Below are positions 1-64,000 of a DNA stretch of 64,000 nucleotides, one piece after another. How positions within the stretch are numbered: position 1 is the stretch's first letter; each line of letters opens with the position of its first letter. Source of the stretch: Dehalococcoidia bacterium (lineage in GTDB: Bacteria > Chloroflexota > Dehalococcoidia > Plut-88900); the NCBI GenBank assembly GCA_965249275.1, contig CBDFLQ010000005.1, positions 480,001 through 544,000 of the forward strand, in the 5' to 3' direction. A program made the translations under genes and the position numbers. The notes below the pieces were generated by a model. It was not told where the DNA came from and searched no databases. It saw nothing but the letters and a program-made list of their open reading frames with translations.

Positions 1-905
1 TTCCCAGTTAAGGGGAATATCTCGCTCTCACAGCTGCTGAATGTCGTCAGGACAAGGAAGTCCTCCTCACTATTCCCACCGATCACTTCCCGGTAGACCT
101 CCACCCCTATTTCCGCCTCAATGCACTGCTGGCCGAGCACTGGGAGAGCGCGCACTACCTCTCCCAATTGCTCGGGGCTTAGGGCCCCTTCCATTAACCC
201 GTCCATCAAGCCAACATGGATGACATTCTCGGGCACGGAGACATCCACGTCAGTTCCGAAGTCGGAATAAACCGAGGTAAACATCGTCTCGGGGTCTTCC
301 ACCCGTGCCTCGATGCGCAGCGGAAACAGGTCCGGCTTGCTTATCCACATCTCCAACTCCGCCTCTCCCACCCCGGGGGCGAAACCGACGGCCTGTCTGA
401 GGTCTCCCGTCCCCTTCGCAATGAGCCGGTAGGCGTTCTCTCCATCGATTATTCCTTCTCCCAACAGTGTAAAGCTCTCCGCCGTTTCCCGGATTCCGCC
501 AAGGTCATAGGGGAAGTTCTGGAAGTTGGAATTGCGGTGAAGAGTCTCGCCTCCGAAGTCAAACCACGCCTGAAAACCGGGATATAGCACATACTGGGAC
601 TCCCCAATCTGAATGATCTCAATCTCGACGTTGTTCGCGGAATCGAGGAGGACCTGTACAGCGAAGCGACCTCTCTCCAAGGGAAATATGTCGGTTTCGG
701 ATCGTGTGTCGGCGCCGGACCCTTCGGCGGTGATAGTGACGCGGAAGAAAGAGGCAGCCTTCAGGTTCTCATCAGCCGAGCGGAATATCGAGGGCGCGTC
801 CTCCGCAGTAGATCCAGGCACAGAAGTTGGGGTGAGCAAGAGTCCTTCACACGCTAGCGCTCCAAAGGCCAGCACAACCAAGACAAACACCAAAGCCCGT
901 TTCAT
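1..905 (-). CDS. Lipoprotein (LppX/LprAFG-like), runs off the window edge; paralog of 939-2192
   Basis: Not in the ORF track. Manual translation from ATG 905 gives MKRALVFVLVVLAFGALAC (lipobox), then NFPYDL, EMWISKPDLFPLRIEARVE, YSDFGTDVDVSVPE and VVRALPVLGQQCIEAEIG, all matching the neighbouring gene. No stop before position 1. Confidence 0.85.
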   Translation of the reverse strand, partial: MKRALVFVLVVLAFGALACEGLLLTPTSVPGSTAEDAPSIFRSADENLKAASFFRVTITAEGSGADTRSETDIFPLERGRFAVQVLLDSANNVEIEIIQIGESQYVLYPGFQAWFDFGGETLHRNSNFQNFPYDLGGIRETAESFTLLGEGIIDGENAYRLIAKGTGDLRQAVGFAPGVGEAELEMWISKPDLFPLRIEARVEDPETMFTSVYSDFGTDVDVSVPENVIHVGLMDGLMEGALSPEQLGEVVRALPVLGQQCIEAEIGVEVYREVIGGNSEEDFLVLTTFSSCESEIFPLTG

Positions 906-938
906 CCCCGACACCCTAGCACGCCCCCGACTGACGCG

Positions 939-2192
939 CTAAGGGTCACCTCCCTCCCCAGCTAACATCTTGCACATTTCTCCGGCTGCCACCTCCTCGG
1001 CAGTCGGGGGTCGTTCCCCCCACCCGACCTCGAACAGGGCTTCCAGCCCTACGGACCCCCTCACACACTCGGCCAGGTCTCCTGTCATGTCCCCGCGTGG
1101 AATCGTGAGAATAGTGAGATCGAGGCTATACAGAGCTTCGGCAAGGCCGCTTCTGGCAAAGATGTCGGAATAGGAGAAAATCGGCTCCTCGCAATGATCG
1201 AAGACCCACAATAAAACGCTGTCGAGGTCGCTGGTCCCCGCAACCAGTTCCTGGTAAGGGGCGACGCCGATTTCATTCTCCACGCATTTCTGCCCTTCTG
1301 GCGGGAACGCCCGAACAACGAGGCCTTTCTCCTCTGGGTTAAGGGTCCCGTCCAGCAATCGCTGCAGGTAGTCCAGGTCCAGGACCGACTCGGGCGCGGA
1401 GATGTCCACTGCCGACCCAAACCCCGAGTACTCTGCGTTGAAATACTCCCCATTCTTGTCGAACCGCGCCTCAATGCGCAGGGGAAGCAGGTCGTCCCGG
1501 CTTATCCATATCTCAATCTCAGTTACCTCGTCCCTCGACCGGGCCCCGACGTTAAAGCCCATTGCTTCATCGAGCCGCCTCGTCGCTGTACCCGTGACTC
1601 GATAGACAGGCCCGACCTCAATCGCCTCGGAGCTTCGCACCTCCAGGTCACCTGTCCCTTCAGCCAGGAGTGCCAGATCATAAGGGAAATCTTGGGCTGT
1701 CCTGCGCGCCCAGGTCGTCCCGCTGTAGTCGAACCACACGCGGAAGCCGGGAGGTCGAGAGTAGGGAAGGCCATCCACGAACAGAAACTCGTCTGCGTTT
1801 GTCCCTATCCGGGTAGCCCAGGATTCGTGGACGTACCCCTTGTCGGGAGGCACGATCTCGGCATTGATTTCGGTAGTCACTGCGCCGTTCTCGATAACTA
1901 CCAAGACCCGAAAAGATGCCTGTGCCCGCAAATTCTCGATAGCCGACTCAAGAATGTGGAAAGCTCTCGATGGCGTAGGTGTCGGGCTTGCTGTCGGGAC
2001 AGGTGTCGGCGCAGGAGTTGGAGTGTCGGTTGGGGTCGGGGATGGGGTGGGCGTAGTGGTCGAGAGCGAGGTGGGTATGGGAGCAGCGGTGGGTGTGGGC
2101 GTTGGCGCCGGGGTCGCTGTCGGGACCGCACCCCCGCACCCGAGCACGGCAAACACTAACCCGACCACGATAAGGACCCACAAAGGCTTCAT
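939..2192 (-). CDS. Lipoprotein with Pro/Thr linker and LppX/LprAFG-like domain
   Basis: Signal peptide ending VLGC, PT-repeat linker, IWISRDDLLPLRIE and YSGFGSAVDISAP motifs; ATG 2192 (GTG 2195 is an alternative start). Confidence 0.8.
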   Translation of the reverse strand: MKPLWVLIVVGLVFAVLGCGGAVPTATPAPTPTPTAAPIPTSLSTTTPTPSPTPTDTPTPAPTPVPTASPTPTPSRAFHILESAIENLRAQASFRVLVVIENGAVTTEINAEIVPPDKGYVHESWATRIGTNADEFLFVDGLPYSRPPGFRVWFDYSGTTWARRTAQDFPYDLALLAEGTGDLEVRSSEAIEVGPVYRVTGTATRRLDEAMGFNVGARSRDEVTEIEIWISRDDLLPLRIEARFDKNGEYFNAEYSGFGSAVDISAPESVLDLDYLQRLLDGTLNPEEKGLVVRAFPPEGQKCVENEIGVAPYQELVAGTSDLDSVLLWVFDHCEEPIFSYSDIFARSGLAEALYSLDLTILTIPRGDMTGDLAECVRGSVGLEALFEVGWGERPPTAEEVAAGEMCKMLAGEGGDP

Positions 2193-2227
2193 CACCCCAC
2201 CCTACCACACCCTCCCCCCGACCCCGT

Positions 2228-2236
2228 TGCTATAAT
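2228..2236 (+). promoter_or_regulatory. Extended -10 promoter for pcrA (near-leaderless transcript)
   Basis: TGcTATAAT ends 9 nt before ATG 2246, with no room for an SD. Confidence 0.5.
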
Positions 2237-2245
2237 CAATGGGCA

Positions 2246-4444
2246 ATGATCACACACAACCTGTTAGAAGGCCTGAACCCACCCCAGAAAGAAGCCGTCG
2301 AGAACGTCGACGGGCCTCTGCTCATCCTCGCCGGGCCGGGGAGCGGCAAGACCAGGGTCATCACTACCCGCATCGCCTACCTGATGCGCGTGGTCGGCGT
2401 GTACCCAAGCCGCATGATGGCCGTGACCTTCACCAACAAGGCTTCAAAAGAGATGCGGGAGCGGGTGTTTGATCTCGTGGGTGAGGACACCGAGCGGCTC
2501 ACCCTCGGCACTTTCCACGCCATCTGCGTCCGGATTTTACGAACCAGCGGCGAACCCATCGGCCTCGACAGAAACCTCGTCATCTACGACGAGGACGACA
2601 AGGCCTCCATCATCAAGGACGCAATGAAGGACCTGAATATCGACCCCCGGAACTTCCCGCCCCGGGGCATGAGCTCGGCCATCTCGGCATCCAAGAGCCA
2701 GATGATCGACGCCCAGGACCACCACCTTCACGTCCACAGCTATTTCGACGAGGTCGTGGGTCGGGTCTTTCAGCGTTACCAGGCCATACTCGAAGAGAAC
2801 AACGGCGTGGACTTCGACGACCTGCTTCTCAAGGCCGTACAACTCTTCGACCGTTCCCCCGAGACCCTCGAAAAGTACGCCAACCGCTACCGCTACCTGC
2901 TGATAGACGAGTTCCAGGACACGAACGTCGTGCAGTACAGGCTGGCAAAGCAGATGGCGAGCCAGCACGGGAACATCTGCGTAGTCGGCGACCCGGACCA
3001 GTCGATTTACTCATGGCGCCACGCCGACATCCGCAACATCCTCAGCTTCGAAAAGGACTTCCCCAAGGCCAAGGTGATCTACCTGGAGCAGAACTACCGC
3101 TCGACGCAGACCATCCTGGAGTCTGCCCACAACGTCATCGCTGCCAACCAGCAGCGGAAAGAGAAGAACCTCTGGACCGACAACGGGCAGGGCGTCCCCA
3201 TCACTATGTCGGAGGCCTACAACGAGCAGGACGAGGCCCAGACCGTCGCCAAGGAGATCGAGCGCCTGATGCGGGACGACGATCACGACCTTGGGGATAT
3301 AGCGGTGATGTACCGCACCAACGCCCAGTCCCGCGTACTGGAGGAGTCCTTCCTGAGGTACGGCATCCAGTACCGGCTTGTGGGCGGCACCCGCTTCTAC
3401 GAACGTCGGGAGGTGAAGGACATCGTCGGCTACCTGCGGCTCGTGCACAACCCCTACGACTCCGTCAGCCTGCGCCGGGTGATCAACGTGCCCAAACGGG
3501 GAATCGGGCAGAAGACGGTGGACGGGCTGATGATGTGGGCGCAGCAGCTGGGCATGCCACCCTACACCGCGCTTCAACTGCTGGCTCACAACTCAGAGGA
3601 GAATGGCAATGGGCCCGAGCCACCCTTCGGCAGCGCGGCGAGACGCTCGCTGACCAGCTTTCTGGTAATGCTCGACGAACTGCTGGAAGTGGGCAAGGGG
3701 GGCGACGTGGTCCATCTCATCAGCATGGTGGCGGAAAGGACGGGCTACAAGGACTTCCTGCTCGACTCCGAGGACCGCGGAGAAGACCGCTGGGAAAACA
3801 TCATGGAGCTGCGGTCCGTCGCCGCCGAGTACCGGGGCCTGGAACCCGGCGAGAGCCTGACCGCCCTGCTGGACGGCGTGGCCCTGGTATCTGACACCGA
3901 CGAGCTGGACGGCAAGGCAAACGCCGTGACCCTGATCACGCTCCACCAGGCCAAGGGGCTCGAATATCCGGTGGTGTTCCTGGTCGGGATGGAGGAAGGA
4001 CTGCTTCCTCACCGCCGCTCCATCGACGACCCAGACCAGATGGAGGAGGAGCGTCGGCTGTGCTACGTGGGCATGACTCGGGCCAAACAGCGGCTCTACC
4101 TGCTGAGGGCCTTTCGCAGGAACATGATGGGGTCCAGCAACGTCAATCCCCCTTCACGTTTCCTGGAAGCCATCCCCAAGGGCCTCACTGCCAACTTCTC
4201 AAAGACTCCCCAAGGCTACCAGACCCGCGCCGACGACCTGTGGTGGTCACCGCCGAAGCGAAGGGTAGCCAAAGAGGGCGAGTTCTCCGCCGGAGACCGG
4301 GTCAAGCACGGCACGTTCGGGGAGGGGATAGTGGTCTCGTGTGCGGCGTCGGGGGACGACCAGATGGTCACGGTAGCCTTCAAAGGCACCCTCGGCATCA
4401 AGAAGCTGCTCCAGAGCTACGCCCCCCTGGAAAAAATCACCTAG
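2246..4444 (+). CDS. pcrA: ATP-dependent DNA helicase PcrA/UvrD
   Basis: AGPGSGKT, DEFQDTN, VGDPDQSIY, LEQNYRS, TLHQAKGLE, EERRLCYVGMTRA and C-terminal GDRVKHGTFGEG Tudor-like domain. Confidence 0.97.
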   Translation: MITHNLLEGLNPPQKEAVENVDGPLLILAGPGSGKTRVITTRIAYLMRVVGVYPSRMMAVTFTNKASKEMRERVFDLVGEDTERLTLGTFHAICVRILRTSGEPIGLDRNLVIYDEDDKASIIKDAMKDLNIDPRNFPPRGMSSAISASKSQMIDAQDHHLHVHSYFDEVVGRVFQRYQAILEENNGVDFDDLLLKAVQLFDRSPETLEKYANRYRYLLIDEFQDTNVVQYRLAKQMASQHGNICVVGDPDQSIYSWRHADIRNILSFEKDFPKAKVIYLEQNYRSTQTILESAHNVIAANQQRKEKNLWTDNGQGVPITMSEAYNEQDEAQTVAKEIERLMRDDDHDLGDIAVMYRTNAQSRVLEESFLRYGIQYRLVGGTRFYERREVKDIVGYLRLVHNPYDSVSLRRVINVPKRGIGQKTVDGLMMWAQQLGMPPYTALQLLAHNSEENGNGPEPPFGSAARRSLTSFLVMLDELLEVGKGGDVVHLISMVAERTGYKDFLLDSEDRGEDRWENIMELRSVAAEYRGLEPGESLTALLDGVALVSDTDELDGKANAVTLITLHQAKGLEYPVVFLVGMEEGLLPHRRSIDDPDQMEEERRLCYVGMTRAKQRLYLLRAFRRNMMGSSNVNPPSRFLEAIPKGLTANFSKTPQGYQTRADDLWWSPPKRRVAKEGEFSAGDRVKHGTFGEGIVVSCAASGDDQMVTVAFKGTLGIKKLLQSYAPLEKIT

Positions 4445-4597
4445 CCTAAACCGTCATTCCCGTCCCCGAACAGGAATCCAGATGGGCGGGGTGGGGTCAT
4501 ATCCCCTCTCCCTTGATGTTACCCTTGCATAACCCTTATTCCGGGCGGCTGTGCGGAGGTACAGTCCCTTCTCCCTCGATGGGAGAGGGGATGGGGG

Positions 4598-5068
4598 TTA
4601 GCGGCGGCGGACGTGGGAGCGGCCGGCGCGGGCTACCAGCTCGTCGTTCTGGTTGAGGAAGTTGTGCTCGACGACTATGAAGGCCATGTCACCTGAGCGG
4701 CCCGTTTTTCGGTAGACGTCAGTGACGCGGGCTGTGCAGGTCAGGACGTCGCCGGGACGCACGGGTAAGAGGGGTTCCACCCACTGGCCGGCCATGTAGA
4801 TGGTGCCATCGAACTGAAGGTCAAGGTCCGCGGGTTCGTCGAGGCGGACGAAGGAGGCGACGAAGGAGGGAGGGGCGATGATATCGCCGTGGGGGCCCGA
4901 GGCGGCAGCTTCTTCGTCGACAAAGAGGGGGTTGGTCTCTCCGATTGCGCGGGAGAAACCGAGCACCATCTCTCGGGTGACGGCGTGGGTGGCCTTGAAG
5001 TAGTCTCTGCCTAATACCTCTCGGTTGAACTGAAGGCTATCCTGGGATGCGGGTCTGGCGGCGTTCAT
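4598..5068 (-). CDS. MaoC/FAS1-like hot-dog dehydratase
   Basis: FSRAIGETNPLF, IAPPSF, PVRPGDVL, KTGRSGDMAFI, NQNDELVA motifs. Confidence 0.85.
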   Translation of the reverse strand: MNAARPASQDSLQFNREVLGRDYFKATHAVTREMVLGFSRAIGETNPLFVDEEAAASGPHGDIIAPPSFVASFVRLDEPADLDLQFDGTIYMAGQWVEPLLPVRPGDVLTCTARVTDVYRKTGRSGDMAFIVVEHNFLNQNDELVARAGRSHVRRR

Positions 5069-5082
5069 CGGGTAGGCGTGTC

Positions 5083-6417
5083 TCAGTCCTGGGCCTTAAT
5101 CTCTTGGACGACTCGGTCTCCGGACTGGACGGCGCCGTTGGTAAACCCGGCACTTGTGTAGTCGCCGCAGAAGTGGAGCCTACCGACGGGTTTCTGCAGC
5201 AGGGGATAGATCTCGGTGTGGCCGGGTTTCCAGAGGGGTATGGCGTGGTTCCAATGGGCGACGTCGGACTCTACGATCTTGCCGCGGACGGCAGGGACCA
5301 TCTCCACAAGGTCGTCAAGCAGGACTTCCGTCACCTCGCCGTCCGAGCGAGACATGAGGTCCTTGGCAACTGCGTTGCCGGTGTAGACGCGCAGGATCCC
5401 CATGCCAGTCTTGCTCTTGTAGTCATCGGGATAGGTGAAGGAGGGGTCAGTTATAGCGCAGACCTTCTGGCCGGAGACGGGAACCCGCCATACGCCTTTG
5501 CCGATGAGGTTTTCGGAAAGCTCATCTACCAGGAAGGCAGCGGTGGTCATGGAGCCGTATTCAATTTTGGCGAGAGCCTCCCGTTTCCAGTCGGGGAGGT
5601 CCTGGGTGCAGTTGAGGGTGATGGGAGCCGGGGTGGCCATGACGCAGCGTCGAGCCTGCACGGTGTCCTTCTTGCCTCCGCGGTCATAGGTGACCTGGAC
5701 TCGATCCTCCAGCTCTTTCACTTCGAGCACTTCGGCGCCGAGAACCGCTTTGTCACCGAGCAAACGGTGGAGGGCGATGGTAACTTGGTTGGTCCCGCCC
5801 TCAACGAAATATTCGTCGGCCATGAAGAAGAGGATGACCATGAGGGGGTGGAAGGGGGTGACGGTGTCGGCGCCCATGGTGCTGGCGGTTACGGCGAAGA
5901 CGTCCCACAACTCGCGCACGGATTTCGGGGCGTTGCCTAAGAATTCGTCGACGGTGGTGGAATTGAGCTCGATGACCTTGGGGTCGGTGGGATCGAAGTC
6001 GGCGTTTAAGAGGGACTTGTACTTGCGCCGAGTCTTCCAGATGTGCCAGGCGAACTTGATCTTGTCCAGGAAGGGTATGGGCATCTTGAGAAGGAGCCCG
6101 TACTCGTTGGAGGATGCGACCAGCTTGCCATTCATATAGAGGGGCAGCTTGGACTTGGCAATAAGGGTGCGCTTGACTCCTATCTCATCAACGAGCGTGG
6201 CCAAGGGGCCCGTGTCCCCGAGGACGACCTGGGCCCCGGCGTTGTAGACGTAAGGGCCGAGCGTGCGGGATTCGGTCCGGCCGCCGGGAATCTCCTCCTT
6301 TTCCAGTAGGAGGATGTTTCGGTCCCGCATGCGGTAGGCAGCGGTAAGGCCGGCAAGGCCACCACCTACGATAACGAGGTCAAGGAGGGAGTCTGGAGTG
6401 TTTGGTGTATCCGGCAT
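5083..6417 (-). CDS. FAD-dependent oxidoreductase (flavin amine oxidase/HemY-like)
   Basis: IVGGGLAGLTAA...LLEK...GGRT Rossmann motif; C-terminal LHFCGDY...GAVQSG. Confidence 0.9.
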   Translation of the reverse strand: MPDTPNTPDSLLDLVIVGGGLAGLTAAYRMRDRNILLLEKEEIPGGRTESRTLGPYVYNAGAQVVLGDTGPLATLVDEIGVKRTLIAKSKLPLYMNGKLVASSNEYGLLLKMPIPFLDKIKFAWHIWKTRRKYKSLLNADFDPTDPKVIELNSTTVDEFLGNAPKSVRELWDVFAVTASTMGADTVTPFHPLMVILFFMADEYFVEGGTNQVTIALHRLLGDKAVLGAEVLEVKELEDRVQVTYDRGGKKDTVQARRCVMATPAPITLNCTQDLPDWKREALAKIEYGSMTTAAFLVDELSENLIGKGVWRVPVSGQKVCAITDPSFTYPDDYKSKTGMGILRVYTGNAVAKDLMSRSDGEVTEVLLDDLVEMVPAVRGKIVESDVAHWNHAIPLWKPGHTEIYPLLQKPVGRLHFCGDYTSAGFTNGAVQSGDRVVQEIKAQD

Positions 6418-6435
6418 GACGGGTCTATCTTTGGG

Positions 6436-7785
6436 CTAGGCCGCCGGTTCCTGTTGCAATTCTCTCAGCACGCGTTGGGCAGAGAGAACTGCGGCCTCCA
6501 AGCCTCCGCTGACAGTGTAATCGCCGCAGTAGTGGATGCGGCCCGTGGGTTGCTTGATCTGCTCGGCGATTTCGAGCCGGCCCACGCGCCAAGGGCTGAT
6601 GGCGTGGGGCCAGTGCCTTATGGAGGTCTGCACGATCTTGCCCGCTATGTCAGGGAAGGCGGAGACAAGCTCCTCAGTGAGGACTTCAAGGGCTTCGCCG
6701 TCGGACATCTGCTGGAGCTCCTTGGAAGCCTTGTCACCCGTGTAGACTCGCAGGAGCCCCTGGCCCGTGCGCTGCTTGACCTCCTTGGGGAAGGTGAAGG
6801 TGGGGTTGGTCACCGAGACGATCTTCTTGCCGACAATCGGTACGCGCCAGACGCCTTCGCCGAGGAATCGCTCCGAATTCTCGCTGAGAAGGAAACCGGC
6901 GGAGGTCATGGCGCCGAAGTCGACCTTGGCAAGGACATCGCGCTTCCATTGAGGCATGTCCTTGACGATGGGCGACACGAGGGGGCCAGGAATGGCGATT
7001 ACGCAGCGTCGGGCGGTAACGGACTTACGCTGGCCGGCGTGGTCGTAGCTGACGCGAACGGCGCCGTTTTCGTGGACTATCTCGTCGACGCTTGCAGAGG
7101 TCTCGGTCTTGTCTTTGACATTGTCCCAGAGGGCCTTGGTCAGCTCCCACGTGCCGCCATTAACGTAATATTCGGCCTCCGCGAAGTGAAGGAAGGTGTT
7201 GATGGGCTGGAAGGCGGCGACCTGGTCGGCGGTGACGGTGTTGGCGCCCTTGGAGAGGGTGTCCCAGATGGCGCGGATATCGGGGTGATAGGCGCCCATA
7301 AAGCTTTCGAGAGTCTCGCCGGAGAGCTCCTGGGTCTTCTTGTTATAGGGGTCGGGCTCCTGGTCGACGAGCTCCCTGTATCGGCGGCGGATTCGGAGGA
7401 CCTTGAGACCCATCTTCACCTTTTCGAGGAAAGGTATTGGCAGTCGCCAGAGGAACAGAGGCTCGCCCAGGGTTTTGGGTTTGAGGGGGGCCGTGATGAG
7501 CTTGCCTTTCATGTGCATCGGCATTCGGGTTTTGCCGATGAGGGTCTTTTCTACCCCGATCTCCCGGGCGAGCTTTGCCGTTTCGCTTTCGTCGCCGAGG
7601 ACGACCTGGGCACCGGTGTTGTAAACGTATTCGCCCATCTTGCGGGAGATGGTGCGGCCACCGCACACATCCTCTTTTTCGAGGACAAGGATGTTCTTGT
7701 CTTTAAGCCGGTAGGCAGCAGTCAATCCCGCTATCCCCGCTCCCACAATTACGGCATCAAGGACATTGTTGTCGTCTTCTGGCAT
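6436..7785 (-). CDS. FAD-dependent oxidoreductase, paralog of 5083-6417
   Basis: IVGAGIAGLTAA, GGRT, IHYCGDY...AAVLSA; colinear similarity to the neighbour. Confidence 0.9.
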   Translation of the reverse strand: MPEDDNNVLDAVIVGAGIAGLTAAYRLKDKNILVLEKEDVCGGRTISRKMGEYVYNTGAQVVLGDESETAKLAREIGVEKTLIGKTRMPMHMKGKLITAPLKPKTLGEPLFLWRLPIPFLEKVKMGLKVLRIRRRYRELVDQEPDPYNKKTQELSGETLESFMGAYHPDIRAIWDTLSKGANTVTADQVAAFQPINTFLHFAEAEYYVNGGTWELTKALWDNVKDKTETSASVDEIVHENGAVRVSYDHAGQRKSVTARRCVIAIPGPLVSPIVKDMPQWKRDVLAKVDFGAMTSAGFLLSENSERFLGEGVWRVPIVGKKIVSVTNPTFTFPKEVKQRTGQGLLRVYTGDKASKELQQMSDGEALEVLTEELVSAFPDIAGKIVQTSIRHWPHAISPWRVGRLEIAEQIKQPTGRIHYCGDYTVSGGLEAAVLSAQRVLRELQQEPAA

Positions 7786-8739
7786 TTGCTTGTATCCCTA
7801 CCGATAGTATTAATTTACGAGGCCGCCCTGCGGCTGCCGACTACATGGCCTCGGGGTCCGCGGGCAATAATACAACATTGGGGTGGGGGGCGGCGTCGGT
7901 GTGTACTCGTTCGGTAGGTTAGTGACACACTGGCGTTTTCTTCAGTCCTCCAGAGGCGGATCTTCGATTGTGGGGTTTCGGTTTCAGTTCTGTCTGTTAG
8001 GTTTTGGGAAGGCGATGAAAGACGCTTGCCGGATTCGGCTCCCTACATTTAGATAATGCGGGCTAGGAGGCGTCCCGGGAGCGTGGGACGGGTCTCCGCC
8101 GCCGCCTAGACCTGGAAGTATGGTCGGACGTACGGGTCCGTCATCCGTCATAGGCTCCGATGCAGGGTTGGCTGCGCTGTCCGCCGTAGGCGGATGCAGG
8201 AAGGGGAAAGTCCAGGGTCAGTTCCCCTCGCAGGAGTACGGGATATCCAGTTCGCCGACGATGTCCCGGAGCCGGGAGACGGCGGCAGCCCAGTTTATTT
8301 GGGAAGCGGACGGAGAGCCGAGCGGGCCTCGGCTACGAGCCTGTCTCAAAAGTCGCCCCATGCCCCTCTTCCCGCTCTTATACGACTTGGATTCGTGCCT
8401 ACGGCACCCGTCGCATTGGTCAAGAATATCCAATCGGGCTGTGTCTAACGGACTTATGAGACAGGCTCCTACGGGCTGCCCCGTTCCGCTCATGGGACAA
8501 GGTTGCTCCGTAAGGAGACTTTTAAGTACGGTCCAGGGCGTCTTCCATCGCCTAGTAGTCAGGGAAGGGGGCACGGGACCCGGGGGATGAGGAGATGGCG
8601 ACTTTCGCTTGTGCCGCGGGCCTGCGCGAGGGCCGTTGGGATGGGCTGAGGCGTTGAGTCCTCTGGTGGGTCGGGTGGGCTTCCCTAGTTTTTGATTCCT
8701 CCTTAAGGTGGTTGGGTTAGGTGGTCTAGACCTGGCTAC

Positions 8740-8769
8740 AATATAGAACATAAGTACTTATGATGTCAA
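8740..8769 (-). promoter_or_regulatory. Sigma70-like promoter with a LexA-type box and palindrome in the spacer
   Basis: Minus strand TTGACA-18 nt-TATATT. The spacer carries AGTAC-N4-GTTCT (8745-8758) and the perfect palindrome CATAAGTACTTATG (8749-8762). Confidence 0.55.
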
Positions 8770-8830
8770 GGGGGTGATGCCACTCTCTATGTGAACGGGA
8801 TCACGGTGAGTAACAGGGACCGCGCCACTC

Positions 8831-8943
8831 CATTCCGCCCTAGAGACCCCCTTCGAGAGCCTCAGGACAGGCTTCGACTAGGCTTACGCCACGGTCGTAC
8901 GCCAAAGGCGCACTTGCAGCATCTTCGACAGGGCGAGCGGAAT
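8831..8943. repeat. Palindromic repeat family A (ATTCCGCTC...GAGCGGAAT) with nested inserts
   Basis: Homologous to copies at 9596, 14661, 24038, 25268 and 27643. Confidence 0.8.
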
Positions 8944-9020
8944 TCCCCGCCTTGAGGACAGTTAAGAGTTTCAGGGGCCGGAATTGCGAGGCAGCTTCCC
9001 AGCGGTGCGGGCGGTTCGCT

Positions 9021-9431
9021 CTAACCGAAGTCGAGCATCCAGTTGATGCCGAACTTGTCGGTGCAGGAGCCGAAGTAGGAGCCCCAGAACATGTCGCCCA
9101 ACGGCATGGAAACTGCGCCGCCCTCGGATAGCTTGGCGAAGAGCTGGTCGGTTTCCTCCCTGCTGGCGGGGGCGTAGGAGAGGGAGAAATTGTTACCCTG
9201 ATTAACAGTCATGCCAAAAGTTGATGGCATGTCGCTGCCCATGAGCACGTTGTCGCCGATGGTATAGGAGACGTGCATGATGCCATCTCGCTCCTCCTCC
9301 GGAATCTGCATTTCCGGAGGGCCGTCGCCGAAGGTGGTTATGAGATCGAACTCGCCGCCGAAGACTGAACGGTAGAATTCAAAGGCTTCCCGACAAGTTC
9401 CGTCGAAGTGAAGGTATACGTTAAGTGACAT
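9021..9431 (-). CDS. VOC/PhnB-family protein
   Basis: YLHFDGTCREAFEFY...IMH...LSEGG...MFWGSYFG..DKFGINW. Confidence 0.92.
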   Translation of the reverse strand: MSLNVYLHFDGTCREAFEFYRSVFGGEFDLITTFGDGPPEMQIPEEERDGIMHVSYTIGDNVLMGSDMPSTFGMTVNQGNNFSLSYAPASREETDQLFAKLSEGGAVSMPLGDMFWGSYFGSCTDKFGINWMLDFG

Positions 9432-9595
9432 CTATTCCTATCCTTATGTTTACGGTCTCGCTTTTGTCTGCGGGCATCTATTTTAACTGACTTTCCAACT
9501 GGCACCTAAACTCACAAACGAAGTGCAACACGTAGTTAAAGAGCCGGCTGGGCGTTACGTTAGGGGAGGTGTGAGTGGCAGGGGCGGCCCCACCC

Positions 9596-9664
9596 CATTC
9601 CGCTCTTGAGACCCCCTTCGAGAGCCTCAGGACAGGCTTCGACTCGGCTCAGGGCGAGTGGAAT
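9596..9664. repeat. Repeat family A copy
   Basis: cattccgctcttgagacccccttcgagagcctcaggacaggcttcgactcggctcagggcgagtggaat. Confidence 0.8.
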
Positions 9665-9749
9665 GCCCCGCCCCTAGGTCGGTTTACAGTATCGGGGGGC
9701 GGAATTATGGAGGGAGTAGGTGGTATATAATGGTGTACTTGGGGGAGCC

Positions 9750-10037
9750 ATGCCTTTAAGTCGAGAGGAAGTAGAGCACATAGCCCTGTTGGCCCGGGTC
9801 GGGATGACCGAGGAAGACCTGGAGACCTTCGGGGGGCAGTTGTCCCACATATTGGAGCAGTTCAGGGTGCTCGAAGAGGTGGATACGGAGGGCGTTCCCC
9901 CAACTTCTCACACCGTAGACGTATTCAGCGTTTTCAGGGACGACGAAGACCGACCATCTCTGCCCTCGCAGGACGTGCTGGCCAACGCACCCCGCAGAGA
10001 CGACGACTATTTCAGGGTCAAGCCGGTTCTCGGTTGA
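9750..10037 (+). CDS. gatC: Asp/Glu-tRNA amidotransferase subunit C
   Basis: MPLSREEVEHIALLAR...VDTEGVPPTSH...LANAP...YFRVKPV; GGGGAG SD before ATG 9750; lies upstream of gatA. Confidence 0.95.
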   Translation: MPLSREEVEHIALLARVGMTEEDLETFGGQLSHILEQFRVLEEVDTEGVPPTSHTVDVFSVFRDDEDRPSLPSQDVLANAPRRDDDYFRVKPVLG

Positions 10038-10045
10038 CCTGACCC

Positions 10046-11515
10046 ATGAGCAGACAGCAACCCCTTCACGACCTAACGATCCACGACGCGGCGGACCTTC
10101 TCGCGGCGCGGGAGATCACGTCTACGGAGCTTACCGAGGCGGTACTGGGTCGCATCGAGAACGTGGACGAGAGGGTGAAGGCGTTCGTTACCGTCACGGG
10201 CGAAAGGGCTTTGGCTGACGCCAGGGCCGCAGACGCCAGGGTTGTGTCGGGGAGGCTGGGGCCTCTCGATGGGGTGCCGATGATGCTCAAGGACAACATC
10301 TGCACCACCGGCATCCGAACCACTTGCTCGTCCAAGATGCTGGAGAATTTCGTTCCTCCTTACAACGCCCACGTGGCGGAGCGGCTGCGGGAGTCGGGGG
10401 CGGTGCTGGTGGGTAAGGGGAACCTGGACGAGTTCGCCATGGGGTCGTCGACGGAAAACTCGGCGTTCTACACGACGCACAATCCCTGGGACCTGGGTCG
10501 GGTGCCGGGGGGGAGCAGCGGAGGAGCGACGGCAGCGGTGGCGGCAGGGGAGGCGATGTACTCATTGGGGTCCGACACTGGAGGTAGTATCCGGCAACCG
10601 GCGTCGTTCTGCGGGGTTGTGGGGCTGAAGCCGACCTATGGCGCAGTGAGCAGGTACGGTTTGGTCGCTTTCGGGAGTTCACTGGACCAGATAGGCCCGG
10701 TGACCAAGGACGTGACCGACAGCGCCCTTGTGATGAACGCCATCGCAGGGCACGATGCTCGGGACTCGACGTCTGTGCCATTTCAGCCTCCCGACTACAC
10801 CGAGGCCCTGCTCCCCGACATCAAGGGGATGCGAATCGGGGTTCCGAAGGAGTACTTCGTCGAGGGGATAGGGCGGGACGTGGTGGACGTGATGGGAAGG
10901 GCACTGGCGAAGCTGGAGGAACTGGGGGCCGAGGTCGACCGGGAGGTATCACTGCCGCACACGAAATATGCTTTGGCGGTGTACTACATAATCGCACCGT
11001 CTGAGGCGTCGGCGAACCTGGCGAGGTATGACGGGGTGAAGTACGGTTTCTCGGCGCAGGATGCGGAAAACATGTGGGACGCGATGGAAAAAACTCGGCA
11101 ACAGGGGTTTGGGCCGGAGGTGAAGCGCCGGATCATGCTCGGGACTTATGCGTTGTCGTCGGGGTACTACGACGCGTATTATCTGAAGGCGCAGAAGGTG
11201 AGGACTCTGATCAGGCGGGAGTTCGATGAAGCATTTGAGCGGTACGACGCGCTAATCGCCCCGACTTGCCCAACCCCGGCCTTCGCCCTCGGAGATAAAA
11301 CGGACGACCCGGTGCAGATGTACCTGAGCGATATCTGCACGATCCCGGCAAACATAGCGGGGATACCTTCAATCTCGGTGCCGGCGGGGTTTTCGTTTGG
11401 GCTGCCGGTCGGGATGCAGATTATGGCGAAGCCATTCGGGGAGCCGACGATATTCCGTGCGGCCTATGCGTACGAGCAGTCCATGGGGTGGCGGCACCTG
11501 CGGGCGCCGGTGTAA
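10046..11515 (+). CDS. gatA: Asp/Glu-tRNA amidotransferase subunit A
   Basis: [47 protein letters not shown]. Confidence 0.97.
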
Positions 11516-11610
11516 GGCCCAACCGAGGCTGCAGCATTTTCTAATTGCCCCCAACGGTAGTTTGATATACTCGCAGCGGCTTTTCCGATATCCCCTTTAC
11601 GAAGGTGAGT

Positions 11611-13152
11611 ATGGGCAATCGCGACGTTTCTGCAGCCTTGGAATACCATAACGCTACCAAGCACTCTTACTGGAGTGTACGGAGCGGCCACGGGTTGGAC
11701 TGGCCGAACCAGCCACTGCCCTTCAAGATCTACAAGGATGTCGATAGCGTCCGGTTGCCCACGGACGGCAGTCCCATAGCGGCAAGTGTAGCGGAGACGG
11801 TTGGCGCAGAGCCCCTGCCTCACGACACAGCGTCGATGCCGGACTTAGCCTCGCTGGCCCGGCTCCTATACCTCTCTGGGGGGATCACCAAGAGAAAGCC
11901 CTACGCTGGCGGGGAATTGTATTTCCGGGCTGCGGCCTGCACCGGTGCCCTTTATCACATCGACCTATACCTGGTGTGTGGAGACCTGCCGGGCCTCGGG
12001 GCGGGGGTGTATCACTTCGGGCCGAATGATTTCGGGCTGGTGCGGCTGCGAGATGGCGACTACCGGGGTGTGCTGGCTGAGGCATCGGGCCACGAGACGT
12101 CGGTAGTAGAAGCTCCGCTTACGCTGGTGCTTGCGGATACGCACTGGCGGAACGCCTGGAAGTACGGGGCGCGGGCGTACAGGCACGCTTTCTGGGATGC
12201 GGGGACTTTGCTGGCCAACACGCTGGCTGCGACGTCGGGGGCCGGGGTGCCTTCGAAGGTAGTTACCTCGTTTGTGGACGAGGAAGTTCATCGGCTGTTG
12301 GGGCTGGAGGTTGAGAAGGAATCGGTAGTAGCGCTGGTGCCGTTGGGGAGGGCCTCAGAGGCCACACCCGTAACACCCCTACCGGTGGACGTCCTTGAAA
12401 TGCCCACCGAACCTCTTTCGCCGAAGATGGTGGAATACCTGAGCATTTATGAATTGAACAGAAACTCGTCACTGGAATCGCCGGAGGAAGTGGCAGACAT
12501 GAGGGGCAGGACACCGACGTTGCGAGCATACGAAACGGCAGGCAAGATGGTGCAACTGCCGCGAGAAGGAGACGTGAGGGTGCGAGGTCTGGAGGAGACC
12601 ATCTTGCGACGAGGGTCCACGAGGACGTTTGCTCAAGACCCAATCTCGGTAGAGGAGCTGTCGGCGGCCCTGCACTACTCGACGAGGGGAATCGACGCCG
12701 ATTTCCTGTCGCCGTATGGAGCTTCGGTAAACGAGCTATTCCTGATAGTCAACGCGGTCGAGGGTTTGGCCTCGGGGGCGTACCGCTATGATCGGGAGCA
12801 GCACGGGCTGGAACTGCTGGAGGAGGGTGATTTCAGGGGGGAGGCGGGGCACCTGGGCCTGGACCAGCAGATCCCCGCCGACGCCAGTGTCAACGTGTAC
12901 ATGCTGGCGGACTTGAAGCCGGTGTTGGATGCTTTCGGGAACCGAGGGTATCGGATGGCACAGCTGGAGTCGGGGATAATAGGGGGTCGGTTGTACCTGA
13001 TGGCCTACGGGATGGGGTTCGGGGCAAGCGGGCTGACCTTCTACGACGATGAGGTCATCGAGTTCTTCGGGCCGGCGGCCGAGGGGCTGAGCGTGATGTT
13101 TCTTATGGCCTTGGGCCGGTCGGTGAAGCGGAAAAGGGGTGGGGCGGGGTAA
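11611..13152 (+). CDS. SagB/ThcOx-family two-domain nitroreductase-like dehydrogenase
   Basis: YHNATKH, LDWPNQPLPFK, RAAACTGALY, WKYGARAYR, second domain RRGSTR...GASGLTFYDDEV. Confidence 0.9.
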   Translation: MGNRDVSAALEYHNATKHSYWSVRSGHGLDWPNQPLPFKIYKDVDSVRLPTDGSPIAASVAETVGAEPLPHDTASMPDLASLARLLYLSGGITKRKPYAGGELYFRAAACTGALYHIDLYLVCGDLPGLGAGVYHFGPNDFGLVRLRDGDYRGVLAEASGHETSVVEAPLTLVLADTHWRNAWKYGARAYRHAFWDAGTLLANTLAATSGAGVPSKVVTSFVDEEVHRLLGLEVEKESVVALVPLGRASEATPVTPLPVDVLEMPTEPLSPKMVEYLSIYELNRNSSLESPEEVADMRGRTPTLRAYETAGKMVQLPREGDVRVRGLEETILRRGSTRTFAQDPISVEELSAALHYSTRGIDADFLSPYGASVNELFLIVNAVEGLASGAYRYDREQHGLELLEEGDFRGEAGHLGLDQQIPADASVNVYMLADLKPVLDAFGNRGYRMAQLESGIIGGRLYLMAYGMGFGASGLTFYDDEVIEFFGPAAEGLSVMFLMALGRSVKRKRGGAG

Positions 13153-13400
13153 GGGTCAGGAATATGATGGTAGGGAGAGCTTTGCTTAATTCGATGACAA
13201 ACCCTCTGTGAGCCTCGGCCACTCCCTCCCCTCGCTCATACTTCGAGAGCCTCAGCACGAGCGGCCCCAGCCCCGGGAACCAGGTTATATGCAGATCCTA
13301 GCGAGGGAGAGGGGACCGGATGCCTCATGCGGTCCCGTGCAGTGGTGTCATACAGAGTTAGCGTAGGGGTTGATATGTTTCGAAGAGAAGGGAGATATAG

Positions 13401-14561
13401 ATGAAGACGGCAACTTGGCAGTACTTCACCCTGGAGGAATACCAGGGCAGGTTGGACGCTCTAAGGGCGCGGATGGAGGCGAAGGGTGTGGACTGCATGA
13501 TGGTACACACGCCGGAGAACCTGTATTACCTAACCGGGTACCAGACCCCCGGCTACTATTGGTACCAGACGTTGATAGTAACCATGGACCGGGAGCCGGT
13601 GTTCATAACCCGCCTACTGGAGAACTCCAACGTAGAGCACCTGACTTGGGTGGAGGACAGCCGGCCCTACGGGGACTCGGACGACTGGGTGGCTCGGACG
13701 CGGGACACACTGGAGGACCTGGGGATGGGGTCGAAGAGGATAGGGGTGGAGATGAGCTCCTGGTTCATAACCATCCAGGACTACGACAGGTTGAAGGGGA
13801 TGCTGCCGGACGCGAAGTGGGTGGACTGCTCGATGATGGTGGAAGAGGGGCGGATGATCAAGTCGCCGAAGGAGATCGAATACATTACGCAGGCTGCCCG
13901 GGCCACGGAGGCAAGTGTACTGGCGGGGATCGAGGCGTCGGCGGTGGGGGCTACGGAGAACGAGGTCGCCGCGGCGGTGTATGCGGCGCAGATAAAGGCG
14001 GGAAGCGAATACACGGGGCTGCCCCTCTTCGTCACCGCCGGTAAGAGGTCGTTCCTCGGACACGTGACATGGTACCGGGAGACGATACAGCCGGGGGACA
14101 CGGTGTTCCTGGAGCTATCGGGTTGCATCAACCGGTACCACGCCTCGCAGATGCGGAACGTGTACCTGGGTGATCCGCCGGAGGGATCCATAAAGGCGAC
14201 GGGCGTGATGGCTGAGGCCCTGGAGGAGATGATCAAGTTCATAAAACCTGGGGTCACGGCGCACGATGCCCACATGGTGTGCAAGAACGTCATTGGGGGG
14301 GCGGGGCTGGGGGTGGAGCTGACTCACCGGGCAGCGTATTCCATAGGAATAGCGTTTGCGCCGGACTGGGGCGAAGGGCACATTATCAGCATGAACGAGG
14401 GTGAATACCGGGAGTTGAAGGCCGGGATGACCTTCCACCTGATACCGGCTATTTTTATACCGGGGCTGTCGTCGGTGGGGGTGAGCGAGACGGTGTTGGT
14501 GACGGAGACCGGTTGTGAGCCGATAACTGGGAATGTGGAGAGGAAGCTGTTTTCGAAGTAG
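13401..14561 (+). CDS. M24/creatinase-fold hydrolase, ectoine hydrolase (DoeA/EutD)-like, copy 1
   Basis: FTLEEYQGRL, PENLYYLTGY, RMIKSPKEI, ELSGCINRYHA, AYSIGIAFAPDWGE. Confidence 0.88.
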   Translation: MKTATWQYFTLEEYQGRLDALRARMEAKGVDCMMVHTPENLYYLTGYQTPGYYWYQTLIVTMDREPVFITRLLENSNVEHLTWVEDSRPYGDSDDWVARTRDTLEDLGMGSKRIGVEMSSWFITIQDYDRLKGMLPDAKWVDCSMMVEEGRMIKSPKEIEYITQAARATEASVLAGIEASAVGATENEVAAAVYAAQIKAGSEYTGLPLFVTAGKRSFLGHVTWYRETIQPGDTVFLELSGCINRYHASQMRNVYLGDPPEGSIKATGVMAEALEEMIKFIKPGVTAHDAHMVCKNVIGGAGLGVELTHRAAYSIGIAFAPDWGEGHIISMNEGEYRELKAGMTFHLIPAIFIPGLSSVGVSETVLVTETGCEPITGNVERKLFSK

Positions 14562-14603
14562 AGGGATAGACCTTCCAGTCACAAGAACGGGGATCACCCT
14601 GGC

Positions 14604-14710
14604 CCTCTCCCATCGAGAGACCTTTGCGTAACTCCGGGCGGGGGCCGGGACACCCCACCGATTCCGCTCTTGAGACCCTTCGACTCAGCTCAGGGCAAGC
14701 GGAATACCCC
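14604..14710. repeat. Composite repeat: REP half-hairpin, ACCTTTGCGTAAC end and family A core
   Basis: Near-identical architecture at 25211-25318 and 23988-24104. Confidence 0.75.
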
Positions 14711-14769
14711 GCCATCTTAGGCGGGGTTAGGCAATGGATCAACAAAGAGAGAGGGCAACGGAGGAATAG

Positions 14770-15930
14770 GTGAAGAAACCGAACTGGCAGTATTTTGAGC
14801 TGGAGGAGTACCAGCAGAGGCTCGATGCACTTCGGGGGCGGATGGAGGGGTTGGGGGTGGATGCGGTGCTGGTGAACACGCCGGAGAACCTTTACTACCT
14901 CTCGGGTTATCAGACGCCGGGGTATTACTGGTGGCAGACGCTGGTGGTGCCGATGGACCGGGAGCCAGTGTCGGTCACGCGTAGGGTGGAGGACTCGAAC
15001 ATGCGGGAGCTGGGGTGGGTCGAGGACCGGCGCCCGTATGAGGACTATGAGGACTGGGTGGAGAAGACGCGGGATGTGCTGGTGGACCTGGGGCTTGGGG
15101 GGAAGACGATCGGGATGGAGCTTGGGAGTTTCTTTCTTCCGGCAAGGGACTACCTGAAACTGCAGAGCCTGATGCCGGGGGCCAAGTTCGTGGACAGCAC
15201 GGGACTAATCGAAGAGGGGCGGATGATCAAGTCTCCACAGGAGATCGAATACATGCGGCAGGCGGCTAAAGCTGCAGAGGCAGCTACGCTGGCCGGTATA
15301 GAGGCGGTGGGGTTGGGGGCAACGGAGAATGACGTGGCGGCGGAGATGCACAGGGCACAGATCAAGGCAGGAAGCGAGTATACGGGCTTGCCGATTTTCG
15401 TGGCCTCGGGGGTGCGGTCTACGATGACGCACGCCACCTGGTACCGCAGGCCCCTGCAGGAAAACGAAGTCGTGTTCTTCGAGGTGCCGGGGTGCGTAAA
15501 CCGTTATCACGTCGCCATGATGAGGGAAGTGTATATAGGGGAGCCGTCGGAGTTGATGGTGAGGGGTATGGATGTCGTGACCAACACCCTCAGGAAGGCC
15601 AAGGAGAAAATCAGGCCGGGGGTCGTGGCGGGGGACCTTTTCGAAGAGATCAAGGAGATGCTGGACTCGGCGGACCTGGGGGCGAAGCTGGAGCGTCGGG
15701 CGGCGTACTCGATAGGCATAGCCTTCGCTCCCGACTGGGGTGAAGGGCACATCATCAGCATCACGAGAGGCGAGGAGCGATCCCTGCAGGCAGGCATGGC
15801 CTTCCACCTGATTCCCGGGGTACGGATCCCGGGGTTCGGGGGCATCCTATGCAGCGACACGGTCCTGGTCACGGAGGACGGTTGTGAGACGCTGACGGGT
15901 GGGGTGGAACAGAAGTTGTTTGTGAAGTGA
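14770..15930 (+). CDS. M24/ectoine hydrolase-like, copy 2
   Basis: GTG start after GGAGG; same motifs (EVPGCVNRYH, YSIGIAFAPDWGEGH). Confidence 0.88.
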   Translation: MKKPNWQYFELEEYQQRLDALRGRMEGLGVDAVLVNTPENLYYLSGYQTPGYYWWQTLVVPMDREPVSVTRRVEDSNMRELGWVEDRRPYEDYEDWVEKTRDVLVDLGLGGKTIGMELGSFFLPARDYLKLQSLMPGAKFVDSTGLIEEGRMIKSPQEIEYMRQAAKAAEAATLAGIEAVGLGATENDVAAEMHRAQIKAGSEYTGLPIFVASGVRSTMTHATWYRRPLQENEVVFFEVPGCVNRYHVAMMREVYIGEPSELMVRGMDVVTNTLRKAKEKIRPGVVAGDLFEEIKEMLDSADLGAKLERRAAYSIGIAFAPDWGEGHIISITRGEERSLQAGMAFHLIPGVRIPGFGGILCSDTVLVTEDGCETLTGGVEQKLFVK

Positions 15931-16104
15931 CTATTGGCGATGCGCGGCTTAGACTTGGGAACACCCTCATTCTCCTCAGAGAACCTACGGCCCTAGCCCT
16001 CTTCCGTCGAGGGAGAGGGGAGAGAACACCTCCCCCGCCCCAGATTCCTCGCGGAGCCTCGGAATGACGGTAATGCAAGGACCTCTTTTGGAGACAGCTA
16101 AGGA

Positions 16105-17286
16105 GTGGACATGAGAAGCCCCAAGTACCAGTTCTTCACGCTTGAAGAATATCAAGGACGGCTGGATGCGCTGCGACGGCGGATGGAAGAACGGGGGATT
16201 GATGTTCTGCTGGTCAACTCGCCGGAGAACTTGTATTACGTTTCCGGTTACCAGACTCCCGGCTACTACTGGTACCAGACGCTGATAGTGACGATGGACC
16301 GAGAGCCGGTGTTCATCACCCGACTCAATGAGGAGTCCAACATTGCGCCTCAATCCTGGGTCGAGGATAGTCGGCCCTACGAAGACCACGAGGACTGGAT
16401 AGCGCACACCCGGGACGTGCTGATGGACTTGGGTAAGGCAGATGCGCGCATCGGGGTACAGTATGACTCGTTCTTCCTGACATCCAGGGACGAGAAGGGG
16501 CTTGCGGCTGCCTTATCGTCGGCGAGGTTTGTCGATGGGTCGGGGCTGGTGGAGGAGGGGAGGATGGTGAAGTCGGCACAGGAGATCGAGTACATAAGGC
16601 AGGCGGCGAAGACGGCGGAGGCGGGGTTGAGGGCGGGGATCGAGGCTTGCCAGGTGGGGGTGACGGAGAATGACGTGGCGGCGGAGATTCATCGGGCGCA
16701 GATCAAGGCGGGGAGCGAGTACACGGGACTTCCGATATTCATAAGGACGGGGGAGCGGGACTCGATGACCCATTCGACGTGGTATCGGAACGTGATACAA
16801 CCCGGAGACAGCGTGACGATAGAGATGCCGGGGTGCATCAACCGCTATCACGCAGCGACATACAGACAGATATTCCTCGGTGACCCGCCTGAACTGCTGC
16901 TCAGGGCAAGGGAAGTGGGAAGCGAGGTTATGGCGAAGGCGAAGTCGGCGATCAGGCCGGGGGTCCCGGCGGGGGATATACACCGGCTGGTGCAGGAGAG
17001 CCTCGAAGAGGCGATGGGCTCGGGGAGTAAGCGAAACAGCCGGGCGGCTTATTCTATCGGAATAGCTTTTGCGCCGGACTGGGGCGAGGGGCATATTATT
17101 AGCATGACCGAAGGGGAGACCCGGCCACTTCAGGCGGGAATGACCTTTCACCTGCTGGCGGGACACGTGGCCCTGCAGGGTCTCGACAGGGTGAAGAGGG
17201 CGGTGAACAGTGACACGATTCTCGTCACGGAGGATGGGTGCGAGACGCTGACGGACGGGTTGGAGCATAAGCTGTACGTGAAATAG
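16105..17286 (+). CDS. M24/ectoine hydrolase-like, copy 3
   Basis: Same motifs (EMPGCINRYHA, YSIGIAFAPDWGEGH); true start may be ATG 16111. Confidence 0.88.
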   Translation: MDMRSPKYQFFTLEEYQGRLDALRRRMEERGIDVLLVNSPENLYYVSGYQTPGYYWYQTLIVTMDREPVFITRLNEESNIAPQSWVEDSRPYEDHEDWIAHTRDVLMDLGKADARIGVQYDSFFLTSRDEKGLAAALSSARFVDGSGLVEEGRMVKSAQEIEYIRQAAKTAEAGLRAGIEACQVGVTENDVAAEIHRAQIKAGSEYTGLPIFIRTGERDSMTHSTWYRNVIQPGDSVTIEMPGCINRYHAATYRQIFLGDPPELLLRAREVGSEVMAKAKSAIRPGVPAGDIHRLVQESLEEAMGSGSKRNSRAAYSIGIAFAPDWGEGHIISMTEGETRPLQAGMTFHLLAGHVALQGLDRVKRAVNSDTILVTEDGCETLTDGLEHKLYVK

Positions 17287-17304
17287 GTCAGGGGAGGTGA
17301 CATC

Positions 17305-18303
17305 ATGAAGTTTGGGATTATGCTGCCGCATTCGGGGGCTCTGGCGGGGGTGGAGGCAATCAGGCGGGTGGCGCTTGAGGCCGATGACCTGGGTTTCGAC
17401 TCGGTGTGGTGCCACGACCACATTACTTACGATACGGACTGGTTTCTGCACCGGGGGTCGGGGCTGATTGAGCAATGTGAGGGGATCGAGCCCCACTTCT
17501 ACGAGTCGATAAGCACGCTGACCTGGGTGGCGGGAATGACGCAGAACGTCAAGCTGGGCACGGCGATATTGGTGCTCCCTCTGAGGGACCCGAGGGTTTT
17601 GGCTCGGCAGGCAATGACGTTGCAGGCGTTATCCGGGGGGAGGTTGATGCTGGGGGTCGGGATTGGGGACTACCCCAGCGACTTCCGGGTGATGCAGATA
17701 CCCTACGACGAAAAGAACCGGATCACGGATGAGTACATCAACGTGCTGAATGCCGCCTTCCAAGGCGGGCACGTGGACTTCCAAGGGCCGAACATCTCGT
17801 TTGAAAATGCTTCGTACTTCCCGAAGACGACACCCAAAGTGCCGGTGCTGTATGGGGGTGGGGTGGTGTATCCACGCCCTTCTCGGGTCCCGAAGCTGTA
17901 CGAGCCTGCCATGCGCCGCATTGCCGAGCGGTGTGACGGGTGGATACCAGAGGGGCCTCCTCACGTGATGGCGGAGGGCATCAAGCGGATACGAGAGCTG
18001 GCGGCGGAGTCGGGGAGGGGGGACGTGGACTTTCAGGTGACCGGATACATACCCCTGTACATAGACGACGATGCTAAGGCGCAGGCGATGACAAGGAAGA
18101 CTCTGGTGACAGAGATACACACCTTCGAAGAAGGGTTGGCGGGGTCTCTGGTGGGGTCGGTGGGTCGGATTTCGAAGGTGATCGAGGCTTACCAGGAGGC
18201 GGGAGTCCATGGGTTGGGGATGAGGTGCTGGGCGGAGAACCTGCCGCGGTTTGTGGAGATGATGAGGACGTTTGCGAGGGAGGTTATGCCGAGGTTTTCG
18301 TAG
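17305..18303 (+). CDS. LLM-class flavin/F420-dependent oxidoreductase
   Basis: MKFGIMLP, GFDSVWCHDH, KLGTAILVLPLRDP, LSGGRLMLGVGIG. Confidence 0.92.
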   Translation: MKFGIMLPHSGALAGVEAIRRVALEADDLGFDSVWCHDHITYDTDWFLHRGSGLIEQCEGIEPHFYESISTLTWVAGMTQNVKLGTAILVLPLRDPRVLARQAMTLQALSGGRLMLGVGIGDYPSDFRVMQIPYDEKNRITDEYINVLNAAFQGGHVDFQGPNISFENASYFPKTTPKVPVLYGGGVVYPRPSRVPKLYEPAMRRIAERCDGWIPEGPPHVMAEGIKRIRELAAESGRGDVDFQVTGYIPLYIDDDAKAQAMTRKTLVTEIHTFEEGLAGSLVGSVGRISKVIEAYQEAGVHGLGMRCWAENLPRFVEMMRTFAREVMPRFS

Positions 18304-18354
18304 GATGAGCGCCGAGCCAATAGGCCTTGGATCAGAAGTCTTGGTTAAATGAGA

Positions 18355-19395
18355 CTAACGTCTGCCTTTCTTCTGCTGACGGCGTTGGGCACGGTTCTGA
18401 GTTGGAGATGAAGTAGCGGGAGGGCTGGGCTGAAGCGGCATGGGAGGTCGAATGACTGCTTTGCGCATTATCTTAATATACGCGCTCCCCTTCCTATGCT
18501 CAATCAGCTTGATCGCATCAGTGTCGTTGAATGTAACGTCTATCGCCCAATAGAGGGCCATCACTGCATCTTCAAACTCCTTGCTCAAGTCCGCTAGTAA
18601 CCGAACCCTCATTAATGGTTCGAGTTCCAGAAGTTGCTCTATCCACACAGGTCGGGAGTGGCTGTGGAAATTGTTGTGGTCTGCCAACCACTTGGCAATC
18701 CTTTCGGCCTTTGTTGATGCATCAGGCTTACCCTTAAACATATAACAGCTTAGCCAATCGGTTACGAGTGTCTCGGACAACTCTATTGCGTTGTGGCATT
18801 CTTGCAGAAACCCAGGGCCGTATTGCCGGATGATGGGGAGCCATACCCGCAACTTGGTGGGGTCTGTGCCAATGTCGGATCCGGCCCGCTCAAACTGATC
18901 AATAGCGGCTCTTGCCGGGACAGTTACTGGCCTCTGCTCAGTAACAAATTGAAGCTGAGGGTCAATGGGGCCTAGTTCGGCTGCCTCTCCAAGTAGGACT
19001 TCGTTGCCGGAAAGCGCAAGCATTGTAGCCGCGCTCTTTGATGTGTGTGGGATTAGGAATCGAATGGGATCGAACCGAGCCCTGAGCAAATGCACTATAG
19101 ATTCTGTAGCTGTTGGAGACCCGCCGGGGCTATGAAGCAACACGTCCAAGGGGCCATCCGGGATGTCGGAAATTGCCTGAAGAAAACCCGTCTTGTCCTG
19201 TAGCTGAATCTGCAATCCGGCACCGTATTGTGCAGCCCTATCGATGTCAGTGAAATCCGCGGCGTAGACAATAAGGGGAATGCTACTGATCTTCTCAACG
19301 GTTGCTATTTTGGCTCGTCTAATGTTGTCATGCTGCGCTACGCCTAGGTTTTGACTCGCTTCATGAATTTCAAGGCGGATTTGGTCCCAAGTCAT
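18355..19395 (-). CDS. SDH/ClpP-crotonase-fold serine protease (S49-like)
   Basis: LLHSPGGS, KSAATMLAL, LGPIDPQ, HSHSRP; basic C-terminal tail. Confidence 0.85.
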   Translation of the reverse strand: MTWDQIRLEIHEASQNLGVAQHDNIRRAKIATVEKISSIPLIVYAADFTDIDRAAQYGAGLQIQLQDKTGFLQAISDIPDGPLDVLLHSPGGSPTATESIVHLLRARFDPIRFLIPHTSKSAATMLALSGNEVLLGEAAELGPIDPQLQFVTEQRPVTVPARAAIDQFERAGSDIGTDPTKLRVWLPIIRQYGPGFLQECHNAIELSETLVTDWLSCYMFKGKPDASTKAERIAKWLADHNNFHSHSRPVWIEQLLELEPLMRVRLLADLSKEFEDAVMALYWAIDVTFNDTDAIKLIEHRKGSAYIKIMRKAVIRPPMPLQPSPPATSSPTQNRAQRRQQKKGRR

Positions 19396-19404
19396 TGTAG
19401 GAAA

Positions 19405-19572
19405 CTATCTGATGGTGCTGTCTGAGGTGATAATCTTCGGCTCGTTTTCGGCGAGCATTCGTTCGTACTCATCGACGGTGATATTAAGGAAGTCGAGTTC
19501 TTTTACGAAATCAGGGTCCACTTGTGAACTCCATTTGTTGATTTGATCGTCGAACTGATTGGACATCGCCAT
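19405..19572 (-). CDS. Small acidic hypothetical protein (55 aa)
   Basis: GGAGGT SD 7 nt before ATG 19572; TGcTAAAAT extended -10 upstream; stop lies 9 nt before the protease ATG. Confidence 0.65.
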   Translation of the reverse strand: MAMSNQFDDQINKWSSQVDPDFVKELDFLNITVDEYERMLAENEPKIITSDSTIR

Positions 19573-19643
19573 TGTGTTTACCTCCATACTGATTTTAGCA
19601 TTTCATCGGGTGCTTCGCTGGAGTATTACAGAGAAACAGGGGT

Positions 19644-20804
19644 CTAGCCGACGGTGGGGGTGGGGGAGGGTAGGCGGTAGAGGGCCAGGGCGTTTTCGCC
19701 GAGGATTTTGCGCTGGTCGGCTTCGGGGAGGGTGGAGATGTTTTCCTTGACCTTTCTCAGGGGGTCGGTGTGACCCTCGGGGTGGGGCCAGTCGGATCCC
19801 CACATGAAGCGGTCGGCGCCGACGATCTGAGCCACGGCTCCGAGGCCCTTCTCGATGGGCTCGGCGCTGATCCAACACTGTCGCTTGAAGTACTCGCTGG
19901 GCTTCATGGTGAGGATGGTGTCGAAGCCGAAGCGGGAGAACTTGAAGTCCAGGAAGTCGAGCCAGTGGGCGACCCAGGTGGAGCCAATCTCGACCATGGA
20001 GATGCGGAGGTTGGGGAACTTTTCGAAGACGCCTTCAGTCATCATGTTGGTGAAGGAGAGGAAGGGGTCGCCGAAGACCATGGACTCGACGAAGAACTCG
20101 GGGCCGAGGCCGGGGTGGTCGGGGTAGAGGTGCTTGCCCACGTAGTTGGGGTTGAAGATGACGTGGAGCGTTATGGGCATGTCGAGGTCCTGGGCGGCAG
20201 CCCAGAAGGGGTCGTAGTAGGAGTCTCCGTAACGGATGCCGTTGACGGGGGCAGGGCAGATGAAGGCCCCTTTCATGCCCTCCTTGGCGGCACGTTGGAG
20301 CTCGGCGACGCCGAACTCGACCTCTCTGACGGAAACGTGGGCCACGGGGAAGAGCTGGTCCGGGTGGTCTTTGCAGAAGTCTACGAGCCAGCGGTTGTAG
20401 GCCCGGCAGTAGGCGTCGGAGATTTCGGCGTTTTCGCACTCGGCTTCCCAGCCCAGGCCGAGAGAGGGGAAAAGAAAGGTCTTGTCGACGCCCTCTCTGG
20501 CGAGGTGCTTGATCCTTTCATCGGGGTAGGCAGCCCCGGGAGCGATAATTGCGGCCTCCGCGTAAGGGAGGGTGGCGTGCTCCATCATCCAGTCCCGGTC
20601 CTTTGTGACTCCGGCGATACGGCCGAGGGCGCCGCCGTTGTAGCCGCTGCTCATCTTGCCATCGATGTCCAGGTATTCGAGACCGAGCTCATCTAATTCG
20701 ATGCCCATGGCGCGGGAGCGGTAGGCGGGGTCGATGTAGTCACGCCACATATTGGCGGGTTCTATGATATGGCTGTCGGAGTCGACAATTGTTCCTGCTG
20801 ACAT
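19644..20804 (-). CDS. Amidohydrolase_2 family protein
   Basis: DSDSHIIEP, FPSLG, YNRWLVDFC, LHV, FMWGSDWPHPEG. Confidence 0.92.
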   Translation of the reverse strand: MSAGTIVDSDSHIIEPANMWRDYIDPAYRSRAMGIELDELGLEYLDIDGKMSSGYNGGALGRIAGVTKDRDWMMEHATLPYAEAAIIAPGAAYPDERIKHLAREGVDKTFLFPSLGLGWEAECENAEISDAYCRAYNRWLVDFCKDHPDQLFPVAHVSVREVEFGVAELQRAAKEGMKGAFICPAPVNGIRYGDSYYDPFWAAAQDLDMPITLHVIFNPNYVGKHLYPDHPGLGPEFFVESMVFGDPFLSFTNMMTEGVFEKFPNLRISMVEIGSTWVAHWLDFLDFKFSRFGFDTILTMKPSEYFKRQCWISAEPIEKGLGAVAQIVGADRFMWGSDWPHPEGHTDPLRKVKENISTLPEADQRKILGENALALYRLPSPTPTVG

Positions 20805-20823
20805 GGCAGATGCTCCTTTTCGG

Positions 20824-21987
20824 CTAGCCCACGGCGGGGGCGGGCACGGACAGGCCGTACATGGCTAGGGCGTTTTCGCCCAGTATCTTGTTCTGGTCGG
20901 CTTCCGAAAGGGAGGCGATGTTCTGCTTGACTTTGTTGAGGGGGTCAGTGTGGCCCTCGGGGTGGGGCCAGTCGGAGCCCCACATGAAGCGATCAGTCCC
21001 AACCATTTGGGCAACGGCCCCGAGACCCTTCTCGATGGGTTCGGCGCTGACCCAGACCTGACGGCGGAAGTAGTCGCTGGGGGTCATGGTCAGAGGCATG
21101 TCGAAGCTGAATCGGTCGATCTTGAAGTCCATCATGTCGAGCCAGTGGAGGAGCCAGGTGCAGCCAACTTCGACCATGGATAGTTTCAGGCCGGGGAACT
21201 TTTCGAAGGTGCCGTCACCCATCATGCAGGTAAAGCTGATGAGGGGATCTGCGAAGGTCATTACGTTGTTGAAGAACACGGGGCCGAGACCAGTTTCGTC
21301 TTCGGGATATGAATTGCGGCCCGGGTAGTCTGGGTTGAGGACTACGTGGAAGGTTATGGGCATGTCCAGGTCCTGGGCGGTGGCCCAGAAACGGTCATAA
21401 TACTCGTGGCTGTACCGGATCCCGTTCATGGGGGCGGGGCAGATGAAGGCGCCTTTCATGCCGTCCTTTGCAGCCCTCTCCAGCTCTTTGATGCCCTCGT
21501 TCACGTCTCGTACCGTGACGTGGGCTATGGGGATCAGCCGGTCGGGATACGGCGCACAGAAATCGACGAGCCACCGATTATAGGCCGTGCAGTAGGCGGC
21601 GGAGAGCCTGGGGTCTTCGCACTCTGCTTCCCAGCCCAGGCCTAGGGTCGGGAATAGGAAGGTCTTGTCTACTCCGTGCTTGTCCAGGTGGGCGATTCTT
21701 GCGTGAGGGTCCACTGATCCTGGGGCGATGTTCTTGAGCTCATCGTAGGGGAGAGTGGGATGCTCCATCATCCACTCTCGGGTCTGGTCGACACCCCCGA
21801 TCCTGCCCAGGGTGCCACCGTTGTACCCGATGCTGACCTTCCCATCGATGTCCAGATATTCCAAGCCGAATTCATCCACACTGATTTTCAGGGCCCGGCT
21901 ACGGAACTCGGGGTCCATGTATTCCTGCCACAAGGTGGCCGGTTCCATGATGTGGCTGTCGGCGTCGACGACTATTCCTGATGCCAT
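20824..21987 (-). CDS. Amidohydrolase_2 family protein, paralog
   Basis: DADSHIMEP...FMWGSDWPHPEG; colinear with the neighbour. Confidence 0.92.
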   Translation of the reverse strand: MASGIVVDADSHIMEPATLWQEYMDPEFRSRALKISVDEFGLEYLDIDGKVSIGYNGGTLGRIGGVDQTREWMMEHPTLPYDELKNIAPGSVDPHARIAHLDKHGVDKTFLFPTLGLGWEAECEDPRLSAAYCTAYNRWLVDFCAPYPDRLIPIAHVTVRDVNEGIKELERAAKDGMKGAFICPAPMNGIRYSHEYYDRFWATAQDLDMPITFHVVLNPDYPGRNSYPEDETGLGPVFFNNVMTFADPLISFTCMMGDGTFEKFPGLKLSMVEVGCTWLLHWLDMMDFKIDRFSFDMPLTMTPSDYFRRQVWVSAEPIEKGLGAVAQMVGTDRFMWGSDWPHPEGHTDPLNKVKQNIASLSEADQNKILGENALAMYGLSVPAPAVG

Positions 21988-22004
21988 CTTCGATACTCCT
22001 TACG

Positions 22005-22130
22005 CTAGGCTGAGGCGTTGGGCACGATGCGGATGGTGCGGGGCTTGAACTCGGGTTCGAGGTAGTCCAGCCACATGGAAGCGTGTTCAGTAACGTGTCT
22101 TTCGGCATCGACTATAACGCCGGTCGACAT
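22005..22130 (-). pseudogene. 41-aa N-terminal stub of a third amidohydrolase
   Basis: MSTGVIVDAERHVTEHASMWLDYLEPEFKPRTIRIVPNASA* aligns to MASGIVVDADSHIMEPATLWQEYMDPEFRSRALKI. Confidence 0.75.
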
Positions 22131-22599
22131 GCTGGTGTGTTCCCCCCAGAGCAAATACAGCAACGAACGAATTCCGAGTATACATTTGAGGGAAATGTCG
22201 GGTCAACACGGCGCCTCATCCGCACATATGGAGTACGGCGTCGCGGGCCGAAGGGGGCTCGTCCCGGTGGGGATTTTTGATTGATGCGCGGACTCAGGCG
22301 TGATTTTTGATTGTTTTAGGGGGAAATGTTCCGGTTTTCCCCGGGATGGGGACGGGAGATGGGGGGATAGAGACCTCATAGGATGGCGCATTATACGAAA
22401 TTGGGGTGGGGGTGGGGCAATGGGCTCGTGTCACATTGGGGGAGGGCTTTGCGCGACGGATTGGCAGTGCGGGGCCGCCCCGCTCGACCCTTCGACTCTG
22501 CTCCCGCCTTAGGCGGATCTTCGACAGGGTGAGCGGCCTCACCTCCTCGGGGAGGGGATGGTGTAGAATTTAGGTATATCAGGGATAGTCGGAGGGAGA

Positions 22600-23067
22600 A
22601 TGCTGAAGGCAGGGACTCGGGCCCCGGATTTTGAGGCGGTGCAGCATGACGGCGAGAGGTTTTGCTTTGCCGATTGGCGAGGCGACAGCCCCGTAGTCAT
22701 CTATTTCTACCTGAAGAACTTTACTGTCGGCTGAAACCGTCAAGCTCGTGGCTTCCGTGACGCATATGAGGCTATAAGTGGGTACGGGGCCCAGGTTGTC
22801 GGGGTTAGCACCGACAGCCCGGAAAGCCACGACCGGTTCCGGAGCTGGTTGTCGATCCCTTTCACCTTGCTGTCCGACTCCGACAAGAAGGTAGCTCGAC
22901 TCTACGACGTTGCCCGTAGGATGGGGCTTGGGGTGTCTCGGGTGACCTACGTTATCGATAAGTCGGGGGTCATCAGGGATGTATTCCATCACGAGGTGAG
23001 AATCGGCAAGCATGTGGAGGACGTGCTGGAAGGGGTGAAGGCGCTGGACAGGGAGAGGGGAGGGTGA
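22600..23067 (+). CDS. BCP/PrxQ-type peroxiredoxin, probable selenoprotein (Sec45)
   Basis: GGAGGGAG SD, then MLKAGTRAPDF...VVIYFYLKNFTVG-TGA(22732)-NRQARGFRD...GVSTDS...LLSD...RVTYVIDKSG; one frame throughout, 155 aa. Confidence 0.88.
22750..22773 (+). promoter_or_regulatory. Putative bacterial SECIS hairpin
   Basis: GGCUUC...GAGGCU stem with an apical G 25 nt after the UGA. Confidence 0.45.
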
Positions 23068-23275
23068 CCTCAAGGGATCGGCCTTACTGGAGAGAGGGGA
23101 GGGAATGGATTAACGCTCTGCCAAAGGCGGACTTTCAGCTCGGCGCACGCTATAGGCGCACTTGCAGCATCTGCGGCCTGCACTCCATAGGCGCATCTGC
23201 GACCTACGCAGGAATTACGAGTGGAAAAGGGGGCTGGTGTAGAATTGAGTTATATCAGCCATATGCGGAGGGAGA

Positions 23276-23755
23276 ATGCTAAAGGTAGGGACCAGGGCCC
23301 CGGATTTCGAGGCGGTGCGGCATGACGGCGGGACGTTCAGACTGAGCGAGCACTTTGGCCGTCAACCCGTGGTGCTGTATTTTCACACAGGGGCCTTCAG
23401 CGTCCTCTGAAATATCCAGTCCAAGGGCTTCCGTGATGCGGATGAAGCCTTCCAGGGATACAACGCCCTAGTCGCCGGGATCAGTCCCAATACCCCCGAG
23501 GTGAATGCACAGTTCCGGAGAGAGTTTGGGATGCAGGCTGTTCTGCTGTCCGACCCGGAGAGAAAGATCAGGAAAGCCTATGATTCGCTGCGGGTGTTCG
23601 GGGGGTTCAGGACGGCTTACCTGATTGATAAGTCGGGGGTGGTGCGGGGGGCACATGAATACGTGGTTGTGGGGATAGGTCGGCACGTGAAGAAGCTGCT
23701 CAAGGGGTTGGAGAAGCTGCGGGAGGAGGAGTTGGTGGGGGGATTAACTTCGTAG
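23276..23755 (+). CDS. Second BCP-type peroxiredoxin, probable selenoprotein (Sec45)
   Basis: MLKVGTRAPDF...VVLYFHTGAFSVL-TGA(23408)-NIQSKGFRD...GISPNT...LLSD...RTAYLIDKSG; 159 aa. Confidence 0.85.
23424..23451 (+). promoter_or_regulatory. Putative bacterial SECIS hairpin
   Basis: AGGGCUUC/GAAGCCUU stem topped by CGU-GAU-GCG; loop G 25 nt after the UGA. Confidence 0.5.
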
Positions 23756-23996
23756 GCATTCGACTGACGGGTGTTGTGGGAGTTGGGTTACTGTCACTTT
23801 CCTCAGCGAGCCCCAATTGGGTAGCTTATTCATACCTAGTCAATCGTGAATTCTTGTCCCTGGGTTTACGCCACAGCGCACCTTCGGCCCGTTTTCACGG
23901 GAAAGACGGTTATGCGGGGGTCTTGCCTCGGCGCACGCGAAGGGCGTATTTGCAGAATCTGCGATCCTCCAAGGGCGGGCCTTTGGCCCATCGAGG

Positions 23997-24177
23997 GGCC
24001 CTTGCGTAACTCCGGGTTGGGGCCGAGAAGCCCCGCCCATTCCGCTCTGGAGACCCTTCGACTTGGCTCACGCCATGGCGCATCTTCGACAGGGCGAGCG
24101 GAATACTCAGTCCCAGGAATGGAAATGCCATACTTCGTTAGCAGGTTCAGGGGCGGGAATGAAGGTTATGCAAAGGT
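23997..24177. mobile_element. Putative MITE-like non-autonomous element
   Basis: Imperfect terminal inverted repeats GCCCTTGCGTAAC / GTTATGCAAAGGT; CCATCGAGGG occurs on both sides (23988, 24201). Confidence 0.5.
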
Positions 24178-24286
24178 AACGCCAAAGGCGCGTCTGCGAA
24201 CCATCGAGGGAGATGGGAGAGAATCACACCTACAGAGCCGGACTCCGTAGATGTGGCGAGAATACTCTGCCGGGCTTGTAAGAGGA

Positions 24287-25078
24287 TCAGGTAACGGCTT
24301 CTTCCATGCGGCGTATGAAGTCTCGGATGGCGCGGAAGTAGGCGTCGGTGTCGACGAACATGATGTCGTTGTGACCGGCGCCGGGGATGGTGAAGAAGGT
24401 CTTGTCGGTGGAGGCTACGGCTTCGTAGAGGTCCTGGGGGTGGGAGATGGGGACGAGGAAGTCACGGTCGCCGTGGATGATGAGCAGTGGGGTGTCGATG
24501 CTCTGGACCCGGGCCCAGTGGTCCTGGAGAAGCTGGGAGATGACGGGGGTCTCGGCGATACCGAGCCTTTGAGGCATTCCACCGACGTTGGCCGAGCCAC
24601 TTTCGATGATCATGCCCTTAATCTTTTCTCGGGCGCCCGCGGCTATCTCGACAGCGCAGTAGGCGCCGAGGGACCGGCCCATCACGTAGATTGAGGGAGC
24701 GTAACCGTTTTCGCTCAGAAACGTCTCCAAGGCAGCAAGGGCAGTATGACTGTCTTCAACCAAGGCGGATACCGAGGGTTCTCCCTGGGATTTGCCGTAG
24801 CCTCGGTAGTCGGTGACGAAGAGGTTTAGGCCGATGTGGTTGTAAAGGGAGGAAATGGCGTCGTATTCGGGGGCGACTTCACCGTTGCCGTGGAAGAAGA
24901 GGATAGTGGGGCGTTGTTTATCTTCGGGGAAGAAACGGCCGCATAGCTGGACCCCGTCATGGGAAGGGAAGGTGTGGTCCAGGGCGCCGGTTGGAGGGGG
25001 TGAGGAGTCGGGGCGGGGGTAGAACATGTAGTGGGTGATTTGGGGGAGGTCGAGGAGGGTGTAGTCGAGCTTGTTCAA
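24287..25078 (-). CDS. Alpha/beta hydrolase
   Basis: FFHGNGE, DYRGYGKS, GRSLG nucleophile, IIHGDRD, GAGHND. Confidence 0.93.
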   Translation of the reverse strand: MNKLDYTLLDLPQITHYMFYPRPDSSPPPTGALDHTFPSHDGVQLCGRFFPEDKQRPTILFFHGNGEVAPEYDAISSLYNHIGLNLFVTDYRGYGKSQGEPSVSALVEDSHTALAALETFLSENGYAPSIYVMGRSLGAYCAVEIAAGAREKIKGMIIESGSANVGGMPQRLGIAETPVISQLLQDHWARVQSIDTPLLIIHGDRDFLVPISHPQDLYEAVASTDKTFFTIPGAGHNDIMFVDTDAYFRAIRDFIRRMEEAVT

Positions 25079-25210
25079 GGGTCGGGCTCCTTTGAAGGGT
25101 CTGGGAGCATGTTAGGTTATTGTGGCGGGGAGGGGAAGTGAAGGATTTTGGGCTCTCGGGAGGGTATTGCCTACCTGCTCTGTTGAAATTCGATTCACCC
25201 TCACCCTAGC

Positions 25211-25318
25211 CCTCTCCCATCGAGGAACCTTTGCGTAACTCTTCGCGAGGGGTCGGGACACCCCACCCATTCCGCTCTTGAGACCCTTCGACCCGGCTCA
25301 GGGCGAGCGGAATACCCC
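25211..25318. repeat. Composite repeat (REP half, MITE end, family A)
   Basis: Matches 14604-14710. Confidence 0.75.
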
Positions 25319-25359
25319 GGCCCCGTGCTTCTTGGCTCGGGGGTGGGGTGGTGGTGGGA

Positions 25360-26163
25360 TTAGCGCCGCAGGGTTCGGCCACGGAGGGCGAGGAGGGCGA
25401 GGGTCATGCTGACAGCGCCAACACCGAAGACGGCAGCCAGGCCCTTGAGCAGGGCCTCGGGGTCCCAGCCGACCATGAGCAGGGATCGCAGAGCTTCGAG
25501 GAGGTAAGTGACGGGGTTGAAGGCCGCGATTGCTGCGAGCCAGCCAGTCATGGCCTCCCTGGGGAGGAATGTTGTGGTCAGGAAGGCGAATGGGAAGAAC
25601 AGGAGGAAGGAGGTGTTGACCGCGGCGGGATTGCCGGTCTTGAAGGCTATGGCGTAGGGGAAGCCAGTGTAGACGAGACCCCAGGCGCCCGAAATCAGTA
25701 CGAAGATTATTACCCCAAGCACGCCGCTTTCAAAGCGGACGCCTACGGCGAAACCGAGGACGATGACGGGGATGGTGAGCGCGACGACAAGGGCGAAATC
25801 GGCGACCATGAGGCCGAAGAGCATGGCAAGCCGATTGACGGGGGTCAGGGAGAGGCGGTCGAAATAACCGGACTGGATATCGATGACTAGGGTGACGGCG
25901 CGTGAAACTCCGGTAACGGCGAATATGATTGCTACGGGGAGTTGGAAGGCCTTGTAGTCGAGGCCGGGTAGGGTCTCGGCGAGGTCCTGGAGGGCGCCTA
26001 CGTTAGCGACGAAGAAGAAGACGGGGATAATGAGTGCGGGGATAACGCTCTCGGGGTCGCGTTTGGTGGAACGGAGGGCACGTCGGGCGACGGCGGCGAC
26101 TTCGTTGATGAATCCGGCTTTCCGGGCTCGGATTTGGGTGCTTTCGTCGACTAACGTGGCCAT
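25360..26163 (-). CDS. ABC-2 type transporter permease (DrrB-like)
   Basis: Multiple TM helices, GYFDRLSLTP, FNPVTYLLEALR; ATG 26163 avoids overlap with the ATPase. Confidence 0.9.
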   Translation of the reverse strand: MATLVDESTQIRARKAGFINEVAAVARRALRSTKRDPESVIPALIIPVFFFVANVGALQDLAETLPGLDYKAFQLPVAIIFAVTGVSRAVTLVIDIQSGYFDRLSLTPVNRLAMLFGLMVADFALVVALTIPVIVLGFAVGVRFESGVLGVIIFVLISGAWGLVYTGFPYAIAFKTGNPAAVNTSFLLFFPFAFLTTTFLPREAMTGWLAAIAAFNPVTYLLEALRSLLMVGWDPEALLKGLAAVFGVGAVSMTLALLALRGRTLRR

Positions 26164-26179
26164 ATGTCTGATCTCACTG

Positions 26180-27160
26180 TCACTCTCTTCCATCAAGGGA
26201 GAGGGGATTGGAAGGGGACTCATCATCTAGGCGGGCGCCGGTGGCCTGGAGGAATACGTCGTCTAGAGTGGGGGTGCGCAGGGTTAACTCCTTGATTCGG
26301 GCCCCGGACTGGCTGAGGGCGAGGGCTACGTCGCCCATGGCCGCTACGCCATTTGTCACACCAATGGTGAGGGCATTTTCGTAAATTTCGACTTGCTCCA
26401 CCTGCTCGACTGAAGAGAGGGACCGGGCTGCGGCTTGGGAGTCGCCTTTGATGGTTGCGACGATGATGTCGGCGCCGATGCTGCGCTTGAGCTCGGCGGG
26501 GGTGCCCTCGGCGACGAGTTTGCCGAGGTTGATGATGCCCACGCGGTCAGCCAGACTGTCGGCTTCTTCAAGATAGTGGGTCGTGAGGAAAATGGTGACG
26601 CCGAGGTCAGCGTTGACGCGTCGGACTTCTTCCCAGACGCGGGCTCGGCTGACGGGGTCGAGGCCGGTGGTGGGCTCGTCGAGGAAGAGGACTCTGGGGT
26701 TGTGGACGAGGGCGGTGGCGAGGTCGAGCCTGCGCTTCATGCCGCCGGAGTAGGTGCCTATGAGCCGGTCTATGGCGGGGCCGATGTCCATGAGGGGCTC
26801 GAGGGACTTTATGCGCATGTCGATTTGCTTGCCGGATAGGCCGTAGAGACGGCCCTGGAGCTTTATGAGTTCTCGGCCGGTCTGCTTGTTGTCGAGGGAG
26901 GCGTCCTGGAGGGCTGCACCTATGTGAAGGCGGACCTGCATGGAGTCGGAGACGATGTCATAACCGGCGACGGTGGCTCGGCCCCCGGTGGGCATGAGGA
27001 GGGTGGTCAGCATCCTGACGAGGGTTGTCTTGCCCGCGCCATTGGGGCCGAGGAATGCGTAGATCTCGCCTTCGGAGACGGAGAGGTCAATGCCGTCGAC
27101 GGCGCGGACGCCGGAGAAGTCGCGGGAGAGGGAGTCGGTGTGGATGGCGTGCTGTTGCAT
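26180..27160 (-). CDS. ABC transporter ATP-binding protein (DrrA-like)
   Basis: GPNGAGKT, YSGGMKRR, LFLDEPTTGLDP, TTHYLEEAD, PTLDDVF. Confidence 0.95.
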   Translation of the reverse strand: MQQHAIHTDSLSRDFSGVRAVDGIDLSVSEGEIYAFLGPNGAGKTTLVRMLTTLLMPTGGRATVAGYDIVSDSMQVRLHIGAALQDASLDNKQTGRELIKLQGRLYGLSGKQIDMRIKSLEPLMDIGPAIDRLIGTYSGGMKRRLDLATALVHNPRVLFLDEPTTGLDPVSRARVWEEVRRVNADLGVTIFLTTHYLEEADSLADRVGIINLGKLVAEGTPAELKRSIGADIIVATIKGDSQAAARSLSSVEQVEQVEIYENALTIGVTNGVAAMGDVALALSQSGARIKELTLRTPTLDDVFLQATGARLDDESPSNPLSLDGRE

Positions 27161-27334
27161 GGCGCGTTCGTATCAGTTGTAAAGACGGTAGATTTTAGAA
27201 CGGAAAGAGGGGGAAGGGTAGGGGGGAGGATCATCCTCACCCTAGTCCCCTGTCGTTGGAGAGAGAGGGGGCGGGACTCCTCCCCTTCACTTATCAGGGA
27301 TGAATCGGTTCCCACCCACCCGTCCTGTTTTATT

Positions 27335-27375
27335 GATTTATCAGCCATGTTGCTTTGCAATATGGCTGATAAATC
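27335..27375. repeat. AT-rich 41-nt palindrome
   Basis: GATTTATCAGCCATGTTGC-TTT-GCAATATGGCTGATAAATC, a 19-bp stem with one G-T pair. Confidence 0.8.
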
Positions 27376-27599
27376 TTTACTAATTGGAGGGGAGATTGGG
27401 CTTGTTGCGCGGAGGCGATGTATGTGAGTGGGAGGCTTACGCTTTAGATCCCTCGTGGGACCTCGGGATGACAGTATGCAAAGGTCACGTTTCAGCGCAT
27501 CTGCGACTCATTTAGGGTAGAGGGGACAGGAGCCTCGGCCCAGCTCGACCCCTGGATTCCGGTTAGGGGGGAGTGGGGGGTGAGTAGCGTGCTGGGCGG

Positions 27600-27800
27600 G
27601 AGGGCGATTAGCCAATCGCCCCTACGGGAGGGGACGCCGCCCCATTCCGTTCTTGAGACCCTCTTCGAGAGCCTCAGGGCAGGCTTAGACTCCGCTTACG
27701 CCACGGCCGCGCGCCAGAGGCGCAGTTCTAGCATATCCGACGAGGTGAGCGGCCCCGCGGGACCCCTGGATTCCGGCTCTCGGCAGCCGGAATGACGGAC
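27600..27800. repeat. Repeat cluster: GTAG-type REP, family A with nested inserts, and GGATTCC...GGAATGAC repeat
   Basis: Minus-strand GTAGGGGCGATTGGCTAATCGCCC; family A copy 27643-27756; ggattccggctctcggcagccggaatgacgg also at ~53149-53180. Confidence 0.7.
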
Positions 27801-27868
27801 GGTGGGGTGGGGGTCGGGAATGACGGGATGGGATGGATTCCCGATCTGGGGTGGGGACGCGGTGGGGG

Positions 27869-29362
27869 TTAGGGGTAGAAGAGTTTTTGGGCGGCGGCCT
27901 GGAGTTCGGAGCGGAAGTCTGGGTGGGCGATGTTTATTAGCTCCTGGGCGCGCTCACGGATGGACTTGCCGAGGAGGCGGGCGACTCCGAACTCGGTGAT
28001 GATGATGTCGGCGAAGGTGCGGGGGATGGTAACTACTGCTCCTTCGTCATGGTTGGCGACAATGCGGGACACGGCTCCGCCAACGGCCCGGGAACGCAGG
28101 AGGGTGATGGCCCTGCCGCCCTCCGAGAGGACGGCTCCGATGTGGAACTCCGGTTGGCCTCCTGTGCCGTTGTAGAGCCGAGAGCCGAATACGGTCTCCG
28201 AGTTTATCTGGCCCGTCAGGTCAATGGACAAAGCGTTGTTGATGGAGGTCATGTTCTCGTGGGCGGAGATGGTGCGAGATATGTTGAGGACCTGTATCGA
28301 GTCGTGGAGCTCGATAAGGGGGTTGTCGGCGGCCCAGGCTATTTCGTCGGCCTTGCAGCCGTCCATGCCGGTGAAGATGGCCTTGCCTCGGTTGATGGTC
28401 TTGCGGTTACCGGTGATAACCCCCTTTCTAATGAGGTCGATGACGCCGGGGGCGCCCATTTCCGAGTGCCACCCGAGGTCCTTTTTGGAGTCGAAGACAC
28501 CTAGCTGGGGCATGTAGGCGCTGGGAGTGCCGATGCCGATCTGGATTGTGTCGCCGTCGCGGATGATTTCGGAGAGGTGTTCGGCGATACGGCGGACGTC
28601 CTCGGCGGGGCGGTCGAGGCCCCTGGCCCGGCCGAACTCCCTAATCTGGTCGGCCCGTCGATTAACAAGCATGGGGAGCACTTCGGCGAGGCGTTCTTTG
28701 GGGATAGCGCCGGCGATGTTCCTGAGCTCTGCCTTGGCCTCTTCGTCTACGGCCTGGTCTATGAGGGAATCGGTCTCCTCGGGGGAAAGGATGGGTGGGG
28801 TGTAGTCGACAAGGTGGTCGATTTCGGAGACGTGGATGTAATTCTGGCCATAGGTGCGGATGGCGCTTTCGTTGACCTGGGCTACGACGGTGCGGGCGTA
28901 TTTGGCGGACTGGCGTTTGCCCCAGAGGTCGGAGCCGAAGCTGCAGAAACCGTTTCTATCGGGGGGCGAGACTACGGTTAAGAGGACGTCCAGTCCCTTC
29001 GACTCGGCGGGGCGTTCCTTGAATGGTTTGATGAGGAGCGAGAAAGGGGACGGCAGATAGTCGATGCGGCGCTCGTCGAGGGCGGGACGGGCCACGGGGC
29101 CGAGGAAGGTCTCGGGGATGGGGAGGAAGGAGTCCTGCCAACCGGGCTGGAACCAGCCGGGATCAAAGGCGGGGGAGACGCCGCGTATGACCACACCGGA
29201 GAGCTCGTCTTTGCGGGCGGCGAGGGCGTTGAGGAGGGGGCGGGGCGGGGGGTGTCGGGTGACCAGGACTACGTTACCGGACTGGACGTATCGGGCAGCC
29301 TCATCGGCGTCCACCAGCTTGTCTGCGTACGCTCGGCGCCAGTCGAAAGGAGTTGCTGTCAT
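27869..29362 (-). CDS. Acetyl-CoA hydrolase/4-hydroxybutyrate CoA-transferase family
   Basis: VSPPDRNGFCSFG, IRDGDTIQIGIG, HSEM, INNALSIDLTGQ, GTGGQ, ITEFGVA, IAHPDFR. Confidence 0.93.
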   Translation of the reverse strand: MTATPFDWRRAYADKLVDADEAARYVQSGNVVLVTRHPPPRPLLNALAARKDELSGVVIRGVSPAFDPGWFQPGWQDSFLPIPETFLGPVARPALDERRIDYLPSPFSLLIKPFKERPAESKGLDVLLTVVSPPDRNGFCSFGSDLWGKRQSAKYARTVVAQVNESAIRTYGQNYIHVSEIDHLVDYTPPILSPEETDSLIDQAVDEEAKAELRNIAGAIPKERLAEVLPMLVNRRADQIREFGRARGLDRPAEDVRRIAEHLSEIIRDGDTIQIGIGTPSAYMPQLGVFDSKKDLGWHSEMGAPGVIDLIRKGVITGNRKTINRGKAIFTGMDGCKADEIAWAADNPLIELHDSIQVLNISRTISAHENMTSINNALSIDLTGQINSETVFGSRLYNGTGGQPEFHIGAVLSEGGRAITLLRSRAVGGAVSRIVANHDEGAVVTIPRTFADIIITEFGVARLLGKSIRERAQELINIAHPDFRSELQAAAQKLFYP

Positions 29363-29377
29363 GCTGCAATAGCGGCC

Positions 29378-29755
29378 TTATTCAGGGTAAGAGATGAGTT
29401 CGAGGAGGTTGTCGTCAGGATCGAGGAAATAAAAACATTGGTGGTCACCCCAGTCGACGGGGCCGTGGACGGGGATGCCCTCGGCGGGGAAGCGAGCCTG
29501 GGCCTGGGCGAAATCAGTCTCGCTGACGCGGAAGGCCCAGTGGCCGCGGCCTCGGGGTTCGGTGAGTTCTCGGGTGGCGGGTGGAAGGTCCGAACGTTCG
29601 AAGAGGGCGAGGTCGTTGTCGCCACACTTCATAACAGACATGTGTCCAAATCGAGCATGAAGCTCCATGCCCAGGGTCTGGGCATAGAAGTCGAGGCTGC
29701 GCTCCATATCGCTGACCTCTATTCCGAAGTGGTCGAGTCCCTTTAGTTTGAGCAT
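29378..29755 (-). CDS. VOC/glyoxalase family protein
   Basis: LDHFGIEVSDMERSLDFY...HWAF...FYFLDPDDNLLEL. Confidence 0.92.
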   Translation of the reverse strand: MLKLKGLDHFGIEVSDMERSLDFYAQTLGMELHARFGHMSVMKCGDNDLALFERSDLPPATRELTEPRGRGHWAFRVSETDFAQAQARFPAEGIPVHGPVDWGDHQCFYFLDPDDNLLELISYPE

Positions 29756-29873
29756 GATTTCCTCCGCCTAAGCTCCGGGGCGCAGATAATACGGGGTTGA
29801 CAAAAGGGTGGGGGGTAGTTATATGGATAGCCGCAACAGCCGTCAAGGATACTTGCCGAGGGATGGAAGGGCA

Positions 29874-30608
29874 ATGGCCGAAGAGATTACGACTTCAACA
29901 ATCTCATATGAGGCGGGTGGGGAAGAGGTGACGGGATACCTGGCTCGGCCTGCCTCCGGGGAGCCTCATCCCGGGATGATAGTTATACAGGAGTGGTGGG
30001 GCGTGGATGGGCATATCAAGGACCTCGTGGAGAGATTTGCACGGGAGGGTTACGCAGCGCTGGCCCCCGACCTGTACACGTATGCCGGGCATCGGGTGAC
30101 CAAGGATGCCGACGAGGCGGCCAAGCTGGCCGAAGAGCTGCGTTACGACACGGCGATGGGCTATTTGAGGGGAGGGGTGGAATATTTGAAGGCGACCGGG
30201 GTTGCGGCGGACAGGATAGGGGCGGTGGGCTACTGCCTGGGCGGGAGCTATGCGTTGTTGATGTCGTGCCAGGACACGGGCATCGGGGCGGCGGCGGCGT
30301 ATTACGGCCAGATCGTGAATGAAGAGCCGACGGAGGAGAACCCAGTCAATCCGATAGATATGGTGCCCCAGATGTCATGCCCGCTTCTTTTCGTCCACGC
30401 AGGACTGGATGAATGGATTACCTTAGACCACGCAGACAGGCTGCGGGAGGCAATGGCGTCGGCGGGCAAGGAGGGAGAGGTGAAGTCCTACCCGAACGCC
30501 CAGCACGCGTTCTTCAATGACACCCAGCCAGACATCTACAACGAGGATGACGCCGAGGACGCCTGGGAACGCACCTTGAAGTTCTTCGGGAAGCACCTGG
30601 CGGCTTGA
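29874..30608 (+). CDS. Dienelactone hydrolase family protein
   Basis: VIQEWWG, ALAPDLY, VGYCLGG, AQHAFFN; ATG 29874. Confidence 0.93.
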   Translation: MAEEITTSTISYEAGGEEVTGYLARPASGEPHPGMIVIQEWWGVDGHIKDLVERFAREGYAALAPDLYTYAGHRVTKDADEAAKLAEELRYDTAMGYLRGGVEYLKATGVAADRIGAVGYCLGGSYALLMSCQDTGIGAAAAYYGQIVNEEPTEENPVNPIDMVPQMSCPLLFVHAGLDEWITLDHADRLREAMASAGKEGEVKSYPNAQHAFFNDTQPDIYNEDDAEDAWERTLKFFGKHLAA

Positions 30609-30723
30609 CGGGGCTCGGGGTTAAGCTTTAGTCTGCCGCTTCGTTGAAAGGACTGGGTTTGAGGCCAAACAACGTTCGTCTTGTCATCTACGACGCCCCA
30701 TGCGATAATTAGCGTTCGAGTCT

Positions 30724-31077
30724 ATGCGTAGAATACTAGATGTAGTAAAGAATTTCAGGCTGGTCTGGCGTCTCTTCTGGGACCAGCGCGTACCTTTGAT
30801 ATTGAAGCTGGCCATGCCCATGTCACTGGGCTATCTGGCCCTCCCCTTCGATCTCCTCAAAGACGTTATCCCCGTGGTAGGGCGTTTCGACGACCTTCTC
30901 ATCCTTGCAATTGCCTCCCTAATCTTCGTACGGCTAGCGCCGCCGCAGGTTGTGCGCGAGCATCGGGAGTCGATTTGGGGCTCGGGGCTGAAGGAAGGCG
31001 ACAAGGTCACCGAAGGCGAATACCGGATTCTGAATGACGACGACAGCGATCAAGGCCCGGCTCGAAAAGGGCGCTGA
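30724..31077 (+). CDS. YkvA/DUF1232 membrane protein
   Basis: DQRVP..LK...YLALPFDLLKDVIPVVGRFDD. Confidence 0.88.
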   Translation: MRRILDVVKNFRLVWRLFWDQRVPLILKLAMPMSLGYLALPFDLLKDVIPVVGRFDDLLILAIASLIFVRLAPPQVVREHRESIWGSGLKEGDKVTEGEYRILNDDDSDQGPARKGR

Positions 31078-31143
31078 TAGCGCCATATTTCAAGGCAACA
31101 ACCAATCTAGCTCGGAAGCAACCAAGAACCAGGAGAATAGGAT

Positions 31144-32271
31144 ATGGCCCGACGACCAGGCGGGGGGGGCGATTTTGACCGGATGCTCGATGCCTTCGGC
31201 CCCGCTGCCCGCAACATAAGCAGGCGCTTCAGAGGCCTGGGCTTGATAATGGCACTGTTAGTGATCGGCCTGATACTCGTTATCTGGCTGGGCACGGGCA
31301 TTTATCAGGTCGACACCGGACAGCTAGGAGTAGTCAGGCGGTTTGGCCAGGAAGTAGGCCAGACGAACCCGGGACTACATTGGCACTGGCCCTCGCCGAT
31401 TGAGCGAGTGGATAAAGTGAGAGTTGAAGAGATCAGACGGCTCGAGGTTGGATTCCGGGTAGTGGACCCCGGGCCTCCTGCCACCATCACTCCCTTCCCT
31501 GTCGAATCCCTGATGCTCACGGGTGACGAGAACCTGGTGGACGTGAAGATGGCCATCCAGGCCCGTATTAACCCCGGGTCGGTCGGGAACACACAGTTGG
31601 AAGTGGATAATCTGGTTCCGCGGCGAGACAGGGGGGCCTCGGCGTTCCTGTTCAATGTATTCGACCCCAACGGGTCGCCGGACCAGGTGACATTGAGAGA
31701 CGCTGCAGAGACCGCCCTGCGCCAGGTAGTTGGTGAGGGGTCTCTGGACGATGTACTTACCGAAGAGCGAAGCGTGATCGAAGACCAGGTCAAGGGCATC
31801 CTTACCGACCTCATGGTCCTGTACGGCACGGGGTTGGAGATTGTCCGGGTGCAGATACAATCGGTGGATCCGCCCACCCAAGTACAGGCCGCCTTCGACG
31901 ACGTGGTGGCAGCCAGAGAGGACCGGGTACGGCTCATAAACCAGGCGGAAGCCTACAGGAACGATATTGTCCCCAAGGCCCGTGGTGAAGCCGAGCAGAT
32001 AGTCCTTAATGCGGAAGCTTCTCAGAGGGCCAGGGTAGCGGAAGCGCTAGGTAAAGCGGCGGAGTTCGACGCCATACTCGCAGAGTACCGTCAGGCACCG
32101 CTGGTCACCCGATACCGGCTCTACCTGGAGACGGTGGAGACGGTACTAGGCGCTACCAGGGAGTTTGTGCTCACGTCTAGCTCTTCGGGGGAAGACGTGT
32201 TGCCGATCCTAAACCTGAATTCATCCGACGAAGAGACAACCAATGCTGCGGCGGCCGAGACTCTGCAATAA
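31144..32271 (+). CDS. hflK: FtsH modulator HflK
   Basis: PGLHWHWPSPIE, MLTGDENLV, PPTQVQAAFDDV, PKARGEA, RLYLETVE. Confidence 0.93.
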   Translation: MARRPGGGGDFDRMLDAFGPAARNISRRFRGLGLIMALLVIGLILVIWLGTGIYQVDTGQLGVVRRFGQEVGQTNPGLHWHWPSPIERVDKVRVEEIRRLEVGFRVVDPGPPATITPFPVESLMLTGDENLVDVKMAIQARINPGSVGNTQLEVDNLVPRRDRGASAFLFNVFDPNGSPDQVTLRDAAETALRQVVGEGSLDDVLTEERSVIEDQVKGILTDLMVLYGTGLEIVRVQIQSVDPPTQVQAAFDDVVAAREDRVRLINQAEAYRNDIVPKARGEAEQIVLNAEASQRARVAEALGKAAEFDAILAEYRQAPLVTRYRLYLETVETVLGATREFVLTSSSSGEDVLPILNLNSSDEETTNAAAAETLQ

Positions 32272-32304
32272 GAGCCGCAGCAAATAAACAGGAGCTCGAA
32301 GCGA

Positions 32305-33630
32305 ATGCCTAAGGCCCTTAAATACGCAATCGGACTTGTAGTCCTAATAATCATCGCGCTGATAGTGATACCCCAGTTTCTCTTCACCGTGGATGAGACA
32401 GACCAGGCCTTAGTGCTGCGGTTTGGTGAATTCAACAGGCAGTTGGTGGAGCCGGGTCTGAAGACCAAGGTGCCATTCATAGAGACGGTCACGAAGTTCG
32501 ACAAGAGATTGTTGCGCTTTGACGCTCCGCCGGAGACGCTCATTACTCTGGACAAGAAGAACCTGATCATCGACGCCTACGCGCGGTACAAGATCACCGA
32601 CCCGAGGAAGTTCTTCGAAACGGTCCTGGATGTTCCCGGAGCCGACGCCCGCCTCAGGGACATTATCTCCGGTGAATTGAAAAAGGAGATCGCGTCCTAC
32701 GACCAGTCCGACATCATCTTGAACCAGAGACGGACAGGAACCATCGACGGCGTTCCGACGATCGTTCAGACGGTGAGGGACGTCAGTAGGGAGAGTGCGC
32801 GTGACATCGGCGTCCAGATAATCGACGTGCGGATCAAGAGAGCGGACTTCACTGAAACGATTAACCAGAGCATATTCCAGAGGATGAATGCTGAGCGGCA
32901 GCAGGAAGCAGCGCTGTTCCGAGCGGAAGGCGCCGAGTTTGATTTCAGGATCCGTGCTTTGGCGGACAGAACTAGAACGATCACTGTTGCGAACGCGATG
33001 CGGGACTCGGACATAATCAGAGGTTGTGGAGAGGCGATAGCGGTTAAGATCTTCGCGAGCGCCTTCAACAAAGACCCTGAATTCTACAACTTCCAAAGGA
33101 GCCTGGAGGCCTATTCCAATGCCCTGTCCGAGCAGGACACACTAGTATTGGAAGCCAATTCCGACTTCTTCCGGTATCTGAACAACTTCGAGGGACGACT
33201 GAACGGAGAACTCCCGCCACTCTTCCCGGGTTCCGAGGGCGAATCGACCCTTAGCCAGACCGGCTTAGCCGGGGCTGCGAGCGAGGAAGTATCCCTAATT
33301 GAATCCTACACCACTGACCTGGTAACAGATTTGATCTGGGAGTGCGAGCGGGGGAGCGGCTTCATACAGGACTTTGCGGGAACCGTCGAATCGGTAGAGG
33401 TTGTGTCCACGTTTGAGGCCGGTCTAACGACCACGATCATTGAATGGAACGTAAACGGAGCGGTATTCAAGCTAATTGACTTCGAGACCGAAGTGATAGG
33501 CGAAGCCGAGTTGGATGACATTCTTCCCAGCAGCATCACTGCAGACGACGTAGTAGGCAGAGAGGTTGAGGTGGTGACACGTCGGGAGCCCGACGAGTCT
33601 CGGCTTGCCATACGGGTAACGTTCAAATAG
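32305..33630 (+). CDS. hflC: FtsH modulator HflC with a long C-terminal extension
   Basis: PGLKTKVPFI, DKKNLIIDAY, DVRIKRAD, RMNAER, DPEFYNFQRSLEAY, SDFFRYL, then ~150 extra aa. Confidence 0.9.
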   Translation: MPKALKYAIGLVVLIIIALIVIPQFLFTVDETDQALVLRFGEFNRQLVEPGLKTKVPFIETVTKFDKRLLRFDAPPETLITLDKKNLIIDAYARYKITDPRKFFETVLDVPGADARLRDIISGELKKEIASYDQSDIILNQRRTGTIDGVPTIVQTVRDVSRESARDIGVQIIDVRIKRADFTETINQSIFQRMNAERQQEAALFRAEGAEFDFRIRALADRTRTITVANAMRDSDIIRGCGEAIAVKIFASAFNKDPEFYNFQRSLEAYSNALSEQDTLVLEANSDFFRYLNNFEGRLNGELPPLFPGSEGESTLSQTGLAGAASEEVSLIESYTTDLVTDLIWECERGSGFIQDFAGTVESVEVVSTFEAGLTTTIIEWNVNGAVFKLIDFETEVIGEAELDDILPSSITADDVVGREVEVVTRREPDESRLAIRVTFK

Positions 33631-33659
33631 CCCGACAGAATATACAAGAGGATGACAAT

Positions 33660-33690
33660 GAGGCCGGTCCGCCATAGGCGGACCGGCCTC
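33660..33690. terminator. Bidirectional hairpin terminator between convergent genes
   Basis: GAGGCCGGTCCGCC-ATA-GGCGGACCGGCCTC, a perfect 14-bp stem. Confidence 0.75.
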
Positions 33691-33696
33691 AAGCTT

Positions 33697-33918
33697 TTAG
33701 TCAGGGCTGGGGGAGAGAGGCTTGGAGGCGCGGGTACTGGATATGACGCTCTTGACCCGTTTTTCGAAGGCAGAACGGGGAAGGAGGATGCGGTGTTGAC
33801 AGGTTAGGCAACGGACTCCGATGTCGGCGCCGAGGCGGTAGATCTCCCAGTCGCTGCCTCCGCAGGGGTGAGGCTTGCGCATCCGAACTACGTCTCCGAG
33901 GGAGAACTCTTGAGGCAT
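33697..33918 (-). CDS. DUF951 family protein
   Basis: [33 protein letters not shown]...FEKRVK. Confidence 0.92.
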
Positions 33919-33922
33919 TGCG

Positions 33923-34756
33923 TTAGGCCTTTGCGGCAGCCTCGACTCGGCATTCGTTGATGCGGTCTCGAAGGTCGAGGGCGGCGTCCCGGGCGCGTTG
34001 GGCGAAGTCGGCGCCTTTGGAAGCGTAGAGGACCTGTCGGGAGGAGGCGATGATGAGGCCGGCGCCGTTTGAGTCCAGGCCGTTGGTTACGGAGGCACGC
34101 AAGTCTCCGCCCTGGGCCCCGATGCCCGGGAGAAGGATAGGGAGGTCTGGGCACTGCTGACGGACCCGCCGAAGCTCATCCGGGTAGGTGGCGCCGACAA
34201 CCAGGCCGACGTTGCCGGAGACATTCCATTCGTTGCACCGCGCGGCGACTTCCATGTAGAGAGGTCGTTGCTCACCATTGTCTCGGGAGACGGTCAATAA
34301 CTGGAAATCGGCAGCGCCCGGGTTGGAGTTGCGGCAGAGGACTAGGACTCCTCTATCGGCGTAGGCTAAGAAGGGGGCGAGGGAGTCGCTGCCGAGGTAG
34401 GGGTTAGCCGTGACTGCATCGAAGCCATAGTATTCGAATAGGGACGCTGCGTACGCCTTAGCCGTGTTGCCGATATCTCCGCGTTTGGCGTCCCCGATGA
34501 CGGGAATGTCATCGGGGATGTGCTGCAGGGTGCGGCGCAGGGTCTCGAGGCCGGGGGGGCCGAAGGCTTCGTAGAAGGCCATGTTCGGCTTGTAGCAGCA
34601 GACCAGATCGTGGGTGGCGTCGATAATGGAGCGGTTGAACTCAAAAATATCGTCAATGGGCATGAGGCGGAGGTCGGGGTCCAAGCCTACGCATAGGAGG
34701 CTCTGGTTGGCCTCGGAGGTGCGGCGGAGCTTGTCGACGAAATTGTTGGTGCTCAT
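33923..34756 (-). CDS. pyrF: Orotidine-5'-phosphate decarboxylase
   Basis: [41 protein letters not shown]. Confidence 0.96.
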
Positions 34757-34887
34757 GGGATAATCGTATCATCTATGCGAGGGTGGGGGGAGGGGGATCA
34801 CGAGAGTCGACCTTATGGGGGTAGGGCGAGCGGATTCCTACCTGCTTATAGAAGAGCCTTTTCTGAAAGAGCGAGCATTTTGCAGAT

Positions 34888-35580
34888 ATGAGGATGGCAT
34901 CAGGGCTAAGGGAGGGGCGGTTTGGGGAGAGGTTGAACAGGTTTTTGGCTCGGGTGGAGGTGGATGGGAAGGAGACGATGGTGCACGTGCCGAACTCGGG
35001 GCGGATGAGGGAGCTGTTCGTGCCGGGTGCGACGGTGTACGTGTCTCCCGGCGTTACGCCCGGGCGTAAGACGGCCTTCGATCTGTGCCTGGTCTCGATA
35101 GACGGTGTTCTGGTGTCGTGCGACTCGCGGCTGCCGCCAGCGGTAGTGGCTGAAGCGCAGAGATTGGGAAGGATTGAGGAGTTCGACGGGTATCCTGTGA
35201 TCGAGAGGGAGAGGACCTTTGGGGACAGCCGGCTCGACCTTTGTTTCTCGGGGCCGAGGGGTCGGGTGTACGTGGAAACGAAGTCGGCGACGCTGGTCAG
35301 TGGCGGGAGAGCGCTTTTCCCGGACGCTCCGACTACGCGAGGGACGAAGCACGTTCGGACGCTGATGAAGGCGGTGGACGAAGGACACGGGGCGGCGGTG
35401 GTATTCGTGGTGCAGAGGGACGATGCGACCTGCCTTTCGCCGAACAGGGATGCGGACCCGGAGTTTACCTCGGTGCTGGAGGAGGCGCAGAGTAAGGGAG
35501 TTGGGGTGTACGCGTATGTGTGCCGGGTGACGTTGGAAGAGATAAGCCTCGGGGCGAGGGTTCCGGTGGAGTTTCGATGA
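34888..35580 (+). CDS. sfsA: DNA/RNA nuclease SfsA
   Basis: RLNRF, HVPNSGRM, SRLD, ETKSATL, FPDAPTTRGTKH. Confidence 0.95.
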   Translation: MRMASGLREGRFGERLNRFLARVEVDGKETMVHVPNSGRMRELFVPGATVYVSPGVTPGRKTAFDLCLVSIDGVLVSCDSRLPPAVVAEAQRLGRIEEFDGYPVIERERTFGDSRLDLCFSGPRGRVYVETKSATLVSGGRALFPDAPTTRGTKHVRTLMKAVDEGHGAAVVFVVQRDDATCLSPNRDADPEFTSVLEEAQSKGVGVYAYVCRVTLEEISLGARVPVEFR

Positions 35581-36260
35581 GCGAGGCAACGCCCGGCGAT
35601 ACGGGGACGATAGTGAGGCAGGTTTATGACCTGTTGTACGAAAGATACGGACCGCAGGGCTGGTGGCCAGCCAAGACAAAACTTGAGGTTGTACTGGGTG
35701 CGATATTGGTGCAGTCGACTGCCTGGGGTAATGCGGCGAAGGCGTTGGATGCGATAAGAGAGGCAGGAGCCCTTGACGTGGCGGTTCTGGCTCGGTTGCC
35801 GGAGGGGGAGATTGGGGAGTTGGTGAGGTCGTCGGGGTTCTATACGGTGAAGGCACGCCGGGTGAAGGCTTTCGTGGAGCACGTTATGGAGGGGCACGGG
35901 GGCGACCTGGATGCGATGCTGAATCAAGACGCGGCGGAGTCGAGGAGAGAGCTGCTGGGGATTCATGGGATAGGAGAAGAAACGGCAGACTGCATCGTGT
36001 TGTACGCGGCTGGGAAGCCGACATTTGTCATAGATGAGTACACGAGGCGGATCGTGGGGCGGCTGGGTGTGGGGCCAGGAGGGCGGAGGACATACTCGGA
36101 TTACCAACGGCTGTTCGAGGATGCAATGGTGTCGGATGCGGGGGTGTTTGGGGAGTACCATGCTTTGCTGGTGATGTTGGGGAAGGACGTCTGTCGGAAG
36201 AGCCCACTGTGCCTCGGGTGTGCCTTGAATGAGGTGTGTGAATATGGGAGGAGGAAGTGA
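35577..36260 (+). CDS. HhH-GPD endonuclease III-related glycosylase
   Basis: ATGA overlap with sfsA; WWPA, GAILVQSTAW, LLGIHGIGEETAD, C-x5-C-x2-C-x5-C Fe-S motif. Confidence 0.92.
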   Translation: MSEATPGDTGTIVRQVYDLLYERYGPQGWWPAKTKLEVVLGAILVQSTAWGNAAKALDAIREAGALDVAVLARLPEGEIGELVRSSGFYTVKARRVKAFVEHVMEGHGGDLDAMLNQDAAESRRELLGIHGIGEETADCIVLYAAGKPTFVIDEYTRRIVGRLGVGPGGRRTYSDYQRLFEDAMVSDAGVFGEYHALLVMLGKDVCRKSPLCLGCALNEVCEYGRRK

Positions 36261-36441
36261 TAAAAATAAGGTCACTTCCTACGAGGACTAAAGTCGGCTA
36301 TCATTCCCCAATCTAAGCTATGATTCACATGCTTAACCCGATCCCGCTTTCGTCCCTAAAACGATTGGCGTATCGCGGCGCTGATTGCTTAGCCCTACAG
36401 AGACCGCAGACCCACAAATTTCCCTGGAACGAGGTGATCCT

Positions 36442-36978
36442 ATGATAGGCAGAATGTTGGGCGCTGCCCTGTTGAGGGTAGACACTTACGAGGAGGTGGA
36501 GAGGGAAAGTAGCGCTACTCTACAAGCGCTGCTAGTGGTTGTCCTCGTCACCATCGCAAGCTTGGGTGGCGCGCTGTTAGGTGGCGACAAAGTCGATGTG
36601 GTCAGTGCAGTGATCGTCGGGCTAGTCCGGGGAGTGGCCAGCTGGGCCCTGTGGGCGCTGGCTACCTGGATAATCGGCGCCACTATATGTAAGACGGAGC
36701 ATACCGAAGCCGACTGGGGGCAACTGGCTCGCTGCACGGGGTTCGCTCAGACGCCGCGGATTCTAAACGTGCTTGCCTTCGTACCCGTCGTCGGAGGGCT
36801 GATAGTCCTGGTGGCATCCATCTGGAGTTTAGCGGCAATGGTGGTTGGAGTACGGCAGGCTTTGGACTATACGTCGACTTGCCGGGCTGTGATCGTGATA
36901 CTGCTCGCTCTGATTCCGGTAGCCATCTTGAACGTCATCGTAATATTGCTCACGGGCGGATTTGAGGACCTGGCGTAG
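36442..36978 (+). CDS. Yip1-domain membrane protein
   Basis: GAGG SD, MIGRMLGAALL..YEEVE, GFAQTP, VRQALD. Confidence 0.82.
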   Translation: MIGRMLGAALLRVDTYEEVERESSATLQALLVVVLVTIASLGGALLGGDKVDVVSAVIVGLVRGVASWALWALATWIIGATICKTEHTEADWGQLARCTGFAQTPRILNVLAFVPVVGGLIVLVASIWSLAAMVVGVRQALDYTSTCRAVIVILLALIPVAILNVIVILLTGGFEDLA

Positions 36979-37040
36979 AGACGTCTTAGGTCTGGACTGA
37001 CAACGTAGGAGCGCAACTCTCCGCTGGGCGAAAATTCTAG

Positions 37041-38552
37041 CTAGTCGAGGGAAGCGACGATGCGTTCGGCGAGCATGAGGGTGGGGAGGTTGGTGTTGGC
37101 CCTTGGCACGACAGGCATGATCGAGGCATCGGCGACGTAGAGGTTATCCAGGCCGTGGACCTTTCCTGTCGGGTCGACGACTGCGGCAGGGTCGGAGTCG
37201 GGGCCCATTTTGCAGGCGCCCACGGGATGGTAGTAGTGGAGGCTGTTGCGCCGCACTGCCTCGGTTGAAACCACATTGGCCGTATCGTCAAGCTCCTTCC
37301 CGATGAGCTCGACAAGCGATGGTCGGGCGGCGATCTCCCTGCTCATGTTCACCCCGTCCATGAGTACAGCTATGTCGTTGTCTTCTGGGTCTGTGAGGTA
37401 CCCCGTGTCGATAACCGGACTGCTTTGGGGGTCGGCGTCACGAAGAGTCAGATGGCCTCGGGACTTCGGGGCCATGTTGGCGACGAGGATCTTGCACTGC
37501 CAGTGTCCTGAAGGGTCGGGCCTCGGGGATGCGACAGGTGCGAGGTGCAGGTCGAAAGCCTGACAGCAGCGGCTGCTACGGGTCTTGGCCAGGCTCTGCT
37601 CCGCGAAGACGATCCTGCCGGAGGCGGTAAATTCCTCCATGAGAGAGTTGAAGAGCGGGGTGCCGTGGTAGCTCAGGTTGAAGCCAGGGTGGTCGTGGAG
37701 GTTGGCCCCTACACCGGGCAGATCGATCAGGGTGGAGATATCCAGCTTGGCGAGGTCTTTGGAGGGGCCGATGCCTGAGCGCAACAGGACTGCGGGAGAG
37801 CCGTAGGCTCCGGCGCAGAGGACTACTCGCCCCGCCTCGATTGTCACCTTTTCCCCTGCATGGACTACATCGACCGAAGCTACTCGGGAGTGAGCCACGT
37901 TGATCTTGTCCACCAGGACATCGCCCACTATAGTGAGCCCTTTTTTGTCCCGGACGGGGTCGAGATATGCTAAGGAGGCGTTCCAACGTATCCCGTTCCA
38001 GATGTTGACCGGCGACATAGCAGCGCCAACGTTCTCGTCCATGTCATTCAAGTCAGTGGTATGGGGAATCCCACTGTCGACAATCGCGTCGAGACAGGCT
38101 GCGTGGAACGGGGTTATCTCTTCCGGCGCGAATTCCCGCACACGCAAGCGTGCTGTCGCCCGTCGGAAGTGGGGAAGTAAGTCTTCCGTCGACCAACCGG
38201 CGTTGCCGACAGCGGCCCAGCCGTCGTAGTCGGCGCGGCTGCCCCAAAGCGCGATGCATCCATTGTGAGCCGAGCAACCGCCTATCACTCTGGCGCGCTG
38301 GAGTGAGTGGCCGGGTTGCCCGGAAGAAGCGGAGCTGATGTACGACCAGTCGTGGGTGTCGGCTACGATGCGGCCATCAAGGAGCTCAGTCGGCCAGCGT
38401 TGTTCTGCAAAGGGACCGTAGTCGGGGCCGGCCTCGAGGAGCAATACTGACTGATCGCCGCGTTCAGCAAGGAGGCCCGCTACGGCAGCACCGGCAGTGC
38501 CGCCACCGATGACTACAGTGTCCGAGTGGCAGGGAAGCTGAGAGGGTGTCAT
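37041..38552 (-). CDS. GMC family oxidoreductase
   Basis: IGGGTAG, LLLEAG, GGCSAHN, LLRSGIGP, VGANLHDH, YYHPVGACKMG, ANTNLP. Confidence 0.95.
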   Translation of the reverse strand: MTPSQLPCHSDTVVIGGGTAGAAVAGLLAERGDQSVLLLEAGPDYGPFAEQRWPTELLDGRIVADTHDWSYISSASSGQPGHSLQRARVIGGCSAHNGCIALWGSRADYDGWAAVGNAGWSTEDLLPHFRRATARLRVREFAPEEITPFHAACLDAIVDSGIPHTTDLNDMDENVGAAMSPVNIWNGIRWNASLAYLDPVRDKKGLTIVGDVLVDKINVAHSRVASVDVVHAGEKVTIEAGRVVLCAGAYGSPAVLLRSGIGPSKDLAKLDISTLIDLPGVGANLHDHPGFNLSYHGTPLFNSLMEEFTASGRIVFAEQSLAKTRSSRCCQAFDLHLAPVASPRPDPSGHWQCKILVANMAPKSRGHLTLRDADPQSSPVIDTGYLTDPEDNDIAVLMDGVNMSREIAARPSLVELIGKELDDTANVVSTEAVRRNSLHYYHPVGACKMGPDSDPAAVVDPTGKVHGLDNLYVADASIMPVVPRANTNLPTLMLAERIVASLD

Positions 38553-38601
38553 GGGGTCAGTTAGTCGGGTCTAGAGTTGGCGGACTGTAGATACCGGCAT
38601 A

Positions 38602-38919
38602 TTACACGAGAGGCAAGGCACTCCTGCTGTGTACGCCGCCGATGGCGATTATCCCGGTGGCGTTGTAGCCACCGATAGCGACTACACCAACGCTGTTGAC
38701 GCCGCCGATGGCTACTACTCCCAGGGCGTTAACACCGCCGATGGCAACGAATCCCATACAGTTAATGGGGCCGATTGCGACCAGGCCCATTGCATTCAAT
38801 GCGCTTATCGCGACCAATCCAATGGAGTTCCAGAAACCCGCCGCGACCACCCCAATGGCGCTCTGGCCTGCGGCGACGATATCTACGGTGAACCACCATA
38901 CTTGTCTTGGTTCCGACAT
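38602..38919 (-). CDS. Small Gly-rich 11-residue repeat protein
   Basis: GAAAGGAG SD before ATG 38919; N-x-x-G-x-V-A-I-G-G-x repeated about 6-7 times. Confidence 0.7.
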   Translation of the reverse strand: MSEPRQVWWFTVDIVAAGQSAIGVVAAGFWNSIGLVAISALNAMGLVAIGPINCMGFVAIGGVNALGVVAIGGVNSVGVVAIGGYNATGIIAIGGVHSRSALPLV

Positions 38920-39002
38920 TTGCACCGCTCCTTTCAAGGGGACTATACCATCGATTGCCAACCCGAGGCCCTGGTCCGATACAGGCATCGAAGGAGAGGC
39001 GG

Positions 39003-40115
39003 TCAGACGGTGACAGTATCTCCCATGGAGGAAATATCGTAGCCGCCGAGGGCTTCAACCTGGCGTCGGGAGTAGGGCTGTTTGAGGGTCTCGATAAAGG
39101 CCTGGACCATGGGGAGGTTGAGGAAATGGTTGGGGATTACGAAGTCGTAGCGCTCCTGGCCGAGCGAGACGAAATCGAGGCCACGGGCTTCTGCGGCGGA
39201 GCGGACGCCAATGCCCGCGTCGGCGAGACCGACGGCGACGGTGTCGGCGACTGCCAAGTGTCCCTCGGCGGTGCGTTGGTAGCCATTTATGGAGTCGGGG
39301 GTGAGACCGGCTTGGGATATGAGGCGGTCCATTAGGGCTCGGCTGCCGGATCCCTCCTCACGGTTGATGAAGGAGAGGTCGGGGCGGGAGAGGTCGTCGA
39401 TGGAGGCGACGTTCCTGGGGTTGCCGGCAGCTACGATAAGGCCCTGCTCCCGAACGGCGAAGGTGATGACGGAACAGGGAAAGGGGGCGAGGCGTCGGAC
39501 CCAGGACACGTTGTACTGTCCGGTAGTCTCGTCAAATAGGTGGCAACCGGCGACGTGGGCAGTGCCGGCAGCCAAGTAGGAGAGGGCGGTGTTGCTGTCC
39601 TCGCCGAGGCGGACCATGCGGAAGTCTCGGAGGGCCAAGTCTCGGGAGAGGAAGGGTATGGCGGGGTCGCCGCCCGCCAGGACCAACGTATTGGCCTGGT
39701 CCAAGGGTGCCAGGAGCCGGACCGATACGCCGTCAGGGGATTCGGGAGTCATTGCAATGCCGTCGGCGGGGGTCATGGTGTAGCTGGTGGAGCTACGACC
39801 GGAAAGGGGACGGGCCAAAAGCCTGCCGCCCACAGAGAAGAGCTGTACTCGGGAGGGTATGGGGGATGGGTGGGGGGTGGGGACCAGTTCGGCCCTAACA
39901 GTGCCGCCCTCTTCGAAGGGTAGGAAGAACAGGGACTCGACGGTGCAGCCAAGGGCGCGGGCGAGTCGTAGGGAGACCTCGGTGGAGGGGACGGACTTAC
40001 CGGTTTCTATCGCGACGTAGGCCTGCCGGGAGATGGTGGCCTGTCGGGCGAGGGCGGTTTGGGAGAGGCCGGCGGTGAGTCGGGCGGGTTTGAGGTTTGA
40101 TTTGAGGGTCGGCAT
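39003..40115 (-). CDS. XRE-HTH plus PBP-like (molybdate/tungstate-binding) transcriptional regulator
   Basis: GLSQTALARQATISRQAYVAIETGKSVPS HTH; HVAGCHL, REQGLIV, INREEGSGSR, ERYDFV; ATG 40115. Confidence 0.88.
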   Translation of the reverse strand: MPTLKSNLKPARLTAGLSQTALARQATISRQAYVAIETGKSVPSTEVSLRLARALGCTVESLFFLPFEEGGTVRAELVPTPHPSPIPSRVQLFSVGGRLLARPLSGRSSTSYTMTPADGIAMTPESPDGVSVRLLAPLDQANTLVLAGGDPAIPFLSRDLALRDFRMVRLGEDSNTALSYLAAGTAHVAGCHLFDETTGQYNVSWVRRLAPFPCSVITFAVREQGLIVAAGNPRNVASIDDLSRPDLSFINREEGSGSRALMDRLISQAGLTPDSINGYQRTAEGHLAVADTVAVGLADAGIGVRSAAEARGLDFVSLGQERYDFVIPNHFLNLPMVQAFIETLKQPYSRRQVEALGGYDISSMGDTVTV

Positions 40116-40119
40116 GATG

Positions 40120-40170
40120 TTGATAAATTGTAATGTGTGATTGATAAATTGACAAACAAGATTGTCATAA
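40120..40170. promoter_or_regulatory. Putative operator between the regulator and tupA
   Basis: TTGATAAATTG direct repeat at 40120 and 40141 (21-bp period), plus the inverted pair TGACA-N8-TGTCA. Confidence 0.55.
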
Positions 40171-40280
40171 ATAGAATGCGGTGGATTTTGGGGGAATGCG
40201 GAAGGCAAATGTGTGCTGAAGGAGGGCGACCAGCCGGTCGCCTCTACAGGGAATATGTTTCTGGAAATATTGCTTTTGGG

Positions 40281-41156
40281 ATGAGAGCAACTAAGAAGGG
40301 TAAATTCGAGGAACGGGGACGGTGGGTCGCCGCGTTCACCTTGGCGCTGGTGGCTGTGGCGCTCCTGGTGGGGATGGCTTGCTTCCAGGACACGAGCCGG
40401 TCGCTGGTGCTGACTACAACCACGAGCACATATGATTCGGGGCTGCTCGACTACATCATCCCGCCGTTCGAGGAGGAGTACAACGCGAACGTGCGGGTTA
40501 TATCGGTGGGAACGGGGCAGGCGCTGGCAATCGGGGCACGGGGGGATGCCGACGTAGTGCTGGTGCACGCCCCATCGCTAGAGGAGAAGTTCGTGGCGGA
40601 TGGGAACGGAGTGAATCTGACCTACGTGATGTACAACGACTTCGTGATACTGGGGCCTCAGGAAGACCCGGCAGGAATATCGGGGCTGGAGGATGGGCCG
40701 GAAGCCTTCCGGAGAATAGCAGCTACTGAGTCAATATTCGCGTCTCGGGGGGACGAGTCGGGGACGCACGTAAAGGAGAAGGAGCTTTGGGTGGAGTCGG
40801 GGGTGGGGGCGCCGGAGTCGGAGGACTGGTACCTGTCCCTGGGGCAGGGGATGGGGGGCACACTGACCACGGCCAACGAGCTGGGGGCATATACGCTCAC
40901 CGACAGAGGCACGTTCCTTTCGAGGAAGAACTTGAATCTGGAGATCCTGGCGGAGGGTGACGAGACGTTGTTCAACCCCTATCACATCATCATAGTGAAT
41001 CCCGAGAAGTACATACAGGTACAGAACGAGTTGGCCGAGGCGTTCGTTGAGTTCCTGATTTCCAGGGAGACACAGGAACGGATCAGGGAGTTCAGGCGGG
41101 AGGAGTACGGGCTTTCTCTGTTCAACCCGGTGCACCTGGAGGGGGTGGGGCCATAG
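40281..41156 (+). CDS. tupA: Tungstate ABC transporter substrate-binding protein
   Basis: TTTS signature, DSGLL, GTGQAL, MYNDFV, SRGDESGTH, YTLTDRGT, LFNPYH. Confidence 0.92.
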   Translation: MRATKKGKFEERGRWVAAFTLALVAVALLVGMACFQDTSRSLVLTTTTSTYDSGLLDYIIPPFEEEYNANVRVISVGTGQALAIGARGDADVVLVHAPSLEEKFVADGNGVNLTYVMYNDFVILGPQEDPAGISGLEDGPEAFRRIAATESIFASRGDESGTHVKEKELWVESGVGAPESEDWYLSLGQGMGGTLTTANELGAYTLTDRGTFLSRKNLNLEILAEGDETLFNPYHIIIVNPEKYIQVQNELAEAFVEFLISRETQERIREFRREEYGLSLFNPVHLEGVGP

Positions 41157-41301
41157 GAGCGCCAAGTGGAAACGGGGTGCGTGGGGGTTTTGGGGGGAGT
41201 CGCATTACACTCACTTTCACCCTCACCCTAGCCCTCTCCCATCGAGGGAGAGTGGATAGGACCCATCCCCGGGATTTCGTCTGTGTGGGTGGTGTGGGCT
41301 G

Positions 41302-42000
41302 ATGGATGAGATAGCATCGGGGATATGGCAGGCGATAAAGCTCATCGGGAGCCTGGACCCGGAGGTCCGCCAGATAGCGCTGTTCTCTCTCCAGGTCTCG
41401 GGGCTGGCGTTGCTGGCAGCGGCGACGGCGGCAGTCCCGTACGGCATATGGCTGGCGTTCAGCCGGTTCCCGGGGCGTCGGGTCCTTATAGGCCTGACCT
41501 ATTCGGGGATGGCCTTTCCGACAGTGGTGGTGGGGCTGATAGTGTTCCTGATGCTGTCGCAGCAGGGGCCATTCGGGCTGCTAGGTTGGCTCTTCACTCC
41601 CTGGGCCATAGTGGTGGCCCAGTTCATCATCGCCTTCCCGGTGATCGCGAGCCTGACCATGTCGGCGATACTGTCGATCAACCCCGGGATGCGGTTGCAG
41701 CTCAGGAGTCTGGGGGCGACTCGCGCACAGGCGACACTCGCACTGCTGGGAGAGGCTAGAGTCTCGATGATAATAGCGTTGGCGGCGGCGTTCGGGCGGG
41801 TGGTGACGGAAGTCGGGGCCGTGATCATCGTGGGTGGAAACATTGCCGGGAACACGAGGGTGTTGACGACGGCTATAGTGCTTGAGACGAGGAAGGGGGA
41901 GTTCGCCGCGGCGATAGCGCTGGGCATCATACTGCTATTGATCTCGTTCACGATCAATTTGGTCGCGACCCGGCTGCAGGGAAGGGCGTTGGCCCGATGA
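41302..42000 (+). CDS. tupB: Tungstate ABC transporter permease
   Basis: PTVVVGL, GPFG, FGRVVTEVGA..IVGGNI...TRVLTTAIVLET. Confidence 0.93.
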   Translation: MDEIASGIWQAIKLIGSLDPEVRQIALFSLQVSGLALLAAATAAVPYGIWLAFSRFPGRRVLIGLTYSGMAFPTVVVGLIVFLMLSQQGPFGLLGWLFTPWAIVVAQFIIAFPVIASLTMSAILSINPGMRLQLRSLGATRAQATLALLGEARVSMIIALAAAFGRVVTEVGAVIIVGGNIAGNTRVLTTAIVLETRKGEFAAAIALGIILLLISFTINLVATRLQGRALAR

Positions 42001-42728
42001 GCGAGAGCATTTACAAGCTGGAAGGGCTGGTGAAGCGGTATGGGGAACGGGAAGCGTGCAATATAGATCACCTGGAGATAGAACGGGGTGAGGTGCTGGG
42101 GCTCATCGGGCCGAGCGGGTCTGGGAAGAGCACGCTTCTGAGGATGCTGAACTTTCTGGAGCCGCAGAGCTCGGGGGTGATACGGTTCTCGGGAGAAGCG
42201 TACGACGGGAAGACGCAAGTATCGCTCTCGGTGCGGAGACGGATGACGCTGGTGTTTCAGAGCCCCCTGCTGTTCAACACGTCGGTACTGGGGAACGTGG
42301 CTTATGGGCTGAAGCTGCGGGGGGTACGGGATGCCAAGGCTCGGGCGGCGGAATTCCTCGACCGGCTAGGCATGGGATCGTTGGCGAAGGAGCACCCGTC
42401 GACAATCTCGTTTGGGGAGACGCAGAGGGTGGCGCTGGCGCGGGCGCTGATAATCGAGCCGGATGTACTGCTGCTGGATGAACCTACGGCGAACCTGGAC
42501 CCATATAACGTGGCACTTGTAGAGGACTTGATGATGAAGGCTCGTAGAGAGATGGGTACGACGATAGTGTTGGTAACGCACAATGTGTTTCAGGCGCGTC
42601 GGCTGGCGGACAGGACAGCACTGCTGCTGGACGGGAAGGTGGTGGAGGTGGGGCCCACGGAGTCGCTGTTTTCCGAGGCGCGGGACCCGAGGACTAGGGC
42701 GTTTCTCGGGGGGGAGATGGTGTATTAG
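41997..42728 (+). CDS. tupC: Tungstate ABC transporter ATPase
   Basis: GPSGSGKS, ISFGETQR, LLLDEPTANLDP; overlaps tupB. Confidence 0.9.
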   Translation: MSESIYKLEGLVKRYGEREACNIDHLEIERGEVLGLIGPSGSGKSTLLRMLNFLEPQSSGVIRFSGEAYDGKTQVSLSVRRRMTLVFQSPLLFNTSVLGNVAYGLKLRGVRDAKARAAEFLDRLGMGSLAKEHPSTISFGETQRVALARALIIEPDVLLLDEPTANLDPYNVALVEDLMMKARREMGTTIVLVTHNVFQARRLADRTALLLDGKVVEVGPTESLFSEARDPRTRAFLGGEMVY

Positions 42729-42753
42729 GGGGGTGGGTGGGGGGATGAGGCGG

Positions 42754-44148
42754 TTATTTGGGGGACCAGAAGGCGAGGTGGCCGGGGGCGATTACCCTGG
42801 GGGGAGAGGCGCCGTCTATCGAGACGACCTGGATGGTGCTGCCGCCGGTGCCGTTTGCATCCGGGTCTCGGGCGGAGTAGACGAGGGACCGGCCGTCGGG
42901 GGACCAGAGGTTGTTGGAGTAGGCATACTGGTCGAAGAAGGCAAACATTACGAAAAGCTGCTCGGAGGAGGGGACGAAGTCGGTGAGCTTCTTTTCGGCC
43001 TTGCCAGACCTATCGTTGACGTACCAAGAAATGGTAGCAGCGGGGCGGTCGATGCCCACGTAGGCGACCATCGAGCCGTCTGGGGACCAGAAGAAGGCAG
43101 CGATCTCGCGGTTGGTGATCTGACGGGTCTCGCCGGAGTCAACGTCGAAGACGGCAAGCCCACCGTAGGTGGGGATGCCCAGGCTACGCGCCGGGGTCAA
43201 CTCTGTGTATGCGATCTCGTTTAACGATGGGGACCACAGGAAGACCGTGAGGATGCTAACGCGGTCGACTTCGATTTTGGAGTTGCCCTGGACATCGGTA
43301 ATGACGAGAGTATCAGCGCCAATGGAGCCGTCCACGAAAGCCATTTGCCGGCTGTCCGGGCTCCAGGCGGGGGTCCTGAAAGAGACGGATTGGGCATCGA
43401 GGGAGGCCCTTTCCAAGTCATTGCGGGTATCGATGAGGTCGACGGCGTCGACCAAGTGGTGGAGGAGGTACTGCCCGTCAGGGGACCATGCCATGTAAGA
43501 AGGAGCGCCGAAGGAGAGGACCTCGGGGTGGTGGGGGTCATGGGTCTCGATCATGTAGAGGACGAGGGAGGTGGGTGTGGGGGCGAGGAAGGCGACCCTG
43601 TCGCTGCCGGGGGCCCAGTAGATGTAGTGGGGACTGCGCTGGGCTACGAACCTGCCTATGGTGTCGTCGGGGTCCTGGAAGACTTTGTCGGGGAGCCCGC
43701 CGGGGATATCGACGAGCCAGAGTGCGCCCCCGAAGTCGCCGTTGTCGGAGAATGAGGTGAAGGCGAGCTTGGAAGCGTCGGGAGACCAGGTGGGCCAGTT
43801 GTAGACGGTGTGGCTGGCAAAGGATGCGCTACCGGCAAGGGAGGCGGTCTCCCCGGACATAGGGATTGAGACCAGCTGCTGGTCTGTGCCATCAGGGCGG
43901 ATGGTGTAGATGCTGTCGTCCAGGCCGACGAAGGCGATGAGGTTCACGTCGGGTTCCGGCGCGGGGGTAGGAGTGGGTGCGGGAGTGGGTTCAGGAGTGG
44001 CGGTAGGAGGCGCGGATGTGGGTGAGGGGGGAGGGATTGTGGGTGTGTCATCCGGGGGCTCCTCATTGCTACCGCAGGCCGTGAGGACGAGCGCAAGTAA
44101 GAGAATAAGGGGAAGGATACCCGCACTTATGCGGGAGCATCTGATCAC
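42754..44148 (-). CDS. TolB-like (WSPD repeat) beta-propeller lipoprotein
   Basis: GTG 44148 overlaps the pyrK stop; lipobox LTAC, PT linker, repeated WSPD motifs. Confidence 0.85.
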   Translation of the reverse strand: MIRCSRISAGILPLILLLALVLTACGSNEEPPDDTPTIPPPSPTSAPPTATPEPTPAPTPTPAPEPDVNLIAFVGLDDSIYTIRPDGTDQQLVSIPMSGETASLAGSASFASHTVYNWPTWSPDASKLAFTSFSDNGDFGGALWLVDIPGGLPDKVFQDPDDTIGRFVAQRSPHYIYWAPGSDRVAFLAPTPTSLVLYMIETHDPHHPEVLSFGAPSYMAWSPDGQYLLHHLVDAVDLIDTRNDLERASLDAQSVSFRTPAWSPDSRQMAFVDGSIGADTLVITDVQGNSKIEVDRVSILTVFLWSPSLNEIAYTELTPARSLGIPTYGGLAVFDVDSGETRQITNREIAAFFWSPDGSMVAYVGIDRPAATISWYVNDRSGKAEKKLTDFVPSSEQLFVMFAFFDQYAYSNNLWSPDGRSLVYSARDPDANGTGGSTIQVVSIDGASPPRVIAPGHLAFWSPK

Positions 44149-44966
44149 AACCCCGTCCAGTTGACCTCTGCGAGGTCGAACATCGGGCCCTGGGTGCAGA
44201 CCATCTTGCGGCCCGAGTGGGTGGCCACGGCGCAACCGTAGCAGATGCCGAAGCCGCAGGCCATGCGCACCTCGAGAAGGACCTGGGTTGGGGTGGAGAT
44301 GTTGTAGTTGCGCCAAGTCTCCCAAATGGCCCGGTACATGGGCACGGGGCCGCAGAAGAAGGCCTGGTCTGCGTTCTGCATGATTTTTGGCAGGGCTTCA
44401 GTGATAAGACCCTTTTCCCCGGTTGAGCCGTCCTCTGTAACCTCAACGACGGTAACGCCGTCGGGGACCCAGTCCCGGGGATAGAGGAGGGAGGCTTTAC
44501 GAGCGGCGGAAACGATGGTCACGTCCTTTCCCGACGCGACGGCCTGGTCGGCCAAGGCGATCAGGGGAGCGAGGCCAGTGCCACCACCGCCCATGACTAG
44601 GTTCTGGGCAGAGGGATCGATGCTGTAGCCTCGGCCCAGGGGCCCGAGCACTCTTATCTCATCACCTGCTACCCGGTTGGCGAGCCAAGTCCGGGCGGCG
44701 CTCCCCGTATTGAAGAGAAGCGCTGTAGAGTCAGGGGTTATCCAATCTGAGGCGAGGGCAGGATCAGCTGCGAGAAGGTCGGGTCCGTAGCGGTGAATGC
44801 TGATGGCTCTTCTGAGAAGAGGGTCCGAAGTGTCGCCGCATTCGGCCATGACGAACTCACCGGGGGTCCGGCTTTCGGCGACTGAAGGAGAGTCGACCCA
44901 CAGGCAGTGGACGCCGGGGGCGATGGTGTGGTTTGCGAGGACCTTGGCTAGGTGGTCTTCCATCAT
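44145..44966 (-). CDS. pyrK: Dihydroorotate dehydrogenase electron transfer subunit
   Basis: [53 protein letters not shown]; ATGA overlap with carB. Confidence 0.9.
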
Positions 44967-47900
44967 TTGGGGCTCGATTCCAGATAGGCGCGCAGTGGTT
45001 TTACGGAAAAGCTGAGGGGCCCGTTTACGAGGGCGTCGACGGTGGCTCGGGCGGTGTCCAGGGAGGTGAAGCATGGAATACGTCTCTCGGCGGCGGCGCG
45101 TCGTATCTGGAAGCCGTCCCTGAGAGGGGTGCGGTGACCGGTCAAGGTGTTGACTACGACGTCGACGGTGCCGTCCTGGATGATGTCAACGATGTCGGGG
45201 GTGCCCTGTCCGGCCTTGACCACGGCGGTAACGGGAAGGCCGATGGCCTGGATCATCTCGGCGGTGCCCTGGGTGGCATAAAGTTTGTAAGAGAGGGAGG
45301 CGAACATCCTGACGATGTCCAGGGCTTCGGCCTTGTCCCGGTCGGCAATGCTGAGGAGGACTGCACCCTTGGGTGGGAGCATCATGTCGCTGGCCAGGAG
45401 AGCCTTGGCGAGGGCGGGGCCGAGGGAGTGGTCGATGCCCATGACCTCGCCGGTGGACTTCATCTCGGGGCCGAGGAAGGTGTCGACGCCAATTAGCTTG
45501 GACATGGAGAAGACGGGGGCCTTGATAGCGACGATGTCTTTCGCGGGCCAGAGGCCGCCACTGTAACCCTGCTGCTCCAGGGACTTGCCCATCATAATTC
45601 GGGTAGCGACCTGTACGATGGGTACGCCGGTGATCTTGGAGAGGAAGGGGACGGTGCGGCTGGCACGGGGGTTTACTTCGAGGACGTAGACGAGGGTGTC
45701 TCCCCGGTCACGTTCATCTGTGTCGGAGGGTTTCATTACTACATACTGGATGTTCATAAGACCTTTGACCTGAAGGCCGAGGCCAATGCTGATAGTGTAG
45801 TCGATGATAGCGTCTTTCTGGGCGGGGGTGAGGCTGGGGGCGGGGTAGACGGCCATGGAGTCGCCGCTGTGGACTCCGGCCCGCTCAATGTGCTCCATGA
45901 TGCCGGGGATGAGGACCTGCTCCCCATCGCAGATGGCGTCGACCTCGACCTCCATGCCCTCGAGGTACTTGTCGATGAGGATGGGGCGGCCCGGGGCGAC
46001 GTCTACGGCGGCGGCAACGTAACGGATTAGCTCGGTGGCGTTGTGGACTATCTCCATGGCCCGGCCGCCTAGTACGTAGCTGGGGCGCACGAGAACGGGA
46101 TAGCCGATGCTCTGAGCGACGTTAAGTCCGGCCTCCACGGAGGATATGCCGGCGCCGGGGGGCTGAGGGATGCCGAGACGGTTGAGGAAGTCCTCGAAGC
46201 GGTGGCGATCCTCGGCCATATCTATGGTATCGGAGGAGGAGCCTAGAATGGGCGTTCCCGTTCGATGGAGAGGCTCGGCGAGGTTGATGGCGGTCTGGCC
46301 ACCGAACTGGACTACGATCTCGGCGGAGTTGCCGTTGCCGCCTGCCACGCCAGCATTTTCGTTCTCGAGGATGTCTCTGAGGCTTTCCTCGTCGAGGGGC
46401 TCGAAATAGAGTCTGTCGCTGGTGTCAAAGTCGGTGGAAACGGTCTCGGGGTTGGAGTTGACCATGATAGACCCGGCGCCCTCCTTCTTGAGGGCCCAGG
46501 AAGCGTGGACGCTGCAGTAGTCGAACTCTATGCCCTGGCCGATGCGGATGGGGCCGGAGCCGATGACGACAGCCCTGCGGCCAGGTATTGCCTCGGCCTC
46601 GTTCTCCTGCTCGTAGGAGCTGTAGAAATAGGGGGTCTCGGCAGCGAATTCGGCGGCGCAGGTGTCGACCATCTTGTAGACGGGACGGAGGCCCCAGAAT
46701 TGGCGGAGGTCGCGTACCTGCTCGGGGAGGCGGTCGGCGAGGGTGCCGATGTAATCGTCGGCAAAGCCGAGGCGCTTGGCAGAACGCATTAGAGACGGGG
46801 TGAGGGGTTCCTTCAGGAGGCGTCGCTCCATGTGGACTATGTTGTACAGCTTGTTTGTGAACCAGGGGTCGATGCCGGTGCGGCGGGATAGGTCGTCGGG
46901 GCTGAGGCCTCGGCGGAGGGAAGCCATGAGGGCCCAGATCCGATCGTCGCTGGGGTCCGTGGGGACAGTGCCATTGGCGCCATTTTCGTCCTGGGCCCAG
47001 GCTCGGTCTTCCCAGAGGAGGCGACGTTGGCCGGTTTCAAGGGAGCGGACGGCCTTCTGCAGTGCGGCCTCAAAGGAGCGGTCAACGGCCATGACCTCGC
47101 CTGTGGCCTTCATCTGGGTTCCGAGTCGGCGGTCTCCGGAGGCGAACTTGTCGAAGGGCCAGCGGGGTATCTTGACGACGCAGTAGTCGAGGGAGGGCTC
47201 GAAGGCGGCTCGGGTCTTGCCGGTGACGGCGTTGGGGATTTCGTCCAATGTCTTGCCGACGGCGATCTTGGCGGCGACTCGTGCAATGGGATAGCCGGTG
47301 GCCTTGCTGGCGAGGGCGGAGCTGCGGCTGACGCGTGGATTGACCTCGATGACGTAGTAGGCGCGGCCATCTACGGAGCTCTGGCCGAAGGCCTCAGCGA
47401 CGAGGGGGCCGGGGGCAAGGGCGAACTGGACGTTACAACCGCCCTCGATGCCGAGGGCTCGGATGATGTTGAGGCTGGAAGAGCGAAGCATCTGATAGTC
47501 GCGGTCGGAGAGGGTCTGGCTCGGGGCAACGACGATGCTGTCGCCGGTGTGGACGCCCATGGGATCGATATTCTCCATGTTGCAGATGGTTATGCAGTTG
47601 TCCGCAGAATCGCGCATTACCTCGTACTCAAGCTCTTTCCAGCCTTCCAAATATCGCTCAATGAGGACCTGGTTGATGGGGCTGGCTGCGATACCGCCAG
47701 CGGCGATGGTTGCGAGCTCGTCTCGGGTGTGGGCAATGCCGCCACCAGTGCCGCCAAGGGTGTAGGCGGGGCGTATTACGAGGGGAAGTCCGAGCTTGTC
47801 TTCTACAGCCAAGGCACCATCTACGGTCTCGACGGTGGCACTGGGAGGGGAGGGCTCGCCGATATCGTGGAGGAGCTGCTTGAATAGCTCACGGTCCTCG

Positions 47901-48271
47901 GCCTGGCGGATGGTGCCTAGGGGTGTGCCTAGCATGCGGACGCCGTACTTTTCGAGGACACCGGCGTCGGCGAGCTCGACGGCGAGGTTCAGGCCGGTCT
48001 GACCGCCGAGGGTCGGGAGCACGCCGTCGGGGCGCTCCTGCTCGATGATACGGGATAAGACGTCGACGGTGAGGGGTTCGATATAGACGATGTCGGCGAT
48101 GTCCTCGTCGGTCATGATGGTAGCGGGGTTGGAGTTGACGAGGACGGAAATGACGCCTTCTTCGCGTAGGGCCTTACAAGCCTGGGTACCGGCGTAGTCG
48201 AACTCGGCGGCTTGACCGATGACAATAGGGCCTGAGCCTATGACGAGGACTTTTGAGGGTTTGGGGGGCAT
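44963..48271 (-). CDS. carB: Carbamoyl-phosphate synthase large subunit
   Basis: [18 protein letters not shown], duplicated ATP-grasp domains, C-terminal MGS domain; ATG 48271. Confidence 0.97.
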
Positions 48272-48272
48272 G

Positions 48273-48989
48273 TTAACGGGACTCCATTGCAGGTTGGGCC
48301 AAGAGCAGGGAGGAGAGTTCGGCCAGGGAACTAATCTCAATAACGGATTGAGGTTCCTGCCCAGTGGCGTTGCGGTTGAAAAAGACGGGCGTGGCTCCCG
48401 CATTCAAGGTGCCCAGAACGTCGTTTTCCCATGAATCGCCGACGTGAAGAAGCTCATGGGGCTGGCATCGAGCTTCGTGCATTGCTATTTCGAAGATGCG
48501 GGGGTCGGGCTTATCAACGGCGCCGTGGTCTTGCGAAAAGACCTCGAAAGAGACTAAGTCTTCGATGCCGAGGACGTTGGCGCGGCTGTTGCCGTTGGAC
48601 AGGAGGCCGAGCTTGAAATGTCGGGCCAGGAGCTCCAGCGCGGGTCGGGCGTCGGGGAATATGGTCCGCGCCTCCTCTCGACGCTGGAAGTAGATCTTAG
48701 TCAGGTAGGAGCCAAGGGAGTCGTTGGGACGGCCTGCCTCTCGGAGGGCCTGCTGCATCGACTTCTCTCGGATTGTGTCGAGGTCTGTGTCATTGCCCCA
48801 CATCTGCTGGTGGACCTGGTCTCTGATGGTCACTATTTGATCAACGGTGAGGTTTTGTGCGGCCTCTGGGTCGATGCGCGCGAGCTCGTTCAGGACTTCC
48901 TGAAGGGCCTGGCGCGTGAATCGCTCGAAATCCCAGAGGGTGCCGTCGACGTCGAAGGATATGGTTGTGATTTGGGAGAGGGAGGTCAC
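48273..48989 (-). CDS. HAD-family hydrolase
   Basis: [28 protein letters not shown]. Confidence 0.92.
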
Positions 48990-49029
48990 TAGTCGGGTAA
49001 TTCCTCGATTTTCATAAGTTGAAAAGTGC

Positions 49030-49428
49030 TCAGTTTAAGGCTGAAGAGGGCTGGTAGAGCCGGAGGTCGGGGATTCGGTTGAAGCCCTTGTCAAATGTGT
49101 ATAGCGGTACGTTGTGTCGGATTGCGGTGGCGGCGATGATAATGTCGGCATCGGGGAGAGAAAGGCCCGCGCGCAAAAGTCGATTGCTAAGTTGGCCCGC
49201 TGTCACCCAAACCATCTGGTCAGTCTCCAAGAAATCAAGGGAAACGATCCGTTCGGTGAGGGCGCCCAATTCTTCCAAGCCTAGGGCTCCCTGGATGTAT
49301 TCCATAATTACCGGGCCAGTCACCACTGCTTCTCCAGAAGCGAGAAGGTTGGTCAGATGGAGGGTTGTTTCGGCGTCGGGTATCCTCTGAGCTTGGATTA
49401 AGACGGAGGTGTCGAGCAAGATCGTCAA
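49030..49428 (-). CDS. vapC: PIN-domain toxin (VapC)
   Basis: ILLDTSVLI, VIMEYIQG, DADIIIAATA, LYTFDKGF. Confidence 0.92.
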   Translation of the reverse strand: MTILLDTSVLIQAQRIPDAETTLHLTNLLASGEAVVTGPVIMEYIQGALGLEELGALTERIVSLDFLETDQMVWVTAGQLSNRLLRAGLSLPDADIIIAATAIRHNVPLYTFDKGFNRIPDLRLYQPSSALN

Positions 49429-49688
49429 GATGTGCCATCCCTTAACGAATCGAGAAACGCTCGGCGGCTCTCGTCGGCGGCCAACTGCTCTTTTTTACGC
49501 TTCTTGTATCGCTCGTAGTCCCGGTCGCTCATTGGGTTATTGCGCCAGTATTCGAGCAATTCCTGGACATGCTTGCGGCGGATGTACTCCTTGAGAGCGG
49601 TATTCACGGCCTTGCTCTTAGTCTTCTCACCTGTGGCATCGACCACGGTCTCAAGAAGCTTGCTGTCGATGTTAAGAGTTGTTCTCAT
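49425..49688 (-). CDS. vapB: VapB-family antitoxin
   Basis: MRTTLNIDSKLL...KTKSKAVNTALKEYIRR; overlaps the toxin start. Confidence 0.9.
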   Translation of the reverse strand: MRTTLNIDSKLLETVVDATGEKTKSKAVNTALKEYIRRKHVQELLEYWRNNPMSDRDYERYKKRKKEQLAADESRRAFLDSLRDGTS

Positions 49689-49710
49689 ACGCTATACGCA
49701 CCTTTCGAAA

Positions 49711-49770
49711 GCATCATAATAACGCGTCATTCTCAGCATCATTATAGCGCATCATATTCAGGTGCATCAT
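49711..49770 (-). promoter_or_regulatory. vapBC promoter with five ATGA(T/C)GC direct repeats
   Basis: GC(A/G)TCAT at 49711, 49724, 49736, 49749 and 49764; minus-strand TATAAT at 49741-49746. Confidence 0.55.
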
Positions 49771-50882
49771 TTCTTCTGGTCCTTGACCATGTCCAGGAAG
49801 CGTTGGAAGAGGTAGACGTTGTCGAGGGGGCCGGGTGAGGCCTCGGAGTGGTACTGGATGGAGACGATGGGATAGTCCCGGTGGGTGAGGCCCTCGACGG
49901 TTTCGTCGTTGAGGTTGAGGTGGCTGACCTCCAGGGAAGGGGGCAGGCTGTCGGCGTCCAGGGCATAACCGTGGTTCTGGGCGGTGATGTGGACGCGTCC
50001 AGTGACTAGGTCTTTGACGGGGTGGTTCGCGCCTCGATGGCCGAACTTGAGCTTGAAGGTCTTGCCCCCGAAGGCTTTGCCGAGCATCTGATTACCCAGG
50101 CAGATCCCCATTATCGGCTTGACGCCGACCAGGGCGCGCACAGTCTCCGAGATTTGGCCGAGGAGGGCGGGGTCGCCGGGGCCGGGGGAGAGTAGAAGGC
50201 CGTCGGGGTCGATCTGGAGGATGTCCTCCGCGCTGGTGGCGGCGGGTATCACGGTGACCCGGCATTCGAGCTTGTTGAGGATGCGCAGGATGTTGTATTT
50301 CAGGCCATAGTCCAGGGCGACGATATTGTAGGAGGTGGGGGTCTCGGTGGGGTCCCAGGTGTAGGGGGCAGGTGTGGAGACCTCGGAGACGTAGTTGACG
50401 GAGCCGTAACTGGGAAGTGATGCGAGCCTTTTGAGGGCGGACTGGGGGTCGTCCCTGGTGATAATGCCCATCATCACGCCGCTTGAACGTAGACGCCGGG
50501 TGACTGCCCGGGTATCGACGCCCGAGATTCCGGAGACACCCTGGGAGGCGAGGAACTGGGCCACTGTGGACTCGCTGTTCCAGTGGCTAGGGAGATCACA
50601 GTCCTCGCGGACTATGAGGCCGCGCACCTGGATTTTTTTGGATTCGACGGTCTCGGGGTTTATGCCGTAGTTGCCGATAAGTGGGTAGGTGAGCATGACT
50701 ATCTGGCCGGCGTAGGAGGGGTCAGTGAGGATCTCCTGGTAGCCGGTCATGCTGGTGTTGAAGACGACCTCGCCGTGGCCTTCGCCGTTTGCGCCGAAGG
50801 ACGTGCCCTGGAAGGAGCTGCCGTCCTCCAGCACGAGCCAGGCGGGGTGGTTTGAGTTGTTGGTCGGGTTGGTTGAGGTCAC
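49767..50882 (-). CDS. carA: Carbamoyl-phosphate synthase small subunit
   Basis: LVLEDG, GEVVFNTSMTGYQE, SPGPGDP, GICLG, IQYHSEASPGP; GTG 50882. Confidence 0.96.
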   Translation of the reverse strand: MTSTNPTNNSNHPAWLVLEDGSSFQGTSFGANGEGHGEVVFNTSMTGYQEILTDPSYAGQIVMLTYPLIGNYGINPETVESKKIQVRGLIVREDCDLPSHWNSESTVAQFLASQGVSGISGVDTRAVTRRLRSSGVMMGIITRDDPQSALKRLASLPSYGSVNYVSEVSTPAPYTWDPTETPTSYNIVALDYGLKYNILRILNKLECRVTVIPAATSAEDILQIDPDGLLLSPGPGDPALLGQISETVRALVGVKPIMGICLGNQMLGKAFGGKTFKLKFGHRGANHPVKDLVTGRVHITAQNHGYALDADSLPPSLEVSHLNLNDETVEGLTHRDYPIVSIQYHSEASPGPLDNVYLFQRFLDMVKDQKK

Positions 50883-50883
50883 G

Positions 50884-52275
50884 CTAATCTTCATTCTCCA
50901 TTTGGCGGTCGGGGACACGGTATCCGGGCCGGTAACCGAGGCTGGAAGCCTGCTCAAAAGATTCGAAGTAGACGAGGTTGCCGCCGCGGAGGCGTCGGGA
51001 GGGGTGACGGCCGGCTTTGTGGTATACCTTGGTCCTGACGCTGCCGGCGGCTTCGGCCCTTGCGTCCCGGCGGCAGTAGCGGCAGCGGAGAACGGTGGGG
51101 TTTTCGTCGACACGGAAGAACTCGGGGACGATGTAGGCGCTCTCATTGTTGGAGACGCAGGTCGGGTTGGGGCACCTTATGCCGGCGTCTGACTTGTAGG
51201 GAGGATAGGTCACGGGATAGGCGAAGCTGCCGTAGTGGGCCTGCGCCTGGGGCTGGGATACGCCAAGGAGGCAAGCCAGAAGGGACATGCGGACTGGGAC
51301 GCCATAGGCAGCTTGCTTGAAATATATGCTCCTGGGGTTTTCGTCGAGGGCATAATCGATCTCGTCGACGCGGGGGAGGGGGTGCATTATCAGGGCGTTT
51401 CTGAACTGGGGGCGCTGCATGAATCGCTTGTCGAGGCGGAGGCCGCCGCCGGTGGCATCAGCTGTGGCCTCGGGGTGGCGTTCCTTTTGCATACGGCTGG
51501 CGTAGACCACGTCCAGGCTGGTCTTAGCTCTTCCCGTATCGGCAGCCTTGCCTCCCTTGGGGTGGGGTGGAAGGAGGTGGGGCCGAGTGGGCGTCTGGTA
51601 TATGGCGTCCATTTCCTTGAAGGAGCCGGACGCGTTGCCCTTACCTTCCGATACCGTACCCATGTACTCCCGGTTCAGCCTGTCTTTGACGTAGTCGGGA
51701 AGCTCATAGCCCTTGCTGGGCATGAACATGATGTTGGCGCCGAACCGGGCGAGGGCGTAGGTCAGGGAGTGGACAGTCCTGGCGCCTTTCAGATCGCCGC
51801 AGAGGGCTACGGTGATGCCGCGGATATCGCCTTTCTCACGCTTGAGGGTGTAAAGATCGCAGAGGGACTGGGTGGGGTGCTCGTGGCTGCCGTCTCCGGC
51901 GTTGATAACGGGTACGGAGGCGTAGTCGGCGAGGGCCTGCGCGGCGCCCTCCCAAGGGTGTCGGATGACTATGACATCGACGTAGCTGCTGACGACGCGG
52001 GCGGTGTCGGCGAGAGTCTCGCCCTTGGCTATGGAGGTGGTGTTTATGTCGGCGGCGGTGACGACATTGCCGCCGAGCCGGTGCATGGCTGTTTCGAAGG
52101 AGAGCCGGGTGCGGGTACTGGGTTCGTAGAATAGGCTGGCCATGACCATGCCTTTGCAGAGGTTGGACTGGCCGCGGATGTCGGCGTGCATCAGGTCGGC
52201 GAGGGAGAAGACGGACTCGACCTCGTCGTTGGAGATGTCGTCGACGGTGATAAGGTTGCGCCCCTGGAGGTTCAT
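50884..52275 (-). CDS. pyrB: Aspartate carbamoyltransferase fused to a PyrI-like Zn domain and an Ada-like tail
   Basis: FYEPSTRTRLSF, KGETL, NAGDG.HEHPTQ, MHPLPR; then CPNPTC...LRCRYC. Confidence 0.92.
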   Translation of the reverse strand: MNLQGRNLITVDDISNDEVESVFSLADLMHADIRGQSNLCKGMVMASLFYEPSTRTRLSFETAMHRLGGNVVTAADINTTSIAKGETLADTARVVSSYVDVIVIRHPWEGAAQALADYASVPVINAGDGSHEHPTQSLCDLYTLKREKGDIRGITVALCGDLKGARTVHSLTYALARFGANIMFMPSKGYELPDYVKDRLNREYMGTVSEGKGNASGSFKEMDAIYQTPTRPHLLPPHPKGGKAADTGRAKTSLDVVYASRMQKERHPEATADATGGGLRLDKRFMQRPQFRNALIMHPLPRVDEIDYALDENPRSIYFKQAAYGVPVRMSLLACLLGVSQPQAQAHYGSFAYPVTYPPYKSDAGIRCPNPTCVSNNESAYIVPEFFRVDENPTVLRCRYCRRDARAEAAGSVRTKVYHKAGRHPSRRLRGGNLVYFESFEQASSLGYRPGYRVPDRQMENED

Positions 52276-52856
52276 GTGAGTTTGAGACCTCCGGCAAAGC
52301 GGGCTCGACCTTGTACAGAAACAGCATTACCGAGCAGCACGACCTCGTCCCTGCCATCCATCTCTTCGAGGCGGACCTTGACGGTCTGAGCGAGCGAAGT
52401 GGGTATATTCTTGCCCACGTAGTCGGCGCGGATGGGGAGCTCGCGGTGGCCTCTGTCGACGAGAACAAGGAGTTGAACGGAGCGGGGTCTTCCGAGATTG
52501 ACGAGGGCGTCGAGGGCGGCACGGATGGTGCGTCCGGTAAAGAGGACGTCGTCGACGAGGACTACGTCACGATCGGTGACGCCGCCGGGTATGGGCGAGC
52601 CTGTGCCGTTGGCAGGCTGAGCGGGAGTGCTTCGGTCGTCGCGGTAGGGAGTAGTGTCAAGGGCGGCGACGGGGATTTGGCCGTTGTCATTGGAAGAAAT
52701 ATTGCGGGCGATGCGCTGGGCGAGGGGGAGGCCCCGGGTGCGGATACCGATAAGGAGAAGGTGAGAGGTGTCCGGGTGGGCCTCTACGAGCTCATGGGAA
52801 ACACGGCGGAGGGACTTGCCGATGTCGGCGGGGGACATTAGGACGGTGTCGGTCAA
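52272..52856 (-). CDS. pyrR: Pyrimidine attenuation regulator/uracil PRTase PyrR
   Basis: GIRTRG, YRDD, VLVDDVLFTGRT, LVDRGHRELPIRADYVGKN; TTG 52856 (ATG 52838 is an alternative start). Confidence 0.95.
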   Translation of the reverse strand: MTDTVLMSPADIGKSLRRVSHELVEAHPDTSHLLLIGIRTRGLPLAQRIARNISSNDNGQIPVAALDTTPYRDDRSTPAQPANGTGSPIPGGVTDRDVVLVDDVLFTGRTIRAALDALVNLGRPRSVQLLVLVDRGHRELPIRADYVGKNIPTSLAQTVKVRLEEMDGRDEVVLLGNAVSVQGRARFAGGLKLT

Positions 52857-52878
52857 AAAAATACCCCTGCTAAGGGGC
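52855..52878 (-). terminator. pyr attenuator terminator
   Basis: GCCCCU-UAGC-AGGGGU followed by AUUUUUUU. Confidence 0.7.
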
Positions 52879-52920
52879 GGCAAGGGTGTAGGCCGAAATC
52901 GGCTGCGGTAATCCTGTTTT

Positions 52921-52951
52921 CCTTGCCAGCCTCTCGGGACTGAATTAAAGG
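52921..52951 (-). promoter_or_regulatory. PyrR-binding RNA loop
   Basis: CCUUUAAUUCAGUCCCGAGAGGCUGGCAAGG matches the UUUAA...AGUCCnGnGAGGYU consensus. Confidence 0.9.
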
Positions 52952-53401
52952 TCCGTTACCGCGTTTACAGGTTTGTCGGGCGTTGATTGCGTGGGGGTAT
53001 TTTAGCGCGGTTGTGGGGGGTGGGGCAAGGGTGGGGGGCGTGCGTGCGTGCGCGTTGTGGGGAGGGTGCGACGAATTAGCAGTGCAGGGCTGCCCCCCCG
53101 CTCGACCCTTCGACTGTGCTCAGGGTGAGCGGCCCCTCCCCTGGGGATGGATTCCGGCTCTCGGCAGCTGGAATGACGGATGAGGAGAGAGGATGGGGAG
53201 GTCGGTTCGCGAACCGACCCGACGGGGAAGGGGGGAGGGAAGGAAGGCGAGGAAGGGCGTGGGAGGGCAAGTTCTAGATCCCTCGCGGGGCCTCGGGATG
53301 ACAGGGTGTGAGGGGAGGGTGCGGTAGGTGGAAAGGGTTGGGGCTGTGGGGTATGGTATCCGGGCAAGCGGGAATTTAGAGCATACGGGAGGTACTGTCT
53401 G

Positions 53402-53818
53402 ATGGAAAAAGTACGGATAATGCCGAAGGGCCATTGGTACTGGAGCATGTCGGTGCCGTTTTCGCAGGGGTGGAAGGTCGGGAAGATGATATTCGTCGGG
53501 GGGCAGATTTCGGCGGACGAGCAGGGCACACCGATAGCCCCGTTCGATATCGAGGAGCAGACACGGATCGTGTTTGAGAACGTGCGTACGGTGCTGAGGG
53601 AAGTCGGGGCGGACATGAAGGACATAGTAAAGCTGAACACTTACTACGTGGACGACTCCAAGGGTGACGATTCTCGGAAGTTCTGGGAGAAGATGACACA
53701 CGTGAGGAACCAGTACATCCCCAGTCCAGGTCCCGCGGCGACGGCGGTGAAGGTGGCCGGATTGGCATATGACGGTCTGGTGATAGAGGTGGAGGCGATA
53801 GCGATTGTGGACGAGTAG
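53402..53818 (+). CDS. RidA/YjgF family protein
   Basis: FSQG, IFVGGQ, EEQTR, DIVKLN, PAATAV, IEVEAIA. Confidence 0.93.
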   Translation: MEKVRIMPKGHWYWSMSVPFSQGWKVGKMIFVGGQISADEQGTPIAPFDIEEQTRIVFENVRTVLREVGADMKDIVKLNTYYVDDSKGDDSRKFWEKMTHVRNQYIPSPGPAATAVKVAGLAYDGLVIEVEAIAIVDE

Positions 53819-54015
53819 GGGAGGGGAATGGCGAGTGTCGAGGCTTTGTTGGAATGGGGTTGATGGCTAGAGGGACGCCTTAGATCCCTCGCGGAGCCTC
53901 GGGATGACATATAAAGGGCCTCGGGACGGCGCAAAAGGAGTGTTGCGATGGCGCAAAAAGAGGCGTCGTGTGACGCGATAAAGAATGTAGATGTAACAGT
54001 ACCAGGGGGTGAATT

Positions 54016-55179
54016 ATGAGAGGTAGCGCAGAAGCCGTGATCATCGGCGGTGGGCTGATGGGGACAAGCATTTGCTTCAACCTGGCGTCGAGGGGAGTAA
54101 AAGGCGTCTTGCTGGAAAAAGAAGGGTTGGGGGCAGGTTCGACGGGAAAGTCTTCGGGGATAACTACAGGGTTCAGCCTGCTGCTGTTCACGCACGGGGG
54201 TGGATTTGGGTCGGTGATTTCCCTTCTCGCCAGGGAAGGGCAGAGGTGGCTGAGGAACTTCAAGGAACTGGTGGGAGCGGAGTCGGGGTTCAAGGAGGTG
54301 GGGGTACTGTTCATGGCGCAGGAAGACTTGAAGGAGGCGATGACGGAGACCTTCGCCAAGGTGCGGGATCTGGGCTTCGACTCCCGGGTGATCAGCCGGG
54401 AGGACCTGAAAGAGATGGCACCCTACCTGGACCCCAGAGATGCAGGCTTTCTGGGGTTGGAGGCTAGCGCCGGTTATGCGGACCCGCCGGGAGTGGCCCA
54501 GGGATATGCGTCGGCTGCGGGGAGGCTGGGGGCCGAGATATCGCTGGGGAATGCTGCGCTCGAAGTGGAGGTACAGGGGGGTCGGGTGACGGGGGTGGTT
54601 AGCGAGCAGGGTCGGATAGCTACGGATACGGTAGTGGTAGCAGGAGGCCCCTGGAACGGGCAATTGATGAAGAAACTTGGCTACAACCTGCCCCTGCAAC
54701 CCACCAGGCACGAGGTGTTCTTCCTGAAGAAGGGCCCCGGGGCCCCGACCACGCACCCGGTGGTCTTTGACCTGATTGGCATGACCTACATGCGGGAGGA
54801 GAGCCCGGACCTGATGCTGGCGGGCGACATACAGAAGGACGAGCACGTAAATGACCCGGACAGCTTCCACCAGGGCACGACAATGGAGCAGACGCGTACG
54901 ATATGGGGACGTTTAGGCGAACTTATGCCGTCGCTGACAGATGCTGAGCTGTTCACGAGTTTCTCGGGCCTGTACACGAACACGCCTGACAACCACCCAA
55001 TCATCGGAAAGGTGGATGGAATCGAAGGGCTGTACATAGCAGCGGGGTTCAACGGTTTCGGTTTCAAGATATCTCCGGCTGTGGGCGTAGCGATGGCGGA
55101 GCTGATCACAGGGGGAGAGGCGAAGGTGGTGGATATCAGCGCGCTGGGGATGGGGAGGTTTGCTGGGGTGGAGGCGTAG
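54016..55179 (+). CDS. FAD-dependent oxidoreductase, DAO/sarcosine-oxidase-beta-like
   Basis: IIGGGLMG, GSTGKSSG, GYADP, TPDNHPIIG, GFNGFGFKISPAVG. Confidence 0.92.
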   Translation: MRGSAEAVIIGGGLMGTSICFNLASRGVKGVLLEKEGLGAGSTGKSSGITTGFSLLLFTHGGGFGSVISLLAREGQRWLRNFKELVGAESGFKEVGVLFMAQEDLKEAMTETFAKVRDLGFDSRVISREDLKEMAPYLDPRDAGFLGLEASAGYADPPGVAQGYASAAGRLGAEISLGNAALEVEVQGGRVTGVVSEQGRIATDTVVVAGGPWNGQLMKKLGYNLPLQPTRHEVFFLKKGPGAPTTHPVVFDLIGMTYMREESPDLMLAGDIQKDEHVNDPDSFHQGTTMEQTRTIWGRLGELMPSLTDAELFTSFSGLYTNTPDNHPIIGKVDGIEGLYIAAGFNGFGFKISPAVGVAMAELITGGEAKVVDISALGMGRFAGVEA

Positions 55180-55291
55180 CAGATAGGGCAACCACGATGG
55201 GTCGATAGTGCGAGGCCGTCCCTCGCTCGACCCTTCGATCCGCCTCGGCGGACTTTCAGTTGGCTCAGGATGAGCGGCCACCTTTGCGGCA

Positions 55292-57022
55292 CTATGTCGA
55301 AGGGACGACCTGCACCGTAATGATATCTGTGTCGTGGTATTTATTGTGCTTGACCGAAGATGCGTAATGACGCAGGAGGCGGAAGGAAATCTCGCCCTCG
55401 TTCCGTAGCTCAGGCTGTTCGTTCATATAGGCCAGCTTGTCTTCCAGATTCTCACCCTCAGCAGTCACTACAAATTCCATCTCAATGGCGGAGTCTGCGC
55501 GACGGGCAGCGACAATCAGGCGCTTTTTGGCATCCTCTTCCGAACCCTCATCCTGCGATAGCAGACTCGAAAGAGTTTCTTCCCCGGCTGACCTGAGCCG
55601 GTTTGTCGATGCCTCGTTCCAGCCGGCGCTTGCAGCGAATTCCTGGAGGAAGGAGTCAATTCCGGGTAACGGCGAAATGTTCATGGCGACATTCAACCGC
55701 TTGCGACGTCTGGAAGTGACATCCATGAGCAGAGTGAGCAAAATTACGCAGACCGAGCCGGTTGTCATGCCGTTGCTGAGCAGAGTCCCCAAAGTTCCAG
55801 TCAGCAGGTCGGGCAGAATCGCCTGGTTCTGAAAACCTATTCCTAACCAGAGGGACACTCCTACAACTGCGGCTTTTCGTCCATCTATGCCGTCCTTGAA
55901 AACGGTCCTCATGCCCTGAACGAAGAGGAGCGACAACAGAAACACCAAGTACGCCACCAAGACGGGGCGTGGAGTGGCGACAACCAGCGCCAATAACTTT
56001 GGAGAGACCGCTACTGCTATCAGGATCAGGCCTCCATAGATACCCATGCGACGCGCTGCGACGCCGGTGAGCATGACCCGCGCGGAATTGGTGGCTCCGA
56101 TCATATTGGGAAGCGTGCCCAGAGCGGCGGCCAGAAGATTGGTCAATACCAGCAGATGGTGCGCCCCTTGAACTACACGGAAGTCAGTGGCGCGGGGCCT
56201 GCGCCAGGCCACCTGCTGAATCACTACGGTGTCACTGATCGAATTGATGGTGGTTGCCATGTTTACTATTACGAATCCCGGCAAAATCCCCCAGAAGGCT
56301 GCGTTAAAGCTCAGGTCGAAGCCTGCCCAGGGATAGCTGGGAAAACCAATCCAGTGGGCATCCATGACTAGCTGCCAGTCGTATGCGCCGAAAGGGACCG
56401 CTATGACGCACCCTACAACGATGCCGATAACCGGCGCCCATTGCTGTAACTTGGGCGACGCGAATAATCTCAGCATCATCAGGATGAACAGAGTGGTACC
56501 TGCAAGGATGGGGGCTGCCACGGAGGGAGCGCCTTCCGGCACATCAGAAAGCCTGCTTAGTACGACGGTTATTATCGTCGAGGCCAGCAGCATCAGGACG
56601 GTCCCGGCGACCAACGGGCTGATGACACGCCGCAGCCAGGAGAGCCGGGCGATGAACACAAACTGTATCAGCGATGAAGCGACGATCAGGGTCGAAAGCA
56701 GCGCCGGACCGCCGGCCAACAGCGCTGAGATACAGATTGGTATGAAGGCGGATGCAGAAACTACGCTGAGGGAATATCCCGACCCGAATCTCCAGAATCG
56801 AAAGATCTGCAAGATACCGCCTATTCCACAGACCACGAGAGCCGAAAAGAAAATCCAGGACAGGTAACCCTGGGACTGCCCACCCGCCACGGCGATGATC
56901 GACGTAGTGGCAGCCATTGCCGCCATGCGGGTCATGACAGTCTGGAATCCAAGAACCAGAGATGCCGGATGGCTCGGCCGCTCATCCGGTTGATAGAGGA
57001 TATTTTCGTTTACCTGTGGCAT
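55292..57022 (-). CDS. NCS2 (xanthine/uracil) permease with a soluble C-terminal domain
   Basis: YQPDERP, LQIFR..RFGSG, VISPLVAG, many TM helices, ~135-aa soluble tail. Confidence 0.85.
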   Translation of the reverse strand: MPQVNENILYQPDERPSHPASLVLGFQTVMTRMAAMAATTSIIAVAGGQSQGYLSWIFFSALVVCGIGGILQIFRFWRFGSGYSLSVVSASAFIPICISALLAGGPALLSTLIVASSLIQFVFIARLSWLRRVISPLVAGTVLMLLASTIITVVLSRLSDVPEGAPSVAAPILAGTTLFILMMLRLFASPKLQQWAPVIGIVVGCVIAVPFGAYDWQLVMDAHWIGFPSYPWAGFDLSFNAAFWGILPGFVIVNMATTINSISDTVVIQQVAWRRPRATDFRVVQGAHHLLVLTNLLAAALGTLPNMIGATNSARVMLTGVAARRMGIYGGLILIAVAVSPKLLALVVATPRPVLVAYLVFLLSLLFVQGMRTVFKDGIDGRKAAVVGVSLWLGIGFQNQAILPDLLTGTLGTLLSNGMTTGSVCVILLTLLMDVTSRRRKRLNVAMNISPLPGIDSFLQEFAASAGWNEASTNRLRSAGEETLSSLLSQDEGSEEDAKKRLIVAARRADSAIEMEFVVTAEGENLEDKLAYMNEQPELRNEGEISFRLLRHYASSVKHNKYHDTDIITVQVVPST

Positions 57023-57290
57023 TGGGAGTTTTATGCTTTTCGATCAACTCGAAGGGGTGCGGTCTTCATGGGAAGTGGACTTGGACGCGACCGGGGTTGA
57101 ATAGATGGCGCCATGCTGCGACAGGGCGAACGGGGGGCTGGCCGGGGAATAGTGGAGGGCGTCCACCAGAGTAGCCCCCAACAGGGGAGGGGATGGATCC
57201 CGGCTCGGAGGCCGGGATGACGGAGGGAGAGGGGATGGATTCACGCCTCGGCGCACTTTCAGCCTGCCTTTGCAGGGATGGTGAAGGGGA

Positions 57291-58760
57291 TTACCAGTGG
57301 AGGTCTGGGTGGCGGGCGGCCTGCGCCTCGTCGAGGCGGGAGGAGGGGGTGGTGTGGGGGGCGGTTGTGACGATATCCGGGTCGGTCTCGGCCTCACGGG
57401 CGATGGACTTCATGGCGTCGACAAAGGTGTCGAGGGTGCGTTTGCTCTCACACTCGGTAGGTTCGATCATGAGGGCCTCGGGGACGACCTGGGGGAAGTA
57501 CATGGTCGGGGGGTGGAAGCCGTAGTCCATGAGGCGCTTGGAAATGTCCAAGGCCCGCACGCCCAAGGCCTTCTGCTTGGATGCCGAGAACACGACCTCG
57601 TGCATGCAAATGCGCTTGTTGGGGAGCAGGTAGTCTTCCTCCAGCCTTGAGAGGAGGTAGTTGGCGTTCAGGACGGCATTTTCGCTTATCTCCCGCATTC
57701 CGGGAGCGCCTAGGAGCCGGATGTAGGCGTAGGCCCTGAGGACGACACCGAAGTTACAGTGGAAGGCGCTTATCTTACCGATGGACTTGGAAGGCCGTCC
57801 AAGCTGGTATTCGGGGCCGGGGGAGCCGGGCGGGGACTTGTGTACGACGGGTGCGGGCAGGAAGTCGGCGAGGGACTCGGCGGCGCATACGGGCCCTGCG
57901 CCCGGGCCTCCACCACCGTGAGGGGTGCTGAAAGTCTTGTGCAGGTTGGAGTGGACGACGTCGAAACCCAGGTCACCGAAGCGGACTCGGCCGAGGATGG
58001 CGTTGAGGTTAGCGCCGTCGCCGTAGACCATTGCGCCGACATTATGGAGGGCGTCGCTGATTTCGAGGATACGGGGATTGAAGAGTCCGAGGGTGCTGGG
58101 GAGGGTGAGCATGAGGGCGGCGGTCTCTGATGTGGCGAGCTCTTTAAGGGCCTCGACGTCGAGGTTGCCCTGGGCGTCGGAGGGAGCGGTAACGAGGTCG
58201 TAGCCGCACATCTTGGAAGAGGCGGCGTTGGTGCCGTGGGCGGTGTCTGGGATGAGGATTTGCCTACGGGTGTCACCTTCGCCGCGGGACTCGTGGTATG
58301 CGCGGATCATGAGGAGGCCTGCCATCTCGCCGTGCGCGCCAGCAAGAGGAGCGAGGCTGACGGCCTTGGCGCCGGTAATCTCGGCGAGGAGGTTTTGTAG
58401 GCCGTACATGATGCCAAGGGCGCCCTGGACCGACTCGGCAGGCTGGAGGGGGTGAATCTGGGCAAAGCCCGGGAGCCGGGCGACTTCCTCGTGCCACTTG
58501 GGGTTGTACTTCATGGTGCAGCTGCCGAGGGGGTAGAAACCGCTGTCTATGCCGAAGTTCAGCTTGCTCAATCCGGTGAAGTAGCGGACCAAGTCAAGCT
58601 CACTGAGCTCCGGGATATCGAGCTCGGTGCGAAGGAGACCTTCCTCGGGGAGGGGGGCGGGGGGCACATCAAGCGCGGGGAGGGTCGTGCCCCGTGCGCC
58701 GGGGGCGTGGAGGTCTTTAAGGGTGAGCCGCCTGGATTGGGTGTCGGTGGTTTCGGTCAT
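57291..58760 (-). CDS. gcvPB: Glycine dehydrogenase subunit 2
   Basis: PLGSCTMKYNP, AHGTN, YGDGANLNA, NLHKTFSTPHGGGGPG, MIEPTE. Confidence 0.96.
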   Translation of the reverse strand: MTETTDTQSRRLTLKDLHAPGARGTTLPALDVPPAPLPEEGLLRTELDIPELSELDLVRYFTGLSKLNFGIDSGFYPLGSCTMKYNPKWHEEVARLPGFAQIHPLQPAESVQGALGIMYGLQNLLAEITGAKAVSLAPLAGAHGEMAGLLMIRAYHESRGEGDTRRQILIPDTAHGTNAASSKMCGYDLVTAPSDAQGNLDVEALKELATSETAALMLTLPSTLGLFNPRILEISDALHNVGAMVYGDGANLNAILGRVRFGDLGFDVVHSNLHKTFSTPHGGGGPGAGPVCAAESLADFLPAPVVHKSPPGSPGPEYQLGRPSKSIGKISAFHCNFGVVLRAYAYIRLLGAPGMREISENAVLNANYLLSRLEEDYLLPNKRICMHEVVFSASKQKALGVRALDISKRLMDYGFHPPTMYFPQVVPEALMIEPTECESKRTLDTFVDAMKSIAREAETDPDIVTTAPHTTPSSRLDEAQAARHPDLHW

Positions 58761-58762
58761 GG

Positions 58763-60070
58763 CTAGGACTGGGCTTTCAGTGCTTGGACCAGGTGGTCTA
58801 TTTGGTCCTTGGTGTTCATTTCGGTGGCGCAGAGGAGCATTCCGTTGGGGACTGTGTCGCTGACGTCCAGGCCGCCGATGATCTGGGCGTCGAGGAGGGC
58901 GGCGTTGATCTCAGATGGGGACTTGGGACACCGGACTACGAATTCCCGGAAGAAGGGGTTATCAAAGGGCAGGGAATAGCCGGGAAGCTCGGAGATCTGG
59001 GAGGCGGCGTAGTGGGCCTTGTGGTAACAAAGCTCCGCGACGTGGGCAAGACCCTTGGGCCCGACGGCGGTGAGATAGGCGGTAGATGCGAGCGCGACGA
59101 GGGCCTCGCTGGTGCAGATATTGGAAGTGGCGGTCTGTCGCCGGATGTGCTGTTCACGGGTCTGGAGGGTGAGGACGAAGCCCTCGCGGCCACGGTCATC
59201 GGTAGTCTTGCCGACGATGCGGCCGGGCATCTGGCGCAGGTGCTTCGTCTTGGCCGAGAAGAGACCGACGTAAGGGCCACCGAAGGTGGTAGGAGAGCCG
59301 ACGGTCTGACCTTCGCCGACTACGATGTCGGCGCCGTAGTCTCCGGGTGACTTGAACATGGCGAGGGCGACGGGGTCGGCAGAGACGACCAGGAGGGCCT
59401 TGGCCTCGTGGGCTGCCTCAGCGTAGGGAGTCAGAGATTGGATTCGGCCGTAGAAGTCGGGGTACTGGGTGATTACGCAGGCGACATCTTCGTTGACGGT
59501 GAGGGCGTCCGGTGAGACAACGGTCATGCCGATGTTCTGTGGACCCATGTAGTGAGCGATGATATCCCGATAGAGTGGGGATACGGTATCCAGGACTACG
59601 ACGTTGCGGCGTCGGGTGACCCGGCAGGCCATGAGAGCGGCCTCGGCGAGCGCGGTGGAACCGTCGTACATACCGGCGTTGGCAACGTCCATGCCGGTGA
59701 GGTGGCAGACCATGGACTGGAAGTCGTAGGTGGTCTGGAGCGTGCCCTGGCTGATCTCGGCCTGGTATGGTGTGTAGGAGGTATAAAATTCGCTGCGGCC
59801 CGTGACATGGCGGACCACGCTGGGGATGTAGTGGTTGTAGGAGCCCGCACCGAGGAAGCAGGCGTAGTCATCGAGATTTGCGTTCTTGAGGGATAGGGCG
59901 CGGAGTTCGCGGATGAGCTCAAGCTCGGAGAGGGGGGCGGGGAGGTCGAGAGGGGGGTCCCGGTGGGACTCGGGGATTTCGAGGAACAGGTCTGCTACGG
60001 AGGCTACACCGGCGGACTCCAACATGGCCTTGCGGTCGGCGTCAGTGTTGGAGATGTAGGGAGAAGTCAT
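58763..60070 (-). CDS. gcvPA: Glycine dehydrogenase subunit 1
   Basis: FLGAG, YTPYQAEISQG, MYDG, FGGP, TREQHIRR..ATSNICT. Confidence 0.96.
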   Translation of the reverse strand: MTSPYISNTDADRKAMLESAGVASVADLFLEIPESHRDPPLDLPAPLSELELIRELRALSLKNANLDDYACFLGAGSYNHYIPSVVRHVTGRSEFYTSYTPYQAEISQGTLQTTYDFQSMVCHLTGMDVANAGMYDGSTALAEAALMACRVTRRRNVVVLDTVSPLYRDIIAHYMGPQNIGMTVVSPDALTVNEDVACVITQYPDFYGRIQSLTPYAEAAHEAKALLVVSADPVALAMFKSPGDYGADIVVGEGQTVGSPTTFGGPYVGLFSAKTKHLRQMPGRIVGKTTDDRGREGFVLTLQTREQHIRRQTATSNICTSEALVALASTAYLTAVGPKGLAHVAELCYHKAHYAASQISELPGYSLPFDNPFFREFVVRCPKSPSEINAALLDAQIIGGLDVSDTVPNGMLLCATEMNTKDQIDHLVQALKAQS

Positions 60071-60111
60071 GGCTTATCTGAGTCGTCGGTTGTGGGAGTA
60101 TGGCGCTGTCT

Positions 60112-60498
60112 TTACTCGGACTCGGCGGTGAGGGCATCGTACTGGTCGGCGGACATGAGGTTGTCCATTTCGGAGAGGTCTGAGAGTTGGACTTTGAGCA
60201 TCCACCCGGCTTCGTAAGGCTCCTCGTTGACGAGCTCGGGGCGATCCTGGAGCTCGGCATTTACCTCGATGATGTTGCCGCTGACGGGGGCGAATAGCTC
60301 AGAGACGGCCTTGGGGGACTCGATCTCTCCGAAGGACTTGAACTGCTCGAGGTTTTCGAGGTCGTCGGGGAAGTAGACGAACACGATGTCGCCTAGCTGG
60401 TCCTGGGCGAAGTGGGTGATACCGACGAGGGCTACGTCACCGGACTCGATCTTGACCCATTCGTGCTCTTTAGAGTACCTCCGGTCGGTTGGGTTCAT
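60112..60498 (-). CDS. gcvH: Glycine cleavage H protein
   Basis: YSKEHEW, GITHFAQDQLGD, IESPKA lipoyl Lys, PELVNEEPY..GW. Confidence 0.96.
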   Translation of the reverse strand: MNPTDRRYSKEHEWVKIESGDVALVGITHFAQDQLGDIVFVYFPDDLENLEQFKSFGEIESPKAVSELFAPVSGNIIEVNAELQDRPELVNEEPYEAGWMLKVQLSDLSEMDNLMSADQYDALTAESE

Positions 60499-60573
60499 AT
60501 CTTCTCCGCCAAGGCCTGATGACCCTCCCTCAAACAGATTCTGCGCTAAATGGCGGGAAACATCAAGGCGGAG

Positions 60574-61653
60574 CTAGGGGTCGGGCCTGGGGCGGCGGTA
60601 GAAGGGCATGGGCGTCACTGTGGCAGGGACGTGCCGGCCGCGGATATCGATATCTATGTTCGTGCCCTTGCGGGCGAGGTCTATGGGGACGAAACCCATG
60701 CCTATGTCCTGGTTGAGGCTCGGGGCACGGCCCCCGCTGGTAACCTCACCGACGGGCTGGCCTTCGTGGAGGATGGCCTGGCCGTGCCGGGGGATGCCTC
60801 GGGCGTCCATGGTGAAACCGACGAGCCGGCGATTGGGTCCTTGTTCCTTGACCTTGAGCAGGGCTTCCTTGCCGGTGAAGGGACCTGCTGTGAGGTCCAC
60901 GAAACGGCCCAGGCCCGCTTCGAAAGGGTTTACGGACGTGTTCATGTCGTTGCCGTAGAGCCGGAGGGAGGATTCGAGGCGGAGGCTGTCTCGGGCGACG
61001 AGGCCGCATGGTTCGACACCCGCGGCCCGGAGTCGGTCCCAGAGGGGGATGGCGGCGTCGGCGTTAACGATGATTTCAACTCCGTCCTCGCCGGTGTAGC
61101 CGGTGCGAGCGATGAAAGTATCAGGAGTTGGGACGGCGATGGAGAAGATTGGCGCGTTGTCGGGGTTGAAGGGTAGAAGGGACTGGACGATAGATGCGGC
61201 GCTCGGGCCCTGGACGGCGATCATGGTCGTCTCCCGAGTGTGGTCGACCATGTTGGCATTGGGGAAGTCGGAGATCTTATCGGTCAAGGTCTGGACGATT
61301 ACGTCACGGTTGGAGGCGTTGCATACGATGAAGATGCGCTGGTCCGGGAGCCGGTAGACGATGAGGTCGTCGAGGATGCCGCCGTCGGGGTTGCAGGCAA
61401 TGCAGTAGCGGGCGTGGCCGGTCGGGATGGAGGTGACGTCGGCGGTGACAACGGAGTCGGCGAGGGCCTCAGCGTCGGAGCCATTTAGGAAGAGCCTGCC
61501 CATATGGGAGACGTCGAACATGCCGGCGTGGGAGCGCACGGCGTGGTGCTCCTGGATGGCGGAGCCGTAGCGGGCAGGCATGTCCCAGCCGCCGAATTCG
61601 ATCATCTGGGCGTCGAGGGAAAGGTGGGCGGGGTGGAGGGGGGTGGTGTTCAT
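60574..61653 (-). CDS. gcvT: Glycine cleavage T protein
   Basis: TPLH, FGGWDMP, FDVSHMG, RTGYTGEDG, ARDSLRLE. Confidence 0.96.
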   Translation of the reverse strand: MNTTPLHPAHLSLDAQMIEFGGWDMPARYGSAIQEHHAVRSHAGMFDVSHMGRLFLNGSDAEALADSVVTADVTSIPTGHARYCIACNPDGGILDDLIVYRLPDQRIFIVCNASNRDVIVQTLTDKISDFPNANMVDHTRETTMIAVQGPSAASIVQSLLPFNPDNAPIFSIAVPTPDTFIARTGYTGEDGVEIIVNADAAIPLWDRLRAAGVEPCGLVARDSLRLESSLRLYGNDMNTSVNPFEAGLGRFVDLTAGPFTGKEALLKVKEQGPNRRLVGFTMDARGIPRHGQAILHEGQPVGEVTSGGRAPSLNQDIGMGFVPIDLARKGTNIDIDIRGRHVPATVTPMPFYRRPRPDP

Positions 61654-61786
61654 TGCGTGTTCGCCTAATTTCAGGCGCGTCTACTTTTCATTCACCCTCA
61701 CCCTAGCCCTCTCCCGTCAAGGGAGAGGGGACAGAACTTCATCCCCACCTCTTGCGAAAGGGTCAGGCGAAGGGATGGAGGGGTGG

Positions 61787-62116
61787 TTACTTGAGGGGGG
61801 AATAGGAGGTCGGGCCGAGGAAGGTGTGGAACTCCCGGGAGACGATCGCGCCGTGCTTCTTGCCGACATCTTCGCGTCCGGCGAGCCAATCGGGGTGGTT
61901 GAAGAAGTCCTGCCACTTCTCCTCGCGCTCGTTGAGGGACTCCCAGGCGAGCATGTAGGAAAGGGCATTGGTGTAGTCCCCGGCCACGGGGGTCCAGGCC
62001 CCGACCAACCTCATGCCGACCTTTTCGAAGACCGGTACGGCAAGGCTTTCCATAACCTCGTTGAGTGCGGCCATTTTGCCGGGCGTGGCCTCGTATCTTC
62101 GCATCTCGTAGATCAT
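61787..62116 (-). CDS. NIPSNAP family protein
   Basis: MIYEMRRY...PGK...YMLAWESL..RE..W..F...P.W...PTSYSPL. Confidence 0.9.
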   Translation of the reverse strand: MIYEMRRYEATPGKMAALNEVMESLAVPVFEKVGMRLVGAWTPVAGDYTNALSYMLAWESLNEREEKWQDFFNHPDWLAGREDVGKKHGAIVSREFHTFLGPTSYSPLK

Positions 62117-62281
62117 CGGTGCACCTCCTTAGTGGTGGGTCGAGACGGGTGCATGTTACCACAGGGATGGTGGTTCATTGAATTTTGATCTAAGGGACCA
62201 GGACCTATCGAGACACTGGCAGGTTGACAAGTCGTGAAGCTAAGATAATGTAGAGGCAAGATATACATAGGTTGGAGATAT

Positions 62282-62674
62282 ATGCTTGCAAAGACACGTT
62301 CCCACATCGAGACGGAAGAATACTGGGAAAACTTAATCAAGAAGAGTGTTTCCCGTTACTTTCTACTGGGGATGCTGGCCGAGCGGCCGATGCACGGCTA
62401 TGAGCTGGCTGCCAGCATAGAAAGCTGCTGTGAGGGGTGGAGCAAACCGACTTCAGGCATGATTTACCCGACCATTAAGGAAATGACCGAGAGCGGCCAC
62501 ATTGCGAGCAGGGAAGAAGTAATCGGGGGACGGCTCAGGAAGGTGTGCGAGCTAACGGAATCCGGCAGAGAAGCCTACAAGACAGCAGCCGGAGTCTGGG
62601 CTCGGCTACTGCCCTATCTGGAGCAATCGGTCAAGAACGCGGGAATCGAGATTAAGAAGGCGGAGGTTGATTAA
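62282..62674 (+). CDS. PadR-family transcriptional regulator
   Basis: LAERPMHGYEL, GMIYP, RKVCELTESG; vicinal CC. Confidence 0.92.
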   Translation: MLAKTRSHIETEEYWENLIKKSVSRYFLLGMLAERPMHGYELAASIESCCEGWSKPTSGMIYPTIKEMTESGHIASREEVIGGRLRKVCELTESGREAYKTAAGVWARLLPYLEQSVKNAGIEIKKAEVD

Positions 62675-62721
62675 CTGCAACCGGCATGTAATGAGGGCTG
62701 ACTCAAGAGGAGGATACAGAC

Positions 62722-63459
62722 ATGGTGAACATCGACGAAAAGAAGATCAAAGAGGTGGTTAGGGAGCACTACGGGGGGTTGGCTCGGGGGGCGAGGTCCC
62801 AGATAGGCCAGGCGGGCACGGCGCCCGAGATGGCACTATATAGCGAGGAGGAGGTTGCGGCGCTGCCGAGCGAGGCAGTGCAGGCGTCGGCGGGGTGCGG
62901 GAATCCTACGGCTTTGGCGTCGCTGAAGGTTGGGGAGACAGTGGTGGATTTCGGGAGCGGGGGAGGGATCGACTGCTTTTTGGCGGCACAGCAAGTCGGG
63001 GAGGGGGGCCGGGTTATCGGGATCGACATGACGCCCGACATGATCGCCCTCGCGAACAAGAACCGGGACAAGCTCGGCTTGGCTAATGTGGAGTTTCACC
63101 TTGCCGAGATGGAGTGCACACCCTTGGGAGAGAGCACGGTGGACGTGATCATATCCAACTGCGTGATCACCCTGGCCCCAGACAAGGATGCGGTGTTCCG
63201 GGAGGCGTACCGGATTCTGAAACCCGGCGGAAGGATGTACATCTCAGATATGGTGCTTTGGGAGGCGCTGCCACCGGAAGTGCAATCCGACATGGCCCAG
63301 TGGGTGTCCTGCGTGAGCGGGGCAGACTTGAAGGAAACGTACATGGCACGGTTAAAGTCGGCGGGATTTGAGGAAGTGCGGATAATGTCGGACAAGCAGT
63401 CTGCTTGTTATCCAGAGGCTGTCCGGGACATGGACATTGTGGCGGTTAAGCCGGGATAG
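62722..63459 (+). CDS. arsM: Arsenite S-adenosylmethionine methyltransferase
   Basis: GCGNP, DFGSGGGIDC, GIDMT, IISNCV, PDKDAVF, WVSCVSGA. Confidence 0.88.
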   Translation: MVNIDEKKIKEVVREHYGGLARGARSQIGQAGTAPEMALYSEEEVAALPSEAVQASAGCGNPTALASLKVGETVVDFGSGGGIDCFLAAQQVGEGGRVIGIDMTPDMIALANKNRDKLGLANVEFHLAEMECTPLGESTVDVIISNCVITLAPDKDAVFREAYRILKPGGRMYISDMVLWEALPPEVQSDMAQWVSCVSGADLKETYMARLKSAGFEEVRIMSDKQSACYPEAVRDMDIVAVKPG

Positions 63460-63740
63460 GGGGCAGGAACACCCGCACTCCCCTTGGCGAGCCTACGGGC
63501 CTAGCCCTCTCACCTCTGCGGCGCACCTACGGCCCGTCGAGACCACCTTACGTCCCTCCCCCCGCTCATACTTCAAGAGCCTCCCGCCCCTGCGGCTCTT
63601 CGACAGCACGAGCGGCCCCGGCCCATCCGACACTGGTTATGCAAAGGTATCATCGTAGGGGGGAGGGGATGGCGGATGTGAGTGGGCAAGTCCTAGATTC
63701 AGCGCGGAGCCTCGGGATGACATTTGACACGAGGAGCGTG

Positions 63741-64000
63741 TCAGGGGGATTGGTCGGGGGGTGGGGTGGCGGAGTAGTAGCCAGTGAGGAGGAGGTCTAG
63801 CTCCAGCATCAGCAGCTTGTTCCAGGCGATGCCGGCTCGAGTGGCGAGGTCCTTGTCTTCCAGGTCCTCGAGCAGAATTGTGCTGACGGTGGTCTGGACG
63901 AAACTCATTGTGCCCACCATGAAGGGCCCCGGGACCCGGCCCATGGGCTTCTGCATCCGGTGGCTGTGAGAAATGCCCATCGCGACCATGTGCCAGGCGA
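63741..64000 (-). CDS. C-terminal part of a protein, possibly protoglobin-like (5' end outside the window)
   Basis: Frame is open to the window edge; MGISH...AWNKLLMLELDLLL..Y resembles protoglobin terminal helices. Confidence 0.45.
   Translation of the reverse strand, partial: AWHMVAMGISHSHRMQKPMGRVPGPFMVGTMSFVQTTVSTILLEDLEDKDLATRAGIAWNKLLMLELDLLLTGYYSATPPPDQSP

Follow-up and report, generated by a model that had tools for sequence, protein, structure and literature searches.

Two adjacent genes, here termed A and B, in the 64,000-nucleotide stretch of Dehalococcoidia DNA under analysis (the window) very probably encode full-length peroxiredoxins of the BCP/PrxQ class that are selenoproteins, in which the UGA at codon 45 would be decoded as selenocysteine (Sec) with the help of a downstream hairpin. 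This reading is supported by the position of the TGA in the column of the peroxidatic cysteine, its retention in all seven genes of the clade, purifying selection, a conserved hairpin, the grouping of both genes in one clade, and the lack of any other conserved Cys. Much of the same evidence, namely the single A/B clade, the selection and the lack of other conserved Cys residues, also supports, at the level of sequence, what a preliminary description had proposed, namely that a selenium-using organism carries a 1-Sec peroxiredoxin subfamily which has duplicated and diverged.

Reading frames, domain identity and leaders of the gene pair

Genes A and B lie on the same strand, and each is broken by a single TGA, at codon 45 only (Table 1). 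The open reading frame list compiled with translation table 11 breaks both at this codon, leaving an N-terminal piece of 44 aa and a C-terminal one of 72 or 84 aa, as the preliminary description had held in taking the pair for two adjoining full BCP/PrxQ-like frames truncated by the ORF caller. When read through, both frames indeed match the whole Pfam AhpC-TSA domain (PF00578; cutoff 26 bits), gene A with an E-value of 1.1e-33 and 116.2 bits over profile positions 2-123 of 124, and gene B with 1.7e-24 and 86.6 bits over positions 1-122 of 124. The top NCBIfam match for both is PRK09437, the BCP equivalog (thioredoxin-dependent thiol peroxidase), whose equivalog cutoff of 140 bits is reached by neither A (94.5 bits) nor B (52.1 bits). 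By sequence comparison, the closest solved relative is Bcp1 (3drn_A; E 1.2e-32 for A, 1.1e-21 for B), and the AlphaFold model of gene B (mean pLDDT 92.5) aligns with the same structure at a TM-score of 0.90 and an rmsd of 1.5 A, residue 45 being placed at the start of helix 43-54, downstream of strand 32-36. The genes neighbouring the pair encode an amidohydrolase, an alpha/beta hydrolase and an ABC-2 exporter.

Table 1. Positions within the window of the two genes, their in-frame TGA codons, leaders and candidate hairpins.
Feature	Position	Strand	Details
Gene A leader	22560..22598	+	GGTGTAGAATT at 22560-22570 with -10-like TAGAAT at 22564-22569; GGAGGGAG at 22591-22598, one base before the ATG
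Gene A, Sec-containing BCP/PrxQ-type peroxiredoxin (probable)	22600..23067	+	155 codons; ATG 22600 to stop TGA 23065-23067
Gene A in-frame TGA, read as Sec codon U45	22732..22734	+	Peroxidatic-Cys column
SECIS-like hairpin, gene A	22748..22775	+	GGCUUC (22750-22755) pairs with GAGGCU (22768-22773); local MFE -8.4 kcal/mol
Gene B leader	23236..23274	+	GGTGTAGAATT box at 23236-23246; GGAGGGAG at 23267-23274
Gene B, fast-evolving Sec-containing BCP-fold paralogue (probable)	23276..23755	+	159 codons; ATG 23276 to stop TAG 23753-23755
Gene B in-frame TGA, read as Sec codon U45	23408..23410	+	Shares its alignment column with the gene A TGA
SECIS-like hairpin, gene B	23424..23451	+	AGGGCUUC pairs with GAAGCCUU; apical 5-bp extension, GAU loop; local MFE -12.2 kcal/mol

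The upstream region common to both genes, likewise described earlier, takes the form of a 108-nt direct repeat (22554-22661 and 23230-23337, 86% identical) that includes GGTGTAGAATT and the Shine-Dalgarno-like GGAGGGAG and extends ~62 nt into the coding sequence. A box of the TAGAAT/TACAAT type and a purine-rich stretch precede the ATG in 6/6 aligned clade genes. Because a -10-like box and a ribosome-binding site precede each gene, A and B are likely to be transcribed independently of one another; a generic sigma-70 scan of positions 22200-24300 returned no sites and thus showed no full promoter, so the promoter role of these leaders is a putative one.

Conservation and decoding of the codon-45 TGA

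The clade to which the pair belongs consists of seven genes from four Dehalococcoidia genomes: A and B of the window, and their counterparts on three independent MAG chromosomes, two of which (L001 and L005) carry both genes and the third (L007) B alone. All seven have TGA at codon 45 (A-type 3/3, B-type 4/4), and no copy contains a further stop or a frameshift. The orthologues of gene A are 86% (L001, 3001-3510) and 72% (L005, 3001-3504) identical to it at the amino acid level, and those of gene B 95% (L001), 67% (L005) and 68% (L007). Pairwise dN/dS, computed by segment for three A genes and three B genes (B of L005 being left out), is 0.04-0.19 over codons 1-44, 0-0.22 in the 20 codons 3' of the TGA (one pair was not computable, its dS being saturated) and 0.11-0.32 over the rest of the gene; for gene A it lies at 0.04-0.32 across all computable segments, and for gene B the whole-gene value is 0.12-0.15. 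Whole-gene dS, often saturated, rises to 1.5-1.7 between the more distant lineages. Purifying selection acts both upstream and downstream of the TGA.

These observations bear directly on the proposal that the TGAs arose as nonsense mutations that inactivated A and B, which would now be decaying pseudogenes. Standard ORF calling does truncate both genes, and the 64-kb window shows no Sec machinery; however, the presence of the TGA in 7/7 genes of four genomes at whole-gene dS of up to 1.5-1.7, dN/dS of 0.04-0.32 on either side of it, the lack of any other disruption in any copy, and the conserved start codon and ribosome-binding site contradict this proposal and leave it extremely unlikely. Chance nonsense mutation at the catalytic codon had already been regarded as implausible in the preliminary description, which named other stops and relaxed selection downstream as the contrary signs; across the four genomes no other stop was found, and dN/dS downstream is 0-0.32.

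Public sequence databases hold the clade in broken form. Clusters at least 67% identical to A (13/13) and at least 93% identical to B (2/2) are C-terminal fragments of 86-107 aa, every full-length match is at most 52% identical to A or at most 39% identical to B, and no Cys version of the A/B clade was found among the database matches. The truncated clusters together represent roughly 66 member sequences. Standard gene calling thus breaks both genes, and with 15/15 close relatives stored as fragments, the antioxidant and selenium repertoire of this lineage is under-counted. Taken at face value, the fragments predicted by public-database gene callers would suit a scheme in which translation ends at the UGA to release the 44-aa peptide, and a C-terminal fragment is made separately from an internal start. 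That scheme is scarcely credible, given that the peroxiredoxin fold requires both halves (in the model, Sec falls at the start of a helix that follows a strand encoded upstream of the UGA), that the stretch of 20 codons leading from the TGA to the predicted internal starts evolves under purifying selection (dN/dS 0-0.22 in the computable pairs), and that these predicted starts are inconsistent from one relative to another (MVG.., MSIPF.., MFRT..).

Full-length translation could also insert a residue other than Sec, whether through reassignment of UGA to Trp or Gly, near-cognate decoding as Cys, or insertion of Cys by the Sec pathway at low selenium. One database homologue (P0215) has W in the Cys column, which might be cited in favour of such recoding; this W probably stems from gene prediction with a code table that translates TGA as W. 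TGA serves as the normal stop of 12/44 Pfam-supported genes of the window, gene A itself included, and global reassignment is therefore not in operation. Moreover, Trp or Gly would abolish the sole redox residue, gene B being devoid of Cys, a conserved hairpin lies at SECIS distance, and the lineage is reported to be rich in selenoproteins (PMC13326102). On these grounds, non-Sec recoding is considered very unlikely, and decoding as Sec remains the preferred reading.

The search for Sec machinery within the window was negative. ARAGORN detected no tRNA genes in the 64 kb or in the five Sec-bearing loci (L001, L005, L007, L030 and L031), and hence no tRNA-Sec, and selA, selB and selD were absent from the 52 large ORFs scanned in the window. 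Of the 166 read-through frames listed, 23 were scanned, chosen on visual inspection at the edges of genes and in stretches not well accounted for. None of these 23 revealed a further Pfam domain interrupted by TGA; two gave Pfam matches, which proved to be ordinary genes downstream of a TGA. Selenium use by the host is supported by the comparative pattern together with a paper whose Table 2 places two other Dehalococcoidia genomes, with 46-49 selenoprotein genes, among the top ten bacteria by selenoprotein gene number (PMC13326102).

Downstream of the UGA, a GGCUUC/GARGCY hairpin is predicted at the same place in 7/7 genes, with local MFE values of -8.4 to -12.2 kcal/mol. Its stem begins 16 nt 3' of the UGA, the spacing from UGA to loop is 21-24 nt (in gene B, 24 nt to the apical loop of the MFE fold), and the loop 3' of the main stem opens with CGU throughout. 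Published constraints on bacterial SECIS elements comprise a loop of 3-9 nt, a G in loop positions 1-2, a UGA-to-loop distance of 16-37 nt and an MFE of -7.5 kcal/mol or lower (PMC13188914); the hairpin agrees with them in spacing, loop G and MFE, and in loop length only if a weak apical mini-stem is formed, the loop then measuring 3-7 nt and otherwise 12 nt. The codons GGC-TTC-CGT are invariant in 7/7 genes, and among degenerate columns with an invariant amino acid, the codon is likewise invariant in 3/7 within the hairpin as against 4/39 elsewhere, which is suggestive of synonymous-site conservation. The sole substitutions in the stem keep wobble pairs, both changes in the 3' arm of gene A remaining G-U.

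Thermodynamic and covariation analyses gave no signal. Hairpin z-scores relative to shuffled sequences ranged from 0.20 to -0.86 over the seven genes, and mean MFE was -13.1 for nine Sec sites compared with -15.0 for 17 Cys loci of similar GC content (Mann-Whitney p 0.93), the sample of 80 loci comprising five with Sec genes, 66 parsed Cys loci and nine that were dropped when the motif pattern missed the site. RNAalifold returned a covariation term of 0, with just two pairs showing double changes, and Rfam, applied with its gathering thresholds to the whole window, yielded no matches. Much of the same hairpin sequence encodes a conserved peptide, GFRDA-EA.

An altered peroxidatic motif and the divergence of gene B

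The active-site motif reads YFYLKNFTVG-U-NRQAR in gene A and YFHTGAFSVL-U-NIQSK in gene B. In a reference set of 197 full-length homologues, the column of the codon-45 TGA holds Cys in 195, in line with the earlier placement of the TGA exactly on the peroxidatic residue; relatives were sought with either TGA or Cys in this column, and the former is what all seven clade genes have. The catalytic Arg, likewise said to be retained, is R114 in A and R112 in B and is kept in 7/7 clade genes and 196/197 homologues. The motif Pro, present in 196/197 homologues, has been replaced in every clade gene, by L in 3/3 A genes and by T (two) or N (two) in B. The position of the motif Thr (T in 195/197 homologues, S in 2/197) remains T in 3/3 A genes (T-V/A-G-U) and is S (window, L001) or G (L005, L007) in B, so that TxxU in A corresponds to SxxU or GxxU, two genes each, in B.

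The reported absence of the +5 resolving Cys was also borne out, with R in gene A of the window, R or Q across the A genes and K in the B genes, and the seven-gene alignment contains no conserved Cys elsewhere. The +5 Cys defines the atypical 2-Cys type of enzyme, not the BCP/PrxQ subfamily as a whole. As it is missing from 35/197 homologues as well, its absence is ordinary, and the description of the active site as non-canonical holds for the loss of Pro in both genes and of Thr in B, not for the missing +5 Cys. Neither UxxC nor UxxU, the motifs of Prx-like thiol:disulfide oxidoreductase selenoproteins, was found in the clade, the residues after U being NRQ, NIQ or RIQ.

In the phylogenetic tree, A and B group together as a single clade (SH-aLRT 97), separate from two Acidobacteriota Sec-BCPs, and Sec would therefore have arisen once, with the gene duplicated afterwards. 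The history suggested by this tree is one of a single ancestral Cys-to-Sec switch in the Dehalococcoidia lineage and a subsequent tandem duplication, after which copy A stayed near ordinary BCPs and copy B diverged fast; the stem branches measure 0.094 for A and 0.79 for B. Peroxidase activity of both proteins would follow from the chemistry of the family: the Sec45 selenolate, aided by Arg and in A also by Thr, would attack the hydroperoxide to give a selenenic acid. Because neither A nor B has a resolving Cys, direct reduction of this selenenic acid by an external thiol, either thioredoxin- or glutaredoxin-like or a small thiol, is proposed, which would amount to a 1-Sec cycle. The loss of Pro, and in B of Thr, may reflect relaxed or altered active-site needs given a more reactive selenol, and gene B may have shifted its substrate. 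An A-B heterodimer in which the two Sec residues would resolve each other in trans was also considered; as an obligate pair it is disfavoured by L007, where B is kept without A in an otherwise syntenic locus.

Equally relevant is how far B, and perhaps A, still follows classical peroxiredoxin chemistry. Either could be a true selenoprotein that was repurposed after duplication as a selenol redox protein for another substrate or partner; such a protein might, for example, use a different oxidant, serve in sensing, or act in a relay through protein disulfides or selenenylsulfides. For B, this proposal can draw on the long stem branch, on the residues at the Pro (T/N) and Thr (S/G) positions that are so rarely varied among homologues, on the PRK09437 score far below its cutoff, and on the retention of B alone in L007 under purifying selection that keeps the whole gene at dN/dS 0.12-0.15. 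However, the BCP fold appears intact in the model, Sec and the catalytic Arg are present in 4/4 B genes, the neighbouring genes point to no partner or substrate, and a selenol may need less aid from Thr and Pro, which together make repurposing a possible but rather unlikely outcome. The stronger claim, that Sec freed the lineage from the Pro/Thr scaffold and that B is a selenoenzyme of a functionally new class, built on the BCP fold and with non-classical chemistry or substrate, is regarded as unlikely. Under the preferred reading, with both genes as Sec-containing BCP/PrxQ-class proteins, the clade offers a natural experiment on the role of the near-invariant peroxiredoxin Pro and Thr, and if a selenol does make them dispensable, this would bear on the activation of the peroxidatic residue and on protection from over-oxidation.

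Relation to known cysteine and selenocysteine peroxiredoxins

Cys-type BCP/PrxQ enzymes, such as Bcp1 of Sulfolobus solfataricus (3drn) and PrxQ of Xanthomonas campestris (5iiz, 3gkk), share with A and B the fold, the length and the catalytic Arg, whereas A and B have Sec in place of Cys and lack both the motif Pro and a resolving Cys, at +5 or elsewhere. Their nearest Cys homologues, P0014 (52% identity) and P0024 (47%), are like them in having no +5 Cys. PrxU of Eubacterium acidaminophilum, reportedly described by Sohling and colleagues in 2001, is said to be a peroxiredoxin that carries Sec as its peroxidatic residue; its family model (NCBIfam NF040737) represents a different peroxiredoxin subfamily, and the cutoff of 270 bits lies above the scores of both A (55.2) and B (34.5). 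The Prx-SUH model (NF045827) matched A only, at 17.5 bits against a cutoff of 298.

The two Acidobacteriota Sec-BCPs (L030, CAWEGO010000002.1; L031, OY969886.1) carry TGA at the same peroxidatic codon as A and B. Unlike A and B, they keep the canonical FFPKA(D/N)TPG-U-TIEAC with its Pro, Thr and +5 Cys, and their downstream hairpin differs from that of the A/B clade. As they branch elsewhere in the tree, their switch from Cys to Sec would be an independent one; the same BCP codon would thus have turned to Sec at least twice, in Dehalococcoidia and in Acidobacteriota, and in the former the switch would have been followed by duplication and asymmetric divergence of the copies.

Literature searches returned no report of a selenoprotein peroxiredoxin in Dehalococcoidia, although supplementary sequence lists and BSepDB could contain these genes, none on the PxxxTxxC motif with selenocysteine and, judged by title, none on this topic for SAR202 combined with selenocysteine. 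Sec-peroxiredoxins as such are textbook selenoproteins. The 'Prx' family with its TxxU motif (pfam00578/COG1225) has been described from metagenomes and genomes (PMC1088965, PMC2398784, PMC5029168, PMC13188914), with members known from 2001-2005 on, and in marine settings Sec-containing BCP-type peroxiredoxins rank with the known selenoprotein families of highest abundance (PMC1088965, PMC2398784).

A and B resemble this family in their AhpC/TSA domain, in the Sec that stands for the peroxidatic Cys, in the abundance of Cys homologues and in the small hairpin after the UGA, and gene A has the family's TxxU (3/3 genes). They differ from it in forming a conserved tandem pair and, measured against the PxxxTxxU motif that a review calls highly conserved in the family (PMC13188914), in the loss of Pro from 7/7 clade genes and the S or G that replaces Thr in B; Pro-less members may already be present in the data sets behind the family papers or in BSepDB. 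The two genes are thus almost certainly a variant of the established Sec-peroxiredoxin kind with an unusually altered active-site motif, one that extends known biology and overturns none of it.

The tandem frames and their leader

ORF calling under table 11 breaks both genes at their internal TGA; read through, each frame carries a full AhpC-TSA domain (Pfam match over the whole domain, E 1.1e-33 for gene A and 1.7e-24 for gene B), in keeping with the full BCP/PrxQ-like frames of the preliminary description. The top NCBIfam match of both is PRK09437, a BCP-type thiol peroxidase, yet at 94.5 and 52.1 bits it stays under the cutoff of 140, and the nearest solved structure by sequence is Sulfolobus solfataricus Bcp1 (3drn_A; E 1.2e-32 for A, 1.1e-21 for B). 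B was modelled with AlphaFold from a 37-row alignment; the model reaches a mean pLDDT of 92.5 and superposes on 3drn_A with a TM-score of 0.90 and an rmsd of 1.5 Å.

Coordinates of the gene pair, its leader repeat and the related TGA loci
Feature	Location	Strand	Description
Gene A	22600-23067	+	155 residues read through; TGA 22732-22734 (codon 45)
Gene B	23276-23755	+	159 residues read through; TGA 23408-23410 (codon 45)
108-nt direct repeat	22554-22661 / 23230-23337		86% identity between A and B copies
L001	OZ244800.1		A + B tandem
L005	OZ220734.1		A + B tandem
L007	OY764147.1		B only
L030 / L031 Sec-BCP genes	L030 3001-3453; L031 3001-3435		Acidobacteriota MAGs; canonical FFPKA(D/N)TPG-TGA-TIEAC motif

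The duplicated upstream region claimed for the pair was recovered as a direct repeat. It takes in a GGTGTAGAATT box and the ribosome-binding site GGAGGGAG and reaches ~62 nt into the coding sequence. In all its elements the preliminary observation proved correct. A and B are each preceded by a -10-like box and a ribosome-binding site of their own, kept upstream in all six aligned clade genes; a generic promoter scan around A and B found nothing.

Conservation and probable recoding of codon 45

Alignment of the A and B proteins with 197 full-length homologues, pooled from two database searches, places both TGA codons in the peroxidatic-Cys column, which holds Cys in 195 of the 197. One of the two non-Cys rows, the full-length BCP homologue P0215, has Trp there (FFPKALTSG-W-INEAS); it probably represents a further TGA-Sec gene that its source's gene caller translated with a TGA=W table. 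The suggested search for Cys or TGA at this column was also made at the nucleotide level: 80 loci from the genome collection had TGY at the peroxidatic codon in 66 cases and TGA in five, nine being unparsed by the motif pattern. Of the loci with TGA, three belong to complete Dehalococcoidia MAG chromosomes and two to Acidobacteriota. Database clusters at least 67% identical to A (13/13) or at least 93% identical to B (2/2) are C-terminal fragments of 86-107 aa, so the whole A/B clade is interrupted at this site; no full-length match exceeds 52% identity with A or 39% with B, and no Cys form of the clade was found among the database matches.

Pairwise Nei-Gojobori dN/dS among six clade genes, three of each type (L005 B left out), is 0.04-0.19 over codons 1-44, 0-0.22 over the 20 codons 3' of the TGA (one pair not computable, dS being saturated) and 0.11-0.32 over the remainder, with whole-gene dS of up to 1.5-1.7 between more distant genomes. 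Other stops or random residues at this codon, with relaxed selection downstream, had been named as counter-evidence; the clade copies all have TGA there and show no other stop or frameshift, and downstream dN/dS is 0-0.32. The argument that a TGA at the catalytic codon is no chance nonsense mutation is thus borne out by its peroxidatic column, its clade-wide occurrence and purifying selection on both sides.

Stop codons of the 44 Pfam-supported window genes are TAG (20), TAA (12) and TGA (12, gene A included); genome-wide reassignment of TGA is therefore ruled out. Decay of A and B into pseudogenes is likewise excluded by the conserved TGA, low dN/dS, absence of other lesions and clade-wide interruption, which, with TGA serving as a normal stop, point to site-specific recoding. 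As a separate observation, TAG as the commonest stop is unusual for DNA of roughly 60% GC, in which TGA usually dominates, and, past about 4 kb, 2-kb windows show a persistently positive GC skew on the + strand (+0.10 to +0.31), whatever the gene orientation.

In all seven clade genes a hairpin starts 16 nt after the UGA, with a GGCUUC stem pairing with GARGCY, 0-2 extra pairs, a loop opening CGUGAY and a local MFE of -8.4 to -12.2 kcal/mol. For bacterial SECIS elements, PMC13188914 states a loop of 3-9 nt with a G within its first two positions, a spacing of 16-37 nt and an MFE of -7.5 or lower; the hairpin lies within these limits in spacing, loop G and energy, and in loop length only with a weak apical mini-stem. 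The 5'-arm codons GGC-TTC-CGT are unchanged in 7/7 genes, the only 3'-arm substitutions, both in window A, retain G-U pairs, and the codon is fixed in 3/7 hairpin columns with an invariant, degenerately encoded amino acid versus 4/39 elsewhere. Because stability shows no excess over shuffles (z 0.20 to -0.86) and is not higher than at the corresponding place in 17 Cys genes of similar GC, RNAalifold found no covariation, and the sequence doubles as coding for the conserved GFRDA-EA peptide, a SECIS function is plausible but not demonstrated. The hairpin downstream of the Acidobacteriota genes differs from that of A and B (GCGUGCGG...).

Neither tRNA genes in the 64-kb window nor sel genes among its 52 large ORFs were found, nor any tRNA in the sequence flanking the five Sec loci; the 23 of 166 window candidate frames scanned held no further TGA-interrupted domain. 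Selenium use gains indirect support from BSepDB, as described in PMC13326102: its top ten of bacteria by number of selenoprotein genes includes two other members of the Dehalococcoidia (49 and 46 genes).

Origin and neighbourhood of the pair

In a quick maximum-likelihood tree with 52 rows (eight Sec genes, without L005 B, plus 44 Cys homologues taken out of the 197 as the leading entries of the two match lists; Sec column masked as X), A and B group in a single clade (SH-aLRT 97), with a short stem branch for A (0.094) and a long one for B (0.79). The Acidobacteriota Sec genes branch elsewhere, apart from this clade. We infer from the tree that Sec was gained once in the Dehalococcoidia lineage, before the A/B duplication, and independently in Acidobacteriota.

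The window and L001 are collinear at 85-91% nucleotide identity over aligned stretches around the pair, and the window therefore derives from a related Dehalococcoidia bacterium. The order amidohydrolase, A where present, B, 263-aa alpha/beta hydrolase, ABC-2 permease and ABC ATPase is common to the window, L001 and L007. The last of these, otherwise syntenic, has either lost A or never received it; tblastn found no A-type remnant in the ~1-kb gap upstream of its B gene (1966-3000). Only about 57-62 nt separate A from B in L001 and L005, against 208 nt in the window, which suggests that a repeat element entered the spacer in this genome.

Short GC-rich intergenic repeats flank and separate the pair: two adjacent units (23 and 25 nt, 87-92% identity; 22486-22536 and 24052-24101) and a 37-nt unit (84% identity; 23139-23175 and 23927-23963), with a third exact copy of a 13-mer core at 8921-8933. 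Upstream of A, a 52-aa ORF (22005-22163, -) echoes the N-terminus of the Amidohydro_2 gene at 20824-21987, including a 66-nt repeat with 21904-21969 (74% identity), and is apparently what is left of a third amidohydrolase paralogue. Elsewhere, paralogous catabolic runs (13401-17286; 5083-7785; 19644-21987) comprise three tandem creatinase/M24 peptidase, two flavin amine oxidase and two Amidohydro_2 genes, near a luciferase-like monooxygenase, an amidase and a nitroreductase-domain protein. In an aspartate carbamoyltransferase ORF (50884-52275, -), which overlaps the start region of a carA-like ORF (49767-51146), residues 366-406 match the PyrI C-terminal metal-binding domain, suggesting a pyrB-pyrI fusion.

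Active site and relation to known Sec-peroxiredoxins

The proposed active-site changes hold across the clade. The Pro of PxxxTxxC, present in 196 of 197 homologues, is Leu in all three A genes and Thr (window, L001) or Asn (L005, L007) in B; the motif Thr (195 homologues, Ser in the other two) is retained in A and replaced by Ser (2) or Gly (2) in B. The catalytic Arg is kept in 7/7 genes, and none carries the +5 resolving Cys, which is also missing in 35 of the 197 homologues, among them P0014 and P0024, the nearest relatives with Cys. No other Cys is conserved across the clade, and window B contains none at all.

The data directly show two intact BCP-fold genes under selection, in which the UGA of the peroxidatic codon and a hairpin within SECIS range of it are both conserved. 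A and B are confirmed as a genuine and conserved Sec-BCP pair in tandem duplication; the reading as duplicated, diverged Sec peroxiredoxins is supported by the single A/B clade, the conserved TGA, purifying selection and the lack of another conserved Cys. By analogy with peroxiredoxin chemistry, a Sec45 selenolate, placed by Arg (and Thr in A), would reduce hydroperoxide and become a selenenic acid which, because no resolving Cys is present, would be recycled directly by an external thiol reductant. The missing Pro, and in B the missing Thr as well, may reflect relaxed or changed requirements around the more reactive selenol; B may have taken on another substrate or role, though this is the less likely reading.

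A TxxU family of Sec-peroxiredoxins is long established (COG1225/pfam00578; PMC1088965, PMC2398784), for which 253 Sec versus 7,348 Cys sequences were reported in GOS data (PMC2398784) and Sec forms in 78 sequenced organisms (PMC5029168). No literature on Pro-less or Dehalococcoidia Sec-peroxiredoxins was found, and supplements or BSepDB entries may already include such genes. A 2026 review describes PxxxTxxU as highly conserved (PMC13188914); A fits TxxU without the Pro, whereas B fits neither motif, and the Acidobacteriota Sec-BCPs retain Pro, Thr and the +5 Cys. Neither gene belongs to the PrxU, Prx-SUH or UxxC Prx-like families. Within an already known selenoprotein family, A and B represent a variant that stands out by its degenerate active-site motif and by the fast evolution of the B copy.
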